NCBI GenBank assembly: GCA_964187785.1 | Contig: OZ076409.1 | Coordinates: forward strand, 34,908,001-34,972,000 | Direction: 5' to 3' | Source: Amphiscolops sp. MND2022 | Taxonomy: Eukaryota | DNA: 64,000 nucleotides | In this document: piece after piece, positions 1-64,000 of the stretch | Layout: each line of letters starts with the position of its first letter | Position numbering within the stretch: the stretch's first letter is position 1 | Program-made: the position numbers and the translations under genes | Notes under the pieces: generated by a model | Database searches by the model: none | Seen by the model: the letters and a program-made list of their open reading frames with translations, nothing else | What the model was told of the DNA's origin: nothing

Positions 1-2061
1 TCTCCCTACTTCGGTACTAAAAATTCATCAGGATTACATTTTCTCATCACGAGTTGGTCCTAGTTCCACCTCCTTGTCAATCATGACTGATGGTTTCACT
101 TCGTTTTCAATAGAATTTAAGGGGTGGTGCTACTGACCCAGTGTTTCCCACTTTTGTAAGCACGACTTGAACTTCGGCTTACTGATTGACATTTGCACCT
201 TTTGCCAGGTCTCTTTTTCTCACGCGGTTCCTGACAACTCTCTCCAGCTAAATCCGGCTGAAGGAAATAATTTTCTACAATTTACAATGACCTAAATGGC
301 GAATTTATTTTATGTCCTTAAAGTCGATTTTCGTGTTACGCATTCTAAGGGCAAAAACTATGTGTTTTGAGCACCGGGGGCTAAAACCAAGTACACCGTT
401 TGATAGCACAATTCAAGGGCTACAAAAACGTTGTAAATCTTTATCTTTCTATTGCATTTCCTTCACGGTGAAAAACGCCCTTAAAGTTTGGTAGTAAAAA
501 AACACGTGTTGACATTGGCAAAACTCTCAACTTTGGAGGGCTCGTACTCAGTCAATTTGAAAGGTACAGCGTGGGGGCTTATATACATCGTTAGCCCAAG
601 CCATTAGGAGTATTTTGCATTTTAGATGAGGTCTCTATCTTTTCTCAACAAAATTTGATGGTACTTTTTCGGAAAGTAGTCATTTTCCCAATTTTCAAGT
701 CTGAACTTTCAACTTTGGAGGCCAATATCTCAAAACCAGGGCATTTTTCGGAAAAACGCTCCGACTAAACGCTGTGCGCCTGGGTCTTGTGCGTCTACCC
801 TGAAAGTTTCAGCTCGATATCGCCCAAAACGTGCGGGGGGGAAGTTAGCATTTCGGTAGGTCGACATCCCTATCGGCAGAAAGAAATCACAACTTTAAAT
901 TCTTGGCGGTTCTTCTCTAGCGCGCCGCAGCACTCTATTTATTATTCTATTCACTTCTCCACTTCAATTCGCAAGTACGCTGTGAAGGTGGCGGCTATTG
1001 TTCGCTCACTCGTTGAGTACTAAGCGATAACATGCGAAAAACGGCTTTTTAGGCCTTTTTAGGGCTGTTTTTAACGTTTGCTGGCTCAGTTCTCAAACAC
1101 TACTGAATATTATTTATTTTCCAATTGACACAAGTTAGGGCATTCATTTATCTTTAATTTAAGCCATATCCGAACATTTTCTGACAACTGTACCGATCAC
1201 ACGAATTTTTTAAAGGAAACTCAATTTTGGAAAATCGTCAAAATTTTATATGCACTTATTTTCAAAGCTTCCCCCCGATATGTTCCCGGGGTCGCACAAC
1301 GCTCATATTCTCAACTTAGGCTCTCCTTTGGGTGGGCTTTTGAATGCTGAAAACTGTTTGTTGCTATATTGTTTCATCTTTGAGAAATCGGGTTTTGATT
1401 TTTAATTTCTATTAAGAGGGGGGATTAATTCAAAGTGTGCGGCGGCCGTTTTCTTATTAGCTATGCGTACAGCCACTCACAACGTGTTCTTAATTTCATT
1501 CCTTTCGCTTTCTGACACGCTTAGCTGAGTTGCATTCTATGCTGTTCACGCACACGGCGGAGTTTTCACTCTCGCTTACCCTCTAACACATGTATTAACA
1601 TAGCAATTTGGCTAAATCTCTATTCTCAGTCAATGATGACTTTAGGTTCAATTTTTGTGGGAATACGTTGGTTTAAAGTTCTTAAATGTCTACTCAACAC
1701 GTAGTCAGGTCAAACAGGAACATTTCGGTGGTTTAATTTTTCTTGTATTAGCAATAGTTGCCGAGAAATTCGATGTCAAAGTTTCTTCCCGATTAGAATT
1801 TTCATACATAGTTCTGAGTGGTGGCGGCCGTATTACTGCATTAATACGTTGCGCGGTCGCTTCATTGTAGCTAAGAATAGTTATTTTGGTTGTCAACGGG
1901 ACGGAATACAATAGTATTGACATTAAACAATAGTGCGAGGTACTTGAAGTACTTATTGTAATCTTTACTTTTATACGATATCACCTCCGGATATTCTACC
2001 TTGCTGATGAAATAAAATTTAATAAACACCATAACATGAGCGAAAAGTCAAAAATCCTACA
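1..2061 (-). repeat. 3' LTR of element A (partial)
   Basis: Highly similar (scattered SNPs and small indels) to 10997-13053; begins TGTAGGATTTTT on the minus strand right after a purine tract. Confidence 0.95.
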
Positions 2062-2074
2062 TTCCCCCCCACTT
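2062..2074 (-). other. Polypurine tract of element A
   Basis: Minus strand AAGTGGGGGGGAA immediately before the TG of the 3' LTR. Confidence 0.85.
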
Positions 2075-3933
2075 GGACTACTACTCTCCTGAGTAGTTGG
2101 TTTATTCAAATTTTATTCCTTTAGTAGGGGCGTTCTGATTCGTTAATTCGTAGTCCAGTCAGGTTGTAATGTAGCCTTGTTTCATCAATTTAATCTCTTT
2201 TATTTTGTAAACAAGGCGTGAGATACAATGATAACAAAATTAAAATCACTTTACACTCTATAAACCATCCTCTTAATTAAAGACAAAATTATTCTATTCC
2301 TTAAAATACATTAAATTCACCAAAAATTTTCATTCTTTCACGCAATTTTCATCTTTTTCCATTCGATATAAGATTTTGGAAATGGAAGGGTGACTTACTT
2401 AAAAACAACTTCTCTCTTCGTTTTTTATAATAGTTTAAGTTCTTACTGACTGGATTTCTTAGTTCATTCTCTTAAAATTTATTATTTAATTATTCACTTT
2501 AGTTTTCTGTCCAAGCAAGGAAAATATAGTTTTTGAGCTTTTCTTTGGGGCAAATAAATACAGGGGGGATTTAACAGATGCAGATTTAATCTGGGTACAA
2601 ATTATCATTTCGAAAAGGTTCATCTCACGTGTAGGGTTCTATACTAGCGCTGATAGGCTTCATCCACACAAAATTAACTTTCGGATCATCTCGGGACACA
2701 TTGTCGTCTTGTTGCAGAGGTCGAAACACACTTCCTTCTCCAGGATCGGCAAAGTTGTTGTTTGTTCTTTTGGCCGGCATATATAACATTCCAAACAATA
2801 TTAACACACCCAAAATTGTGATACATTACTGAAGAGGAATACTTTCACTTTTCTGAATAGTAGTCGAAGAGAAGCAGACTACTTCGCTGAATTTACCTGA
2901 GGCAGGTTACAGAGTCAGTACAACGGAATAAACTTGCAATCCCCCTTAGCAAATCTTTCGTGTCCGAAAGTGGGTACGACTGGAACTCAAATATTTTCAG
3001 GAAGGGGGGATAGTCTCTCTTCTGGATCTTCTTCAGATAACATACCGAGACTTGGTTAGCGATATTATTTTGACAAGTCATTTCTGCGATTTCGTAGTTA
3101 CGGGAGGTCATTCGCGCGAACCTAGGCCGACAATCCTCAACGCTTGTTCCAAACAAGTTCTTACTTTTCACGCCGGTACCCGATTACGACAACACAAATA
3201 CTACATTTACATTATCTTTCAACTATACTAGCGAGTCGAATTATTCAAGCATGGGAAAAAAATTTCCGACAATACGAAGCACAGATACATAGAAGTTAAA
3301 TACGGTAATATATTATTTTTTTTGAAAATCCTTCGAATTGATTGTAGGGGCGATGACTACAATTTTTCAATTCTAGTTACTGGGGTAATTAGGTTAAGGC
3401 AAAACTAAATGAAGGAGAGCCGGTAGCGACACGGATGACACTACGTTTCGAACTCATCACCTCCTGATTGACTATCCGAGCTTACAGTTAATTCAATTAG
3501 TCATGCTCGCGAACGGCTAAACGAACGATGAGCTTCACTACTTCGGATGATTCAACTCACCAGACCATCACCCGAAGACATTAATGTTATTTTGGCTTTA
3601 CCACGTACTCGTCTATGCCAAAGCGCACTGGCGGTCGACGATTCCGTGTCGTTTGTATCATCAGCGAATCTGAACGTTCGCTTTCGTTGTCCTCATCTGA
3701 AGAAGGCGGGGTATTTCTACTCTCGTTTATTTCTGCATAAACAGGAAATGATGATTCCTTTGACGGTTCGGGGACATCTATATACAAGGGACGATTAATC
3801 AGAGAAAAGTCTTCGTCGTTTTCGGCGCTTATCACGCGGGGAACGTCATGAAATGACACGTGCGGCCGGTTTTTATTGGCTTGGATTTCCGCCGAAGTAG
3901 GGCGGAACACATGATACGGTTTATTTTTATTCT

Positions 3934-5388
3934 CTATTGGTCGGATGAATCGGATTCATCTGCGACTTCTTCATAACTCGGTAGCGTTTTTGTCGCCACT
4001 CGTTCGGATCGTTTCGGGAGGGATTCGCCAAGATACGGTTTGAGACGATCAAAATGGATATTTTGCCACTTTTCCGGGCAACCTGGCTTGCAAATCTGAT
4101 AGTTCACTTCACTTGTCTGACTCAATACTTCGTATGGACCGTGCCAAGGGAGATGGAACTTCCGGGATTTCGCTTTGTGTGCCTCGAATAACCACACTCG
4201 GTCTCCTATTTTAAAACTTTCTCCATGGACCTTTTCCTGATAATAATCCTTCTGACGACGTTGTTCTTTCTCCATAGTTAGTTGCGCATGACTATGCACT
4301 TCGAATAGTTTATCACTCAACTCGGCTCCTACCTCGCCTAATTCTAAACGGGTGTCGCCAGGAAGTTTCGGATAGAATAAATCGATCGGATATTGTGCTT
4401 CTCTCCCGTACAACATGGAGAACGGGGTCGTACCGAGAGTCTTATGTACGGTGGTATTGTACACCAAATTGACGTGGGGCAGGTAGAGATCCCATTCTTG
4501 TGGTTTTTCGGCACAATACTTAAAGATAGTATCGGCAATGACTCTATTGAATCTTTCTACTTGACCATTTCCTTGAGGATGATACGGAGAAGTCCTAGTC
4601 TTATCAATCATGAATACTTGGCAAACATCCTTCATCACTTCGCTGTTGAAGTTGGTTCCTTGATCAGTATGTAAAGTATCGGGAGCCCCAAATTTCAAAA
4701 TCCACTCTTCGACTAAAGTCGTGGCCACCGTCTTAGCCGTCATGTCTTTCAAAGGAACGGCAACCGCATACTTAGTATACAAATCCGATATGACTACAAT
4801 GTATCGCGCCTGTGACTTTTTCGCTAGCGTTACGGGTCCCAAGATATCTGCTGCAACAAAACGAAACGGCGCCTTAGCTTCGATTGTTTGCAAATGAGCT
4901 TTTCGACTTTTTCCCGCCGTTGATCTAGCCGCGCAACGAGTGCATTTTGCAATATACTTTTCTACACTTGACCTGAGACCAGGCCACCAAAATTTCTGTT
5001 TAATCCTTGATAACGTTTTCTCGGCTGCAAAATGACTTCCGCTAAGAGGGGAGTCATGTAACTGATGTAACACTTCGGCTCTCAAAGTCGAAGGAACTAC
5101 TGTCTGCCATATTTCACGTTCACGATTGCTAGGTTTCCATTTTCGATAAAGGACTCGATTTGCCAGCGCAAGCTGGTCCCAATTACTCCAAAGTTCTAAC
5201 GCCTCTGGACAACTCCATCCTAATGCTACTTCTCGGGGGATGGGGTTGGGCCCTAAATCTTCTAATGTACCATCTATCCGAATTCCACGTCTAACCAATT
5301 CACGGAATAGTAGTCCCATACTACGATCCATTCTCTGACCATACGCTAGGTCACTGTCTGATCTAGTCCATGAGATATGCCCACCCAC
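3934..5388 (-). CDS. pol: Integrase part of pol, element A
   Basis: HHCC finger (HQLHD..SHF..CTRC), DDE core (AADILGP, HTDQGTNF, NGQVERFN), GPY/F motif WHGPY. Confidence 0.95.
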   Translation of the reverse strand: MGGHISWTRSDSDLAYGQRMDRSMGLLFRELVRRGIRIDGTLEDLGPNPIPREVALGWSCPEALELWSNWDQLALANRVLYRKWKPSNREREIWQTVVPSTLRAEVLHQLHDSPLSGSHFAAEKTLSRIKQKFWWPGLRSSVEKYIAKCTRCAARSTAGKSRKAHLQTIEAKAPFRFVAADILGPVTLAKKSQARYIVVISDLYTKYAVAVPLKDMTAKTVATTLVEEWILKFGAPDTLHTDQGTNFNSEVMKDVCQVFMIDKTRTSPYHPQGNGQVERFNRVIADTIFKYCAEKPQEWDLYLPHVNLVYNTTVHKTLGTTPFSMLYGREAQYPIDLFYPKLPGDTRLELGEVGAELSDKLFEVHSHAQLTMEKEQRRQKDYYQEKVHGESFKIGDRVWLFEAHKAKSRKFHLPWHGPYEVLSQTSEVNYQICKPGCPEKWQNIHFDRLKPYLGESLPKRSERVATKTLPSYEEVADESDSSDQ

Positions 5389-5510
5389 TTGCTCTGATAC
5401 TAACTTTTCTTACGGGTAATGACCGAACAGGCGGAATCTACACTTGATGAACGCGCGGTACCTCGTCTTGCCGAAGTCGAGGGGTACAATTGCTCTTGGT
5501 CTCTCGGTGT

Positions 5511-5923
5511 ATACACGGAGATCGTAAAATACGAATCTTGAAACACAACCTCTAGACAAATAGCTACATTCACCCACTCCAATTCGTCATCGACGCAACC
5601 TATTCTAGGCATTGCAAGTTTGGAAATTCCATGGGAACTAGCATGTTCTTTCACTCTCAATAGACTTTCTTTTAGTACATCGTGTTTAGCAACTTCTCCG
5701 TTACAATGCTTGGTGATCAATATGTACACATAACGTCCTTTTTCAACATCTTGGTACACTAGAAAACCTCCAACACGATTTACCGACTCTGCGAGAGGTG
5801 GTAAATGGGAATACTTTTTTACGAACGATTTCATGGGAGCAGTGGCTACTCTCATGTCGGCAGATACACACAAAACTAAGGAATCGGGGGATTCGAAAAA
5901 TCCCCTTCTCGATAACGGACTAC
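5511..5923 (-). pseudogene. TARG1/OARD1 (Poa1p-like) macrodomain inside pol, one frameshift near 5897
   Basis: VVRYREGDF/F-ESPDSLVLCVSAD...GRYVYILITK...LKESL..VKEH...GISKLAMPRIGCVDDELEW..V...LEVVF.....ISVY matches the motif order of human OARD1 (from memory). Confidence 0.85.
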
Positions 5924-7477
5924 CTCTCTAGGTGGGTGAAAATTTTGCATTTTCAAATGCCGAGCTACATCCTCTGAGTTTTCCAATTTCTCACGAGCTT
6001 TGGTTCGGGCGGCTCGAAGATCGCGTTCGGCTTCAAACAAAGCACTATCAAATTCGGTGAATTCGGGAATCGGTCCTCTTAACGCATCTTCTTCGCCGGG
6101 GAGCCATTGGGGTACGTCATTCGGTCGTCGACTAAGGCCGTCCGCATTACAATATTTATCACCTGGACGATGTACTATTTGATAGTCATACTCCTGAAGT
6201 TTCTGAACCATTCGAAAAGTCATTCCATCGGCATTTTGCCTAAACAACTATTGAAGACTTGCATGATCTGTGCGAATAATACATTTGGATCCGTAAATGT
6301 ACGGTCTGAATCACTGGACGGCTTGAACTACACCTAGCGCTTCTCTTTTGGTTGTTGCATAATTTACCTCCGTTTTAGTTAGAACTCGCGACTCGAAGGC
6401 AATTGGATACTCTATCCCATCGATCACTTGCGACAAAACTGCGCCGAGCGCCGTATCACTAGCATCGGTATCAATAATGAACGGAAGTTCAAAATTTGGA
6501 AATGCCAAAATTGGAGCTTCTAACAATCTTTTCTCCAGCGTTTGGAACGCTTTGTCATGTTCTTCGGTCCATGTAAATTTTAACCCTTTGCTAGTCAACA
6601 AATAAAGTGGCCTAGCCACTTCCGCGAAGTTTTGGACAAACTTCCGATAATAGTTGCAGAAGGCAACAAATGAGCGAACTCCGGTGACGTCGGTCGGAGG
6701 CTCCCATTCGCGTACTGCCGCTAACTTTTTCGGATCTGGTTGGATCCCTTCCTTGTTAATCACATGACCTAGATAGTGGACCTCGGTGCGGAATAAGTTG
6801 CATTTCTTCGGTTTAGGACGTAAACCGGCTTTGCGCAAAACTATAAACACCTTTTCCAAATGCTCCAAATGTTCTTCTGGAGTTTTGCTAAACGTTAGCA
6901 CATCATCTAGGAATATGAGCACTTGTTTATATAGATCTTCTTTAAAAATGTCGTTCATGTTCCGTTGGAAAGTTGGTGGGGCGTTCGTTAAGCCAAAAGG
7001 CATTTTCAAACACTCATATAACTCTCCATCCGGAGTACAAAATGCCGTTTTGTGCCGGTCTTCGGCCGCGACTGGAATCTGCCAATAGCCACTTGCTAAA
7101 TCGAGAGACGAGAAGACTCCCGCCCCTTGCAGTGCATCAATCGTTTGACGGATCCGAGGCAACGGATACGCGTCCTTTACGGTAAGGTCGTTCAACTTTC
7201 GATAATCTATACACATTCGGTTTGAGCCATCTTTCTTAGGTACCATTACTATGGGACTGCTGAAAGGACTTTTACTCGGTACTATGACTCCTTTCTCAAG
7301 CAACTCACGAATTTCTTCGCGAACGGCTTCTAATTTATGCGGAGCAATTCTGTAGGGCGAAATTTTGAACGTTTTCGCATCGCCTATGTCTATGCGGTGT
7401 TCTACTCCTACAGCGGTTCCTAACGGGTCTGAAGGCAGTGAAAACACATCTCTGTAATCACTAATCAAATTTCGCAA
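5924..7477 (-). pseudogene. pol: Reverse transcriptase + RNase H of element A (two Trp->stop changes)
   Basis: RMCIDYRKLN, SLDLASGYWQ, MPFGLTNAP, FLDD, IIDTDAS, REALGVV, then TDH and NADGLSR after the in-frame stops. Confidence 0.95.
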
Positions 7478-7552
7478 ATTTTCCTTTATTTCGACATTCT
7501 CGAGTCCAGGGGTGGCTAAATTTAAAATTTCGTCATCTTCCTGTTCGAGTTT

Positions 7553-8413
7553 TCAGTTTATTTCGGAGGCCGCTGATACTGTGTCGGGACCAGGTACCAT
7601 TTCGCAAACAAATGCGTCATCTTCCGGCGGGGGAACATGACCGCTTAGGACTTGCATGTGTACTTTGATAATGAAACCATCATCTTTGGGGATCGTTAGT
7701 TTTTGTTCGACTAAGTCAGTCGAGCATTGATTTTCCATCATGAAATTTAAGCCAATCATGATCTCAGGGTAGAGATCTTCCACAACCACGAATTCATCGG
7801 AAGCGACGCACATTCCGATTTTAACTTCTGCTTTTACGATACCTTTGGTAGTCATCTCGTTGGCTATTGGGCCTGTTAAACGACTGGGATTGGGGGCTAT
7901 TGGGTTACCAATAGTCTTAGCCAATTCCAAACTCATCAAACTTCTACTCGCACCAGTGTCTATCATGGCCCAACAGCGTAGGCTTTCGACTTCATAGGGG
8001 ATTAAAAGCGTGGCCCCTGGAATGTATTGACTATGGGTAAGTTTTCTCGATTTTACCTCATCAGACCGGGCCTGAGTTGGAAATTCTGGTTCTTTCTTGG
8101 AAAAAATTTTCACAGAGCCAGGCTCTGCTTGTTTATCCTCAAAAAGATTTTGGATGGGGGGACTATTTACAACAAGGGTATGGGATTCTTTTGGGAAAAA
8201 GCCTCCCGGGCAAAACTCCTCACACATTTGTTTCCAAGCTTCGGGGTCGATCCGCCTACTGCGATTGCGCTGTCGCAAACGGCTATCGTTACTCCTAGAC
8301 CTAGAACGAACACGCTGACTTGTTTGCGGAAAATTTGTAGCAGCTGGAGGAGGGATGGAATCCCAAGCGCGAGTAGAGCCTGCTACTGCATACTCGGCTG
8401 CCGATAGTTTAAA
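7553..8413 (-). pseudogene. pol: Aspartic protease region of pol, element A
   Basis: AMIDTGASRS active site; frame is open from the slippery site at 8407-8413; frameshift before RT. Confidence 0.9.
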
Positions 8414-9783
8414 GAATTAGACTGCGGAAGACTTGGACATTGTTTAGCGTAGTGACCTATCGCCTTACAAGTAAAACATTCCGCTTCTTCGGGGGGAGGG
8501 TGCGAAACATTCAGCTGACCCGACGATCCTGCCCTATTTAGAGGCGCACGATAACTAGGATTGAAAGGGGCTTGAAAACAGGGAGGTTGCCAACTCTGAG
8601 GCTGCCCACCAACCGGCCGTTGCGAACTTCCTAACGCTCCTACGATCGGAGATGACATGTCTGTTATACTTTGTACTATGGTTTCTGTTTGTCTGGTCGT
8701 CAGCTCGGCTTGTTTCGAGGAACTTTGTTCTAAGTGTTTTGTCATTTGATCGGTTTGCTTGGAAATTTGCTGACAGATGGAATTTTCGAAGCGATCAAAA
8801 CGATTCGCCTTGGTAAGTGATGTTTGGATGGCGGCAAATTTTTCTTCTATTTGACTATTATTCGAATAGCCAGCTCTCACTAGATCGGGATCCTCATATT
8901 CGTCATACGAATAGCGCAATTTATCAAGTTTCCGCTCTCTTTTTGATTCATGAGTCTTGTGGATTATTTCGAGTTCCTGTGCTCGTTGCAAGGTTTCCCC
9001 GAAATCACGGTCACGCTCGTCTTCATACAAATTGAATTGTATTCGCGAATCAAAAAGTCCTTCAATAAATTGATCCCTCATATCATATGACGTGACGTTC
9101 CCTTTCCCGGAGCGGTTTTTCAGGAAAGGCTATATCAGCGAGTTGACGTACTCTTCTCGAGTAGTCCCTTAGGGCTTCGTTTTCCCATTGTTTAACTGCT
9201 TTAAATTCCGACCGTGTGGCTCGCTGACTGCGATATTGCTGCATCTTGGGTTTCAAAATTTCAAGTAGTTCATCAAACCGTGGGGGATAAGAACCTGGTT
9301 CTTTTTCAATATATCTTTGGGGGACAGTTTCAAATTCTTCAATAGCCCACGATGTTAAACAAGTAGGTATTGCTGCAATTTTTGACTATCATTCCACCCA
9401 TTTGCTTTAGCAACTGCTTTGAAGTGTTTTACCCAGCTTTCCCAGTCGTTGTAATCTTTGCCGGGGAACTTTTCTGGTTTTATTGGGGACTTTTCATATA
9501 AAGGTTTTTGTCTTCTTTTGGATTCATTTTCAAGAACCATGGAGTCGTCCGAATCTAATTCTTCTTCAAATTTGAATCTTTTCAGTTCTCTTTCCATTTC
9601 TTTCATTCGTTTATAGGCGGTTTGTTTACGCTCCTTTGCCGCATCGGCCAATCCTACGAAAGAAAATTTAGTGGACTTACTGAGGAGTGGCTTACTACCA
9701 CCTGTGACGGGAGTATGGGTGCCGTTGGGATCTTCTTGGGTGACGGGGGAAATCTGCTGATCGTTGTCGTCGTCTCCAGACAT
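8383..9783 (-). pseudogene. gag: gag of element A (frameshifted)
   Basis: KPEKFPG.DW.SW..HF..VA.ANGW capsid-type motif, RDQFIEGL, CCHC knuckle CFTCKAIGHYAKQC; split over several frames. Confidence 0.9.
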
Positions 9784-9874
9784 CGTCAAGAAGGGTTCGG
9801 CAACTCAAAGGGGTGAAGGGAAGATAAGTGAGAGAAGTAAGCAAAGAAAGAGGAACTGACAAAGACGCAAAGAA

Positions 9875-9893
9875 AGCCCAACCAGGAGCGCCA
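9875..9893 (-). other. Primer binding site of element A (probably tRNA-Asn)
   Basis: TGGCGCTCCTGGTTGGGCT 1 nt after the 5' LTR; resembles the complement of animal tRNA-Asn 3' ends (from memory). Confidence 0.7.
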
Positions 9894-9894
9894 A

Positions 9895-12800
9895 TGTAAG
9901 ATTTTTAGTTTTCCGGTAGCTTTAACTATTTGTTGAGAATAGCTCCACTACAACTCAATTAAACCCGTAGGTACCATGCACGAGACAAGGACTGGCTGAG
10001 TATCTACATAAATTTTTATCAACTCCGAAGAAGAGACGAATCAACTTAATCGAAGGCGGTGGGGGTAAGTGTGACAAGGAAATCACGATCTTTACAACTT
10101 TGCTATTTTTCCCTCTTTCAGGGGTTTGTCTTGCTACTCTTGGACTGTTTGAAATTATCTTTTCGCTGATGAAAAGAAGCAGGTTGAACTTTAATTACTA
10201 TACATCAAATAAATAAGTCGAGTAATAGACACAAATACAATTTCACATCCACGAATAATAGAATGAATAATATGATAACATCGATAATAGCGGAGAATAT
10301 TACTGAGTATATTAGGAGGCATATTAGGAGGCATATAACACAAGAGAACAGTATATAAGAATTTCAGCAAGGTTAAGTTTTTTGTATCCGTAAGGATGGG
10401 GGTGATATCGAAGATATCGGAAGAATCAACTCGCCGCAAAATCTCTATCGATCTTGGAGTGAAAACCACAATCCGTGTATTATCAGCCCACTTAGGCTTA
10501 AACCGTGTATTATCAGCCCACTTAGGCTTAAACCGTGTATTATCAGCCCACTTAGGCTTGAACCGTGTATTATCAGCCCACTTAGGCTCAACCGTGTATT
10601 CTCAGCCCACTTAGGCTCAACCGTGTATTCTCAGCACACTTAGGCTCTTTTACATGTAATACGATAGACCAGCAGTCCACCCTACTCCCGGGTCGAAATC
10701 CGTACTAGCGAAGAGCGGGGTAGCAACAAATCAGGCAACTTCAGGTTGTTAGGCTGAAGGCACGGGCTAACCGGCCAGACGAAGTAAATCTGCAATTTCG
10801 ATAGTCCGGCGTCTGATGCGGGATGCTATCGGACGCAAAGCAGCAAACCGTTCTCTAGTTTTCAACTCACTTTGTGTGTCGCTAAAATGGCGCACACTTC
10901 GGCCAAAGTTACTTCTTCGGCACTTTAGTCATTTAAGTATTCGTAATTTGTCATCTTTCCTTTTTGATGGCCTGACTAAGTGTTGAGTAAGACAGTTCTC
11001 CCTATTTCGGTACTAAAAATTCATCAGGAGTACATTTTCTTATCACGAGTCGGTCCTAGTTCCACCTCCTTGTCATTCATGACTGATGGTTTCACTTCGT
11101 TTTCAATAGAATTTAAGGGGTGGTGCTACTGACTCAGTGTTTCCCACTTTTGTAAGCACGACTTGAACCTCGGCTTACTGATTGACATTTGCACCTTTTG
11201 CCAGGTCTCTTTTTCTCACGCGGTTCCTGACAACTCTCTCCAGCTAAATCTGGCTGAAGGAATTATTTTTCTACAGTTTACAATGACCTAAAAGGCGAAT
11301 TTATTTTATGTCTTGAAAGTCGATTTTCGTGTTACGCATTCTAAGGGCAAAAACTAAGTGTTCTGATCACCGGGGGCTAAAACCAAGTACACCGTTTGAA
11401 AGTACAATTCAAGGGCCACAAAAACGTTGTAAATCTTTATCTTTCTATTGCATTTCCTTAACGGTGAAAAACGCCCTTAAAGTTTGGTAGTAAAAAAACA
11501 AGTGTTGACATTGGCAAAACTCTCAACTTTGGAGGGCTCGTACTCAGTCAATTTGAAAGGTACAGCGTGGGGACTTATATACATCGTTAGCCCAAGCCAT
11601 TAGAAGTATTTTGCATTTTAGATGAGGTCTCTATCTTTTCTCAACAAAATTTGATGGTACTTTTTCTGAAAGTAGTCATTTTCCCAATTTTTAAGTCTGA
11701 ACTTTCAACTTTGGAGGCCAATATCTCAAAACCAGGGCTTTTTTCGGAAAAACGCTCCGGCTGAACGCTGTGCGCCTGGGTCTTGTGCGTCTACCCTGAA
11801 AGTTTCAGCTCGATATCGCCCGAAACGTGCGGGAGGGTGGAAGTTAGCATTTTGGTAGGTCGACGTCCCTATCGGCAGAAAGAAATCACAACTTTAAATT
11901 CTTGACGGTTCTTCTCTAGCAGCACTCTATTTATTATTCTATTCACTCCTCCACTTCAATTCGCAAGTACGCTGTGAAAGGGGCGGCTATTGTTCGCTTA
12001 CTCGTTGAGTACTAAGCGATAACATGCGAAAAACGGCTTTTTAGGCCATTTTAGGGCTGTTTTTAACGTTTGCTGGCTCAGTTCTCAAAAACTACTGAAT
12101 ATTATTTATTTTCCAATTGACACAAGTTAGGGCATTCATTTATCTTTAATTTAAGCTATATCCGAACATTTTCTGACAACTGTACCGATCACACGGAATT
12201 TTTAAAGGAAACTCAATTTTGGAAAATCGTCAAAATTTTATATGCACTTATTTTCAAAGCTTCCCCCCGATATGTTCCCGGGGTTGCACAACGCTCACAT
12301 TCTCAACTTAAGCTCTCCTTTGGATGGGCTTTCGAATGCTGAAAACCGTTTGTTGCTATCTTTTTTCATCTTCGAGAAATCGGGTTTTGATTTTTAATTT
12401 CTATTAAGAGGGGGGATTAATTCAAAGTGTGCGGCGGCCGTTTTCTTATTAGCTATGCGTACAGCCACTCACAGCGCGTTCTTAATTTCATTCCTTTCGC
12501 TTTCTGACACGCTTAGCTGAGTTGCATTCCATGCTGTTCACGCACACGGCGGAGTTTTCTCTCTCGCTTACCCTCTAACACATGTATTAACATAGCAATT
12601 TGGCTAAATCTCTATTCTCAGTCAATGATGACTTTAGGTTCAATTTTTGTGGGAATACGTTGGTTTAAAGTTCTTAAATGTCTACTCAACACGTAGTCAG
12701 GTCAAACAGGAACATTTCGGTGGTTTAATTTTTCTTGTCTTAGCAATAGTTGCCGAGAAATTCGATGTCAAAGTTTCTTTCCGATTAGAATTTTCATACA

Positions 12801-13053
12801 TAGTTCTGAGTGGTGGCGGCCGTATTACTGCATTAGTACGTTGCGCGGTCGCTTCATTGTAGCTAAGAATAGTTATTTTGGTTGTCAACGGGACGGAATA
12901 CAATAGTATTGACATTAAACAATAGTGCGAGGTACTTGAAGTACTTGTTGTAATCTTTACTTTTATACGATATCACCTCCGGATATTCTGCCTTGCTGAT
13001 GAAATAAATTTTAATAAACACCATAACATGAGCGAAAAGTCAAAAATCCTACA
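9895..13053 (-). repeat. 5' LTR of element A (3159 bp)
   Basis: Termini TGTAAGATTTTT...AAAAATCCTACA (12-bp imperfect inverted repeat); both ends are confirmed by the solo copy at 24339-26253. Confidence 0.93.
10471..10647. repeat. 29-30 bp tandem array (6 units) within LTR A
   Basis: AACCGTGTATTATCAGCCCACTTAGGCTT(A) x6. Confidence 0.95.
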
Positions 13054-13093
13054 CGTGATAGTGCTATTGAAGATCTTCAATAGCACTATCACG
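13054..13093. repeat. Perfect 40-bp palindrome abutting LTR A
   Basis: CGTGATAGTGCTATTGAAGA|TCTTCAATAGCACTATCACG. Confidence 0.95.
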
Positions 13094-13324
13094 CAAGCAG
13101 AATCAAACTTCCCAAAACGAATATTTTCTCGCTATGGTGGTCACGCTTAACCAATACATGTACAATAGTGAATAAACTAATAAGCTATTTCCGTCAACTA
13201 TGTTTTACGTGTTGAATTTGCACTCGTGGACGGACTATTTGTTAACTTCATATTGTAGCGTCTGCACTTACAAAAATAGAGGTTTTGCCCGCTGAAACCT
13301 GTAAATCTTCGCTGGCTATTTGCC

Positions 13325-13512
13325 CCTAAATTCCTTAATGTTGCTCTGAAAACCGGCCAAATTGTAGAGAAGTCCTAATGAACACCTGAAAAATCAGTGA
13401 CGCAGCAGAATTTTGAGCATGACAACTTCACTAGGCAGCTATCAAAAACCTCTCTAATTTTGCCTTGCAACCTTTAAAAGTATATAAAAGTTTTGAGCAC
13501 TTTCAACTAAGG
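13325..13512. repeat. Dispersed repeat fragment, inverted copy at ~36750-36935
   Basis: ttccttaatgttgctctgaaaa...aaaatcagtgacgcagca...gagcactttcaacta is shared with the reverse complement of 36750-36935. Confidence 0.75.
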
Positions 13513-15869
13513 TATTCATTGTGAAAAGCTAAGAAGTGAAATGATGGAACACGTTTTTCTGATCACTGTCTTATTCTATACTCAAGAAAGGGCTGGAATT
13601 TCAACGAGTGTCTTGTTACTTTTATGATGTGCGATTCACTCTTTTATACAGATGTTTGTAAAGGGGAAAATGGGAAAAAGCTCTTTTGCACTTGAGAGTA
13701 ACACAGCATTCGGTGAATTGATTTGACGTGAGGAAATAATACGCATCCCTGCTACCATCTGCGTATCACCTGTAAGCGGGACGATGTTGCCCCAATTCAT
13801 ACAGATAACCATGTATGGAAATGAACAAAAAGCATGCCAAGTTTTGAAGCTAAGACGATAGAAAGGCAGTGGCCCAAATGGGCTGCGATTGATTGATGCA
13901 ATCAGCTGTCACAAGGACCTGGATTAAAATATGGAATAATTATGCAACACAATAAAAAATAGCCAAATTATTCCACATTACCACGTCACTGACAGTCACC
14001 TCTGGCAATCTATACTGTCCATATACACAGAGCTACCCAAGTGTGGACTTACAAGCATCTACATTAGCAAACATGTCTCTTTTTTATTTAAAAAAAGCTA
14101 ATGGCTTAGTAGCTACGTGGGAAAACACGGGGATAACACAAACTGGACAGTTTTTAGCGAATCAAAATACTGTTTAAATTCATGCGAACTTCATCATCTT
14201 TCATTTTAAATTCCGGGTGTAATTATTGCCTGTTTAACACTTACTGAAATTTGAAAATCGCTATCGATGAACATTCTACATAATTTGAATGTTATTTGTC
14301 ATCAAAAAAAATTCAAAAGATTGCTTACAAGTTTTATTTTGTCTTGGAATTTTCTACTAATATCTTATAAATAGCTATTAACAAGCGCAAATGATACAAA
14401 ATTTTTGAAGACACGAGGAATATGCAAAAAGTCAAAATCTTGCCCTGGTTGGAACTGCATGAAGTTTTTACAAGTTTATATGGGTTACCAAGCTAATTTT
14501 CCATGATTTTATAAAATTCCCAAAGAAACGTCCATGTATTAAAATTTCACTGATTCGATATAATTTCATCAAGCTGTCTATAAGAGGCAATCTTGAAGTT
14601 TTGCAGGTTTCATTAAGACGCAGTTCTAATTTTGAAAGCAGCTGAGACTTTCATATACAGTAATGTGATTAAGAAATCGTCCCCCTAAGCACTGAGCGTC
14701 GTTATCAACCAATAAGAATTGCTTATTTGCTCTCACTTTCAATTCTGATTGGCGCATCAAGTGAAATCTCATGCGCAGAAAGGACACTTCTGCTAATTTC
14801 CCCGTTTTGGGAATGTTTTTGAATTTTTTCAAGAAATTTTAAATTCATCAAAGTGTGCAGATTCTATAGAATTCAATGATAGATTTTTTGTTTCAAAAAC
14901 ATTCTAAATGAAAAAATAATCGCAGTTTTTGCCGCGAAACGTCCATTTCATATCTTAATACATGGAAATCGATGAAATTTTACCTTTCGAGCATGATATT
15001 TCGAAAACGGTTGATAATTTTTGAAATCGAAAAATATCCATAGATTCAGTAGATTTGTGCAAGTTATTTGAGCATAAAACTTGCCAAAAAACATGTGGAT
15101 AACCCGTTCAAAAATTGGAAAACCGGAAAAAAAGTCCCAAATTTGCTCAAAATTAACTATATGTAACTTTCTCAATTTTTGTCCCAGAAAAATTTAAAAA
15201 ACACTAAAATAAACTAGACAAACTTCTAAGAAACTTTTTATACTGATGTTTTTCAAAATTTTCAAAAGATTTCGAGAAAATTGAGTCTGAAATCGCCCCG
15301 GTGGACGTTTTCTTAATCACAGTACTGTATTTTACCGCAATTTTAATGCAAATAAACTTCAGTCACATTATTAGTTTCAACGTAGCGGCATATTCAGCGT
15401 GCTATTTGACTAACGGCGATGACATGAGATACTTACTTGAAAAATTTACGCGTGAAAACAAAGTGATCGCGGCGATGAACAAGTGGAAAGGATGTTTCCA
15501 AGCAGGCTCCCTGGATTTACCATGTGTTGTGAAAAATTAGCCTGCATGTATTCATGCAGCATGTAAAAAGTTCAAGCAACCTCGACAGGGGGGTTTGTCT
15601 CAAATGGTCAATGAAAAGAATTTCACGAGACATTTAGAAATTTCCATAGCAGCAGGGTCTTTTTAGCCGGGACTTTTGCATTAACAAAAAAATGTGAAGC
15701 AAAAAATACCGGACTCTTACTGTGATCCTTTTTTTCTTCAGACCACAGGCCTCACACTGAAAGGTCCATTTTTTTACAGAATTTACTGAAATTACTGAGG
15801 CCAATTCAGGCCAGCGGAAGCTGAGTGCAAACGGTCCCCCTTTCTTTTGTTACCTTTTTAATGTGATCT

Positions 15870-16582
15870 ACAAAACCGGACGGGACTAAAGGGTCCCCTT
15901 TTTAAAATTTTTCGGTACTATGAGACATTTTTTGGAAATTTTAAATGTCTCCAAAGGGTCCCCTTTCGATTTTATTGAAGTCCTCACTCTTAATATCCGA
16001 AGTGAAGCGCTATCTCCGAATTTTGACGTTATACCCGATTATTTTGAATGCATCCAAAGCCTCTTACTAACACAAAATCATTCCAAAGCAAAAGAAACCC
16101 GCCATCCCTTTGGCACTATGAGACTTCCCTTTTCCCGCTTTGTGAGACTTTTCCGAAATTTTTCAATGTATTCAAAGGGCCCACTTCACTTTTTTCGTTT
16201 TTTTTTGAACGGAATGGACTTTAAAAAATCCTTTCACATTTTATTGGCACTATGAGGCTACCCAAAATTCTCATTTTCTGTCTGATATCAGGTTTTCTCA
16301 AAGTATATCCATCAATAATTTGTTTCAATACTATGCGAATGTTTGACGTAACATTCGAAGTTAAGTGCTGTATCGAAGTTTTGAGTTTAAGAAGGAGGTA
16401 GAGGTTCAAAAACAAGCGCTCCCATTTGTCTCAGCACGTTATCTCCGAACTTCTGAAGCGTTCCTTTGAGTGAAACTTTTTTGTGCGTTTTTCATTGAAA
16501 AAACGTTCTGAGCATATTTTAAAAGTTTTGTGCTTTTTGAGCCGTAGGTATAGCGCCTCATTAAGGCGTTCCCGTCTTGTTT
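15870..16582 (+). mobile_element. Possible non-autonomous Helitron/Helentron-like repeat
   Basis: Repeated AAGGGTCCCC motifs; ends in a GC hairpin followed by TTCCCGTCTTGTT; a similar end is seen at ~35765-35794. Confidence 0.3.
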
Positions 16583-18341
16583 TTATCTCAATCTTTCTTC
16601 TTTAGGAATTTTTGATGTTGCAGCCAAAAATGTCATTGTCGAGACCATATACCCACCATCCACTAGCCTTCAGCTCTGTAGTTGCATTTGTTCTGATTAA
16701 ATTTGCTTGTTGCATTTGCTCTGTGTTGCTTCGAAAATATGTCCTATTGGCTGATTTTTTTTTGGTAAAATCTTAGTTTCAGTTTGCAAAAAATTACCAC
16801 AGAGCCTGATTCCAGACCTTGATCATTGACAGTATCATTGCATTTCAGTTTCTTTCAAAAAGCGCCATGTTAACAAACAATCAGATCTTCTCGAAGTTAA
16901 TCTCTGAAAAAAGTGGAAGTTTTTGATTCCACCAATGAATTGCTGCAAGAAAATGTCATTTTCCCTGTTTTTATCTATACTGCATATAGCATCTGCGTAC
17001 ATCGATATTGCATATAACATTAAAAATAAGCTTTTTCTCATTTGCTACAACAGTTGGCTATCAATTGAGGAGTGCAAGTAAAACTGAAGCTATCCTTTGT
17101 GGTCCAACTGTTTCGCCGACTGAACATCACTCTAAATTTAGTCCCCTCGTCGCCATTTTCGAGGTACTGTGGAAATCTAGGCCCTATTTCGAATACGTTT
17201 TTGCATAAAGGCGTGACCAATTAAATTTAGGCCACCTAAAATGGTGCTTTGAAAGAGAGGGTAATTTTGGCTGGGCGCGTGGCGCATGTTGCAATTTTAT
17301 GGGTGACAACAGGGTCCTGGCTTTGTAGTTTGCCAATAATGATGAGACAACCGGAGATGGTAACACATGCCCCTTACCAAGTACCCAGATGAAAGCCGGA
17401 AATGAGATGTGTGCTCAGACTTGATTGGCTCATTAAATTCATTCTGAACAGCACCAGTTGCGCCAGCCAGATAAAATAATTACGTAATCAGGGAAATCCG
17501 TTCTCATTGCCATAACCTGTGCGTCTACAACCGCTGCCACACCTGATCTCCCCTAATTTGCCAATTTCACCCACGTCACTTGATCTCATATGGGGACAAA
17601 ATATCAAATGAGTTCAATCGTGAAAACATACAAAAATCCGCATTTTGGTGAGGTTAATAACGGTTAACGTGATATTACAAGGAAAACATGGTAATAAAGT
17701 ATGGATAAAAAATTTTTTTCCAATGGTTCTTCGTTAGTAATTTCTCAATTAGTTCTTTTGTGAAAGAGATTTTGATTCAAGGTTGTTTAAGACGAAGCTT
17801 TTTCTCATAGTGCATAACCAATATGAGTTCATAGATATTATAATATCTATAGGCTTGCGAAGTGATCTAAATGGTTACGATTGGACTATTACGCTGTGCA
17901 GACCTCATTTCATGTTACAAATCCTCTGAAAAATTTTCAAGTGTTTTTTTAATACCTTGCTTTCCACAAAAATTATAACTGTTACAATTGAAGCTGGCTC
18001 AGTTTGTTGTCACTGCTTAGATGAACTAGGGAAGATCTATCCAAAAAGTAGACAAAACAATAGCGTTCAGTGTGTTTAAGATATGTTTAAGTTTTGAAAG
18101 GTGCTTCTAAATCGAAGATTTCTGCCATGAAATTAGAGTGTCAAGTGCTACTTCACCTGATGTTCATTGCTGGAAAAGTTTTTGGAGGATTTTTTTGCAC
18201 AATTCAGAGCAGATATTACTCAGACATACAGGAGATACAAGTTTGGAAACTAACTACCACTTTAAAGATTATGTGACGTCAGTTTGTTAATGACTCTTCA
18301 GAAAAAAGTTAGCAGAGTATTTTTTTGTGTCGTTTCTTCAG

Positions 18342-18545
18342 TTTGTGGCGAGTGCGAACGTGCAGCTAGTGTTGTCTCCCATCTGGTATGGCAAGAGTGC
18401 TCCCCTGATCAACAAGTGGCGCAAACTCAACCTGCTCACACGGGCATTTTTCCTGCCCGTCATTTTTCTGTTCGCCCTCATTGAACTGCCTCTCTTCACT
18501 CTCTTCTACATTACCATTCCCGACGCATCCTTCCACAACTTCAAG
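18342..18545 (+). CDS. TRPC: TRPC-family channel, exon (pre-S1); upstream ankyrin exons not found in window
   Basis: FVASANVQLVLSPIWYG matches TRPC FVAHPNCQQ.L..IWY; CAG acceptor, GTTAGC donor, phase 0. Confidence 0.85.
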
Positions 18546-19056
18546 GTTAGCTAACACAAACAGAAAAACAATGTACTCATCTCGTAATCATCTAAAGTGT
18601 AAAAGTACTCGAAAAAGAAACTCTTTCAAATTTTTTTTGAAGAAGTCTCGGAGTCCCGAAATTTCTACGTGGGAACATTTTGCCTTTTCTAGTTTTGTAA
18701 GCACCCTAATATACAAGAGCAACCAGGTGATGAGTGCCTCGGATGCTTTGCGAAAGAATGAACTTGGTTGTAAATATGAGCAAATCTATAGATAAAATTG
18801 TGGTCTCCATAAGACTTGGGTCTTTTCTCTCATAAAAATACTAGACAATGTCAGTATCATGTTGTCATGGAGAAAAAATCAAGTTTTTGTTGCGTCAAGG
18901 CTTACTTGAGGTTTTCATTGTAGTTTAAGTTCCACAGAAGCACACCTGCAGCACTTACCATCATGACGTCAGTCAAATGTCAAAGTCATGCTTCGTATTT
19001 GCTTCCTGTTTTATTCTTTTCGCTTACCTGAAAACTAAAAAGAGTCGACAATTTTG

Positions 19057-19329
19057 GATTCATTATTTGTTTTGTTGTTTTACTACTAGTAAAACAACAA
19101 AACAAATAATGAATCTAGACACACCTGTCTCAAAACACAATCTGGGCACCACCCAAAAACATTCAGTTTATATCTTAACTGAGTTTGAAAATGTTCTTAC
19201 CAGGAGGTTATTTTTTATTAGTAATAAAAAAATAACCTCCTGGTAAGAACATTTTCAAACTCAGTTAAGATAAAACTGAATCTTTTTGGGTGGTGCCCAG
19301 ATTGTGTTTTGAGACAGGTGTGTCTAGAT
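19057..19329. repeat. Two adjacent fold-back palindromes (19057-19115 and 19113-19329) in a TRPC intron
   Basis: ~29-bp and ~107-bp arms, almost no loop. Confidence 0.95.
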
Positions 19330-19367
19330 ACTAGTAAGATCTTGATCATAAGTGGTGAATGTTGCAG

Positions 19368-19566
19368 GTGAAAGACCTGGTGCAGATTCCTCTGGTGAAG
19401 TTTGTGAACCACATGGCGAGTCAGTTCACATTCCTGGTGTTGCTCATCAACGCGGCCGCCACCAGCGAGGAGCGTGCGTTCAACAGACAGGAGGTCGGCA
19501 GCAACCAGGAGCTGTCTCTCGTTCTGCCTTCTCTCACAGAGTGGCTCATCTGCATGTGGGTCATAG
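19368..19566 (+). CDS. TRPC: TRPC channel exon (S1-S2)
   Basis: PLVKFVNHMASQFTFLVLL...EWLICMWVIG; splice phases consistent with neighbours. Confidence 0.9.
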
Positions 19567-19856
19567 GTTAGTTGGACCTAACACTAAAAAAGTCGCTGAC
19601 ACAAAAGCCACTCAACTATATGAAACGAGAACTCACCGTAAGTTTCAACAATTTGTTGTCGGAAATCTTTTCGGAAAGGTTCTAAGTAAACAAAAACTTC
19701 GAGCTGGTCCCATTGCAAAGAAGCAATGAATGACGCCATGTTGACCAATCTGTCAAAATCCAGACACGCACAAGAGACGCATGAGCAAACGAAGACATTA
19801 TAAAATTGTTAAAATGAGGAAAAACCAAACCATATAGTGTTCTTCTATGTGTTTAG

Positions 19857-19993
19857 GGATGGTGTGGAATGAGTTAAAGCAGGTACAGGAGGGAGTGGGT
19901 GCCTACTTCGACGACCCTTGGAACCGGATTGATGCCACCATGATCATCCTCTACTTCTCCACAGTGGCCTTCAGATTTTCATCTCACGTAGCT
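19857..19993 (+). CDS. TRPC: TRPC channel exon (S2-S3)
   Basis: GMVWNELKQV..G..AYFDDPWNRID. Confidence 0.9.
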
Positions 19994-20239
19994 GTTAGTA
20001 GTAGTTGTTCACACCTCTTTACATTTACAGCTAACACTCTACTGTGTGAATCATTTCAAATTTTATCTCTCATTTTCAAACCTCTTCCAATTACAAGTTG
20101 AGTAGAATCATCTGTCAATGTGCAGCTCAAGAGCAAGAGCACATGTTTATAATAGAGTTCTCTTGAAAATTTGAAACGAAAACGGCGATCATGTTAACTT
20201 TTGAAGCGTGATTCTGATTTAAGATTTGATTTTTTCCAG

Positions 20240-20582
20240 AGTGGTATTCAGTCTGTGGTGGAAATCCAGGTGTTCAACGGGACCAACTCATCACTCGATG
20301 ACTCATCCACAATGGGAGGTGTCTCCTCCTTATCAGCGGGGGGTCTAAGCGGACTTGATGGCTCCTCTGCCCAGATCACGGTGAACGAGTACCAGCCTGT
20401 GCCGCAGCTGCAACAACCACACCTGAACTTTACCTCAGAATTCAGCAGGTCTCCCCGCAAGATCCCAGGCACTGACTTTCAGTACTGTGACCTCGTCTTC
20501 CTCTCAGAAGGCGTGTTCGCTGTCGCCAACATATTCAGCTTCATGCGTCTCGTCACCTTGGCCACGCTTTCACAGCAAATTG
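20240..20582 (+). CDS. TRPC: TRPC channel exon (long S3-S4 loop, S4)
   Basis: LSEGVFAVANIFSFMRLV...QQIG; phase 0 in, phase 1 out. Confidence 0.9.
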
Positions 20583-20984
20583 GTTAGACTGCGCCGTTGT
20601 CGCCTTACAGACGGCACACTCTTAAATGCCACCACCATGTAATGTAATGTTTGTTTATAAACGTAGAATTGTGATATATATGAACTTAAAACCCAGATTG
20701 TAGGAATCTTTCGGGCGAACGGAGAACTTTTTTAGGTACAGCGCAGGACCTCGAGGAATGAAAATCCTAATTTGGGCTTAGATGCAGAGACAAGCCCTCG
20801 ATTGTCACAGATATTCCACTGATGATCTTCCGATGGTTCCTCTAGAGAAACAATTCTAGTTTCTCTCAAATATTGGCAATTGTCATAAGTGAAAGATTTC
20901 TTTTCGAAGCCAGGAAGATTGAAGAAAGGAATTAGCAAACAAATATCATCGTTTTAGCGGTGGTCACTGTAAAAACTGTTAAGA

Positions 20985-21380
20985 CGGTTACCAGACAAAG
21001 CGCCCCAGACAAAAGCGCCCGAAGTATACAGTCAATTTAACCACCCATTTTAAGTTACGCACTCCAATTAAACAATTATGAGTTTTTCATTTTAAAACAT
21101 TGTATTGACTAATTGCTTCTTAAAGAAATTAATATTTTGCTGGCAGAAATGCAAAATTGACAATTTAAGTCGTTTCCAATTGGAATAGGTTAGGTGTGAA
21201 AATTTCAAGTATGGCATTACCAGTGAATTATTATTTTGTTTTATTACTGTCAATTAGATTAGTACCGTTTAATTAGAGGCGATGGAATTAGCTCAAAAAT
21301 TAGCGAAGCGCTTTGTATTGGGGCGCTTATGACTGTGTCAAATGGGCCCTTTTGACTGGGGCGCTTTTGTCTGAACACGG
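20985..21380. mobile_element. MITE-like element
   Basis: Left CAGACAAAGCGCCCCAGACAAAAGCGCCC and right GGGCCCTTTTGACTGGGGCGCTTTTGTCTG form inverted subterminal repeats. Confidence 0.55.
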
Positions 21381-21776
21381 CTAAGACGAACATCGTGACC
21401 TCCGATGGGGTACCCTTGTTGTGGGGTACCATTATCTTCACGACTTTCACCTTCAGCTGTTCTGGTAATGTTGAACTGGAATTAGGATTGAGTACAGTCA
21501 AAAGAACAGTAGGACTAAATTAGAAATTATTAATGCCTTTCAAAATAATTAATATCATTCATTGATGATTTCATTGAAAGTTAATAAACAGATCACCATG
21601 TTCATTGAATGACTTGCTTTTGTATCAGCTATTCTTGGTGATTCAATTAGTAACACTCAAAAATACCATTTGCGATTTCCAAAGTAAACATTGAAGTTAT
21701 GGAAAATAGGTCTGTTGTTGCCCCACAGAGTGGAAACATAATATAAAGTGTCGACATTGTTTCACATGGTGTTTAG

Positions 21777-21963
21777 GTCCAATGCAGATTTCGCTGTTCC
21801 GCATGGTGAAAGATGTGGTCAAGTTCATGTTCATTTTCTGCCTCGTTCTCCTATCTTTTGCATGTGGCCTTCATCAGCTCAACTGGTTCTTCAAAACCGA
21901 GTGCCTTGATCCGCAGACCACCGGCGAGTGCAACGACGACTCCGACAAAAAGGCATTCAACAC
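21777..21963 (+). CDS. TRPC: TRPC channel exon (S4-S5 linker, S5)
   Basis: GPMQISLFRMVKDVVKFMFIFCLVLLSFACGLHQL. Confidence 0.95.
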
Positions 21964-24338
21964 GTTAGTGCACCTATTTTCATGGCTTGCATTAGTTGAA
22001 ACTTCAGGCGATTACACCAACTTTCAATCAGTCGTTGTCTGTACAGAGGAACACTCCTAGTATGGTTATTCTTGGAATTCTTGAGAAGAATCTTCCATTC
22101 TTGCGAGAACCTTGATAAACATTTCAGATTCTTATCAGGAGCGCCAAGAATTTGTAAGTCTATGCAACATCTTGCCAACTTTCAAGAGAAAAGCAAAAAA
22201 ATAATACATAAACAAAAAAACATAAACCATTGTCACAAGCGGTTTGGTCAGCGTACCTATTATGACGAAACCGTTTACGCTACCAACGAAGCTACCGCAT
22301 GCTGATTTTTTCAATACTTGTGGCGTCCTATAACCAACACATCAACAATTGATAATGTAGCTGGTTATGCGAAGGTAGGAAAGTGATTTTTAAAAATTAT
22401 AATATTGAAGATGATTTTTTTGGACGACAAATATATATATTATTTATAGAATGAAAGTTCAACATCCAATACGGACGCAAAATGAGCACAGCCGCTCTTA
22501 TAGTTTGCGCCCTACCAACTAAAATACAATTGGAAGCACCTTACTTGGGAAGTGAAAACTACCTTGCACAGTTACAGAATAGACCTAATAGTAGAACATC
22601 GAAAAAAGTTTTCTATTATTAACAATATATATGGAGCTAATTTCTGAAATGAGTTTCTTGACTTGGAACTGTGATAATATTTTGGAACTGTAATATTTGT
22701 TTTGCAAGCTATTCAATTTCTTGATACAATGATAAGGCTCTCACAAGATTTCTCACAACTTTAAGGGATTTGAGTGACGCAAGAATAAAAAAGTTACGAT
22801 GGCTTTCGAAAATGAGTATCCAAGAAAAACCATGATCCTGTCAAGAATTTGCAATGGGCTACGAGTAAAACTTTTCATGAAGGAGTCTTGAAAAACAAGA
22901 CAGACTATTACAGTGACTAGTTTTCGGTTGTTTATATTTGCAAGAAACAGGGGACTATTTCAAGGGATTTTTGGGATCAGCCGACATTTTGAAACACCTC
23001 CGATTTTTTAATGATTCCTGTCTTTTATGAGGACAAAGGGACCGCTTTAGATTTTTGTGTTCAAAAAGATTTTTAATGAAACCATTTCTGAATAAACACA
23101 GAAGACTTCAAGACTTTGAGATTGAAGGTTTGAATGCCCAGTCTTTTATACGTCAAGAAGAAGACGAACCCGGGCTCGAATCTTGTTGAGAACAAGTGTT
23201 CTGTAGTTGAATAATCCAAATTGCGTTCTCGGATATTAGAGAAAATGATACAATCATGAAATAACATTGACAGTAGCGCTGTTTTATTGTTTGCTAATCT
23301 TGCTTAAAAATGGGGTGTGAATCTAATTAACGTCGAGTTTTTTTCGAAACAAATTATACTAACATCAGTTTCTAAAATGACACATATAACCTGAAAATGT
23401 TTTGGAAATGACGTACGGAAAGTGAATATTAAAACTCTCAACGATTTTTAGGGCATTTGATGCGTAACCTTATAAAATGGTTTAGTTTTTCAGAATTGTT
23501 TCTGTGATACTAAAAGAAGCCTCGTTTGATTCAGCCTCGAGAGTTTTTTCTTGGTCTCAACATTTTTCTTGGTCTGCAACGATGCCATTGGATATCTTCG
23601 GAAAACTTCGAAAAACTATGTGTCAAAGTTCTCCATCTTTCGATTTAATCGACATTGTGCGACTGTTTTGAAGTTTCATAAACAACAGGTACTTGGCAAT
23701 TTGGAAGTTGCCATTTTTTAGCATTAGGTTTGTTGATTTATTATGGAGCGAGATTTCTAGTTACTCTCATGTCTTTCCCTTTCATGGAATGTTTGCTGAA
23801 TTTATTGGTTACTATTCAAGTGATACGCAGATGCGATTTTTGGTCAACACTTCCGGCTTCCAACATCTCTAACTTTTTTGTCAATACTTTTTTGTGATTT
23901 TGGAATAAGTTGAATATTCGAGACAAATGCTCAGGGAAATTCGCAAGATGTTTCTCCAGTTTCCAAAAAAACTGCAGAGACCCATGGTGACCCCCACACT
24001 CAGAAATGGTTAATCATACTATGTCATAGTATGATCATGGTGGAAAATGATCATCATAATGTGGTCATAGTATGGTCATATTATGACTAGCATGGGAACG
24101 ATTATGGTCATAGTATGAGTGGCCATGTTCGAAAATTTTCAAAAATTTGAAGTCCCCTTAGAGGAAAAATTTGAAACACATCAAAAGGTGACTCCTTGGC
24201 TTGTTCTTTGGTTTTGGAAAATCAAGGGTTACGTTAATGGGCCGGGTTGTATTAAGGACGCTTTTCGGCACCGCGTTTCCTGAAGCTGCTGGGATATGTA
24301 GGAAGTTTTGGGTTATTAGGAACGAACTTCAGGATTTC

Positions 24339-26253
24339 TGTAGGATTTTTGACTTTTGATCATGCTATGATGTTTATTTAAAATTTGTACCTTCAGCAAG
24401 GTAGACTGTTTGGAGGTGATATAGGTTAAAGGAAAGATAACAGTAAATACTTCAAGTACCTCGCCCTATTGTTTAATGTCAATAATATTGTCTTTAGTCC
24501 CGTTGACAACCAAAATAAGCATTCTTAGCTGCTATGAAGCGACTGCGCAACGAATTAATGCTATACGGCCGCCGCGACCACCTAAACCTATGTAAAAAAT
24601 TTATAATCGGAACGAAACTGTAACATCGATTTTCTCGATACCTATTGCGCATATGAGAAAAATTAAACCACATAAATGTCTTTTTCGACCTGATAACGTG
24701 TTCAGTAAACTCTAAAGAACTTTCGAGAAGCAATTTCTTACAAAACATGAACTAGAAGTCACTTATATCTATGAACAGAGATTCAGTCAACCTGCCACGT
24801 TATCGTGTACTTGGTTTCAGGCCCTCGTGATTGGACAACCTAATTTTGCCCTTCCAAGGTGTACCTCGAAAATTGACTTTTTGAAATATTTACAGCCATA
24901 TTTTGCCGGAGAAGTTGTCAGGAGTCCGGTGGGAAAAAGGGACTTGACAAAAAGTACACATGTCAATCAGTAAGCCTAAGTAAAAGTCGTGCCTACCAAA
25001 GTGGGAAAAATTGAATCAGTAACACTTCCCCCTGAATTCTTTTGAAAACGAAGTAAAACCTCTAGTCATGATTGATAAGAAGGTGGAACCAAGACTTTCT
25101 TGTGGTAAGGAAGTATACTTCTGATAAATTTTTACTACCGAAGGAGAAAAAACTGTATTGTTCAACACTTAGTCAGGCCCCCAAAAAAGAAAGATGACGA
25201 ACAAGGAATAATGAAATGACTAAACTGCCAAAAAAGTAACTTTGGCCAAAGTGTGCGCCATTTTTGCGACGCACACACTGAGTTAAGACAAAGAGAACTT
25301 ATTGTTGTGTCGGCGATATCTATCTACAGCTACAAGTGAGGTGGAACTCCAAGACCTTGTGTTGAGATAGCTTCGGAACAGAATTTTGCTGTAAGTGAGG
25401 TGGGATTCCAAGACCTTCTTCAAGATCTTTAGCTTCAATCGTGAGTGAGGCGAAACTCCAAGACCTTCGTTGAAGCGTTCCAATCGTGCGTGAGGTTGGA
25501 CTCCAAGACCGTCGTTGGAACAAACCGTTACAATCGTGAGTGAGGTGGGACTCCAAGACCGCCGTAGAGGAACCCTACATGTAATCAGTCCAATCGTGCG
25601 TGAGGTGAGACTCTAAGACCGTCGTTGAACAATATTGTATTCTTAATCGTCTTTGAGGTTGGACTCCAAGACTGTCATTGAAATACAATTGCTTTCCCTG
25701 CAAGACCGATAGAGAAGATTTGCGAGGAGTTATTTCATCTGATAATCTACGATATCACCCCAATGTTTACGGCTACACAACCAAACCTTGTTGAAGCCTT
25801 TGTTGATTGATTTCTTGTGTTTTATGCATTCTAATATATTCCGTATTATTCTCCGCTATAATCGATGTTATTCTAGTATTCATTCTATTATTCATGGATG
25901 TGAAATTGTCTTCGTGTCTATTAATCGCTTTGTTTATTTGATGTGTATTAATTAGTTTTCAACCCGCTTCTTTTCACCTGTGAAACGACACCCTTAAACA
26001 GGTAAAGAGTAGCGAGACAAACCCCCTCGAAAGAAGGCAAGATGGCAAAGCTGCGAAGATCGTTATTTCTTTGTCACACTTACCCCCACCGTCTTCGATG
26101 AAGTTGATTCGTCTCTTCTTCGGAGTTAATAAAACTTTATGTAGATACTCAGCCAGTTCATGTCTCGTGCATGGTACCTACGGGTTTAATTGTGTTGTAG
26201 TGGAGCTATTCTCAACAAATAGCTAAAGCTACTGGAAAACTAAAAATCTTACA
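24339..26253 (+). mobile_element. Solo LTR related to element A (1915 bp) in a TRPC intron
   Basis: TGTAGGATTTTT...AAAAATCTTACA with 5-bp TSD ATTTC on both sides; collinear with the reverse complement of 9895-13053 but lacking ~1.2 kb. Confidence 0.93.
25336..25673 (+). repeat. Seven-copy interspaced repeat array inside the solo LTR
   Basis: Core GTGAGGTGGRACTCCAAGACC at 25336, 25395, 25445, 25490, 25540, 25600, 25653. Confidence 0.9.
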
Positions 26254-27614
26254 ATTTCAAGATGGAAAAAGGGCTGATTTTAAATGATAAGAGTGTTTTA
26301 TTTTGCCCAAATTTTAGATATTTTTCTCAATGTGCATAATTTAGATACTCTTCTAAATGATTTTAGATCTTATTCCCTTTAGATCTTATTCTCCCTCTAC
26401 CAAAGTTTCCGAGCAACTTCTCAAAAACCAAAATTTCTACTACTGATGGTTGTTCGAGCTTTTCCTCTCCAAGTTGGTTGCAGAGATCAGCTTGGATGAT
26501 CCCCAGTGATGATTTCCTCCAGTACGTTATTTCAAATTCTGAGTAAAATGTGAACCATTCAGTAGAGTGTTGGCGTGTGGGGAAAAATTAGTTGTTGTTG
26601 TAGTCAAGCACGTTTTCTCACAAAATGAAAGTCACAAATTTGAAAACCTGAGGTAGGGGTCCCAATTTGTTTTTCTCGTTTTCAATAAATGTTATCATTT
26701 TGCCAGACAACAAAAATCTTGGCATTGGTTCTATATTTATTACAAAATGATGCTGTTTCCCTATAAAAATTAAATTCACAAAAACTATCACAATTTATGC
26801 AGAAAAAAAATGTTTTCCAAGAAGATTCAAGGTCGGTATACGAGTTCAATTAGCTGAGACTTATTGCGAAAGTTATAAATGGTAGACCGGAATACCTTGA
26901 AGGGTTGTAAAAAATTTGCCAGCTAAAGATTTTAGTTCATTTTTGCACCATTATGAGAAGATGGTGATCTTCTTTTTAATTGCAATGACGTCGGTGGATA
27001 GTTCAAAGAATGTGCCAATTTCGTTTTATAATTTTGATTTTGTTCCAATTTCCTTCTAGCCACATTAAAGGCTACCTCTCAATCCATTTGTAGGAATTGC
27101 ACAGTCAAATATTGCTGCTTTCAAGACTTGAGTGCAAGGGACGAGATTCGAATTCATTATGATTTTAAAAGCAAAGAGTTACTTGTTAAATTTGCTTTAA
27201 ATGTTTTCATACTAGAACCTTTTTTGAAGTCCTTTGAAACGTTTGCCATTAAACTTGTTGAAAAATCCTTTTGAAGATTTCAAGTGGACGAGGTTTTTTC
27301 CTTCATAGTAATTCACTCGAAACGGGAACAGAAAAACATAGTCACTCGTGCATCTCACTAAAAGCCCTTGTAGATACCAAACCATTTTGCGAAGAATAAT
27401 CTAATGGAGATGCACGTTATCTCACAGCCGCTCTTGTAGGAAATGGATGTTCGAAATGAAAAACGGAATTTTTAGGATGACAAACATTTACACAGTCAGT
27501 TTTCATGAATAATGTTTAAAACCTTAAGCAGGAAATTTTAGATGTCTTCTTTCAAGAAAATTGATCCAAAATGCTTTTCAACTATGATTTTTTTAAAAAA
27601 ATAGATTGCAAATA

Positions 27615-28200
27615 CAGTAGAACCCCGATTATCCGGAGTCACTGGGCGGTCAAATTTTTGGAAGGTGTCCAGTCCGGATAATCGAAAATTCCGGATAATT
27701 GATTTCAGTCAAATAACCAGTTATTGTAAAAATAATCTATTATATTGGAACAAATATGTAACAACTTTTTTTTTGCAAAAAAATGCATCAAGTTTAGGTT
27801 ATTTAAGACCAGTCAATTCGCTTTGACGCGGCAAGATCTTCCAACGACTTGAGTACTGAGACGTAGGGGGTTGCCTCGGGTTGTTCCATTAGCCAATTGA
27901 GGGCGGTTGTTATCGCACGTAGACTCTCTGAATGCGGAATTGAATTTGAAGTCAAAATTTTTTGATTTCCAGAATCATCTTGGCCGTTAGGCTTTAACAC
28001 ACTGGATTATTGACAATGTTAATTAGCTGCTCATCATTCAGATGTTCGTATCCCAAGTTGTTTGTGTCACCAGCTATCCACGCTTCCACCATTTCATTAA
28101 AATTTTCTCCGGGTGCCAAGACGTTTGAAAAAGACCGAATCTCTGCAACAGAATTATTTTCAGGCTCATTGTTTTCAGAATTTTTTATTGACACCACGTT
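27615..28200 (-). mobile_element. Tigger/pogo transposon 3' remnant
   Basis: TA+CAGTAGAACCCCGATTATCCG TIR; minus-strand W..GD.....E.LNDEQLINIV...ALNWLMEQ resembles the Tigger transposase C-terminus. Confidence 0.75.
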
Positions 28201-28565
28201 TTTTCCAAAATTTTTGTATCAAAGAGTTTTGTTGAGTTTTCTGGTAATCGAATTGAGTATAAAATTGAATTAGTTTTAGAAAAAGAAGAACTAACTTTTC
28301 TCAAACTTTTCTTCCGCATCCCAAAGTAATTGTGTGTATGATTAAATATATTCCTTCCAAAATATATTGGCCTCATGGAAATAATAGCGATAATTGCTAC
28401 TCTGCTCTAATGGTTTATACAGCTGGCATCACTCGTAGTAGGCAATTTTCGTGTTTGAACTTGGGTGATCATCACTTGGGTGAAAATGTGCAACTGAAGC
28501 TGGTAAATGATACAGATGATCTATGTGCTTGTGTATATAACATTTTCGGTACATTCGTGTTATAG

Positions 28566-28950
28566 GCTGTTCAGTGCGATGCGGACTCTGTTCTGGGCCT
28601 TATTCAACTTATCACCTCCCCCGAACAACATAGAGCCGTCGATCAGCTTCAAGACGGCTTCCACGCCCATAATCATGTCGATCGTGGAGACCATGTACGC
28701 ATCGTATTACGTCACGGCAGTGATCGTGCTGCTGAGGATGCTGGTGGCCATGATGACGACCAGCTACAGGGACATCGAGAGCAGGGCCGACATTGAGTGG
28801 AAGTACGCGAGGAGCAGACTGTGGATGACGTACATCGAAGACGGAAGCACCCTGCCCCCGCCCCTGAACTTGTTGCCCTCGGTCAAGTGGCTCATCCGCT
28901 TCCTCGCCTCCATCATCAACGGCAGTCTCTTCCGCTGCCAGAAGTTCTGG
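28566..28950 (+). CDS. TRPC: TRPC channel exon (pore LFW, S6, TRP box)
   Basis: TLFWALF pore helix, MLVAMM..SY, EWKYAR, TLPPPLNLLPS. Confidence 0.95.
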
Positions 28951-29231
28951 GTAAGAACTCCAGTCGAGTCACCTCATCCTAGTTGGTTGCAAGTGCTTTA
29001 AAAGCTGAAGACACAAGAAAACGACATCAGAATTCCATGCTTATTTTGCCAACTGAAACAATTCTAGCAGCTTGCTTGGCCTAATTGGTCGCGATAACAT
29101 TGGAAAGAGTTTCCATTTCCGTGCATATCGCCAAATGTTTCCATGATCAATATGATGTGTTTAAACAAAAACGTTATACATTCCATTGAGGTATTTGAAA
29201 ATATTTTATTCAGCTTCTTCGAATTTTTCAG

Positions 29232-29282
29232 AAACCACCGAAGGAAAAAGAAGCCGACAGATTAGCTCAACATACATATCAA
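29232..29282 (+). CDS. TRPC: TRPC channel small exon
   Basis: TTTCAG|KPPKEKEADRLAQHTYQ|GTAAGT, phase 0/0; YQ precedes the LV..LF.RY helix as in TRPCs. Confidence 0.7.
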
Positions 29283-29515
29283 GTAAGTTCAATGCGTGTA
29301 TGATACAAACGGTATAATTATATCGTTTATATCGATCATTTACAGTAGTCATTGTGTCGATTTATACATGCATTTGTACTAACACAAATGCGCGTATAAA
29401 TCGGCATTTTGAAACACTCTTGAGTATTCTCACAGTGTTAAAAACATCTACAATATTCGCAATGAGTCAACGCATGAAATGAGTTAAGGCCGAGGTGGTG
29501 TTGTTGTGGTTGCAG

Positions 29516-29794
29516 AAACTAGTGAAGAAATTGTTTGACCGGTACATGATGGAGAAGGCACGCACGAACATGTACACGCCACACGAGAGCGAGGAAATGA
29601 GCATATCGATAAACCGACTTTACGTAGAGAATAGAAGATTAGTGAACTTGATCCAGAGACTGACCAAAGACTCAGAGGAGCACGCCAAGAGCTGGTATGC
29701 AGACTACAACATCAGGAATTACGACATCTTTGCCGCATCCACGCTCTCCAACACACAGGACAACTTCGGCCAGATTAACGACCCAACCCAAAAT
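29516..29794 (+). CDS. TRPC: TRPC channel exon (C-terminal helix/coiled coil)
   Basis: KLVKKLFDRYMM...; donor GTTGGC is inferred and the exon end is uncertain. Confidence 0.65.
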
Positions 29795-30114
29795 GTTGGC
29801 ACCTGTTGCAACTCTTCTCAAGTTTATCAATCATACCAAAAGTTCCATTCTTATGAAAATATTGATGCACTAATACAGAAATAGACGAGATGTCCAATTA
29901 AAGTACTCCTTCGGGAAGAAATTACAGCTGAGAAAACCAAAAGTCAAGTTTATGGTCGCTCTTTTCTGAAGTTTTTCAAGATTTCACCCAAAACAGAATT
30001 GCAGCCCAGTGAAATGTTCGAAATCTATGAAACCTCAAGTTGTCGGGAGATAGTTCACTTAATAATGCATGTCGATCAATAGTTTAAAAAATCAACCGGA
30101 TTATGAAATATTTT

Positions 30115-30206
30115 ATGTCTCAGACAGAAAAAACAATGTTAGTATTTTTTGGAGATTGATACGCATTTCCAAAAAATACTAACATTGTCTTTTCCGTCTG
30201 GGACAT
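30115..30206. repeat. Imperfect hairpin (~40-bp arms)
   Basis: atgtctcagacagaaaaaacaatgttagtattttttgga ... tccaaaaaatactaacattgtcttttccgtctgggacat. Confidence 0.85.
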
Positions 30207-30309
30207 TCGAGTATCAAAGTTAAAAGCAGAATGTAACATCCACGCTCAAATTTCAACAAATTTATCTCCGACACCATGTTTGACAATCTTATCGAAGAAC
30301 ATTTTCCAG

Positions 30310-30609
30310 GCTTCTGGCTTTCCTGAACGACTGTTGAGGTCACGTGACAACTGCGTTGACCAGCAAGCGAACATGCAGCCAGGAGTCAATGACCAGATTG
30401 TGGACTTCGATGACACAAGTTCGACCAACAGCCCTGTGAGGCAGAAGTACTGTCCCTCGGGGTCAAGTGAAGACGAAGAAGAAGCAGAAGACGACATTGA
30501 CCTTGAAACAACCAAGCTGCAGCCCCAGAGGAAGCAGAGTCGGAGACCCTCGTCCCAACAGCAGCACAGGGGAAGCTTGGCCCCAATGGAAAATGGGAAT
30601 ATGATCAAG
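30310..30609 (+). CDS. TRPC: TRPC channel C-terminal tail exon
   Basis: TTCCAG acceptor, GTAATT donor, phase 0/0, GC-richer coding-like composition. Confidence 0.65.
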
Positions 30610-30991
30610 GTAATTTGAACGTGACCAGAAGTTCATGATTCATAACGAGTCTACAATCATGAATCAATAGTGATTTTTTCGTTGATTGAATCAATTGAGT
30701 GGAAAAATAAAGGAAAGGTCATCATGTTGGAAAATTCAAAAAATGACCTGAATGTAAAACTTACTGCTCGATTGATATGTTCATGCATCAATGACATTCT
30801 TGTATTCAATCTTCCTCTTAATTTAAATTTTAAAAGTTAAACTTAAATTTTAAAATTTAAAGTTAAAGTAAAAGTTAAAGTGAAATTTTAAAATTTTAAG
30901 TTATTTAAATCACGCTCAGTTGAATTTCATCTAATGCGTTCTAATAACTTTAGAAGAAATTTGAATCACTTTGTGTTGTATTGTGTTCAAG

Positions 30992-31255
30992 GAGGGTGGC
31001 GCGATGGGACAGAAGCGAGGTGCTCGAAGAAGTATCACTCAGGAACAAAATCAGAGTCAGAGTCAGTCTCAGCAGCCGTCGCGAGAGGGCCACCCACACG
31101 AAGACAAGCCTCCACCACCGCCCGACTGGGGGCGCTCCTCAAAAGGTGGCACCGCATCAACTTCATCAAACGTCCCCAAAAACGGGATGAAGAAAAAAGT
31201 GGCCGGGTCCAGGAGTAGAGAACATGATTGTTTGTCCGATGAAACTTGCGTTTGA
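30992..31255 (+). CDS. TRPC: TRPC channel last exon (ends ...DETCV*)
   Basis: In frame with the previous exon; stop is followed by AATAAA at 31268. Confidence 0.6.
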   Translation, partial: EGGAMGQKRGARRSITQEQNQSQSQSQQPSREGHPHEDKPPPPPDWGRSSKGGTASTSSNVPKNGMKKKVAGSRSREHDCLSDETCV

Positions 31256-32974
31256 GTAAATAGATTGAATAAAGAGTCTGAAAATTAATTGAATCATAAA
31301 CTGATTATTACTACTTCATCTTTCTATTTCATTGGTATTATTGCTAAATTGGTTAAATAAAACGTTTTGTCTGGTTGAATCTATTCGTTGACCATTTTTG
31401 TTAGTAGTTTCGAAACTCACCCTGATGGAAATTTCCTGAATTTTTTTTGAGCTTTGGTAGTTTGCTTAGCAAATCTATCATGCTTCTATAAAACTCTCGA
31501 AAAAAACTTCCATGCATTGAAATTTCACTGCTTCCAGTGAATTTTTTTAAGATGCGTAAAAGATGCATCTTAAATTTGGCGGCAAACCAGAGCCACGAGT
31601 CACATTCCTCTAACCATTCACATTCCTCTAACTTTGGAAATCTTAACACTAGTATGAGTTTGCAAATTAAACTTCTATATATGTAAGATATTGAAAATTC
31701 AGTTGCAGAGTCTAAATTAGGAGCAGGGGTCTCTTTCACTATATCCCCCCCCCCTACAGCAAAAAGGGGGGACATGGTGAAACGCTATTAAATACATGTA
31801 TTGCACATTCTAATAGCGCAGATCTGCTCTTATCTAACAACGCTTCTGATTGGCTGAGCGGGGATTTTGATCATAAGACCCAATAAAAAGTGTCGTTAGT
31901 TATGACGAGATCAATTGATTGACAGAATAGCATGAGAGATTAGCCAATAGGAAATGAATATAAATGAGCCACAAACATTCTTTTACTCTAGGGGGGACAT
32001 AGTGTAACGAGTGATATAGGGGGGGGGGGTCACTATTTGCGTTTTAATATTGTTCAAGTGTCCACTGTTGGCTAATTACATTCGAAAAAATGAGCTACCT
32101 AAAGTGATCATGAAAAAAAAGACAAACACAAACCCGTAGTCCTAAGTCTATAACCATTCTTAATACATGTACCGTAATTTGTTTAATGCAGATCGGAAGA
32201 TGGATAAATAATCAATATTGCTACTAAATTAGGAAAAAATCAAGAACTTGGTTTGCAAGCCATATATTACATGGCGAGGTACTTGAAGTAAACTTTCGCA
32301 ATATTTGTCAATGAAGATTCGAACGTAAACTGAATTGAACTTCGAGAAACTTTTGTCGAAGGCATTTTTCTTGACCACAAGCTTCCGCGATGTGGGCAGA
32401 AAATGGATTGTAATGAATTGTTATGAATTAGGGGACCCGTTTGTTTATCACAGGACTGTGTAGTTGAGACCTTATCAATGGTGGAACGCGCGCATTAGGC
32501 CGAGAACCATTGAACAGACAATCGAATATACCAAGCCCAAAGACAGAATTGAAGATCTGATTGGTTGAATTGTAATCATTTAAACCACTGGATTCAATAC
32601 GGAATAGCAATATATCAAAATAATCATAGTTGCTGGACTATGGGCTTGTCATTTCCATTGGCTGTCGGCCTAAAGCATCGTCGTCAATTTTATTTCAATT
32701 ACGTTAAAAGTTTCAAAATAGCATCAATTTGTATCGATGCAATTCCGTATTGACACGAGTGGCTTGGAATGAACTTATTTCAAGCAAACGGATCTTCAAA
32801 TCTACTTTTTTCTGAAAACAATACTTAAACTAAACGAAAAGTTCCGAATCTGACAAAACACACTCGAGCCTCAAACATATGCCAAAAAGAAATTCATTGG
32901 CATGCTTATTGAGGAAGAAGCGATGGGCAAAAAAGGCCGGCAAACGTTTCCAACATTTTGTGAAGTTTTAGTAG

Positions 32975-34541
32975 TGTCGCATGCTGCCTCCTGCGATATT
33001 TATCTTTCTTGTTGGACCTTGGGTCTACCGGACTACAGAAATATACTGTTTGCCAATATGAACCAAAAGAGACCATAAGTCCGATCGGCTGCATCATAAT
33101 TGATTACCCGGAGGAAATCTACTTAATTTGAACCACGTGGACACTCAGTCCACGTGACTACAACAAAACTTTTAATTAATCTACATGAAATTCATGATTA
33201 TAATGTGTAATTCTGTGCCTGTCGTACCAGAAAGTTGCTGTTGATTTGTAATATGATAGATTAGCTGTTTGTAAAATTCATACGTAGCGTAAACCACTAG
33301 AGCGCAATTAGAAGTATGTAAGGAAACTTGTTCAAATGATAAATACATCTAGCTCAATGTACTCGCTGTACTGAAACCTTCAACCAATCAGAATGCAGTA
33401 CTTATTTTACTGTAGCTGTGGTGGTCCGCTGTGGTGTAAATAGTACTTGACTTCCACTAGTGCTGTAATTAAGTAAATTCTTGAAGCCACGTGGACCTGA
33501 GGTCCACTACGGTTGAAATACAGCGCTCACATGAATTTGCATATTTAGTGACATGTAATTTTGTAGTTTAGTGTTGGATATACATATAAAGTGTTGTAAC
33601 TATTTTTCTACCTTGTCGGCTTAACCGTCAAGTCCACCTTCTTTGATGTGATGACGTCAGGGTGATGTAATCTTACGGGATGCTATTTTTAGTAACATGA
33701 CAAGCATAATTTTGCTTGTCATGCTGGGAATACTATATATAGGAGTGACCTTTGGGCCACAATTCAATCTTGTGCGAACTCAGTCATAATCCATACGAAC
33801 GAACTGCTACTTATATGATCTGTCTCTGAATTTGTTTTGCGTAGGTGTTGTACCTGTTTACTTAGCGTTGAAGCAAATATTCAAGACAATTAGTTAATTC
33901 ATTGTTGCTACGTTGAGTCTTTCTTCAATGCCTTCTACAAGAAAGCAAAAAGCTAAGGAGAGACGTTCAAGACAATTAGACGTGATGTCTGATGTAGAAA
34001 ATGTTGATGTAATGTTAGGAAGTTATTCAAGAAACGATGAGGGAAAGGATCAAAGGGAAAACGATTTAAATTTGGACTCAGACTCTAGCAGGCCTCAACG
34101 AAACTCTATGTAACAGGTGAAGACTTTAGGTCGCTACTCACCAACATCGAAGAAAACAGTGAAATAACTATTGAAACGACTAGGTTGATAACGAGGTAGT
34201 TACTAGCCAAATGTCAAGAAGACTTTTTGAATTCAAAACTAGCCTAAATTCTGAGATACAAAACGCAATTACAGCGGCAGTAACTGTGACAGTACTTTCC
34301 CCTATTCAAAACACGTTAGATATGCAAGGGAGAGCTAATTTTCCCGTGGTGGACCGAGAGTCCAACGGGCTACATGTGGGCCCAAGGAAGGCCATTTTCA
34401 CAGTGGAGGACCGAAGGTCCAGTGGGCTACAACAGAACCCCGAAGCAGAAAATTCCCAGAAAACGTGGGACAATCGTCCCAGTAGACAAATGTCTAGAGA
34501 GAGTTCAGTAGACTCTTATAATAGCGAACAAAAGTGCGACA
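32975..34541 (+). mobile_element. Solo LTR (1567 bp) of a third family, containing a decayed ORF start
   Basis: TGTCGCA...TGCGACA termini, 5-bp TSD AGTAG, TATA-like at ~33735, ATG 33928 MPSTRKQKAKERR with broken frame running to the LTR end. Confidence 0.85.
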
Positions 34542-35121
34542 AGTAGTTCATTGAATACGCTCGAGCCTTGAAAACATGTTTTTCATGAAATAAGAGTTTG
34601 ATAGTTGTTCCGGAAAGTGTTTACGGAAAAATTTCGATAACATCTTGTTTTGTCGGAAAAGCGGAAACCTCGTAATTTTCCAGTTTGTGATCGGGAAAAA
34701 ATTTTCAAATTCAAAGAATTTCAAATTTGAAGTAACGGTGTAACGTCCGGGAACCAACGACAAAACTTCGATGAAAAATTCGAAAATGTGCGACTATGTA
34801 CAAAATCAAAATGGTCGACCTAGCAGGTACATGAAAACAGACGGGAAGATGAAAAAAGACACAGAGACCCAGAGAACCGAAAGAACACCCCGAGAAACGA
34901 GAAGAAAGACCTCGGCGAAGAATAAAGCATTGTGTTGTGCCGTCTGAACCTGAGAAATGCCTAGAAAAACCCAAAAATGGATTGCAACCCGACAGTGGTG
35001 TCCTCCAAGAACCTCGAAGATCAGATGAGGATGATATAGAACAAGTTGATTGTGGTTAATTTGACAATTGTTGATGTTTATTAGCAGATTTATGATTGTT
35101 CAGGATCTACTAGATCCAAGT

Positions 35122-35208
35122 TGTACCCATTTTAGATATAATTTTTCGAATAGATGTAATTTAGCCTAAATTACATCAATTCGAAGAATTATATCTAAAA
35201 TGGGTACA
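35122..35208. repeat. Imperfect fold-back palindrome (~43-bp arms)
   Basis: tgtacccattttagatataatt...aattatatctaaaatgggtaca. Confidence 0.9.
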
Positions 35209-37652
35209 TACTCTTTGTATCAGCTGAGCTTGATACCTGTTTTTGGACCTCGGGAGTATGTAGGAAGTCACAGGAACCTTAGGATACGTTTTTACAGGCT
35301 TGTGGGACGTGTCCGACTTTTACATCTAACATCGTCGGTTATTTTAAATTGTAACTAACTTGTGCCTGAGAGGCAGGAATACATTGGTTCGTGTCCTACA
35401 CTACGCCAAATTTTTTACGCTTGTAAAAATATAGAAAAGATGAAAGGGTCCCTTTTGATTTTTCTAAATGATTGGGAACAATGCCGACGTTTTTTTCAGC
35501 ATTGTGACCTTTTTCCGAAAAATCTGGTGGTCAAATGTACCTCCTTCACCATTTGAAAAACTTACGGCTGGAAAAAAGCGTTCACCGAACTTGAAGTGTC
35601 TCCTTCTGGGTTTTTGGCACGATGAAAATTTTTCAATTAAGAAAAAAGTTTCAAACTTTTCTTTCAAATATATTCTATGGAGTTTGGAAAATGGGTTCTC
35701 AATTTTTTTTGGGTATTATTTCGGTGATTGGTATAACATTCTACTCCGTTTGAACCTTGAGTGTTGTGCCAACCTGGGCCGTTCCCAGCTTGTTAAGTTT
35801 AAATCAACATCATAGTCAAAAATATTTACTTTGCATGTTATTAGATTAGCTGTGGAAAACATTTCCGAGAAATGATGATTTTCTCTCGAACATCAATAAA
35901 AAACTAGCTGAAAACCTAAATGGAAACCCCGGAATGCAAATTTTCAAATACGATTCGTATTTTGATACTGAGAAAATTCTAACGTCGGTTTTGTCCCCTA
36001 CCTTAATGCATATGAGAACGAAATTTTGAAACTTTTGTAATTATGCCCTACAAATTTGAGAAAAACACTAAAAAGGACAAACTGAAATATCATTTTAATA
36101 TTCAAACAAACTTTCGAACCGAATAATATTGAAACAGAAACTTTCATTTCAATATTTTTTCCCGAATCTCTGCTGATTTTCGATAACTCCGAAAAAATCA
36201 TCGTCCAAAATTTCTTGCACAAGTATCGTAAATGAACTTTGTTCAGACTGTTTTATAATGCAGGGCGGAAGCATCCCGATGCTCAGGTGGTTCTTCTTCT
36301 AGGGTTCAGTTTTATAACAACTTGAAGTGTTTCTGTTTTTGTTTTCCTATGATTTTGGCTGTGGGTACTCTTTCCAATTACACATAAAAAGAACTAGATA
36401 CAAGTGCTGTAGTTGTTTAATTGGGTTCAGTACTTCCAGAAAAAATTCTAGTTCCGTCGTCAGATTTTACTATTTCATGATACAAATGCTTTTACTTCCT
36501 TTTCACTTTGGGAATCAACAAAGTATATGGTTTTTGAAGTGAAATTCTTTCTGATTGCGACAAGATAATACAATGGCGTATAGTCGTTGAAATTTACAAA
36601 AATTCTGAGGAAGTATGCGAATTAAGCTCTGAGTAGTACCCAATTTATTCAACAGCAAATAATAAGAAGTCAGGTCGCGAAAATGTTTCTTTCTTTAAAG
36701 AGCCACAAGAAGTTTTCTTTGTTTTAGCCAGTGCTATGGAGGTGTTGATCCCTAGTTGAAAGTGCTCGAAACTTTTACATGCTTTTATAGGTCGAAAGGC
36801 AAATTTATTAGGTTTTTGAGAGCTGCTCAGTGAAGTTTTCATGCTGAAAATTTTCATGCTGCGTCACTGATTTTTCTGGTATTTATCAGGATTTCTCTAC
36901 AATTTAGAGGGTTTTCAGAGCAACATCAAGGAAATTAAAACCAAATTACCCGCGAAATTTTGTAGGTTTTTGTGGGCAAAGCGTTTAATTTTGTAAGCTC
37001 CGACGCTACAAAGAGACGTAAACAAACAGACTACGAGTGCCAGTGTGGCAAACAAATTCGTATAACTGGATTTTTTTGGGATAATTTTTTTTGCTTGCAA
37101 ACTGTTGGAAAACGCAAATCAAATTTCATAACTTTTCGGGTTTGTAAAAACAAAATTGTTTTATATTGAAGTTCTATACGGCAATTTTAGGGAACTAAAA
37201 TTTCAAATTTTTGCAAACTTTTTTAAACATCGAAATCCGTCAAATGATATGACACACAGAAAAAATATATTTAATTTTTTCGAGCATTCCGAATTAATTT
37301 CGAATTAACTGCAAATTGTCAATTTTTCGTCATTTTCGATGATGAAAATCACCGATTTTTTTTTGAAAAATTTGAATACGAGGAAAAGGTTAAACTTTTG
37401 AAGTTCCTGAGTTCATTTCTCATCGGCCAGCGAGCGGGAGTAACGTCGTACTAATCGTCTGACTAAATCAAACTAAAATTCAAGGACGGGAATAAGATCT
37501 AAAATTAGGATCTTTTGCATTTTTTTGTTTTTGTTTTACGTGAATTTTTCCAAGCTGGTTTTACGCGCATCCGTGAAACTCCTCAAAAAACTTTGTTTTT
37601 TAGAAGATTCGAAGCTGTTTTTCGTGTTATTTTAAACTTTTTTCGCTTTCTT

Positions 37653-37938
37653 GATTGCAACATTGAGCAGAAAAATGGCGAGTTGAAATTTCACATTCTA
37701 TCTTGAAGCAATGCTTTTGAAATCTTTGAGAACTTTGCTTTTGTCCTGTTTTGTAGAGAAACATCAATTGTCCAAGTAGCTGTTCTGTTTGAGTTTTTGT
37801 GAACAGAACAGCTACTTGGACAATTGATGTTTCTCTACAAAACAGGACAAAAGCAAAGTTCTCAAAGATTTCAAAAGCATTGCTTCAAGATAGAATGTGA
37901 AATTTCAACTCGCCATTTTTCTGCTGAATGTTGCAATC
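37653..37938. repeat. Long fold-back palindrome (~137-bp arms, ~12-nt loop)
   Basis: Near-perfect reverse complementarity gattgcaacatt...gttctgtt / aacagaac...aatgttgcaatc. Confidence 0.95.
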
Positions 37939-38634
37939 CAACCGTTGTGCTTTTCTGGTCTCGTCTTCCTTGCAGTTGGAATGCTTTCTAACTGGCCGCA
38001 GTTCAGAGAGTTGAAAAGTGCAAACTTGTTTTTCAGATCTCAAGCTACGAACGGATGAATTCACAAAAACTTGGAGACCCGTGATTTTTGTTTCTTTGTC
38101 TGAATTAATTTGTTTTGTTTCCTTTTAATTGATTTTTTCCGTTGAAATGATTTTGATAAAGTACAGTAGGTTCTTGAGATGAAGAGGAATCGTTTGAAAA
38201 AGTTTTCTACGTTCTTTGGAGGTTTAAGGTCGTTCGGTGCCCTCGTTTTGCTGCTTCCTTTTTCATAAGAAATTCTGTAAACTGCTTGGAAGTTTTTTTT
38301 CATAATGCATAGATACGCTTTAAGCACTTTAGAAACTGCTTGGAAGTTTTACAAAATTTTTCATGCAGGGTCGCTGAATTTTCCATGCTTTATAAAAAAT
38401 TAGCCTGCATGCATGAATGCAGCATGGAAAACTTGCCGGCAGGGTCAACTACGGGTACTTGTAACTGTATTGGATCATAGTAGTAGACCTTGTGCATATC
38501 GAACTTCGAAAAAAATCCATCTGATCAAAAGTATTTGTTATAAAATTTTTTGGGTTGAATGACAATTTTATAAATCTTGAGCAATGGCAAATTCAAGTTC
38601 AATACCTCCAGTGTTCCAGGGATATTCTAGTTCC

Positions 38635-38937
38635 TCATAGTTTTTCCAATCCAGAAAGGTAAGATTTGTAATCAATAAATGGCTTATTAAACTGTTGGAA
38701 GTCCTCCAGAGATTTGATCCGTTCAATCCAGGCATTGAGATAAGGGAAGCTTCGGAACTCGAAGTTGATCAACTCCAGTTGCGCGATCGTAACGAACACG
38801 GCGAGATCAGCCAATGAGAGCGCGTCATCGGCCAAGAATGGCTGCATTGATAAGTTTCGATCCAAGTTTCTCATCTCTTCAACAATGTTTTGAGGGACGG
38901 TAATCTGTCTATTGCCCACCAATTTCTGGTCGATTAC
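38635..38937 (-). CDS. Glutathione S-transferase (theta/delta-like), last exon
   Basis: FLADDALSLADL N-capping motif, FPYLNAWIERI. Confidence 0.85.
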   Translation of the reverse strand, partial: VIDQKLVGNRQITVPQNIVEEMRNLDRNLSMQPFLADDALSLADLAVFVTIAQLELINFEFRSFPYLNAWIERIKSLEDFQQFNKPFIDYKSYLSGLEKL

Positions 38938-39307
38938 CTTCAAAAAAGTTAACGAAAACTGTTTGACTTTGATGAAAACTCAAATCAAAAAGGAAGAAAA
39001 AACTCCGATCAAATGAAGTTTTCAAAATTTATGAAAACAAATGATGAAGGCGAGAAAACAAGCAATTAGGAAAACCTCTTCCGTTTATTCTATTTGAAAT
39101 TTTAGTTACTGTAGTGTTTGCTGACATGCGTTCACGTTATGACTACTTTTGTCTCTCATTAAAATGCTTTGACAAAATTATAAAAAAACTAGCCTGTTTT
39201 GAAGCAGCATGATCTTCAAAGATATATCCAAAGTTATCCAAAGATATATCCAAAGTATACATGGATTTCCTACTCCGCTTATGCATAAAAATAGTCCAGT
39301 AATTTAC

Positions 39308-39572
39308 CTGCTCGATGAAGCCAGTGATTGCCGGATAAATTTGTCTGGCGTCCATATCGAGGAGCACATCTATTTTGTATCTCCGGCGATCATCCCACCC
39401 GTCTGGGTACAGACTGATGCCTCGATTGCCCCCGTACGAAGTGGCGTTGGAGAAGTTCTTGCAGAGGTACTTCATAATAGCACGGTGCTCCACTGGGAAG
39501 TTCTGATTCGCTGCCGAGTCTGACGAGTTTAGCTGAGGTGTCGCCCGATAGGGATCGAAGTTGTCGTGGAAC
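39308..39572 (-). CDS. Glutathione S-transferase, internal exon
   Basis: FDPYRATPQL...VEHRAIMKYL...LYP....RYKIDVLL (cf. NP..TVP.L, ESRAI..YL); CGTAG acceptor, GTAAAT donor in phase with the last exon; first exon not found. Confidence 0.8.
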
Positions 39573-40106
39573 CTACGATTGGATTGGACTTCATTGTGGA
39601 GAACGAAAAACTATATGAGCTCATTACCTTTTCATGCAACTAAAAGAAACATTTGGAGATTCGCAGAAGGCACAATATTATCGTGGATCTTGAAAAGTTT
39701 TTTCTAGAAAACTGAAACACTTTGATAAATGAAAACGTTTGCTGCTTTTTCGACTTCAACAGTGATTAGTTTGTTGCAGATCACAGATGAAATTGAAATT
39801 TCCGCTTTTAGAAATACAGTAGACTCCGCATAATTGCACTCCGGCTAATAGCACACCCTGCATAATTGCACACAAAATCAAATCCCCGTCCACGCACCTG
39901 ACTAATTTACTCCGCGTATTTGCACTCTGCATAATAGCATACTCTGCCTATTTGCACAAGATTTTTCTCAGAAAAACGTCCACAGCATCGTGTATTTGCA
40001 AACTTTTTCCGATTGGCTGGTCAGTGTAAATACATTTGTTTTCAGATTGAGTTTTGTATTATTGTATGTCGCAACTGTACGCCACCGAACAAATCCAAAT
40101 AATGAA

Positions 40107-42447
40107 TGTCACGACCCGCTCCCGGTCGTAATTTCTACTGCTGTAGCGGCATACCCGGCTTTGGAAGAGGTCGAGGACAAGGCCGAGGTAAACTCTATTA
40201 AACTAATTTTAAACTAATCTAAAATTCTACTTACAGTACAGCTAAATCGATTGCAGATAATTTTCCGAATACAAAACCTAGCGTAAACGTTACGGAACAC
40301 TTTTCAGAAATGATTTTTAGCTAAAACTTCCGGTCAAATATTCTCCGCGCGTGATAAGATTTTTCATTTCCGGTATGATCTTCTGATTTTCTGCCATACT
40401 AATCTAAACACTAAAATGAACATTTATAATTGGGATCATTCTTCCACTGGTCCACACTAAAATGAAAACATTAAAATAAAATTCAATTCCGAGATCCCAA
40501 CGGAATTCATACAATCTAAAATGAAAAGGAACAAACAAATAATAGAGCGGAGTTGTTTTCCAGAGATGAAGTGGTTGTAAATATTCACTTAAAGCACAGC
40601 CAAGTGATTTAGGCAAATATTTACAACGCTATGGCAACGTCAATCTACTGAGCTAATATTAGGAATTTTGCTTCTACGGACCGATAACGTCACTCTATTG
40701 ATAGAACTATTCTTAGCTAAGTCGAATAGAATCAATTTCGGTTGCCCCTAGCAACACCAATTGGAATAAGAGAAAGAGAATGAATTCACCTACGCACTCC
40801 GTTTTCTCTTCGCTTGGTCCGACAGCTAAGCTATGAGCAATCTCAATACGTACGGAACACTTACGGAGCGGATTGTAAAATTGTATTCCGCTGTTCAGCT
40901 ATAGATAATCTTAATACGTAGCACCTACGGAGCGGAGAGTAAAACGCAAATGAATAACACTGCTTCAAACGAAATCCAAACAAGGCTTTTCAAATCGATG
41001 CTCTTGGAAGATTTAAGACTTATGATTTTACATAAAGGAAACTGTACTGTAAGGAAGAATGATAGGAAATTGCAATGGTAATTTTATGTTCTGGATTTGT
41101 ATCATCATAGTAAATCACTAAAACACGTTGACATTACGCCTTACTTAGTTTCTCTTTAAGGGAACAAATCTATTTGATTTACTACGGCATTCAAAATATC
41201 TTAATGATAATCCTAACGTAGGACGTAAGGTCAACGTCAATTCATAGGCTCCAAGCCAGTAGTGACAGTTGTATTTCATGATAATGACAATCGGGCTAGT
41301 GATCAGACTTCGATTATGTTTTGATAAACTTCATGATTATTGTGCAAAGTGTTGAAGTTGCTTTCCGTTTATTATTACGAATATGTTGCGCTCATCTTTG
41401 TTGTATCTCGTTAAAGTCCCGTTTGGACTTAATTTGTGTTCAATGTAAACAATATAGCATACCATTAGCAGGTAATTCATATGTTTGAATTTGAGATTAT
41501 AATTTCAGCATCGTTTGTTCCTTTATACCAAATTTCCATGTTTTTCCCCCGCTTCCAAATTGATTTATTCCGTCGTCATTCCGTCACCATTTTTGAGTGT
41601 CATTCTGTTGCTCCGAATCTCAGCTTCCCAAATTGAAAGTTGACTAATTGTTCATGCCGGCGTGCTTACGCTGATGAAAATGCAAGCTAGACTTTGTTTT
41701 ACCGCAATTTTGAGACCTAAACAGGAAATGGAATTGCCTGAACAAAAATGATTTCAACAAATTTTACGGGACGCTGACGCAACTAGGAATTTTGATGCCT
41801 GATTTTACGACGCGGGACTGAAATGATATGAATCACTAGCGCTTTTTGTTGAACAAACCCGATTTTTGTGATACCTAGGAATTTTTAGGTGAGGAACAAA
41901 TGATGCTGGGAAGGTATAAATATGTAATACATACATGTAAACACACAATTTTGACTTGCCTTGTAACAATCAGTTTTGTTCCGTTACTATAACGTATCCA
42001 AAAGAAAACTTAAATCTTTGAAGAATTCAACTTTTCCAAAGATACTCTCTCTCTCTCTCTCGATCAAAATGACAACTAGAAGCCAGAAGAGGAAAGCTGT
42101 AGCTGAGTTAGTGCCAGGAGATTTCGAAGTTTCTCTGAATGAAAATGGCTCTATTGAAAACCTGATACCTAGCTCTAGTAAAAATCCTAGACTTGAGCTT
42201 GAAAACCTGGAAGAAATGAAAACAACTCTGAGAAAAGAAATAATGACTGATCTAACAAAGATATTAGCCGAAAATCAAAAGGAAATGCTCAAATTAATAG
42301 CACCTACGAACAAGAAACGCACAGTTAGTTCGAACATACAAGATTCTGATTCTGACCAAGAAAACATCTCCGTAACAAGAACGTCCACCCCAGTCAAAAC
42401 ACAAACTGCGACTAATTCTAAAACAACACCGAACAATAGTCGTAACA
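40107..42447 (+). repeat. 5' LTR of element B
   Basis: Direct repeat of 54389-56730. Confidence 0.97.
41915..41920 (+). promoter_or_regulatory. Putative LTR TATA box
   Basis: GGTATAAATA ~150 bp upstream of the gag ATG. Confidence 0.5.
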
Positions 42448-43478
42448 TGGTGACAGGAGTCCTCAATGATTCCACTAACCAACCCACCAAAAGACCAAAA
42501 GTACAACGTATACTCAGCGAACAACCAAAAGACCGACCATCCACGTCAAAGATATTGTTCGCACCACAACCACAGACATTCCCATCAACCAATCTACTTC
42601 CGATGCCGAAAGCACTCACTGCTTCGCTCCCAGTTTTCGATGGTAAGTCCGAAAAGTTTGAAATTTTTGAGGACCTATTCCGAAACAATATCAAAATGTA
42701 TCCTCACCTAACCGAGATACAAAAGATCAACTATTTCCATTCACTCCTACGAGGAAACGCACTACAAGCGTATTGTAATCTAGATGACACCAAAAAAGAC
42801 AACCTAGAAGAAGTCATAACGGCATTTAAACGCCGCTTTGGTGATTTCCAATCATCCGCTAAAGCGAGATGTGAGTGGGACGCCCTGCATTTTGACCCCA
42901 CTAAACAGAAACTCCATGAGTTCCTTGACACCCTGCAAAAAACTGCAAAAGAAACATTCGGCTCAGAAGCACAAAAATTCATTGATAAAGCAATCTACGC
43001 CAAAATGCCCGATCACGTCAAAAAGATCCTCAACAGAGCATATTTGTAAGATAATCCCTACAATGATATAGTTTTACATCTTGAGAGGGAGATGAGATTA
43101 AACGGACTAGGTGCGCCCGATGAAACAATCCTAGTCCCACTCAACACAGTGGACGCTGTAGTGACGGACCATAAAAAAGACCAACAACAACGAGGCCATT
43201 GTTTTCACTGTGGCAAATATGGCCACTACAAAGCACAGTGTCGCAAACTTCAACGAGAACGTTATAATACAGCCAAAACAAACACAAAAGACCCAGCCCA
43301 AAACGAAGTACCCAAACCCAAGTGTGATACATGTGGCAAGATGCACAAAACTGAGAATTGTTGGAACGGAGCCAACGCAGTAAATGACCCCAGAAAGAAG
43401 AAACGAGAATTCACCATCCCAACCAACAAAATCAGTGAACAACCTGTACCTACCACGTCCTCTCAGCCAAAAAACTAA
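42069..43478 (+). CDS. gag: gag of element B (one in-frame TAA at 43047-43049)
   Basis: LPVFDGKSEKFE.FE capsid-like motif; two zinc knuckles CFHCGKYGHYKAQC and CDTCGKMHKTENC; both halves are in the same frame. Confidence 0.9.
42448..42460 (+). other. Primer binding site of element B (tRNA-Leu-like)
   Basis: TGGTGACAGGAGT directly after LTR CA; resembles Leu PBS TGGTGTCAGGAGT (from memory). Confidence 0.6.
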
Positions 43479-46400
43479 AGTCGCCGCGCCTACGATTTGG
43501 GGAAAAAGTAGACGCGAGGGCGTACACGATAGAGGACCCCCCAAACAGGTATGAAGAAGATTTTTTAACCGAATGTAATGAAGAACCAACTCAAGACTGG
43601 CAACGCCGTTGGAACGTAGGCATGATACTCAGGCATAACGCCAGACACCCAGAAGATCCAACACCACTACCCCAGTGGATAACAGAATCGCCCGATAACT
43701 ATGCGACACTCAAAAGACCGTTGCCGGAATCAAAAACAGACCGAATTTATATATATGACAGAGACTACAGATGCGACCCTTGGGATGAACCAACTATCTA
43801 TGATACAAATAAACTATCCTTCAAAATCCAAGTCTCAAACCCTCAAGCTCAAACTACGAAGACCACAAACCTACCGTCACCGCCGTCACCGATCCTGAAA
43901 AGAACAACACCGTCCCCAACAGCACCCGTCACCGTCACGTCCACACCGATCGATGCCGAAAACATCATATGCATTGAAGACAAAACAATATGGTCACGAC
44001 AAGCAAGAGAACAGCGAGAAAACACCGCTTCGCTCTCGTCATCACCACAAACCGCGCCAGCCACAGCAATAGCCGCTGAAGACGAAGAAATAACGGAATG
44101 TCACCCAACACTACCAGAAGATCTAGATGTCATCAAAGAATTCATCCAGCACGACAAGGAAGACGACTACATCCCGTTAATGTCTGCAATTGCCCTCAAG
44201 AAGAAAAAGAGAATGCTCTTCTTGCCAACCGAATTCAACACTGTCAAAATCGAAGCCTTAGTCGACTCAGGTGCGTACATTAATGCTATTAGCGAAAGGG
44301 AAGCTGAAAAACTCCACCAAAATGCGAGTCAATGCATTGTTAACAAAGCACCTCCACCCCCTTTCAAAGTGCAATACGCCAATGCCGAACTAGAACAACC
44401 ACTTGCCACGTACACTCTACGCTTCAAAATAGGGGATTACACTTTTGAAGAAACATTCATCATCATGAATCAAACGTCATTCCCCATAATTGGATTAGCG
44501 TTTCTACGAAAGCATGCCGCAATCCTTGACACGGCACAGGGAACCATCAACTTTCCCAAGATCCAGATCACGATGGCGCTCACAGACGAAAGACAAAAGT
44601 GCAATCCCAAACCTATCACGATAAAGACCGAAGCCAAACACACAATTCCAGCACACTCTACCCGAATCATATACGCAACAATCCCTGTGAGTACCGAACA
44701 CTCAATAACGGGCACAATACAACCCCTACCACAATTCGATGAATGTGCGAAAGTAATAGTAGCCCCAGCGATTACAACAGCCAGAGATAAAAAGCTCCCA
44801 ATTAAAATCGCCAACACCACGGATTTCCCATACACAATAGCAAACGACACCAAAATGGCCGAACTGCAAATCCTGAAACCCGAAGAAACGAAGATGATCC
44901 GTCCAGTTGACATTGCCGCCCTGAATCTCCTCAATGACCATGACGATGTGGTCACGTACATCAACGCACTAATGCAAGTAGAACGGCCAGAAGACAACGA
45001 AGAAAAATTCTGGTTCCCGACCCCAGAACACCCAGGCAACGAACAAGAACATTCGCCCATACAAAAGCGAATCCTGAAAGAACTGCGGGACCTTGCCGAA
45101 TTAGAAAAACTTGACCCAACCGAAAACGAAGACTCTCGCAACAAATTTCTATCAATGTTCAAATGGACAGACTCACTAATTGCGGGCAAAGACCGTGAAA
45201 ATCTTGAGGACACCATTGTTGAATTCAATGACATCTTTGCTCGACACCGACTAGATATCGGGATGAATACACAGTTCAAAGTCAGCCTAACACCACAGAA
45301 CGACAAACCAGTCTACACACAGAGCTTACCCGTCCCGATCAACCTCAAAGAAGACCTAACAGTGGAACTGGCACTGATGCACAAATACGGCATCATCACG
45401 ACACTCCCCTTCTCCAAGTACGCCAGTCCTATATTTGCACAACGGAAACCCAACGGCAAACTGAGACTACTGGTGGATCTGCGCAAAATCAACGCACTCA
45501 TAGCAGATGACTACATCAACAACAACCACCCTGTCAGCACCCTCTCAGATGCGGCACAACACCTAGCAGGGAAAAAACTATTCTGCAAACTTGACTGCTC
45601 CCAGGCGTATCACTGCCTTCAAATGGCAGACCAAAGGTCAGTAGAGTTACTTGCTTTTAATTTTGCTAGTAGGACGTTCGCCTATCGTCGTCTGGCACAA
45701 GGACTAAGCAGAGCTCTATCAGCCTTTTCGAGCTTCATGCGTGAGTATCTGGACTCAGTCATCAAAGCCGATCAATGTGCACAATACGTAGATGACATTG
45801 GCATTGCCGCAAACACAACGGAACAGCTCATAAAAATTATCAGAGCAGTCTTCAAATGCATTCGGAAAGCAGGACTAAAACTAACCATCGAAAAATGCCA
45901 TTTTGGAGTAACCCAAATCGAATTTCTTGGCCGAACCATCACCCCCGACGGAGTGGCCCCGCAAGATCAAAAAGTCAAAAATTTCCTCTCCAAAGTACGC
46001 TTCCCCAAATCCAAAAAACAAGTTCAAAAGTATATTGGCTTTGTTAACTATTACCGCAACTACATACCGCGCTTATCAGAAAAACTCATCGGCATGTACG
46101 AACTTCTTAAAGCAGACTCCAAGATCAGAATTTCAGAAGAACTTGTCGATAACTTTAAGGAAATCAACGCCAGTTTAGCGGAAGCTTGTGAACTCGCACT
46201 AAGACAGCCTATAGCAGGGAAACAGTACGTTCTAATGACGGACGCAAGCTTTCGTGCGTCAGGCTACGCCCTCATGATTGAGGAGAATGATGAACGCAAA
46301 ATACTCTCCAAACGGAAAACTTTCGCACCAGTAGCGTTCGGATCACGAGTTTTTTCACCTGCACAACTGAAAATGTCTATCTACTGCAAGGAATTCTTAG

Positions 46401-48766
46401 CAATCTACCATGCATTCCTCGAATACTGCCACATACTATGGGAAGCAACAATTCCAACCCTGGTCTTAACAGACAACCGCTCAGTAACGAGATTCTTCCA
46501 GACCAAAACGACACCCCCTGCACTCTGGAACGCTTGCGACTATGTATTACAGTTCAAGTTTCGAATTATGCACGTAGCAGGCTCCCAAAACACAGCAGAA
46601 GATTTTCTCTCAAGACTCGAACTTACACCGAAAGAAAAGGTACAACTTAAACTACGAGACGACATCCTAACGTCCCCAATTGAGGTCAATCTACAATCAT
46701 CAGATGTAGCTGATGAAGAACAACTTTTCTTCCTACCTGATGAAGAAGATGAATCTGAACAAGAAATCTTTGCCCGAAAAGCACTCAGCAAACGTCGCGC
46801 CCTAGACGAACATGAGAGAGAACTATCAACAAAAGTAACCGAAGTCATCAAGATACCACTCAACTCCGCAGTCTACTCCTTCGGTGCAATCAAAGAAAAT
46901 GCACGGATCAGAAACGAGCAAGATGCAGACCCTCTCCTCAAAGCACTGAAACAACGGATCTCACACGAAGAATATGACAAACACCTTCTCAAAACTGAAC
47001 CACGAGGACGAAACCTATTACGTCATGAAGAAAGAATCATAATGAAAGATGGAGTTCTGATGCGGAAATACTATGGAGAAGACGGATCAGTCACCCATAA
47101 TCAAATTATAATTCCGAAACACCTAGTCCCAGAACTCTTGGCCACTCTACATGGGAAAACAAATAAACACCCAGGAATCACAAAAATGATACAAGAATGC
47201 AGAGCGAAATACTACTTCCCGGGTCTTGCACGTAAAATCAGAGCTTGGGTAACCAGCTGTCAAGACTGCATTGCCAATAAAAGAATTGACACAAAACAAA
47301 TACGCCCCAAAATGCTAAGCAACACTGATTTCACAATGGGCCCAGAAGACTGCCTAGAAGTAGACATTCTACCAAATCTACCTTCCTCAAATGGATACCA
47401 ACACATCATAACGATGATGGATGTTTTTTCGCGTTACCTTTTCGCTTACCCGACACAGGACATGACAGCCAAAACAGTCGCACGATGCATAATAGACGTC
47501 ATGACACGACACTGCTACCTGCCGACCGTCATTCTAACGGATAAAGGATCACAATTCAGGTCAGAAGTAGTCAATCAAATAACACAAACACTGGATATAC
47601 GGATAAGCCACGCATCGACGAAACACGCTCAAACAATTGGCATCCTAGAAAATCCTCATGCCTCTTTGAAAACCTCCCTAAAGATATCAACGGGAGAACG
47701 ACGCTCTATGTGGCATAAATATGTCCAGATCGCGGTCATGAACTACAATACGAGCTATCATGAAAGCCTAGGTTGTGAAACTACAACAGTATTTCACGGA
47801 CGCATTCCGTACAACATCCTAGACATAAAACTCGGATTGAAACCGGAATGGAAAAAAGATAACAACGAAGAACTGACGGATCAACTACAGAAGCAAATAT
47901 CCGAAATACACCAAGCCGCCAAAGAAAATCTAATGCAGTCCTACTTAAAGTACAAACAGTACTATGACCAGAAAGCGACAGCAACGCCACTCAAAGTCAA
48001 CGACTACTGCTACGTCCTTAATCCGAAGGCAGACAATCAGTCGATGAAATTTGCCTTTAAAGATTGCATTTGGACTGGACCCTACATAGTAGTCAAAGTA
48101 CTCTCGAACAACAACTACGTCGTACGCCGCACGGGAACTAGGTATACTCAAACCCTCCACAGAATTCGCCTAAGGCTATATGCGCCCAATCAGCGAGTAC
48201 CTGATGTAACAGTCAGAAGGGAAGATTACCTTCCAGACCCAGAGGTTAAAACAACCCACAATGATTGGTACGCACAAGCTTGGGAAACCGAATTCGGAGA
48301 AGTTCTGTTCGGAAACAATACGGAAAACGCCGCCAAAGAAGCTACACTTACAGAAATCGAAGACATAGCAGGAAACGACGAAAGTACAACGGAAAATGAT
48401 GTGGTTAAAACAACCACCAAAGAAAGTATAGTGGAAAACGACGTAGTTAAAATAACCACAGACGAACCTACAACGGAAAACGACGTGGCTCAAACAGCCA
48501 CAAATGAAAATACTGCAGAAGATAAAACACCTTCCGACAATATAACGTCATTTGACCTAGATGTCAGCGATAACCCATATATTTTGACCCCACCACCGAT
48601 ACACAGCCCTCCCAAAACACCCGAATTGCCGCCTATCGTCGTTGGATATAACCCTAGAAAAGTGGGAAGATACAACTTACGACCTAATCCGAAACCCAAT
48701 GTCAATCCTGATTTTCGAATGCTTGACTCAGCTACTACGGAGGACTCACGTCTAACTCAAGACTAG
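43472..48766 (+). CDS. pol: pol of element B (PR-RT-RH-IN), intact, -1 frame relative to gag
   Basis: ALVDSGA, LRLLVDLRKIN, YVDD, MTDAS, HHCC, D-D-E core, WTGPY; frame is open from the gag end. Confidence 0.97.
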   Translation, partial: KLKSPRLRFGEKVDARAYTIEDPPNRYEEDFLTECNEEPTQDWQRRWNVGMILRHNARHPEDPTPLPQWITESPDNYATLKRPLPESKTDRIYIYDRDYRCDPWDEPTIYDTNKLSFKIQVSNPQAQTTKTTNLPSPPSPILKRTTPSPTAPVTVTSTPIDAENIICIEDKTIWSRQAREQRENTASLSSSPQTAPATAIAAEDEEITECHPTLPEDLDVIKEFIQHDKEDDYIPLMSAIALKKKKRMLFLPTEFNTVKIEALVDSGAYINAISEREAEKLHQNASQCIVNKAPPPPFKVQYANAELEQPLATYTLRFKIGDYTFEETFIIMNQTSFPIIGLAFLRKHAAILDTAQGTINFPKIQITMALTDERQKCNPKPITIKTEAKHTIPAHSTRIIYATIPVSTEHSITGTIQPLPQFDECAKVIVAPAITTARDKKLPIKIANTTDFPYTIANDTKMAELQILKPEETKMIRPVDIAALNLLNDHDDVVTYINALMQVERPEDNEEKFWFPTPEHPGNEQEHSPIQKRILKELRDLAELEKLDPTENEDSRNKFLSMFKWTDSLIAGKDRENLEDTIVEFNDIFARHRLDIGMNTQFKVSLTPQNDKPVYTQSLPVPINLKEDLTVELALMHKYGIITTLPFSKYASPIFAQRKPNGKLRLLVDLRKINALIADDYINNNHPVSTLSDAAQHLAGKKLFCKLDCSQAYHCLQMADQRSVELLAFNFASRTFAYRRLAQGLSRALSAFSSFMREYLDSVIKADQCAQYVDDIGIAANTTEQLIKIIRAVFKCIRKAGLKLTIEKCHFGVTQIEFLGRTITPDGVAPQDQKVKNFLSKVRFPKSKKQVQKYIGFVNYYRNYIPRLSEKLIGMYELLKADSKIRISEELVDNFKEINASLAEACELALRQPIAGKQYVLMTDASFRASGYALMIEENDERKILSKRKTFAPVAFGSRVFSPAQLKMSIYCKEFLAIYHAFLEYCHILWEATIPTLVLTDNRSVTRFFQTKTTPPALWNACDYVLQFKFRIMHVAGSQNTAEDFLSRLELTPKEKVQLKLRDDILTSPIEVNLQSSDVADEEQLFFLPDEEDESEQEIFARKALSKRRALDEHERELSTKVTEVIKIPLNSAVYSFGAIKENARIRNEQDADPLLKALKQRISHEEYDKHLLKTEPRGRNLLRHEERIIMKDGVLMRKYYGEDGSVTHNQIIIPKHLVPELLATLHGKTNKHPGITKMIQECRAKYYFPGLARKIRAWVTSCQDCIANKRIDTKQIRPKMLSNTDFTMGPEDCLEVDILPNLPSSNGYQHIITMMDVFSRYLFAYPTQDMTAKTVARCIIDVMTRHCYLPTVILTDKGSQFRSEVVNQITQTLDIRISHASTKHAQTIGILENPHASLKTSLKISTGERRSMWHKYVQIAVMNYNTSYHESLGCETTTVFHGRIPYNILDIKLGLKPEWKKDNNEELTDQLQKQISEIHQAAKENLMQSYLKYKQYYDQKATATPLKVNDYCYVLNPKADNQSMKFAFKDCIWTGPYIVVKVLSNNNYVVRRTGTRYTQTLHRIRLRLYAPNQRVPDVTVRREDYLPDPEVKTTHNDWYAQAWETEFGEVLFGNNTENAAKEATLTEIEDIAGNDESTTENDVVKTTTKESIVENDVVKITTDEPTTENDVAQTATNENTAEDKTPSDNITSFDLDVSDNPYILTPPPIHSPPKTPELPPIVVGYNPRKVGRYNLRPNPKPNVNPDFRMLDSATTEDSRLTQD

Positions 48767-48920
48767 CTAAAAAACTCAAAAAACCAAACCGAACCGGAAT
48801 GGCTACGGCAATTTTTCTCAAGATTCTCTAAAACTACATACCCAAAAACTAATACAACAAAGATCAGCAGACAATAAAAGGAAAATATAACTACATCAAA
48901 ACCCAAATGAAACTAAATCA

Positions 48921-51900
48921 TCAACAGGTTTTAGACACTTTCTTAGACTTCGGCTGACTACCAGAACCATCATCATCAGCATCTCGCACAGCTTTCTTTC
49001 TTCCTTTAGATGAACCAGCTCCACCACTCGAATCACCACCGACGTTTTTCTGCTGCTTCCTTTTAAACGAAATAGTAGCAGACTTAGACTCCGACTTCGT
49101 TCCGCCATTACTTGACTTACTGCCACCAGATTTCACAGAAACACCACTTGGAGGACCTGTATCTTGCCTCTTCCGATGGATCACAGAACTCAAGGAACCA
49201 CTCGAACCAGCTGTATCGCCACTATCAGATAGCCGGGACATCCGATTTGCATTGTTGTACTCCACATAACGGGCATCGAAGCTCTTCCGGCGCTCTGCGA
49301 GGAAAGTAGTAAATAAGGCACTATACTTCACAACAAAGGCATCTACATCCTCCCTGCAAAAATCTGTCCACATACTGAAGTCAGACGCTCCAAAGAATCT
49401 ACCAGCATCCGCGATGGCCTTCTTCACAACTATAAGAGTCTGATCACTGAAGAAGGATTGATGCGAATACCCTTCGCTCAATATATAAGACTGCACCAGT
49501 TGCACACAGCTCTGAAAGTCTGCAACACTCAATGCAAAACCAGATAAATCCAGAGACACGGCAGGATAGCGTGAGACAGACACTCCCGCGACAAGACAAC
49601 ACAACTTGAATACCCGGAGCAAATGTGGTCGTGACAAGAACCCTACATCACGGAGCAGGTACGGCACCACATTCACGATGTCACCAGCAGACTGCCCTGA
49701 CGAATAATGATACCCACGCTTTTCCACAATGAAACTTGCATGTTCCTCCAAAGCTGCACTACTTTCGTCCACACTCAGCGAACCACAGGATACAAGAATA
49801 CGGCACAAATCCGCAAATAGACTGAAAACGGCCACATCATCGCCTTCCAGCATCAACTCGGGGCAGAAACTACACATCCCCTTAGCAATAACAGAACGTG
49901 CATATGTGCTTTCCAGTAAAATGATGATCAGACGATCAACGAACTGACGACAATGAAGTCGGAAAGCCACATACTCTTTCGTCTTGCCTGCGGATAACTG
50001 TTGCCCCAAGTCATGATTAGAGAGGAAAGAATCACACGGAACAACAGCGAAATCCCGGACCTTCACGACATCCATGTAACACTCCCAAGCATGAATTTCA
50101 GGAAGACCACTGGTGCTGCGAGTTTTCAAGAGCAGGCAATACACAAAATTGCAAAACTCGCCATAAGCGCGGAAAGCATATTCCGCCTGATCCTTTCGAA
50201 ATCTGGGGCAATTGTTGTAGACTAAAACATACACCATGATTCGTATACAACAGAAGAACAACCCTACCCCAATAAACAAAAGAGGAAGACAGGAAAGAAC
50301 AGTCACTAATACGAACAAATACGCAGTCAACAACAGTCAAAAAACAATCTATCAACTCAAAAGAAAACACTCACAAGTATCAAGGATCATTTTCAGCAGA
50401 CTGAACCGATACGTTATCATATTATCGGCAGTTAGTAACCAATCAATCCCCTGTAGCTAAAATACACAACATGATATGACAAAAAGTAACACCGCAACTA
50501 CACCGGACGGAAGGAACAATTTTCACTCACCCGTTCAGCCTTGTCCTTAGCCTCAGGGTTACCAGTACATCGAACAAATGGACGTATTGAAGGCCATAAC
50601 TCTATCAGATCTGACAGTACTTCCAGCAAATCAGCGAATTCCACGTGGCCCTGACGAACACTTTTACACAGTATGGCTCTCTCCTCCATCCAGTCCTCGT
50701 AAATGGCAGTTTTCAAACGCAACACGGTATAATCCACCAAGGAAGTCACCTCCATCATACTGAACACGTCCTGATAGGCTTGCCGAATACAACGAATCAA
50801 CATCTCACTAGTGAAAGGCTGGTAAGACACAAAGACACGACTGTCAGCGCGAGTGTCACTCAAGACACGGGCTAAGGACGGACTTCCGCCGACTATAGCC
50901 AAAGGCAACTTCCCAGACGGTAAACTACAGACGACTCGTGCCAAGGGTAGCAACTCTGGATTTGGCACACGCTGCAGCAGCGACTCACAACCGACACATA
51001 CCTTCTTCAAATAGTTGTCTTCCCAGAAGAGAACGAAACAACGTTCTACCTCCGTATCCTTTTCGTACTGCAAAGAATACTCCCGAAATTGCTCAATGTT
51101 CTGCTCCAACATCACGCGCAGCACTCGGGGAACAAGGCCTTGACACAACACGGACTGAAACAAACACCCAAATGAAAAGAAGAAGGAAGAGAAAATAAAC
51201 AACAACGGAGAGCGAAATCACACAACAGTACATCTTTACGGTCACCTAGCGGCTTACAATAAAAGGAGCAAATACCACATAACAGAACACCACCCACTAA
51301 ATGTACCAAACACACAAAAATACTAACCACAGTCTCTGAGCGACTCCACTGTAGAGAGAATTCCGGATCCCGACCGCCCAGAGACGCAAGGAAGTAGCCC
51401 CACAGACGACGAACCAGCGTGAAATCCCCGCCACTGCGCAACACATCACTCAAGCTTGAAACGAGAGTCATCAGTGGCACCTTCGAAGAAGCCTTTGAAT
51501 GTTTGGGCAACATGTCCTCAGGGAAAGGAAACTCCCCGCCCAAATCCACGAAGGGCCGCGAAAGGAAGTCGTCCCTCTGACGGGCACTCAGCTCCATGGG
51601 CTCCATTAGCTTGTTGTACACAGGGAGACCCATGTGCACACGATACGTGACGTCCTGCTCCCAGTGCTTCTTCGACTCAAAGTGACGAACAAACTCAGCT
51701 GCCCCTTTTGAGCCCATCTTTACGTCTCTTCTACAAATGCGACAATAGAAGACCTTTGCACTTCCACACTCCGAACCCGTCACGAAATCAGCAAACAATG
51801 GATTCAGCGCTAGCATCCGACGATGCAACAACTTCCGACTGCTATACTTCTTCGCCTTCGGGCGCTCAAAGTGACTCTCCACTTTCTCAACAAGCTCGCT

Positions 51901-52985
51901 GAAGCCTATAACACGCACAAAACCAATCAACCAAATGTAACACCCAAAACAAACGTCGCTGCAACGAACCACACACCATTCCAACCAGAGGCCAATCACA
52001 AATAAACAACTCACCTGTCTGTATCTGCCGAGCAGTACGCTCCTCTACCGTCGAAGCCAACTGACGACCCAGCTGCATCATTTCGGGTGACACGGGAGTT
52101 GCCGAGAATGATACGTCTTCTGCCCCACTCCAACCACTCAAGGTAGCATCAACATCTGCGACCCGTGTCGTCCTTTTCAATTTCGGAGACGATTCCATGA
52201 ACTTCACGCTCGTCTTCCGGAATGGAAACACTTTCGAACCTACAACACAAGAGTGACAAGAAAAGGAAAACAGAAACCAACAAGTGAAAAAAAAAGAAAA
52301 AAAACAACAACAACAAAAGAAACCAATCATGCAAACACACAACTTACAGACTGGCGTATCCTCCTCTTCTACAGTTCTTTCTTCTCCTGTGGAGGTGGTA
52401 GCAGCCTCACCTTCATGAGGCTCCACACTGACATCAAAATCGCCCGGAACCACTTCGGACAAATCAGGAGGAACTGCAGAGGAAACATCATTGCCCGGAA
52501 CTACTTCGGACAAACCAGGAGGAGCTGCAGAAGAAACATCAACACCCGGAACTACTGAAGATCCAGTAGTAGGATTAGCAGGAAGCAATGTTGTCAAAAC
52601 ATCATTGATAGACTGCTCAGGAACCAGCACTGAAGTCACTGGAGGCAGCTTCAAAGAAGAACCCAGCGAAGATAACCCCACGGGGGTAGCAGACGTCCCA
52701 CCCGTAGTGGCAGCGGAAACAACAGCCAAGGAAGTTCCAGGTTGAGTTACTGAAAATCAAGATCTGGTTCAGACGCGTCAGAGTTACGGGTAAGACTATA
52801 AAAGGCTGATCACCAAAACAAAAATAGTCCTACTACCCAAGAAGTCAGAAAGATTTTTACCAACCTGAAGAAGTAACTATAACTTCCGTTTCCGAGGGAT
52901 AAGCGTCGTCTTCAGTGAAGCAGAAGTTAGTCTCATGCCCACTGAGAAAACCAGAGACATCAGGAGGAACAGCGTTTTCACTCAT
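48921..52985 (-). CDS. Antisense 7-exon accessory gene of element B (~1110 aa, zinc finger, hAT-transposase-like)
   Basis: Exons 52985-52865, 52749-52348, 52239-52015, 51905-51328, 51154-50531, 50456(or 50450)-50375, 50221-48921; six GT-AG introns of ~75-175 bp; phases join into one 3333-nt ORF. Confidence 0.85.
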
Positions 52986-53577
52986 GACCAAAAGTGACAA
53001 TAGCGATTGCCAACGAAATCTAAAAAGGAAAAAGAAATCAACAAAATAGAAATCACGTCGAGTAAAAGTTGACACCCTAAAAGAAATCATCAACGTCATC
53101 CCTACGTAATTGAAAAATCATCTAAACTTCAACTTCAGTGAAAGCCTATTACGGCAGTGACGGGACAAAACGTTCCAAAAAGCATACGGATGAATAAAAG
53201 ATTCATCAAGAAGCTCTGAAGGAAAGATGGCATTTTGAAAATTACGGAATATGAACGTAGAACATTCGAGAAAAATCAATGACGTCATCGCGCCATTAAA
53301 CAGAAAGAAGAAAGAAGATAAAATTAGAAGATTTTCTATGAGTTTCAACCAATCACTGCGCAGATGAAAGAAATCTCTTTTCTTAACTCGGGACGCACCG
53401 GAACGAAAACGGAAAAACCGACCAATAGAATTTCGATAAAAATTACGTAAGAAAGAATTTGAAACGGTCATTTGTCGTCCAATCTTCATAAAGCTTGACC
53501 AGCGCAATTTTCTTAACGCACAATCGTCACCAACAAGGAAAATCCTTGAAACAAAACAATCTGAAATTCTCAACAAG

Positions 53578-54483
53578 ATGAACGGATACAGCTTGGTTAT
53601 TGACATCTCTTCTGATGAGGAAAATAATCGCACGAGCACTCCGCTGAAAACACTGCCCCTGAATACGGTAGGAACTCTAAGTGACTCCTCGGTCGAAGTT
53701 TACCGCGGGAGCGACGCAGACTTAGAGTCTTCTTTTGGTTCCGATGTCTCCCCGAGGAAATTTGGGCCCACCCCCAAAAAGAAAAAGAAGTTCGGGCGAG
53801 TCACGTTCAACCTGCCAACAGCCAATTCGGACACAGATGACTACTACGAAGAGCCACCTTCCCCGCAGGAGCAGTCCTCTCGGGCAGAAACCGCGTCCAC
53901 TCCGAAAGGTAAAATTCCCTTGCTGGGAAATGAAAAAATACCGAATACGGTCAGGCTGAATGATCTAAATGAACCCCCGCTAGCTGATCTGGACGCTCTA
54001 TACAACTTAGATTTAGAAGACCGTCAGTTCTCCGCAGCCGTCAGTCGTGGCCGTGGCCTGAAAGCAACGGAATGCCCCAGACAACCCCCATTCTTACCCC
54101 GCAGAAAGGAAAACGTTCCCCCTACGGAGGGAAAAGAAAAATGCAACTGTACATTGGGCAACTCGAGCAAGCCAAGTGGGCCACCCGAATTTTGTCCTGC
54201 TGTGTGGGCGCAAATAGAAAAGGAAAGTCACGAAATGGAGGAAGAAGAAAAACTCATAGCCAAGATGAAGGAGGGCAGAGGTCTTGCTCGCGGCAGGCGG
54301 CTACACAACGGACGCCCCCCAATCATTATCCGAAAAGAGATCCCACACTGCAACGCTCTACCCTTGTCTCTTGGTTCAAGAGGGGCCCTGTCACGACCCG
54401 CTCCCGGTCGTAATTTCTACTGCTGTAGCGGCATACCCGGCTTTGGAAGAGGTCGAGGACAAGGCCGAGGTAAACTCTATTAA
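53578..54483 (+). CDS. 301-aa accessory ORF of element B, low complexity, runs into the 3' LTR
   Basis: Uninterrupted ATG ORF in AT-rich DNA; basic NLS-like run, RG-rich end. Confidence 0.65.
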   Translation: MNGYSLVIDISSDEENNRTSTPLKTLPLNTVGTLSDSSVEVYRGSDADLESSFGSDVSPRKFGPTPKKKKKFGRVTFNLPTANSDTDDYYEEPPSPQEQSSRAETASTPKGKIPLLGNEKIPNTVRLNDLNEPPLADLDALYNLDLEDRQFSAAVSRGRGLKATECPRQPPFLPRRKENVPPTEGKEKCNCTLGNSSKPSGPPEFCPAVWAQIEKESHEMEEEEKLIAKMKEGRGLARGRRLHNGRPPIIIRKEIPHCNALPLSLGSRGALSRPAPGRNFYCCSGIPGFGRGRGQGRGKLY

Positions 54484-56730
54484 ACTAATTTTAAACTAAT
54501 CTAAAATTCTACTTACAGTACAGCTAAATCGATTGCAGATAATTTTCCGAATACAAAACCTAGCGTAAACGTTACGGAACACTTTTCAGAAATGATTTTT
54601 AGCTAAAACTTCCGGTCAAATATTCTCCGCGCGTGATAAGATTTTTCATTTCCGGTATGATCTTCTGATTTTCTGCCATACTAATCTAAACACTAAAATG
54701 AACATTTATAATTGGGATCATTCTTCCACTGGTCCACACTAAAATGAAAACATTAAAATAAAATTCAATTCCGAGATCCCAACGGAATTCATACAATCTA
54801 AAATGAAAAGGAACAAACAAATAATAGAGCGGAGTTGTTTTCCAGAGATGAAGTGGTTGTAAATATTCACTTAAAGCACAGCCAAGTGATTTAGGCAAAT
54901 ATTTACAACGCTATGGCAACGTCAATCTACTGAGCTAATATTAGGAATTTTGCTTCTACGGACCGATAACGTCACTCTATTGATAGAACTATTCTTAGCT
55001 AAGTCGAATAGAATCAATTTCGGTTGCCCCTAGCAACACCAATTGGAATAAGAGAAAGAGAATGAATTCACCTACGCACTCCGCTTTCTCTTCGCTTGGT
55101 CCGACAGCTAAGCTATGAGCAATCTCAATACGTACGGAACACTTACGGAGCGGATTGTAAAATTGTATTCCGCTGTTCAGCTATAGATAATCTTAATACG
55201 TAGCACCTACGGAGCGGAGAGTAAAACGCAAATGAATAACACTGCTTCAAACGAAATCCAAACAAGGCTTTTCAAATCGATGCTCTTGGAAGATTTAGGA
55301 CTTATGATTTTACATAAAGGAAACTGTACTGTACGGAAGAATGATAGGAAATTGCAATGGTAATTTTATGTTCTGGATTTGTATCATCATAGTAAATCAC
55401 TAAAACACGTTGACATTACGCCTTACTTAGTTTCTCTTTAAGGGAACAAATCTATTTGATTTACTACGGCATTCAAAATATCTTAATGATAATCCTAACG
55501 TAGGACGTAAGGTCAACGTCAATTCATAGGCTCCAAGCCAGTAGTGACAGTTGTATTTCATGATAATGACAATCGGGCTAGTGATCAGACTTCGATTATG
55601 TTTTGATAAATTTCATGATTATTGTGCAAAGTGTTGAAGTTGCTTTCCGTTTATTATTACGAATATGTTGCGCTCATCTTTGTTGTATCTCGTTAAAGTC
55701 CCGTTTGGACTTAATTTGTGTTCAATGTAAACAATATAGCATACCATTAGCAGGTAATTCATATGTTTGAATTTGAGATTATAATTTCAGCATCGTTTGT
55801 TCCTTTATACCAAATTTCCATGTTTTTCCCCCGCTTCCAAATTGATTTATTCCGTCGTCATTCCGTCACCATTTTTGAGTGTCATTCTGTTGCTCCGAAT
55901 CTCAGCTTCCCAAATTGAAAGTTGACTAATTGTTCATGCCGGCGTGCTTACGCTGATGAAAATGCAAGCTAGACTTTTATTTTACCGCAATTTTGAGACT
56001 TAAACAGGAAATGGAATTGCCTGAACAAAAATGATTTCAACAAATTTTACGGGACGCTGACGCAACTAGGAATTTTGATGCCTGATTTTACGACGCGGGA
56101 CTGAAATGATATGAATCACTAGCGCTTTTTGTTGAACAAACCCGATTTTTGTGATACCTAGGAATTTTTAGGTGAGGAACAAATGATGCTGGGAAGGTAT
56201 AAATATGTAATACATACATGCAAACACACAATTTTGACTTGCCTTGTAACAATCAGTTTTGTTCCGTTACTATAACGTATCCAGAAGAAAACTTAAATCT
56301 TTGAAGAATTCAACTTTTCCAAAGATACTCTCTCTCTCTCTCTCGATCAAAATGACAACTAGAAGCCAGAAGAGGAAAGCTGTAGCTGAGTTAGTGCCAG
56401 GAGATTTCGAAGTTTCTCTGAATGAAAATGGCTCTATTGAAAACCTGATACCTAGCTCTAGTAAAAATCCTAGACTTGAGCTTGAAAACCTGGAAGAAAT
56501 GAAAACAACTCTGAGAAAAGAAATAATGACTGATCTAACAAAGATATTAGCCGAAAATCAAAAGGAAATGCTCAAATTAATAGCACCTACGAACAAGAAA
56601 CGCACAGTTAGTTCGAACATACAAGATTCTGATTCTGACCAAGAAAACATCTCCGTAACAAGAACGTCCACCCCAGTCAAAACACAAACTGCGACTAATT
56701 CTAAAACAACACCGAACAATAGTCGTAACA
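54389..56730 (+). repeat. 3' LTR of element B
   Basis: Direct repeat of 40107-42447, preceded by short purine run AAGAGGGG, followed by TSD ATGAA. Confidence 0.97.
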
Positions 56731-57640
56731 ATGAATTCTCAGAAAAACAAAAGAATGAGCTCACAAGAAAACAAAAACTGGAAGGTCTGGATAAACTCGA
56801 CAATGGCACATCACAAAAGCAAATCGCTGTTCGGTATGGCGTTGATCGCAGTTGCGTTTCGCGAATAAAATCAAATTCAGCGAGAATTCGCACAGCTCAG
56901 GAAAATAATGAAAATCTCGAGATGAAACGAATGCGGAAAGCCGGTGGCGAAGACATGTAAAATGCACTATTTGCATAGTTCACACAATTGCGAGCCAAGA
57001 ATGCACCTGTGTCGGGACCAATATTACTCGAAAAAGCGTGTCAGCTATCAATCAGCTTCGATAGTGATTTTACGTCCACTATTCAGCCATTAGATCAAGG
57101 AATAATTCGCGCGATAAAAACCTAATATCGAAGCCAATTATTGCGGCAAATGATAATTTTATTGACGATAAGGGCTCTGTCGAAGATTTTGCTAAAAGTG
57201 TGAATGTTCTAAGAGCCATGTTTTTAATTCATCGAGCACTATTCTTACTAACGCCTCAGATCATTAAAAATTGTTGTCGAAAGGCTGGAGTTCAGAGAGC
57301 AAGCCAAATTGAATCTGACGAAATTGAATAAATCACGCCAAAATTTGATGAATCACTACATGTACCGGAAAACATTTCGGCAGAGGATTTCGAAAGTTTA
57401 GTTGATGCAGATAAACAACTCGAATGCTATCAAGAGCAATCGAGTGACGAAATCGTCCACGTGGTCGAAAGCGAAGATAAAAATTCCCAGGAAGATGCAA
57501 TTATTGACCCTCCAACTGCTTCTGAAGCCCTGCAAATGATTCAAAAATTGAGATTGTTCTTTGGCGAAGACGCAGAACTGAACAAGTTGGATTTTCTAGA
57601 AGCTTCTATCTTCGAACCTCGAAGATAAAAATACTGACTA
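56731..57640 (+). pseudogene. Tigger transposase remnant
   Basis: CENP-B-type HTH (LT.KQKL..LD.L..G.SQKQIA..YGV.RS.VSRI), PVSGPILLEKA, then jumps to IQPLDQGII (most of the DDE domain deleted); contains stops. Confidence 0.88.
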
Positions 57641-58509
57641 CTTTAAAAACTCTAGAAATGTTGTTTGATATAAATTTCTTTGCGCTATTTGGATACTCTG
57701 TATGATTGCCGACTTTGCATAATAGCACAGTTTTTTCAATCTCCGGGGATGTTCAATTAGGCAGAGTCCACTGTATATTGATTTCATTCAACTGATCGCA
57801 TATTTACGTAATGTATGATTGGAAGAAGCAGTTAGTTAAATTGAAAGTGATTAGTAAACGCATTTAGTGTAAAAAATTAAGAAGACAATCAATTTGGACT
57901 AGAAATGAGTTTTACAATTTTTTGTCTTTGCCCATAAAAGATGAAACAAGTTAAAGTGTTAATGACCGGTTAAACATCACATTTTTCTGTTCTCATCACA
58001 TACTAAAACAAATCTAACACTTTTTTGCAGTCAGTAACATAAATGACAGACTTCCATCACATATGGCAAAATCTTTTCTCTACTAAGTCATAAAGTCCGT
58101 ACTGAATAAATCAAGGGTATTCAACCAGTTGTATGCTTTTCGGATGGTGTTTTCAACTGATTTTGAGTTAGATAAAGTACACAGAAAGCTGTAATATAAA
58201 TTTCCTGCACCTTGTGATGTAATGCTTTGTCAGTTTGTCAGTTTGCTGGTTTTGATGTAGAGGACATCTGTCTATCATTGTTTTGAATAGTTCCGTCAAC
58301 ACTTCCTCAATGAGCGATTTCAAAAATTGTTAACAACCTATGACCGACCATTCGAAATCAAAACAAGTGAGAGCTTGAATGCTGCAATGTTTCTTTTTGA
58401 GTAAGATGCCTCTCATAATGCGCCTTTGAGCCAGTTTAATTATTGCTCCATTTGACTTTGTTGCTCTTCCATCCACTTGGAGTCACTACGCTATTATGGA
58501 TTTAGCATA

Positions 58510-60826
58510 CCCGGGTTGACCCTCTTACTAGCATCTTGGCTGTCTTGGCAAGATCTTGCCAAATTCTTACTACATCTTGGGAACCATGGATAACATGGTC
58601 AGATTCTCATTAAGACCTTACCCAGTGTTCGAAGCCATGGCATCCTTGCCAAGATCCATGGCAAGTTCCTTGGTAGCCTTGCCAAGATCTTGCCATGATC
58701 TTGCCATGATCTTGGCAAGGATGCCATGGCCATGCAAGATCGTGCAAAGGCTAACCATGATTAACCATGATCTTGACAAGGGTTCCATGGTAACAATAGC
58801 GAAATTTTTGGAAAATTCAGAGCTCTTATTTTCAAATTGTAACTAGTATCTAAAAATTTATTGGGACCAAAAAACAGACATGTATAGGGTTAAACAGAAG
58901 AAAAATTGGTAGTCAAGACATTAAAGGAAAAATGTTTTTGCTCCGACCATTTTGAGTTTTTATTGCATTCTCGAACTTCAGTAATTAGAACCCGTTACCT
59001 CAATAGATCAGGTAATAGCATGATTTGCATAATTGTAAACAAATCATAGCTAGAAAAATTGGTTTTCACACCGATATCGCAAATCCCGCAAGTTGCAATA
59101 ACTTGATTCGGAGTTTGCTTTGTATGATAATTTATGATAGTAGTAACAATGCCGTGCTCTCAAGTAACAAAACTCGGTCAATAGGTGCAGCAAATTACTG
59201 TGCAAGTTTTAGATAATTTTCAATTAAAAAACTATTTTCAATCAATAAATATTATGTCCAAAGTTATTACAATGGCTAATTCAAAAATTGCAGACGACAA
59301 AGAATTTTTGCGAAAAGAATAAATTATGCACAATTAATACCAGCTTACATGTCTTACTATGGTTATCTTGTCAAGATCTTGCCATGATCTTGCCATGATC
59401 TTGGCAAGCGTTCCATGTATCATGATCAGCCATGATCTTGGCAAGGGTACCATGGTTAACCATGATTTAGCAAGATTAACCATGATCATGGCAAGCGTTC
59501 CATGGCTTCGAACACTGGGTAGAAAAGTTGGTTTTTACACCGATATCGCAAACCCGCAAGTTGCAATAACTTGATTCGGAGTTTGCTTGGTATGATAAGT
59601 CATGTTAGTAGTAACAATGCCGTGCTCTCAAGTAACAAAACTCGGTCAATATATGCAGCAACTTATTGAGCAAATTTTGGATAATTTTCAATTAAAAAAC
59701 TATTTTCAATCAATAAATATTATGTCCAAAGTTATTACAATAGCTAATTCAAAAATTGCAGACGACAAAGAATTTTTGCGAAAAGAATAATTTATGCACA
59801 AATAACACCAGCTTACATGTCTTACCATGGTTATCTTGTCAAGATCTTGTCATGATCTTCCCATGATCGTGGCAAGCGTTCCATGTATCATGATTAGCCA
59901 TGATCTTGGCAAGGGTACCATGGTTAACCATGATTTAGCAAGATTAACCATGATCATGGCAAGCGTTCCATGGCTTCGAACACTGGGTACTAAGATAATA
60001 CTTATTCCAAGATCGTATCTTATCACGATGGACAAAAATTTTAAGATTATAAAAAAACGCTATACCTTCGGTACAAGCAGCGGAGATTCAATCTAAAGGC
60101 TCATTTCACCCAACAACGACTATTTCTACTCGTTTTTTTCATAATCAAAATGCTTAAATCTGCTGAAAAAATTTTGCATGCAAAAATGCGTGAAAAATTA
60201 CGATAACGTATTCTGGCTTCCGAAATTTTGACGAGAATCCTAATAAGTCCTCGCCTGTTTAAGACTGAGAAATGCGAATATACCAAATGAAAGGTCTTTT
60301 CAAGGGCTTTCCAAAACTTGTTATTTATCACTCCTGTCGATTCCAGTGTCGGAGAAATATGCTCTCAAACGTCCAGACCCACTATCGGAAAGTTACAAAG
60401 GAAAGACCTTAAAATCCTGCAAGTTTTGTAAAAATCATATTTCCAGCTTTCTTTGAGCTTGTTTCAGCAGCCTTATTACTGCTAGAAACGGCAGTCATTG
60501 CACTAATTTGGGTAATGATTCAGCTCAAGGCTTTTCTGACGCCGTTGTTTGCGACAGTTTTGCAATTGAAAGAACAATTTAACCAGCGTCTTCCAAATTT
60601 TATACAATGCTAACAGAAGAATGCTAACAATACAGATTTATTTTCTTTCCAAATATGATTTTACAATAAAAGTTTTTTTGGGAACATGGCTCTCTTGATA
60701 AGATCTTACCATGACATCTTGTAATTCTTGCCAATATCTTGGCAAGATCTTAGCTAAGTTTTTTCCAAGATCTTAGCAAGATCTTGCCAAGATCTTACTA
60801 AGATATCCATGGAGGGTCGACCCGGG
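58510..60826. mobile_element. Non-autonomous TIR element (outer)
   Basis: TA-CCCGGGTTGACCCTC ... GAGGGTCGACCCGGG-TA with subterminal ATCTTGGCAAG repeats. Confidence 0.75.
58621..59987. mobile_element. Nested non-autonomous TIR element with duplicated right end
   Basis: TA-CCCAGTGTTCGAAGCCATGG ... CCATGGCTTCGAACACTGGG-TA; ~468-bp tandem duplication 59051-59519/59520-59987. Confidence 0.8.
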
Positions 60827-60999
60827 TAAAAATTACAAAAGACAAGAAGACAATAAGTAGAAATTATATGCCTAACTCTATAAATCGACCTACAAATCTC
60901 GTGCAATTTCGTGCAAACTTGTGCTATTATATTTTTTGAATGTCATTTTACTATCCATATCTAGTCCTGAACACTTACATTTGTTTTTTGTTATCAACG

Positions 61000-61750
61000 G
61001 TTACGTTCCGCAACACCAAATGTTTTTGACAATCCAGACCCGAAATTTAGAGATTCACATTTGGATAGTTCTTTGACAGTTTAACAATTGAAAACCAGCT
61101 TGTTTTCGAAGCCTGTATAAACTGCAATCTGACTGCAATAAGGCTTACTGAATTTCAATACAGAAGTGTCATCGAGAGAAATAGCTACATCAGTGCTGTT
61201 GTCGTGTGCACATTTAGCGGGGTCAATTAAATGAGTCAACAAAACTAATGGAACTGATATTGAACCTTGAGGAACCGCAGTTGCGATTTTTTTCAACCAT
61301 ACTTCACGTCCAACACAATTTGATATCGTCTTTCCACATAGTTTTCATGATATTGCAAACTTTTGAAAATATAATTGAACATTTTTGATTGAAACTTGAA
61401 TGGCCTAAAGAATCAAATGCTTTTTTATATCGATGAAACAAGGTTGTCCTCAACACCTTTTGTCGATTTCATTTCGCATGTAACCTTTTACAGTGGCTAT
61501 TGCATGTACACTGGAGCGTTTCGATCGAAATACATTAGTGTGAACAGTTTTTTGCTATAAAACAATTGACAGTTCTTTAGTTTCATGTAGCTTAAGGAAG
61601 CTCAGCAAGTTTATTGGTTCTTAAATTTCAGGATCGTTGGTGCCACTTTTTATCTGTGAGGCAAAAACTTCAGCTATTTCCAGCGTATCAGGAAACAATT
61701 TTGTTTTAAGGCATCATGGCCATAGTATTTTTTTTCATGTAATTTTCTTT
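61000..61750 (-). pseudogene. Decayed non-LTR (LINE) reverse transcriptase fragment
   Basis: AVPQGSI..P, LDDTSVL and upstream FIDIKKAFDS motifs; boundaries approximate. Confidence 0.7.
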
Positions 61751-62579
61751 TTTGCTCATTCCTTTACGGTTGGTTAGTGAATTAACAAAGATGTTTCAAA
61801 TCTCGTACTTTGTCAAATGATGAAGTCGTATCTTTCGGTATCTTTCGGAACGTGTATTTCCAATAGACAAAAATTCATCGAGTATTGTTACATCTGGAGT
61901 TTTTTGTAATTCCAAAACTTGTCTTCACTGAAGGATTAGTTTCTAATTGTTGACAAATGTAATGCTGCTCGGTTACTTTACCTAAAGATGTTACCTTATA
62001 TCGTTGATTTCTATTCTTTTCTGTGTATACTGAGGTTTCTTTTTCACAATTGCCAATTAAACTTTTTTGTAGCCCATTTTCGTTGAGATTTTCTGTTTTC
62101 AGTCGTTTTTCCTGCAGCAAACCTATCTACACATTCTTATGTTGCGCATGTCAGGTTGCTGACTGATAGTAATACGATTGTTTCAATTTTTGGCAATTTT
62201 CGATCGAAAAGTGCAAAAAACCTTGTTCCTTTTCTTTCAACTATAAATAATTCTTGAAAAATGCTTATGCTCCTGATTTTGTTCATTTTTGTAGCTTTCA
62301 AAAAAAATGTACCAAAACTGTATAATGATCACCTAAAGCTGTTCGCTTTGTAAATGTAGACGATTAAAAACTGGAAAGTGCGTGATCTAAACATGCTGAG
62401 GTGTTATCCGTAACGCTGGTCGGTTGGTTCTGAGTTCTGTTTGAAGTAATCCAAAAGCTTTTTCGATTTTCTCAGTGAGTCAAAATTGGAGTTTCGAAAA
62501 TTCAATTGAATCATTTTTGTGGCCATGTGAGAACGTCTAACAAATGTCTCGAAGATTAAAGTGGTCTGAAGAAAAGTAT

Positions 62580-64000
62580 TTTATTTTATTGGGTGACACA
62601 TTTAAATACTTATGGATTTCCGTTCGTGGTTTTCTGCCGTAATGACGTTCGAACGGTGTTTGCTTTATGCTAGAATGGACCGTTGTTCTCATTACATTTA
62701 GTGAACGGCTTAATAATGCGTCGTTTATGTTGTGTCCTTCCTCTAAGCTCGTTCCGAGGTATTCTTTTGATGTTCTAATACCCCTTTTCCCCAGTCCGGT
62801 TGGTGTGTGTATATATGGTGTTCCATATATTAGATAAATGTTCAGAGATTTACAGAGTTCTCTAAATTCTTTTCCAGTAAAGGCAGTGCCTTTATCTGTT
62901 CTAAAGGTTTGTGGTAGGCCATTTAGTGTAACATATTGTTCCAAAAATGTTTTTGCTGTTCTTCCTGTCGGTGCTTCACAAATGCACGCAGCCGGCCATC
63001 TGCTGTACCGGTCTATTGAAAGTAATATGTAAAACCTTCGGTGCTTAAATCTTATTGGTCCAATGAAATTCAATTGGATTTCTTGGTTTACTTTCTCTAC
63101 CGGTGGTAAGTAGTTAATTTCGGTCATCGGTAATTGTGGTTTAATGCTCTCACCTATGCTCTTACCTGCCATTTTGCACGGAATGCATTCATCGCATTTT
63201 TGCTGTATTTCCCGTGTTATTCGTGGCCACCAGAATGGTTTCGCCGCTGCCGTCATCTTGTTGATGGCCGAGTGTCCTTTGTGTAGGAGCATAATTATGG
63301 TTGTTCTCAGAGCCTTCGGGATTATAATTGTGTCTTCATAAGATACCACGCCAAATCTCATTGACAGTGGTTTCTGGTAAGGCGTGTATTCGTCGGGTAT
63401 TTAATCTAACGTTCTTCTTTCCAAACATATCAGTGTTTTCAGTAATTTTTTGTCATCGGTTGTTTCTGTGGCAATGGTTTTCAGGTCTGTAGTAAATTTT
63501 TGCTCCGCTTGCCTGATAGTCTCCTCCAAGTCCCATTTATTTTCAATTTGGATGTGACTGACCTGTTCTATCTGAATATACCTCACGCCGGTTGTCCCGA
63601 GGTATTTTTGAAGTTGATTGCTGGGACGCCGAATGATTCAACGGAACTTGTTGATTCTGTCTCAATTGTCTCCGGTGGGCTTTCTACTTGTTGTAGCCGT
63701 CGTTTTTGTTCCTGGGTGTTCTCCTTTTTGTTTTTGCGGCATGTTTCTTATTTTTTCTATCGATCGGTTTATTTTTTCTTTTCGTGTGGTGTCTTCCCCC
63801 GGTTCTTTATCTTGTTCTTCCATGCAGTTTTATTTATCCATGCACTTCTTTGATTTAAATTCAATTGGATTCGTTTTATTTCCGCTATGTGATGTCTTGG
63901 CGGATTGTACTTTTTCCAGACTCCATTAGATGTTCTGTATTCGCCGGGCTTTACCAGTTGTTCCAAACAGTTTGTTAGGTTGTAATGTTTCTTCCGATGG
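62580..64000 (-). pseudogene. pol: Gypsy pol fragment (integrase and upstream linker), truncated
   Basis: LLHKGH...FWWP...CDECIPC, IDRYSRWP, RTDKGTAF; catalytic residues partly mutated, stops upstream. Confidence 0.88.

Follow-up and report, generated by a model that had tools for sequence, protein, structure and literature searches.

A complete Ty3/gypsy-type LTR retrotransposon in the animal Amphiscolops sp. MND2022 carries on its opposite strand a unit of seven exons, which quite probably represents a genuine protein-coding accessory gene of the element family. For LTR retrotransposons, gag and pol are generally regarded as sufficient, and the examples of the antisense-gene layout described to date come chiefly from plants and fungi. 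We examined the element within a stretch of 64,000 nucleotides of contig OZ076409.1 (hereafter the window) and compared it with its sibling and more diverged copies. The six-fold splicing of the antisense gene and its function we infer from sequence.

The carrier spans 16.6 kb (40107-56730) and has the following parts outside the antisense gene.

40102-40106, no strand: left copy of the target-site duplication, 5 bp, the same 5 bases standing at both element ends
40107-42447, plus strand: 5' LTR, 2342 bp, TG...CA ends; the first ATG of gag (42069) lies inside it
42448-42465, plus strand: primer-binding-site-like sequence starting TGG, immediately after the 5' LTR; tRNA match putative
42069-43478, plus strand: gag, with a capsid-like region and CCHC knuckles; in-frame stop at 43047-43049
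43469-43475, plus strand: A AAA AAC heptamer just upstream of the gag stop, with pol in the -1 frame
43439-48766, plus strand: pol, 1775 codons; protease, reverse transcriptase, RNase H, integrase
48767-48920, no strand: spacer of 154 nt from the pol stop to the antisense stop, where similarity between lineages falls steeply
53578-54483, plus strand: orfX, 301 codons, low-complexity product, ending 95 nt into the 3' LTR
54378-54388, plus strand: purine-rich tract immediately before the 3' LTR
54389-56730, plus strand: 3' LTR, 99.6% identical to 40107-42447
56731-56735, no strand: right copy of the target-site duplication, 5 bp

A preliminary description of this DNA had placed the antisense gene between near-identical LTRs, and the boundaries bear this out: the LTR pair differs by 8 mismatches and 1 gap, three siblings (L029, L031, L033) end at the same LTR boundaries, and the 5-bp duplication is found on both sides. 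The gag product matches the Pfam families DUF1759 (E 1.3e-9, over the cut-off), Retrotrans_gag (E 0.0012) and zf-CCHC (E 0.0054); the last scores 17.2 bits, under its cut-off of 20.8, though the translation shows a C-x2-C-x4-H-x4-C motif. The stop at 43047-43049 is a sense codon in all four other copies examined, and this premature stop means that the window's copy is not autonomous. The heptamer at 43469-43475 is presumably a slippery site for -1 frameshifting. Within pol, Pfam matches cover Asp_protease (258-364), RVT_1 (669-834), RT_RNaseH (928-1034), Integrase_H2C2 (1225-1281) and rve (1302-1394). The pol frame ends at 48766, in agreement with the distance of 154 nt given earlier between the two stops. 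Downstream of the antisense gene, the sense frame orfX is under selection (dN/dS 0.195 in frame vs 1.17 and 2.28 in shifted frames). It has matches of 39-68% amino acid identity in L023, L024, L027 and L028, and a Pfam search with it gave no match. Since this selected sense frame is also present, the element is more complex than the multi-gene retroelement originally claimed.

The antisense gene occupies the minus strand from 52985 to 48921, where seven exons and six GT-AG introns give a frame of 3333 nt, or 1110 amino acids plus a stop.

52865-52985, minus strand: exon 1, start codon 52985-52983; ATG kept in 19/19 siblings; dN/dS 0.35
52750-52864, minus strand: intron 1, 115 nt, weak donor GTTGGT
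52348-52749, minus strand: exon 2, low-complexity, with 17-aa tandem repeats (about 52555-52430); dN/dS 0.48
52240-52347, minus strand: intron 2, 108 nt, GTAAGT..AG, 62% T
52015-52239, minus strand: exon 3, dN/dS 0.20
51906-52014, minus strand: intron 3, 109 nt, GTGAGT..AG
51328-51905, minus strand: exon 4, the most constrained exon (dN/dS 0.074), containing the C2H2 finger; 114 library relatives
51155-51327, minus strand: intron 4, 173 nt, GTTAGT..AG
50531-51154, minus strand: exon 5, 208 codons, conserved domain; 36 library relatives; dN/dS 0.18
50457-50530, minus strand: intron 5, 74 nt, GTGAGT..AG; conservation stops at ...R|VS
50375-50456, minus strand: exon 6, 82 nt, present in 7/8 diverged loci
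50222-50374, minus strand: intron 6, 153 nt, GTGAGT..AG; if retained, a stop follows 7 codons in
48921-50221, minus strand: exon 7, all-helical domain (first ~330 aa), basic Ser/Gly/Lys tail and stop; dN/dS 0.32; 431 library relatives at E<=0.001

Exon coordinates, the six donors and the AG at every acceptor were re-derived, and the seven-exon model of the preliminary description was recovered with its cumulative phases of 1,1,1,0,0,1 and an open spliced frame. Its T-rich intron bodies were likewise found, with T at 40-62% on the coding strand. The frame survives the retention of intron 2 only; each of the other five introns, if retained, gives a stop within 2-71 codons. On the coding strand the composition (T 0.30, A 0.21, G 0.29) yields about 5% stops among random codons, so that simple arithmetic from this stop frequency puts the chance of a 433-codon open exon at about e^-22, which excludes chance as the origin of the frame. 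In sibling L015, exon 2 has one extra 51-nt repeat unit, in frame.

Of the 1462 candidates from a first look, those scored included at least 36 full-length copies, with identities of 92-100%. The check for siblings without the region, proposed at the outset, turned up none: the gene stands at the same position, with its introns, in 19 of the 19 sibling loci compared and is carried by all 8 diverged relatives, where exon order is kept and the gene lies tail-to-tail with a related pol. In seventeen of the siblings colinearity extends over 7 kb, 1.5-kb flanks included; the alignment of L015 falls into three colinear pieces, and L019, cut at 5954, has another partial copy as its neighbour. Fourteen of the 19 have an open spliced frame, and GT..AG is kept in 113 of 114 sibling introns. 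Residues 1-330 of exon 7 contain no stop in 101 of 121 genome matches (counted from the table). Among the diverged loci, exon 1 was found by tblastn in 6 of 8. Of the five for which a full-length spliced frame was sought, two yielded one, of 1077 and 1069 aa respectively, and the search in the other three gave none.

This shared position weighs heavily against the idea that a host gene was captured recently, or that the unit inserted secondarily into the window's copy or its subfamily alone. Host sequence can be transduced by retroelements (PMC7264820), which provides a precedent, and such an origin is nevertheless scarcely credible here. Neutral sites in the gene carry the strand asymmetry of the element, unlike host DNA. 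At plus-strand codon position 3 the antisense gene has A.36, C.31, G.18 and T.15, compared with A.38, C.30, G.14 and T.17 in pol; its introns have A.49 on the plus strand, and the host flanks have an AT skew of 0.00-0.01. The gene has thus long been replicated with the element and is not a secondary insertion. It also occurs as four deeply diverged alleles, and no flanking repeats of its own were found. On this last point the preliminary description, which had noticed no terminal inverted repeats belonging to the gene, was correct: the best flanking inverted pair measures only 18 nt at 78% identity and lies partly in coding sequence.

Selection acts on the protein frame. The dN/dS check suggested earlier revealed purifying selection in the gene's own frame (0.241), whereas four control frames gave 0.93, 1.06, 1.32 and 1.58; the value is 0.305 for the opposite frame, whose wobble positions are shared with the gene. 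When 36 homologues of exon 4 and 30 of exon 5 are aligned, the conserved sequence reaches precisely to the predicted junctions and no further. The same alternation of conserved, filler and conserved segments is found in read-through ORFs: P0226, P0253 and P0265 pass through intron 3 as filler flanked by conserved exons 3 and 4, P0333 passes through intron 4, also non-conserved filler, and P0359 has the pattern as well. Four library proteins span two exons, all of them unspliced read-throughs (among 364 of 365 proteins matching an exon query); because the library proteins are genomic ORF calls, these are neutral for splicing rather than negative. Sibling diversity is lower in introns (0.0205) than at synonymous sites (0.045), an observation that counts against the accessory-gene explanation. 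These data also bear on the proposal that the unit is mainly an antisense RNA, serving as a source of dsRNA or small RNA that regulates the element, with the long frame incidental. Regulatory antisense transcription has been discussed for the retrotransposons micropia and IAP (PMC7264820), and the DNA of the antisense gene does diverge fast between lineages. Nevertheless, selection specific to one frame, conservation confined to exons and frames open across siblings and exon 7 matches are features that an RNA-only role cannot explain, and we consider it very improbable.

One intron departs from this pattern.

52738-52870, no strand: ultraconserved island made up of intron 1 and a few flanking bases, with the palindromes TGATCA, GACGCGTC and AGATCT

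The island is 85-95% identical at the nucleotide level in L021, L022, L026 and L028, compared with 55-63% for the flanking exons in the three most diverged of these loci, and it has the lowest diversity among siblings (pi 0.0097). An Rfam search gave no match for it, and its fold z-scores are -0.5 and -1.7. A 115-nt intron that is better conserved than any exon points to a cis-element.

It is accordingly of interest whether the gene model, right in substance, could be wrong in detail, with intron 2 retained, or with transcription starting inside intron 1 such that exon 1 lies outside the main mRNA and translation starts further down. The 108 nt of intron 2 contain no in-frame stop, the intron 1 donor is weak and its intron is conserved like a regulatory element and unlike an intron, and exons 1 and 2 are the least constrained of the gene. 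Against this, exon 1 is under coding constraint, with its ATG kept in every sibling, and is detectable in most diverged loci; intron 2 has a consensus donor and a T-rich body and is less conserved than its flanking exons (61% vs 79-85% in L026). On balance we regard such errors of detail as rather doubtful. No promoter was identified for the antisense gene, and AATAAA and ATTAAA are absent from the minus strand within 1.5 kb after its stop. A transcription start far upstream of the antisense ATG would place up to 9 upstream ATGs in the leader.

For the accessory-gene explanation we propose the following mechanism. The antisense gene would be transcribed from the minus strand by its own promoter, located between the ATG and the 3' LTR or inside the 3' LTR, and the transcript would be spliced six times. 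Splice signals are strand-specific. On the plus-strand genomic RNA the introns read CT..AC and would thus be ignored by the spliceosome and copied into DNA at each retrotransposition. We infer that the antisense introns escape splicing of the genomic RNA in this way, and it is consistent with this that no copy has lost any of its introns. Elements with an intact antisense gene would leave more descendants, and if they do, the protein serves the element.

The protein of 1110 aa has one U1/matrin-like C2H2 finger, which is sub-threshold in Pfam, and no known family or fold among the Pfam and PDB comparisons.

51664-51744, minus strand: zinc finger C-x2-C-x16-H-x5-H (FYCRIC...H.....HW), in exon 4

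A finger was correctly recognized in the preliminary description, which misjudged its spacing as CRIC-x15-H-x5-H. Each of the residues C54, C57, H80 and W81 is shared by 90% or more of 36 sequences, and F52 is near-invariant. The single C-x2-C...H-x5-H, the aromatic residue before the first Cys and the long inter-ligand spacer are features of U1/matrin-type (JAZ-like) fingers, and the sub-threshold matches (E 0.03-0.9) are all of that type: SF3a60_Prp9_C (13.1 bits, cut-off 30.7), zf-C2H2_jaz (12.2, cut-off 22.6), zf-met (10.4, cut-off 21.2), KIN17 and Sgf11. No exon of the antisense gene reaches a Pfam threshold. The AlphaFold model of exon 7 has a pLDDT of 83.3 and found no match in the PDB (best Foldseek E 0.48; best VIA Z 5.2), and the exon 5 model (pLDDT 52.7) is too poor for use. 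The likeliest role, to which we assign a little under half of our belief in the main explanation, would be to bind nucleic acids in the nucleus and so regulate either the RNA of the element itself or silencing by the host, because the protein combines the U1/matrin-like finger with an extensive helical body and a basic tail rich in Lys and Arg. Given the Pfam and PDB results and the poor exon 5 model, this proposed role rests on weak finger resemblance and composition.

The protein might instead derive from a hAT-type DNA transposase (FAM200 / ZBED5 / GTF2IRD2-like, Buster group) that inserted backward and lost its ends, its gene being retained in an accessory role; such a derivation bears on origin and does not conflict with the accessory-gene explanation. 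Protein-language-model features of exon 4 lie nearest to GTF2IRD2 and FAM200B-like clusters (zf-C2H2_12, zf-BED, FAM200-ZBED5_RNase-like), with 9 of the 10 best named matches sharing a family or clan and scores of 0.89-0.91, although 4-10% of shuffled proteins score as high as 0.9. The architecture, with a finger at the N-terminus and about 750 folded residues behind it, fits a hAT transposase, and the low-confidence exon 5 model appears to begin with three strands and continue with helices. The exon 5 sequence YSLQYEKDTEV has what we take to be a resemblance to the first-strand motif of Buster-like hAT proteins. However, zf-C2H2_12, zf-BED, DUF4371 and Dimer_Tnp_hAT are absent by Pfam from all exons and 103 alignment members, and the zf-BED/zf-C2H2_12 finger profile has no match at E<=1 in the 36 exon 4 members. 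PF18658 matches nothing in the genome (0/92 candidates), and PF05699 is absent from exon 7 and 37 relatives even though the same model matches 150 other places in the genome. Comparison by hhalign of exon 4, 5 and 7 profiles with five intact Ac/Tip-like hAT transposases of the same genome gave probabilities of 0.1-0.3%, Hermes-like chains are missing from both fold-search lists, and neither terminal inverted repeats nor an 8-bp duplication surrounds the gene. An origin from a hAT transposase is thus unlikely.

The accessory gene is exchanged in an unusual manner. At least four alleles, with 52-74% protein identity, are associated with pol backbones whose nucleotide identity reaches 97.6%. L021 and L022 have that pol identity, with exon 7 only 53% identical in amino acids; between the window and L023/L028 the corresponding values are 92% for pol and 52% for exon 7. 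Similarity between lineages falls at the pol stop and recovers near 53100. These data imply probable cassette swapping of the antisense gene between element lineages, since diverged alleles on near-identical pol require recombination between co-packaged RNAs, and the allele diversity suggests that a diversifying pressure may be acting. A joint reading, possible and held tentatively, would make the antisense gene a hypervariable, recombination-shuffled module with at least four ancient, co-circulating alleles kept by diversifying or frequency-dependent selection. The protein would act in counter-defence or confer specificity, with RNA-based silencing by the host as one possible target, and intron 1 would be a cis-element common to all alleles (an internal promoter, a splicing switch or a genomic-RNA signal).

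Antisense genes of comparable layout have been described in other elements. Plant Ty3/gypsy elements of the Tat/Retand lineage carry aORF-3R, as in Retand, maize Grande (gene23), rice RIRE2 and PvRetro13, and for Grande gene23 a promoter of its own and a nuclear location of the product are described (PMC7264820, PMC11963269, PMC4408406). The parallel drawn in the preliminary description with antisense extra ORFs in Tat-lineage elements agrees with PMC7264820 and PMC4408406. As in our case, aORF-3R is an opposite-strand gene between pol and the 3' LTR, is present in most family copies and is suspected to regulate its element. Unlike it, the gene described here encodes 1110 aa, resides in an animal host, has swapped alleles and is accompanied by an additional selected sense ORF. 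Plant aORF products carry TRP28, PMD or SMC-like domains, whereas no Pfam match to TRP28 (PF04195), PMD or SMC-like families was found in any exon or in 103 alignment members (E<=1). The word "intron" has no occurrence in the main text of PMC7264820 and PMC11963269, so neither describes a structure of six introns. The gene brtn of Boty-like gypsy elements in Botrytis cinerea/Sclerotinia is a further antisense additional gene (Zhao et al. 2011, as cited in PMC7264820 and PMC8365987), likewise in a Ty3/gypsy element of a non-plant host. It resides in fungal chromovirus-type elements, whereas the present element has an animal host and its antisense protein, much larger, belongs to none of the named families compared. 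The transcript of HBZ of HTLV-1 is spliced. HBZ and related deltaretroviral genes lie on the minus strand near the 3' LTR, with HBZ a nuclear regulator (PMC11963269, PMC7264820). In contrast to the six introns and gypsy-type carrier here, the HBZ gene contains a single intron, encodes a small bZIP protein and is driven by the 3' LTR of a retrovirus that infects vertebrates, and no bZIP domain was matched by Pfam in the exons or alignment members of the antisense gene. The laboratory indicator cassettes his3AI and neoAI are engineered reporters whose intron has the sense orientation of the element, opposite to that of the marker, and is removed. They share the logic that an intron antisense to the element's RNA survives reverse transcription, and the converse arrangement here preserves the introns of the cargo. 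In the literature searched, most subscription journals lying outside it, neither an antisense coding gene nor a multi-intron one was found in any LTR retrotransposon of an animal. New here are the swapped diverged alleles, the conserved intron 1 and the selected orfX.

Although extra antisense genes are documented in plant Tat/Retand and fungal Boty elements, their function is still unknown (PMC7264820, PMC11963269). The present case adds a large, clearly selected antisense gene with six introns in a family of hundreds of copies, and would provide a natural demonstration that orientation alone can carry a spliced gene through reverse transcription. The exchange of diverged alleles between backbones points to an arms-race or specificity role and offers a handle that is absent from the plant and fungal cases; the conserved intron 1 is a second handle without plant or fungal equivalent. 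It also serves as a warning for annotation, as multi-exon, "host-like" genes without a known family in animal genomes can be retrotransposon cargo. If the joint reading as a shuffled module is true, this family would represent an animal-retrotransposon counterpart to the fast-evolving accessory genes of complex retroviruses.

The minus-strand unit inside the Ty3/gypsy-type element (40107-56730) of the Amphiscolops window was modelled as a gene of seven exons, which were built from the six donors of the preliminary description together with the nearest polypyrimidine-AG acceptors. In window coordinates the exons are:

52985-52865, minus strand, exon 1
52749-52348, minus strand, exon 2
52239-52015, minus strand, exon 3
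51905-51328, minus strand, exon 4
51154-50531, minus strand, exon 5
50456-50375, minus strand, exon 6
50221-48921, minus strand, exon 7

These exons sum to 3333 nt and encode 1110 residues with a single stop, at the terminus, and the cumulative phases (1,1,1,0,0,1) match, so that the structure proposed in the preliminary description was recovered in full. The introns measure 115, 108, 109, 173, 74 and 153 nt, begin with GT and end with AG in all six cases, and contain 40-62% T. Retention of any of five of the six introns leads to a stop within 2-71 codons; intron 2, if retained, stays in frame. As roughly one in 20 random codons of this coding-strand composition is expected to be a stop, open exons as long as 193, 208 and 433 codons lie, by our own arithmetic, far beyond chance. 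The pol frame ends at 48766, which confirms the reported 154 bp between the pol stop and the antisense stop.

Selection on this frame, for which a dN/dS comparison had been proposed, is evident from the low in-frame value relative to the four control frames.

Table. Pooled pairwise Nei-Gojobori dN/dS among 20 copies
Whole antisense gene, proposed frame: 0.241
Whole antisense gene, four control frames: 0.93, 1.06, 1.32, 1.58
Opposite frame with common wobble positions: 0.305
Exon 4 (finger exon): 0.074
Exon 2 (repeat-rich): 0.48
pol 3' end, for comparison: 0.43

Protein libraries provide a second view of the exon boundaries. Relatives of exon 7 (431 at E<=0.001), exon 4 (114) and exon 5 (36) all derive from ENA and have single-exon length, and in alignments of 36 exon 4 and 30 exon 5 sequences the conservation ends exactly at the predicted junctions. 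Some library ORFs run through an intron and display a conserved exon, a filler rich in Phe, Cys, Leu and Val, and then the next conserved exon; this pattern was found across intron 3 (ORF calls P0226, P0253 and P0265), intron 4 (P0333) and intron 5 (P0359). All four library proteins that span two exons are unspliced read-throughs, and a search of 7999 candidates for longer exon 7 relatives found no spliced product in the protein libraries. Moderately diverged lineages resemble each other more closely in the exons than in introns 2-6; in the locus L026, exons are 79-87% identical to those of the window as compared with 61-79% for introns 2-6. Judged by these alignments and substitution patterns, the antisense unit is a coding gene with the predicted exons. 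Its transcription, six junctions, promoter and 3' end are predicted. No poly(A) signal of canonical type was found on the minus strand within 1.5 kb beyond the antisense stop, and a distant transcription start would place many ATGs ahead of the antisense one. A candidate promoter element is the perfect CRE-like palindrome TGACGTCA at 53280-53287, which is followed by TCATT and is located on the upstream side of the antisense start codon, at a distance of approximately 300 nt.

The gene is carried by an element bounded by two direct repeats of 2342 bp each that are 99.6% identical:

40107-42447, 5' LTR
54389-56730, 3' LTR

The near-identical LTRs described around the gene were thus found, and since the repeats end at the same bases in three sibling copies as in the window, they represent true LTRs. 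A tandem arrangement had been suspected because a gag-like frame begins inside the repeat, and was ruled out by these sibling repeat ends. The element ends in TG..CA with a target duplication of 5 bp, the 5' LTR is followed by a sequence starting with TGG, and a purine-rich tract precedes the 3' LTR. Pfam searches matched a gag-like domain plus a CCHC knuckle and, along a 1775-codon frame, the Ty3/gypsy succession of protease, reverse transcriptase, RNase H and integrase. The window copy has an in-frame gag stop at 43047-43049, a position that is a sense codon in each of the four other copies inspected; this stop, together with the LTR identity, indicates a young copy that is not autonomous. 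The 1.07-Gb host genome yielded 10 above-cut-off matches to nuclear-receptor ligand-binding domains and none to a chlorophyll a/b-binding protein, and is that of an animal.

Several further features of the carrier were recorded. The 5' LTR already contains the first ATG of the gag frame, about 380 nt before the LTR ends (42069-42447), so the gag start is repeated in the 3' LTR (56352-56730; ORF 56250-56960). At 43469-43478 the gag stop is directly preceded by an A AAA AAC heptamer, presumably a slippery motif for -1 frameshifting; as the -1 frame of pol is open from 43439, the arrangement resembles the -1 frameshift sites of retroviruses. The pol 3' end (47421-48766) is the most diverse stretch among the siblings (pi 0.058 vs 0.015 in exon 7), and one 100-nt stretch at 48400-48500 aligns at only 12% with the diverged loci L021 and L022, which indicates an indel-rich integrase tail. 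Elsewhere in the genome, two same-strand copies of the antisense gene (G000:C1:94136134-94140184 and 94150405-94154456) lie 14,271 bp apart, close to the 14,282 of one element length minus one LTR, and this spacing suggests tandem elements with one LTR in common. The window also contains the remains of other elements and, downstream of the carrier, a direct repeat:

3587-10601, minus strand, second gypsy-type element, whose frames for knuckle, protease, RT/RNase H and integrase are fragmented
62537-63400, minus strand, third gypsy-type element, an integrase fragment
59082-59381 and 59550-59849, 300-nt direct repeat at 94% identity, spacing 468 nt

A genomic DNA search (1462 first-look candidates) returned at least 36 full-length matches to the antisense gene at 92-100% identity, and 19 sibling loci (L002-L020) were compared with 1.5-kb flanks. 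The alignment forms a single colinear block over 7065 nt in 17 of the 19, L015 aligns as three colinear pieces, and L019 is cut at 5954 where it adjoins a second partial copy. With the exon model projected onto the siblings, the spliced frame is open in 14 (12 of them encode 1109 aa, L015 encodes 1126 aa, and the stop of L002 is displaced) and broken by stops or frameshifts in the other five; GT..AG is kept in 113 of 114 introns and the antisense ATG in all 19. The length of the L015 product reflects one extra in-frame 51-nt unit of the 17-residue tandem repeats in exon 2 (52430-52555, minus strand). Intron diversity among the siblings (0.0205) is less than half the exon synonymous diversity (0.045), which points to intron constraint or an inflated synonymous estimate.

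More distant relatives were reached with residues 1-330 of exon 7 as a protein query, which gave 121 scored matches (6999 candidates), 101 of them without an internal stop; the matches group into three identity tiers (about 87-100%, 70-80% and 51-54%). All eight loci taken from the lower tiers have the same exon order, tail-to-tail with a related pol. The concern that sibling copies might lack the region, as after a secondary insertion, was not borne out, with the gene in place in all 19 siblings and its exons in all eight diverged loci. By its distribution across these loci, the antisense gene is part of the element family.

Base composition bears on how long this association has lasted. Between 42 and 54 kb, a stretch that includes the antisense gene, the element's plus strand has an excess of A and a shortage of G.

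Table. Base composition of third codon positions
Antisense gene (plus strand): A.36, C.31, G.18, T.15
pol: A.38, C.30, G.14, T.17

The antisense-gene introns contain A at.49 on the plus strand, and the element strand skew explains the T-rich introns of the preliminary description. As the gene has a pol-like skew and the host flanks have none (AT skew 0.00-0.01), recent capture is ruled out, and by this compositional measure the gene is a long-term resident of the element. No inverted repeats of its own were found flanking the gene, in agreement with the earlier observation.

Divergence of the antisense gene is uncoupled from that of pol. In sliding-window comparisons of the window with four diverged loci, identity is 63-99% over most of pol, drops at the pol stop and stays at 33-79% over most of the antisense gene, and returns to 82-93% near 53100-53500 in L023 and L028. 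L021 and L022 share 97.6% DNA identity in the pol segment vs 64%, 53% and 53% for the products of exons 4, 5 and 7, and the window compared with L023/L028 gives 92% in pol vs 52% in exon 7. At least four allele classes can be distinguished (the window's, that of L021, that of L022 and that of L023/L028), and exons 4, 5 and 7 (first 330 residues) are open in all four among the copies examined. Complete spliced frames were obtained for L022 and L028 (1077 and 1069 aa) and could not be built for L021, L023 and L026, the other three of the five diverged loci tried. Since uniform divergence cannot account for this uncoupling, we infer that the antisense gene must have been exchanged between backbones by recombination, as would be expected for co-packaged retroelement RNAs.

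Intron 1 follows a different pattern. This intron and the few bases next to it form an island (52738-52870) with 85-95% identity in L021, L022, L026 and L028, vs flanking exons at 55-63% for L021, L022 and L028 and at 79-87% for L026, which is less diverged; L025 retains only the first 73 nt of the island and L023 only the first 44 nt. It is the least diverse stretch measured among the siblings (pi 0.0097), it contains three palindromes and an invariant weak donor, and pairing is possible between its 5' end and the beginning of exon 2. The folding energy of the island lies within the usual range (z -0.5 and -1.7), covariation is essentially nil (one compensatory pair in 35), and no Rfam family was matched across 48700-54500 at E<=1. 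No second island copy was found in the window, LTRs included, and its abundance in the genome is no higher than that of the antisense gene (1026 candidates). The plus-strand TATA-like TATAAAAG of the island is kept in only three of five lineages. We take the island to be a cis-element common to all alleles, which may act as a promoter or enhancer, in splicing control or as a genomic-RNA signal.

A further reading frame extends from behind the antisense gene to 95 nt inside the 3' LTR:

53578-54483, plus strand, orfX, 301 codons

Its dN/dS is 0.195 in frame vs 1.17 and 2.28 in shifted frames. When projected with insertions disregarded, the frame is kept in at least 13 of the 19 siblings, and orfX is recognisable in four diverged loci at 39-68% amino acid identity. 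The product is low-complexity with no Pfam match, and its expression may depend on a subgenomic splice or an internal promoter. From its substitution pattern, orfX is apparently a fourth gene of the element, on the sense strand and under selection.

The antisense protein itself has few recognisable features. No exon reached a Pfam threshold. The zinc finger of the preliminary description is present in exon 4 with the spacing C-x2-C-x16-H-x5-H, one residue longer than the x15 originally given, and has sub-threshold matches only, all to U1/matrin-type C2H2 models (E 0.03-0.9), which we treat as a lead and not as membership. In the predicted structure, residues 1-330 of exon 7 form a confident all-helical domain (pLDDT 83.3), for which no PDB match was found (best Foldseek E 0.48; best VIA-wide Z 5.2 on 86 residues) and an Atlas search returned only helical-repeat look-alikes (0.80-0.86). 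The exon 5 model is of low confidence (pLDDT 52.7), and its best fold-search hit (Z 5.2) is one long helix and thus meaningless. A PDB sequence search with the exon 4 profile gave E >= 0.49, and a metagenome scan with the same profile gave one 26-residue match, on a 3.5-kb contig (L035), from which the finger region is absent and which is not informative. A VPGDF.VS motif common to gag and exon 2 was dismissed as chance, being absent from 14 further loci (L021-L034).

A minor alternative is that the gene derives from a hAT transposase, similar to GTF2IRD2 or FAM200B, the nearest proteins to exon 4 by language-model features (0.89-0.91). Every direct test of this origin failed, with neither finger nor dimerisation-domain matches, hhalign probabilities below 1% against five intact hAT transposases of the same genome, and no terminal repeats around the gene, and a hAT derivation is therefore not supported. 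hAT transposons are themselves abundant in this genome, with 2215 first-look dimerisation-domain candidates and several intact frames of 597-697 codons. The antisense protein has a tail enriched in Lys, Arg, Ser and Gly. In our working model it would be a nuclear nucleic-acid-binding accessory that either aids the element RNA or works against host silencing, and a role in an arms race or in specificity would fit the exchange of such strongly diverged alleles.

Additional ORFs that lie antisense between pol and the 3' LTR have been reported in the plant elements Grande, RIRE2, Retand and PvRetro13 and the fungal element Boty (PMC7264820). TRP28 is encoded by 97% of Retand clusters (PMC11963269), Tat lineages carry ORFs with PMD and Tr28 (PMC4408406), and brtn is cited (PMC8365987). 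The word 'intron' is absent from the main text of PMC7264820 and PMC11963269. The literature searched, largely outside the subscription journals, yielded no animal example of an LTR retrotransposon that carries an antisense coding gene. The plant and fungal elements have the same layout as the element described here, and probably the same logic. The present case differs in that the host is an animal, the gene is unrelated, much larger and interrupted by six introns, its alleles appear exchangeable and share an ultraconserved intron, and the element carries a further selected sense ORF, orfX. What is new here is the apparent behaviour of the antisense gene as an exchangeable cassette, together with the ultraconserved island of intron 1.
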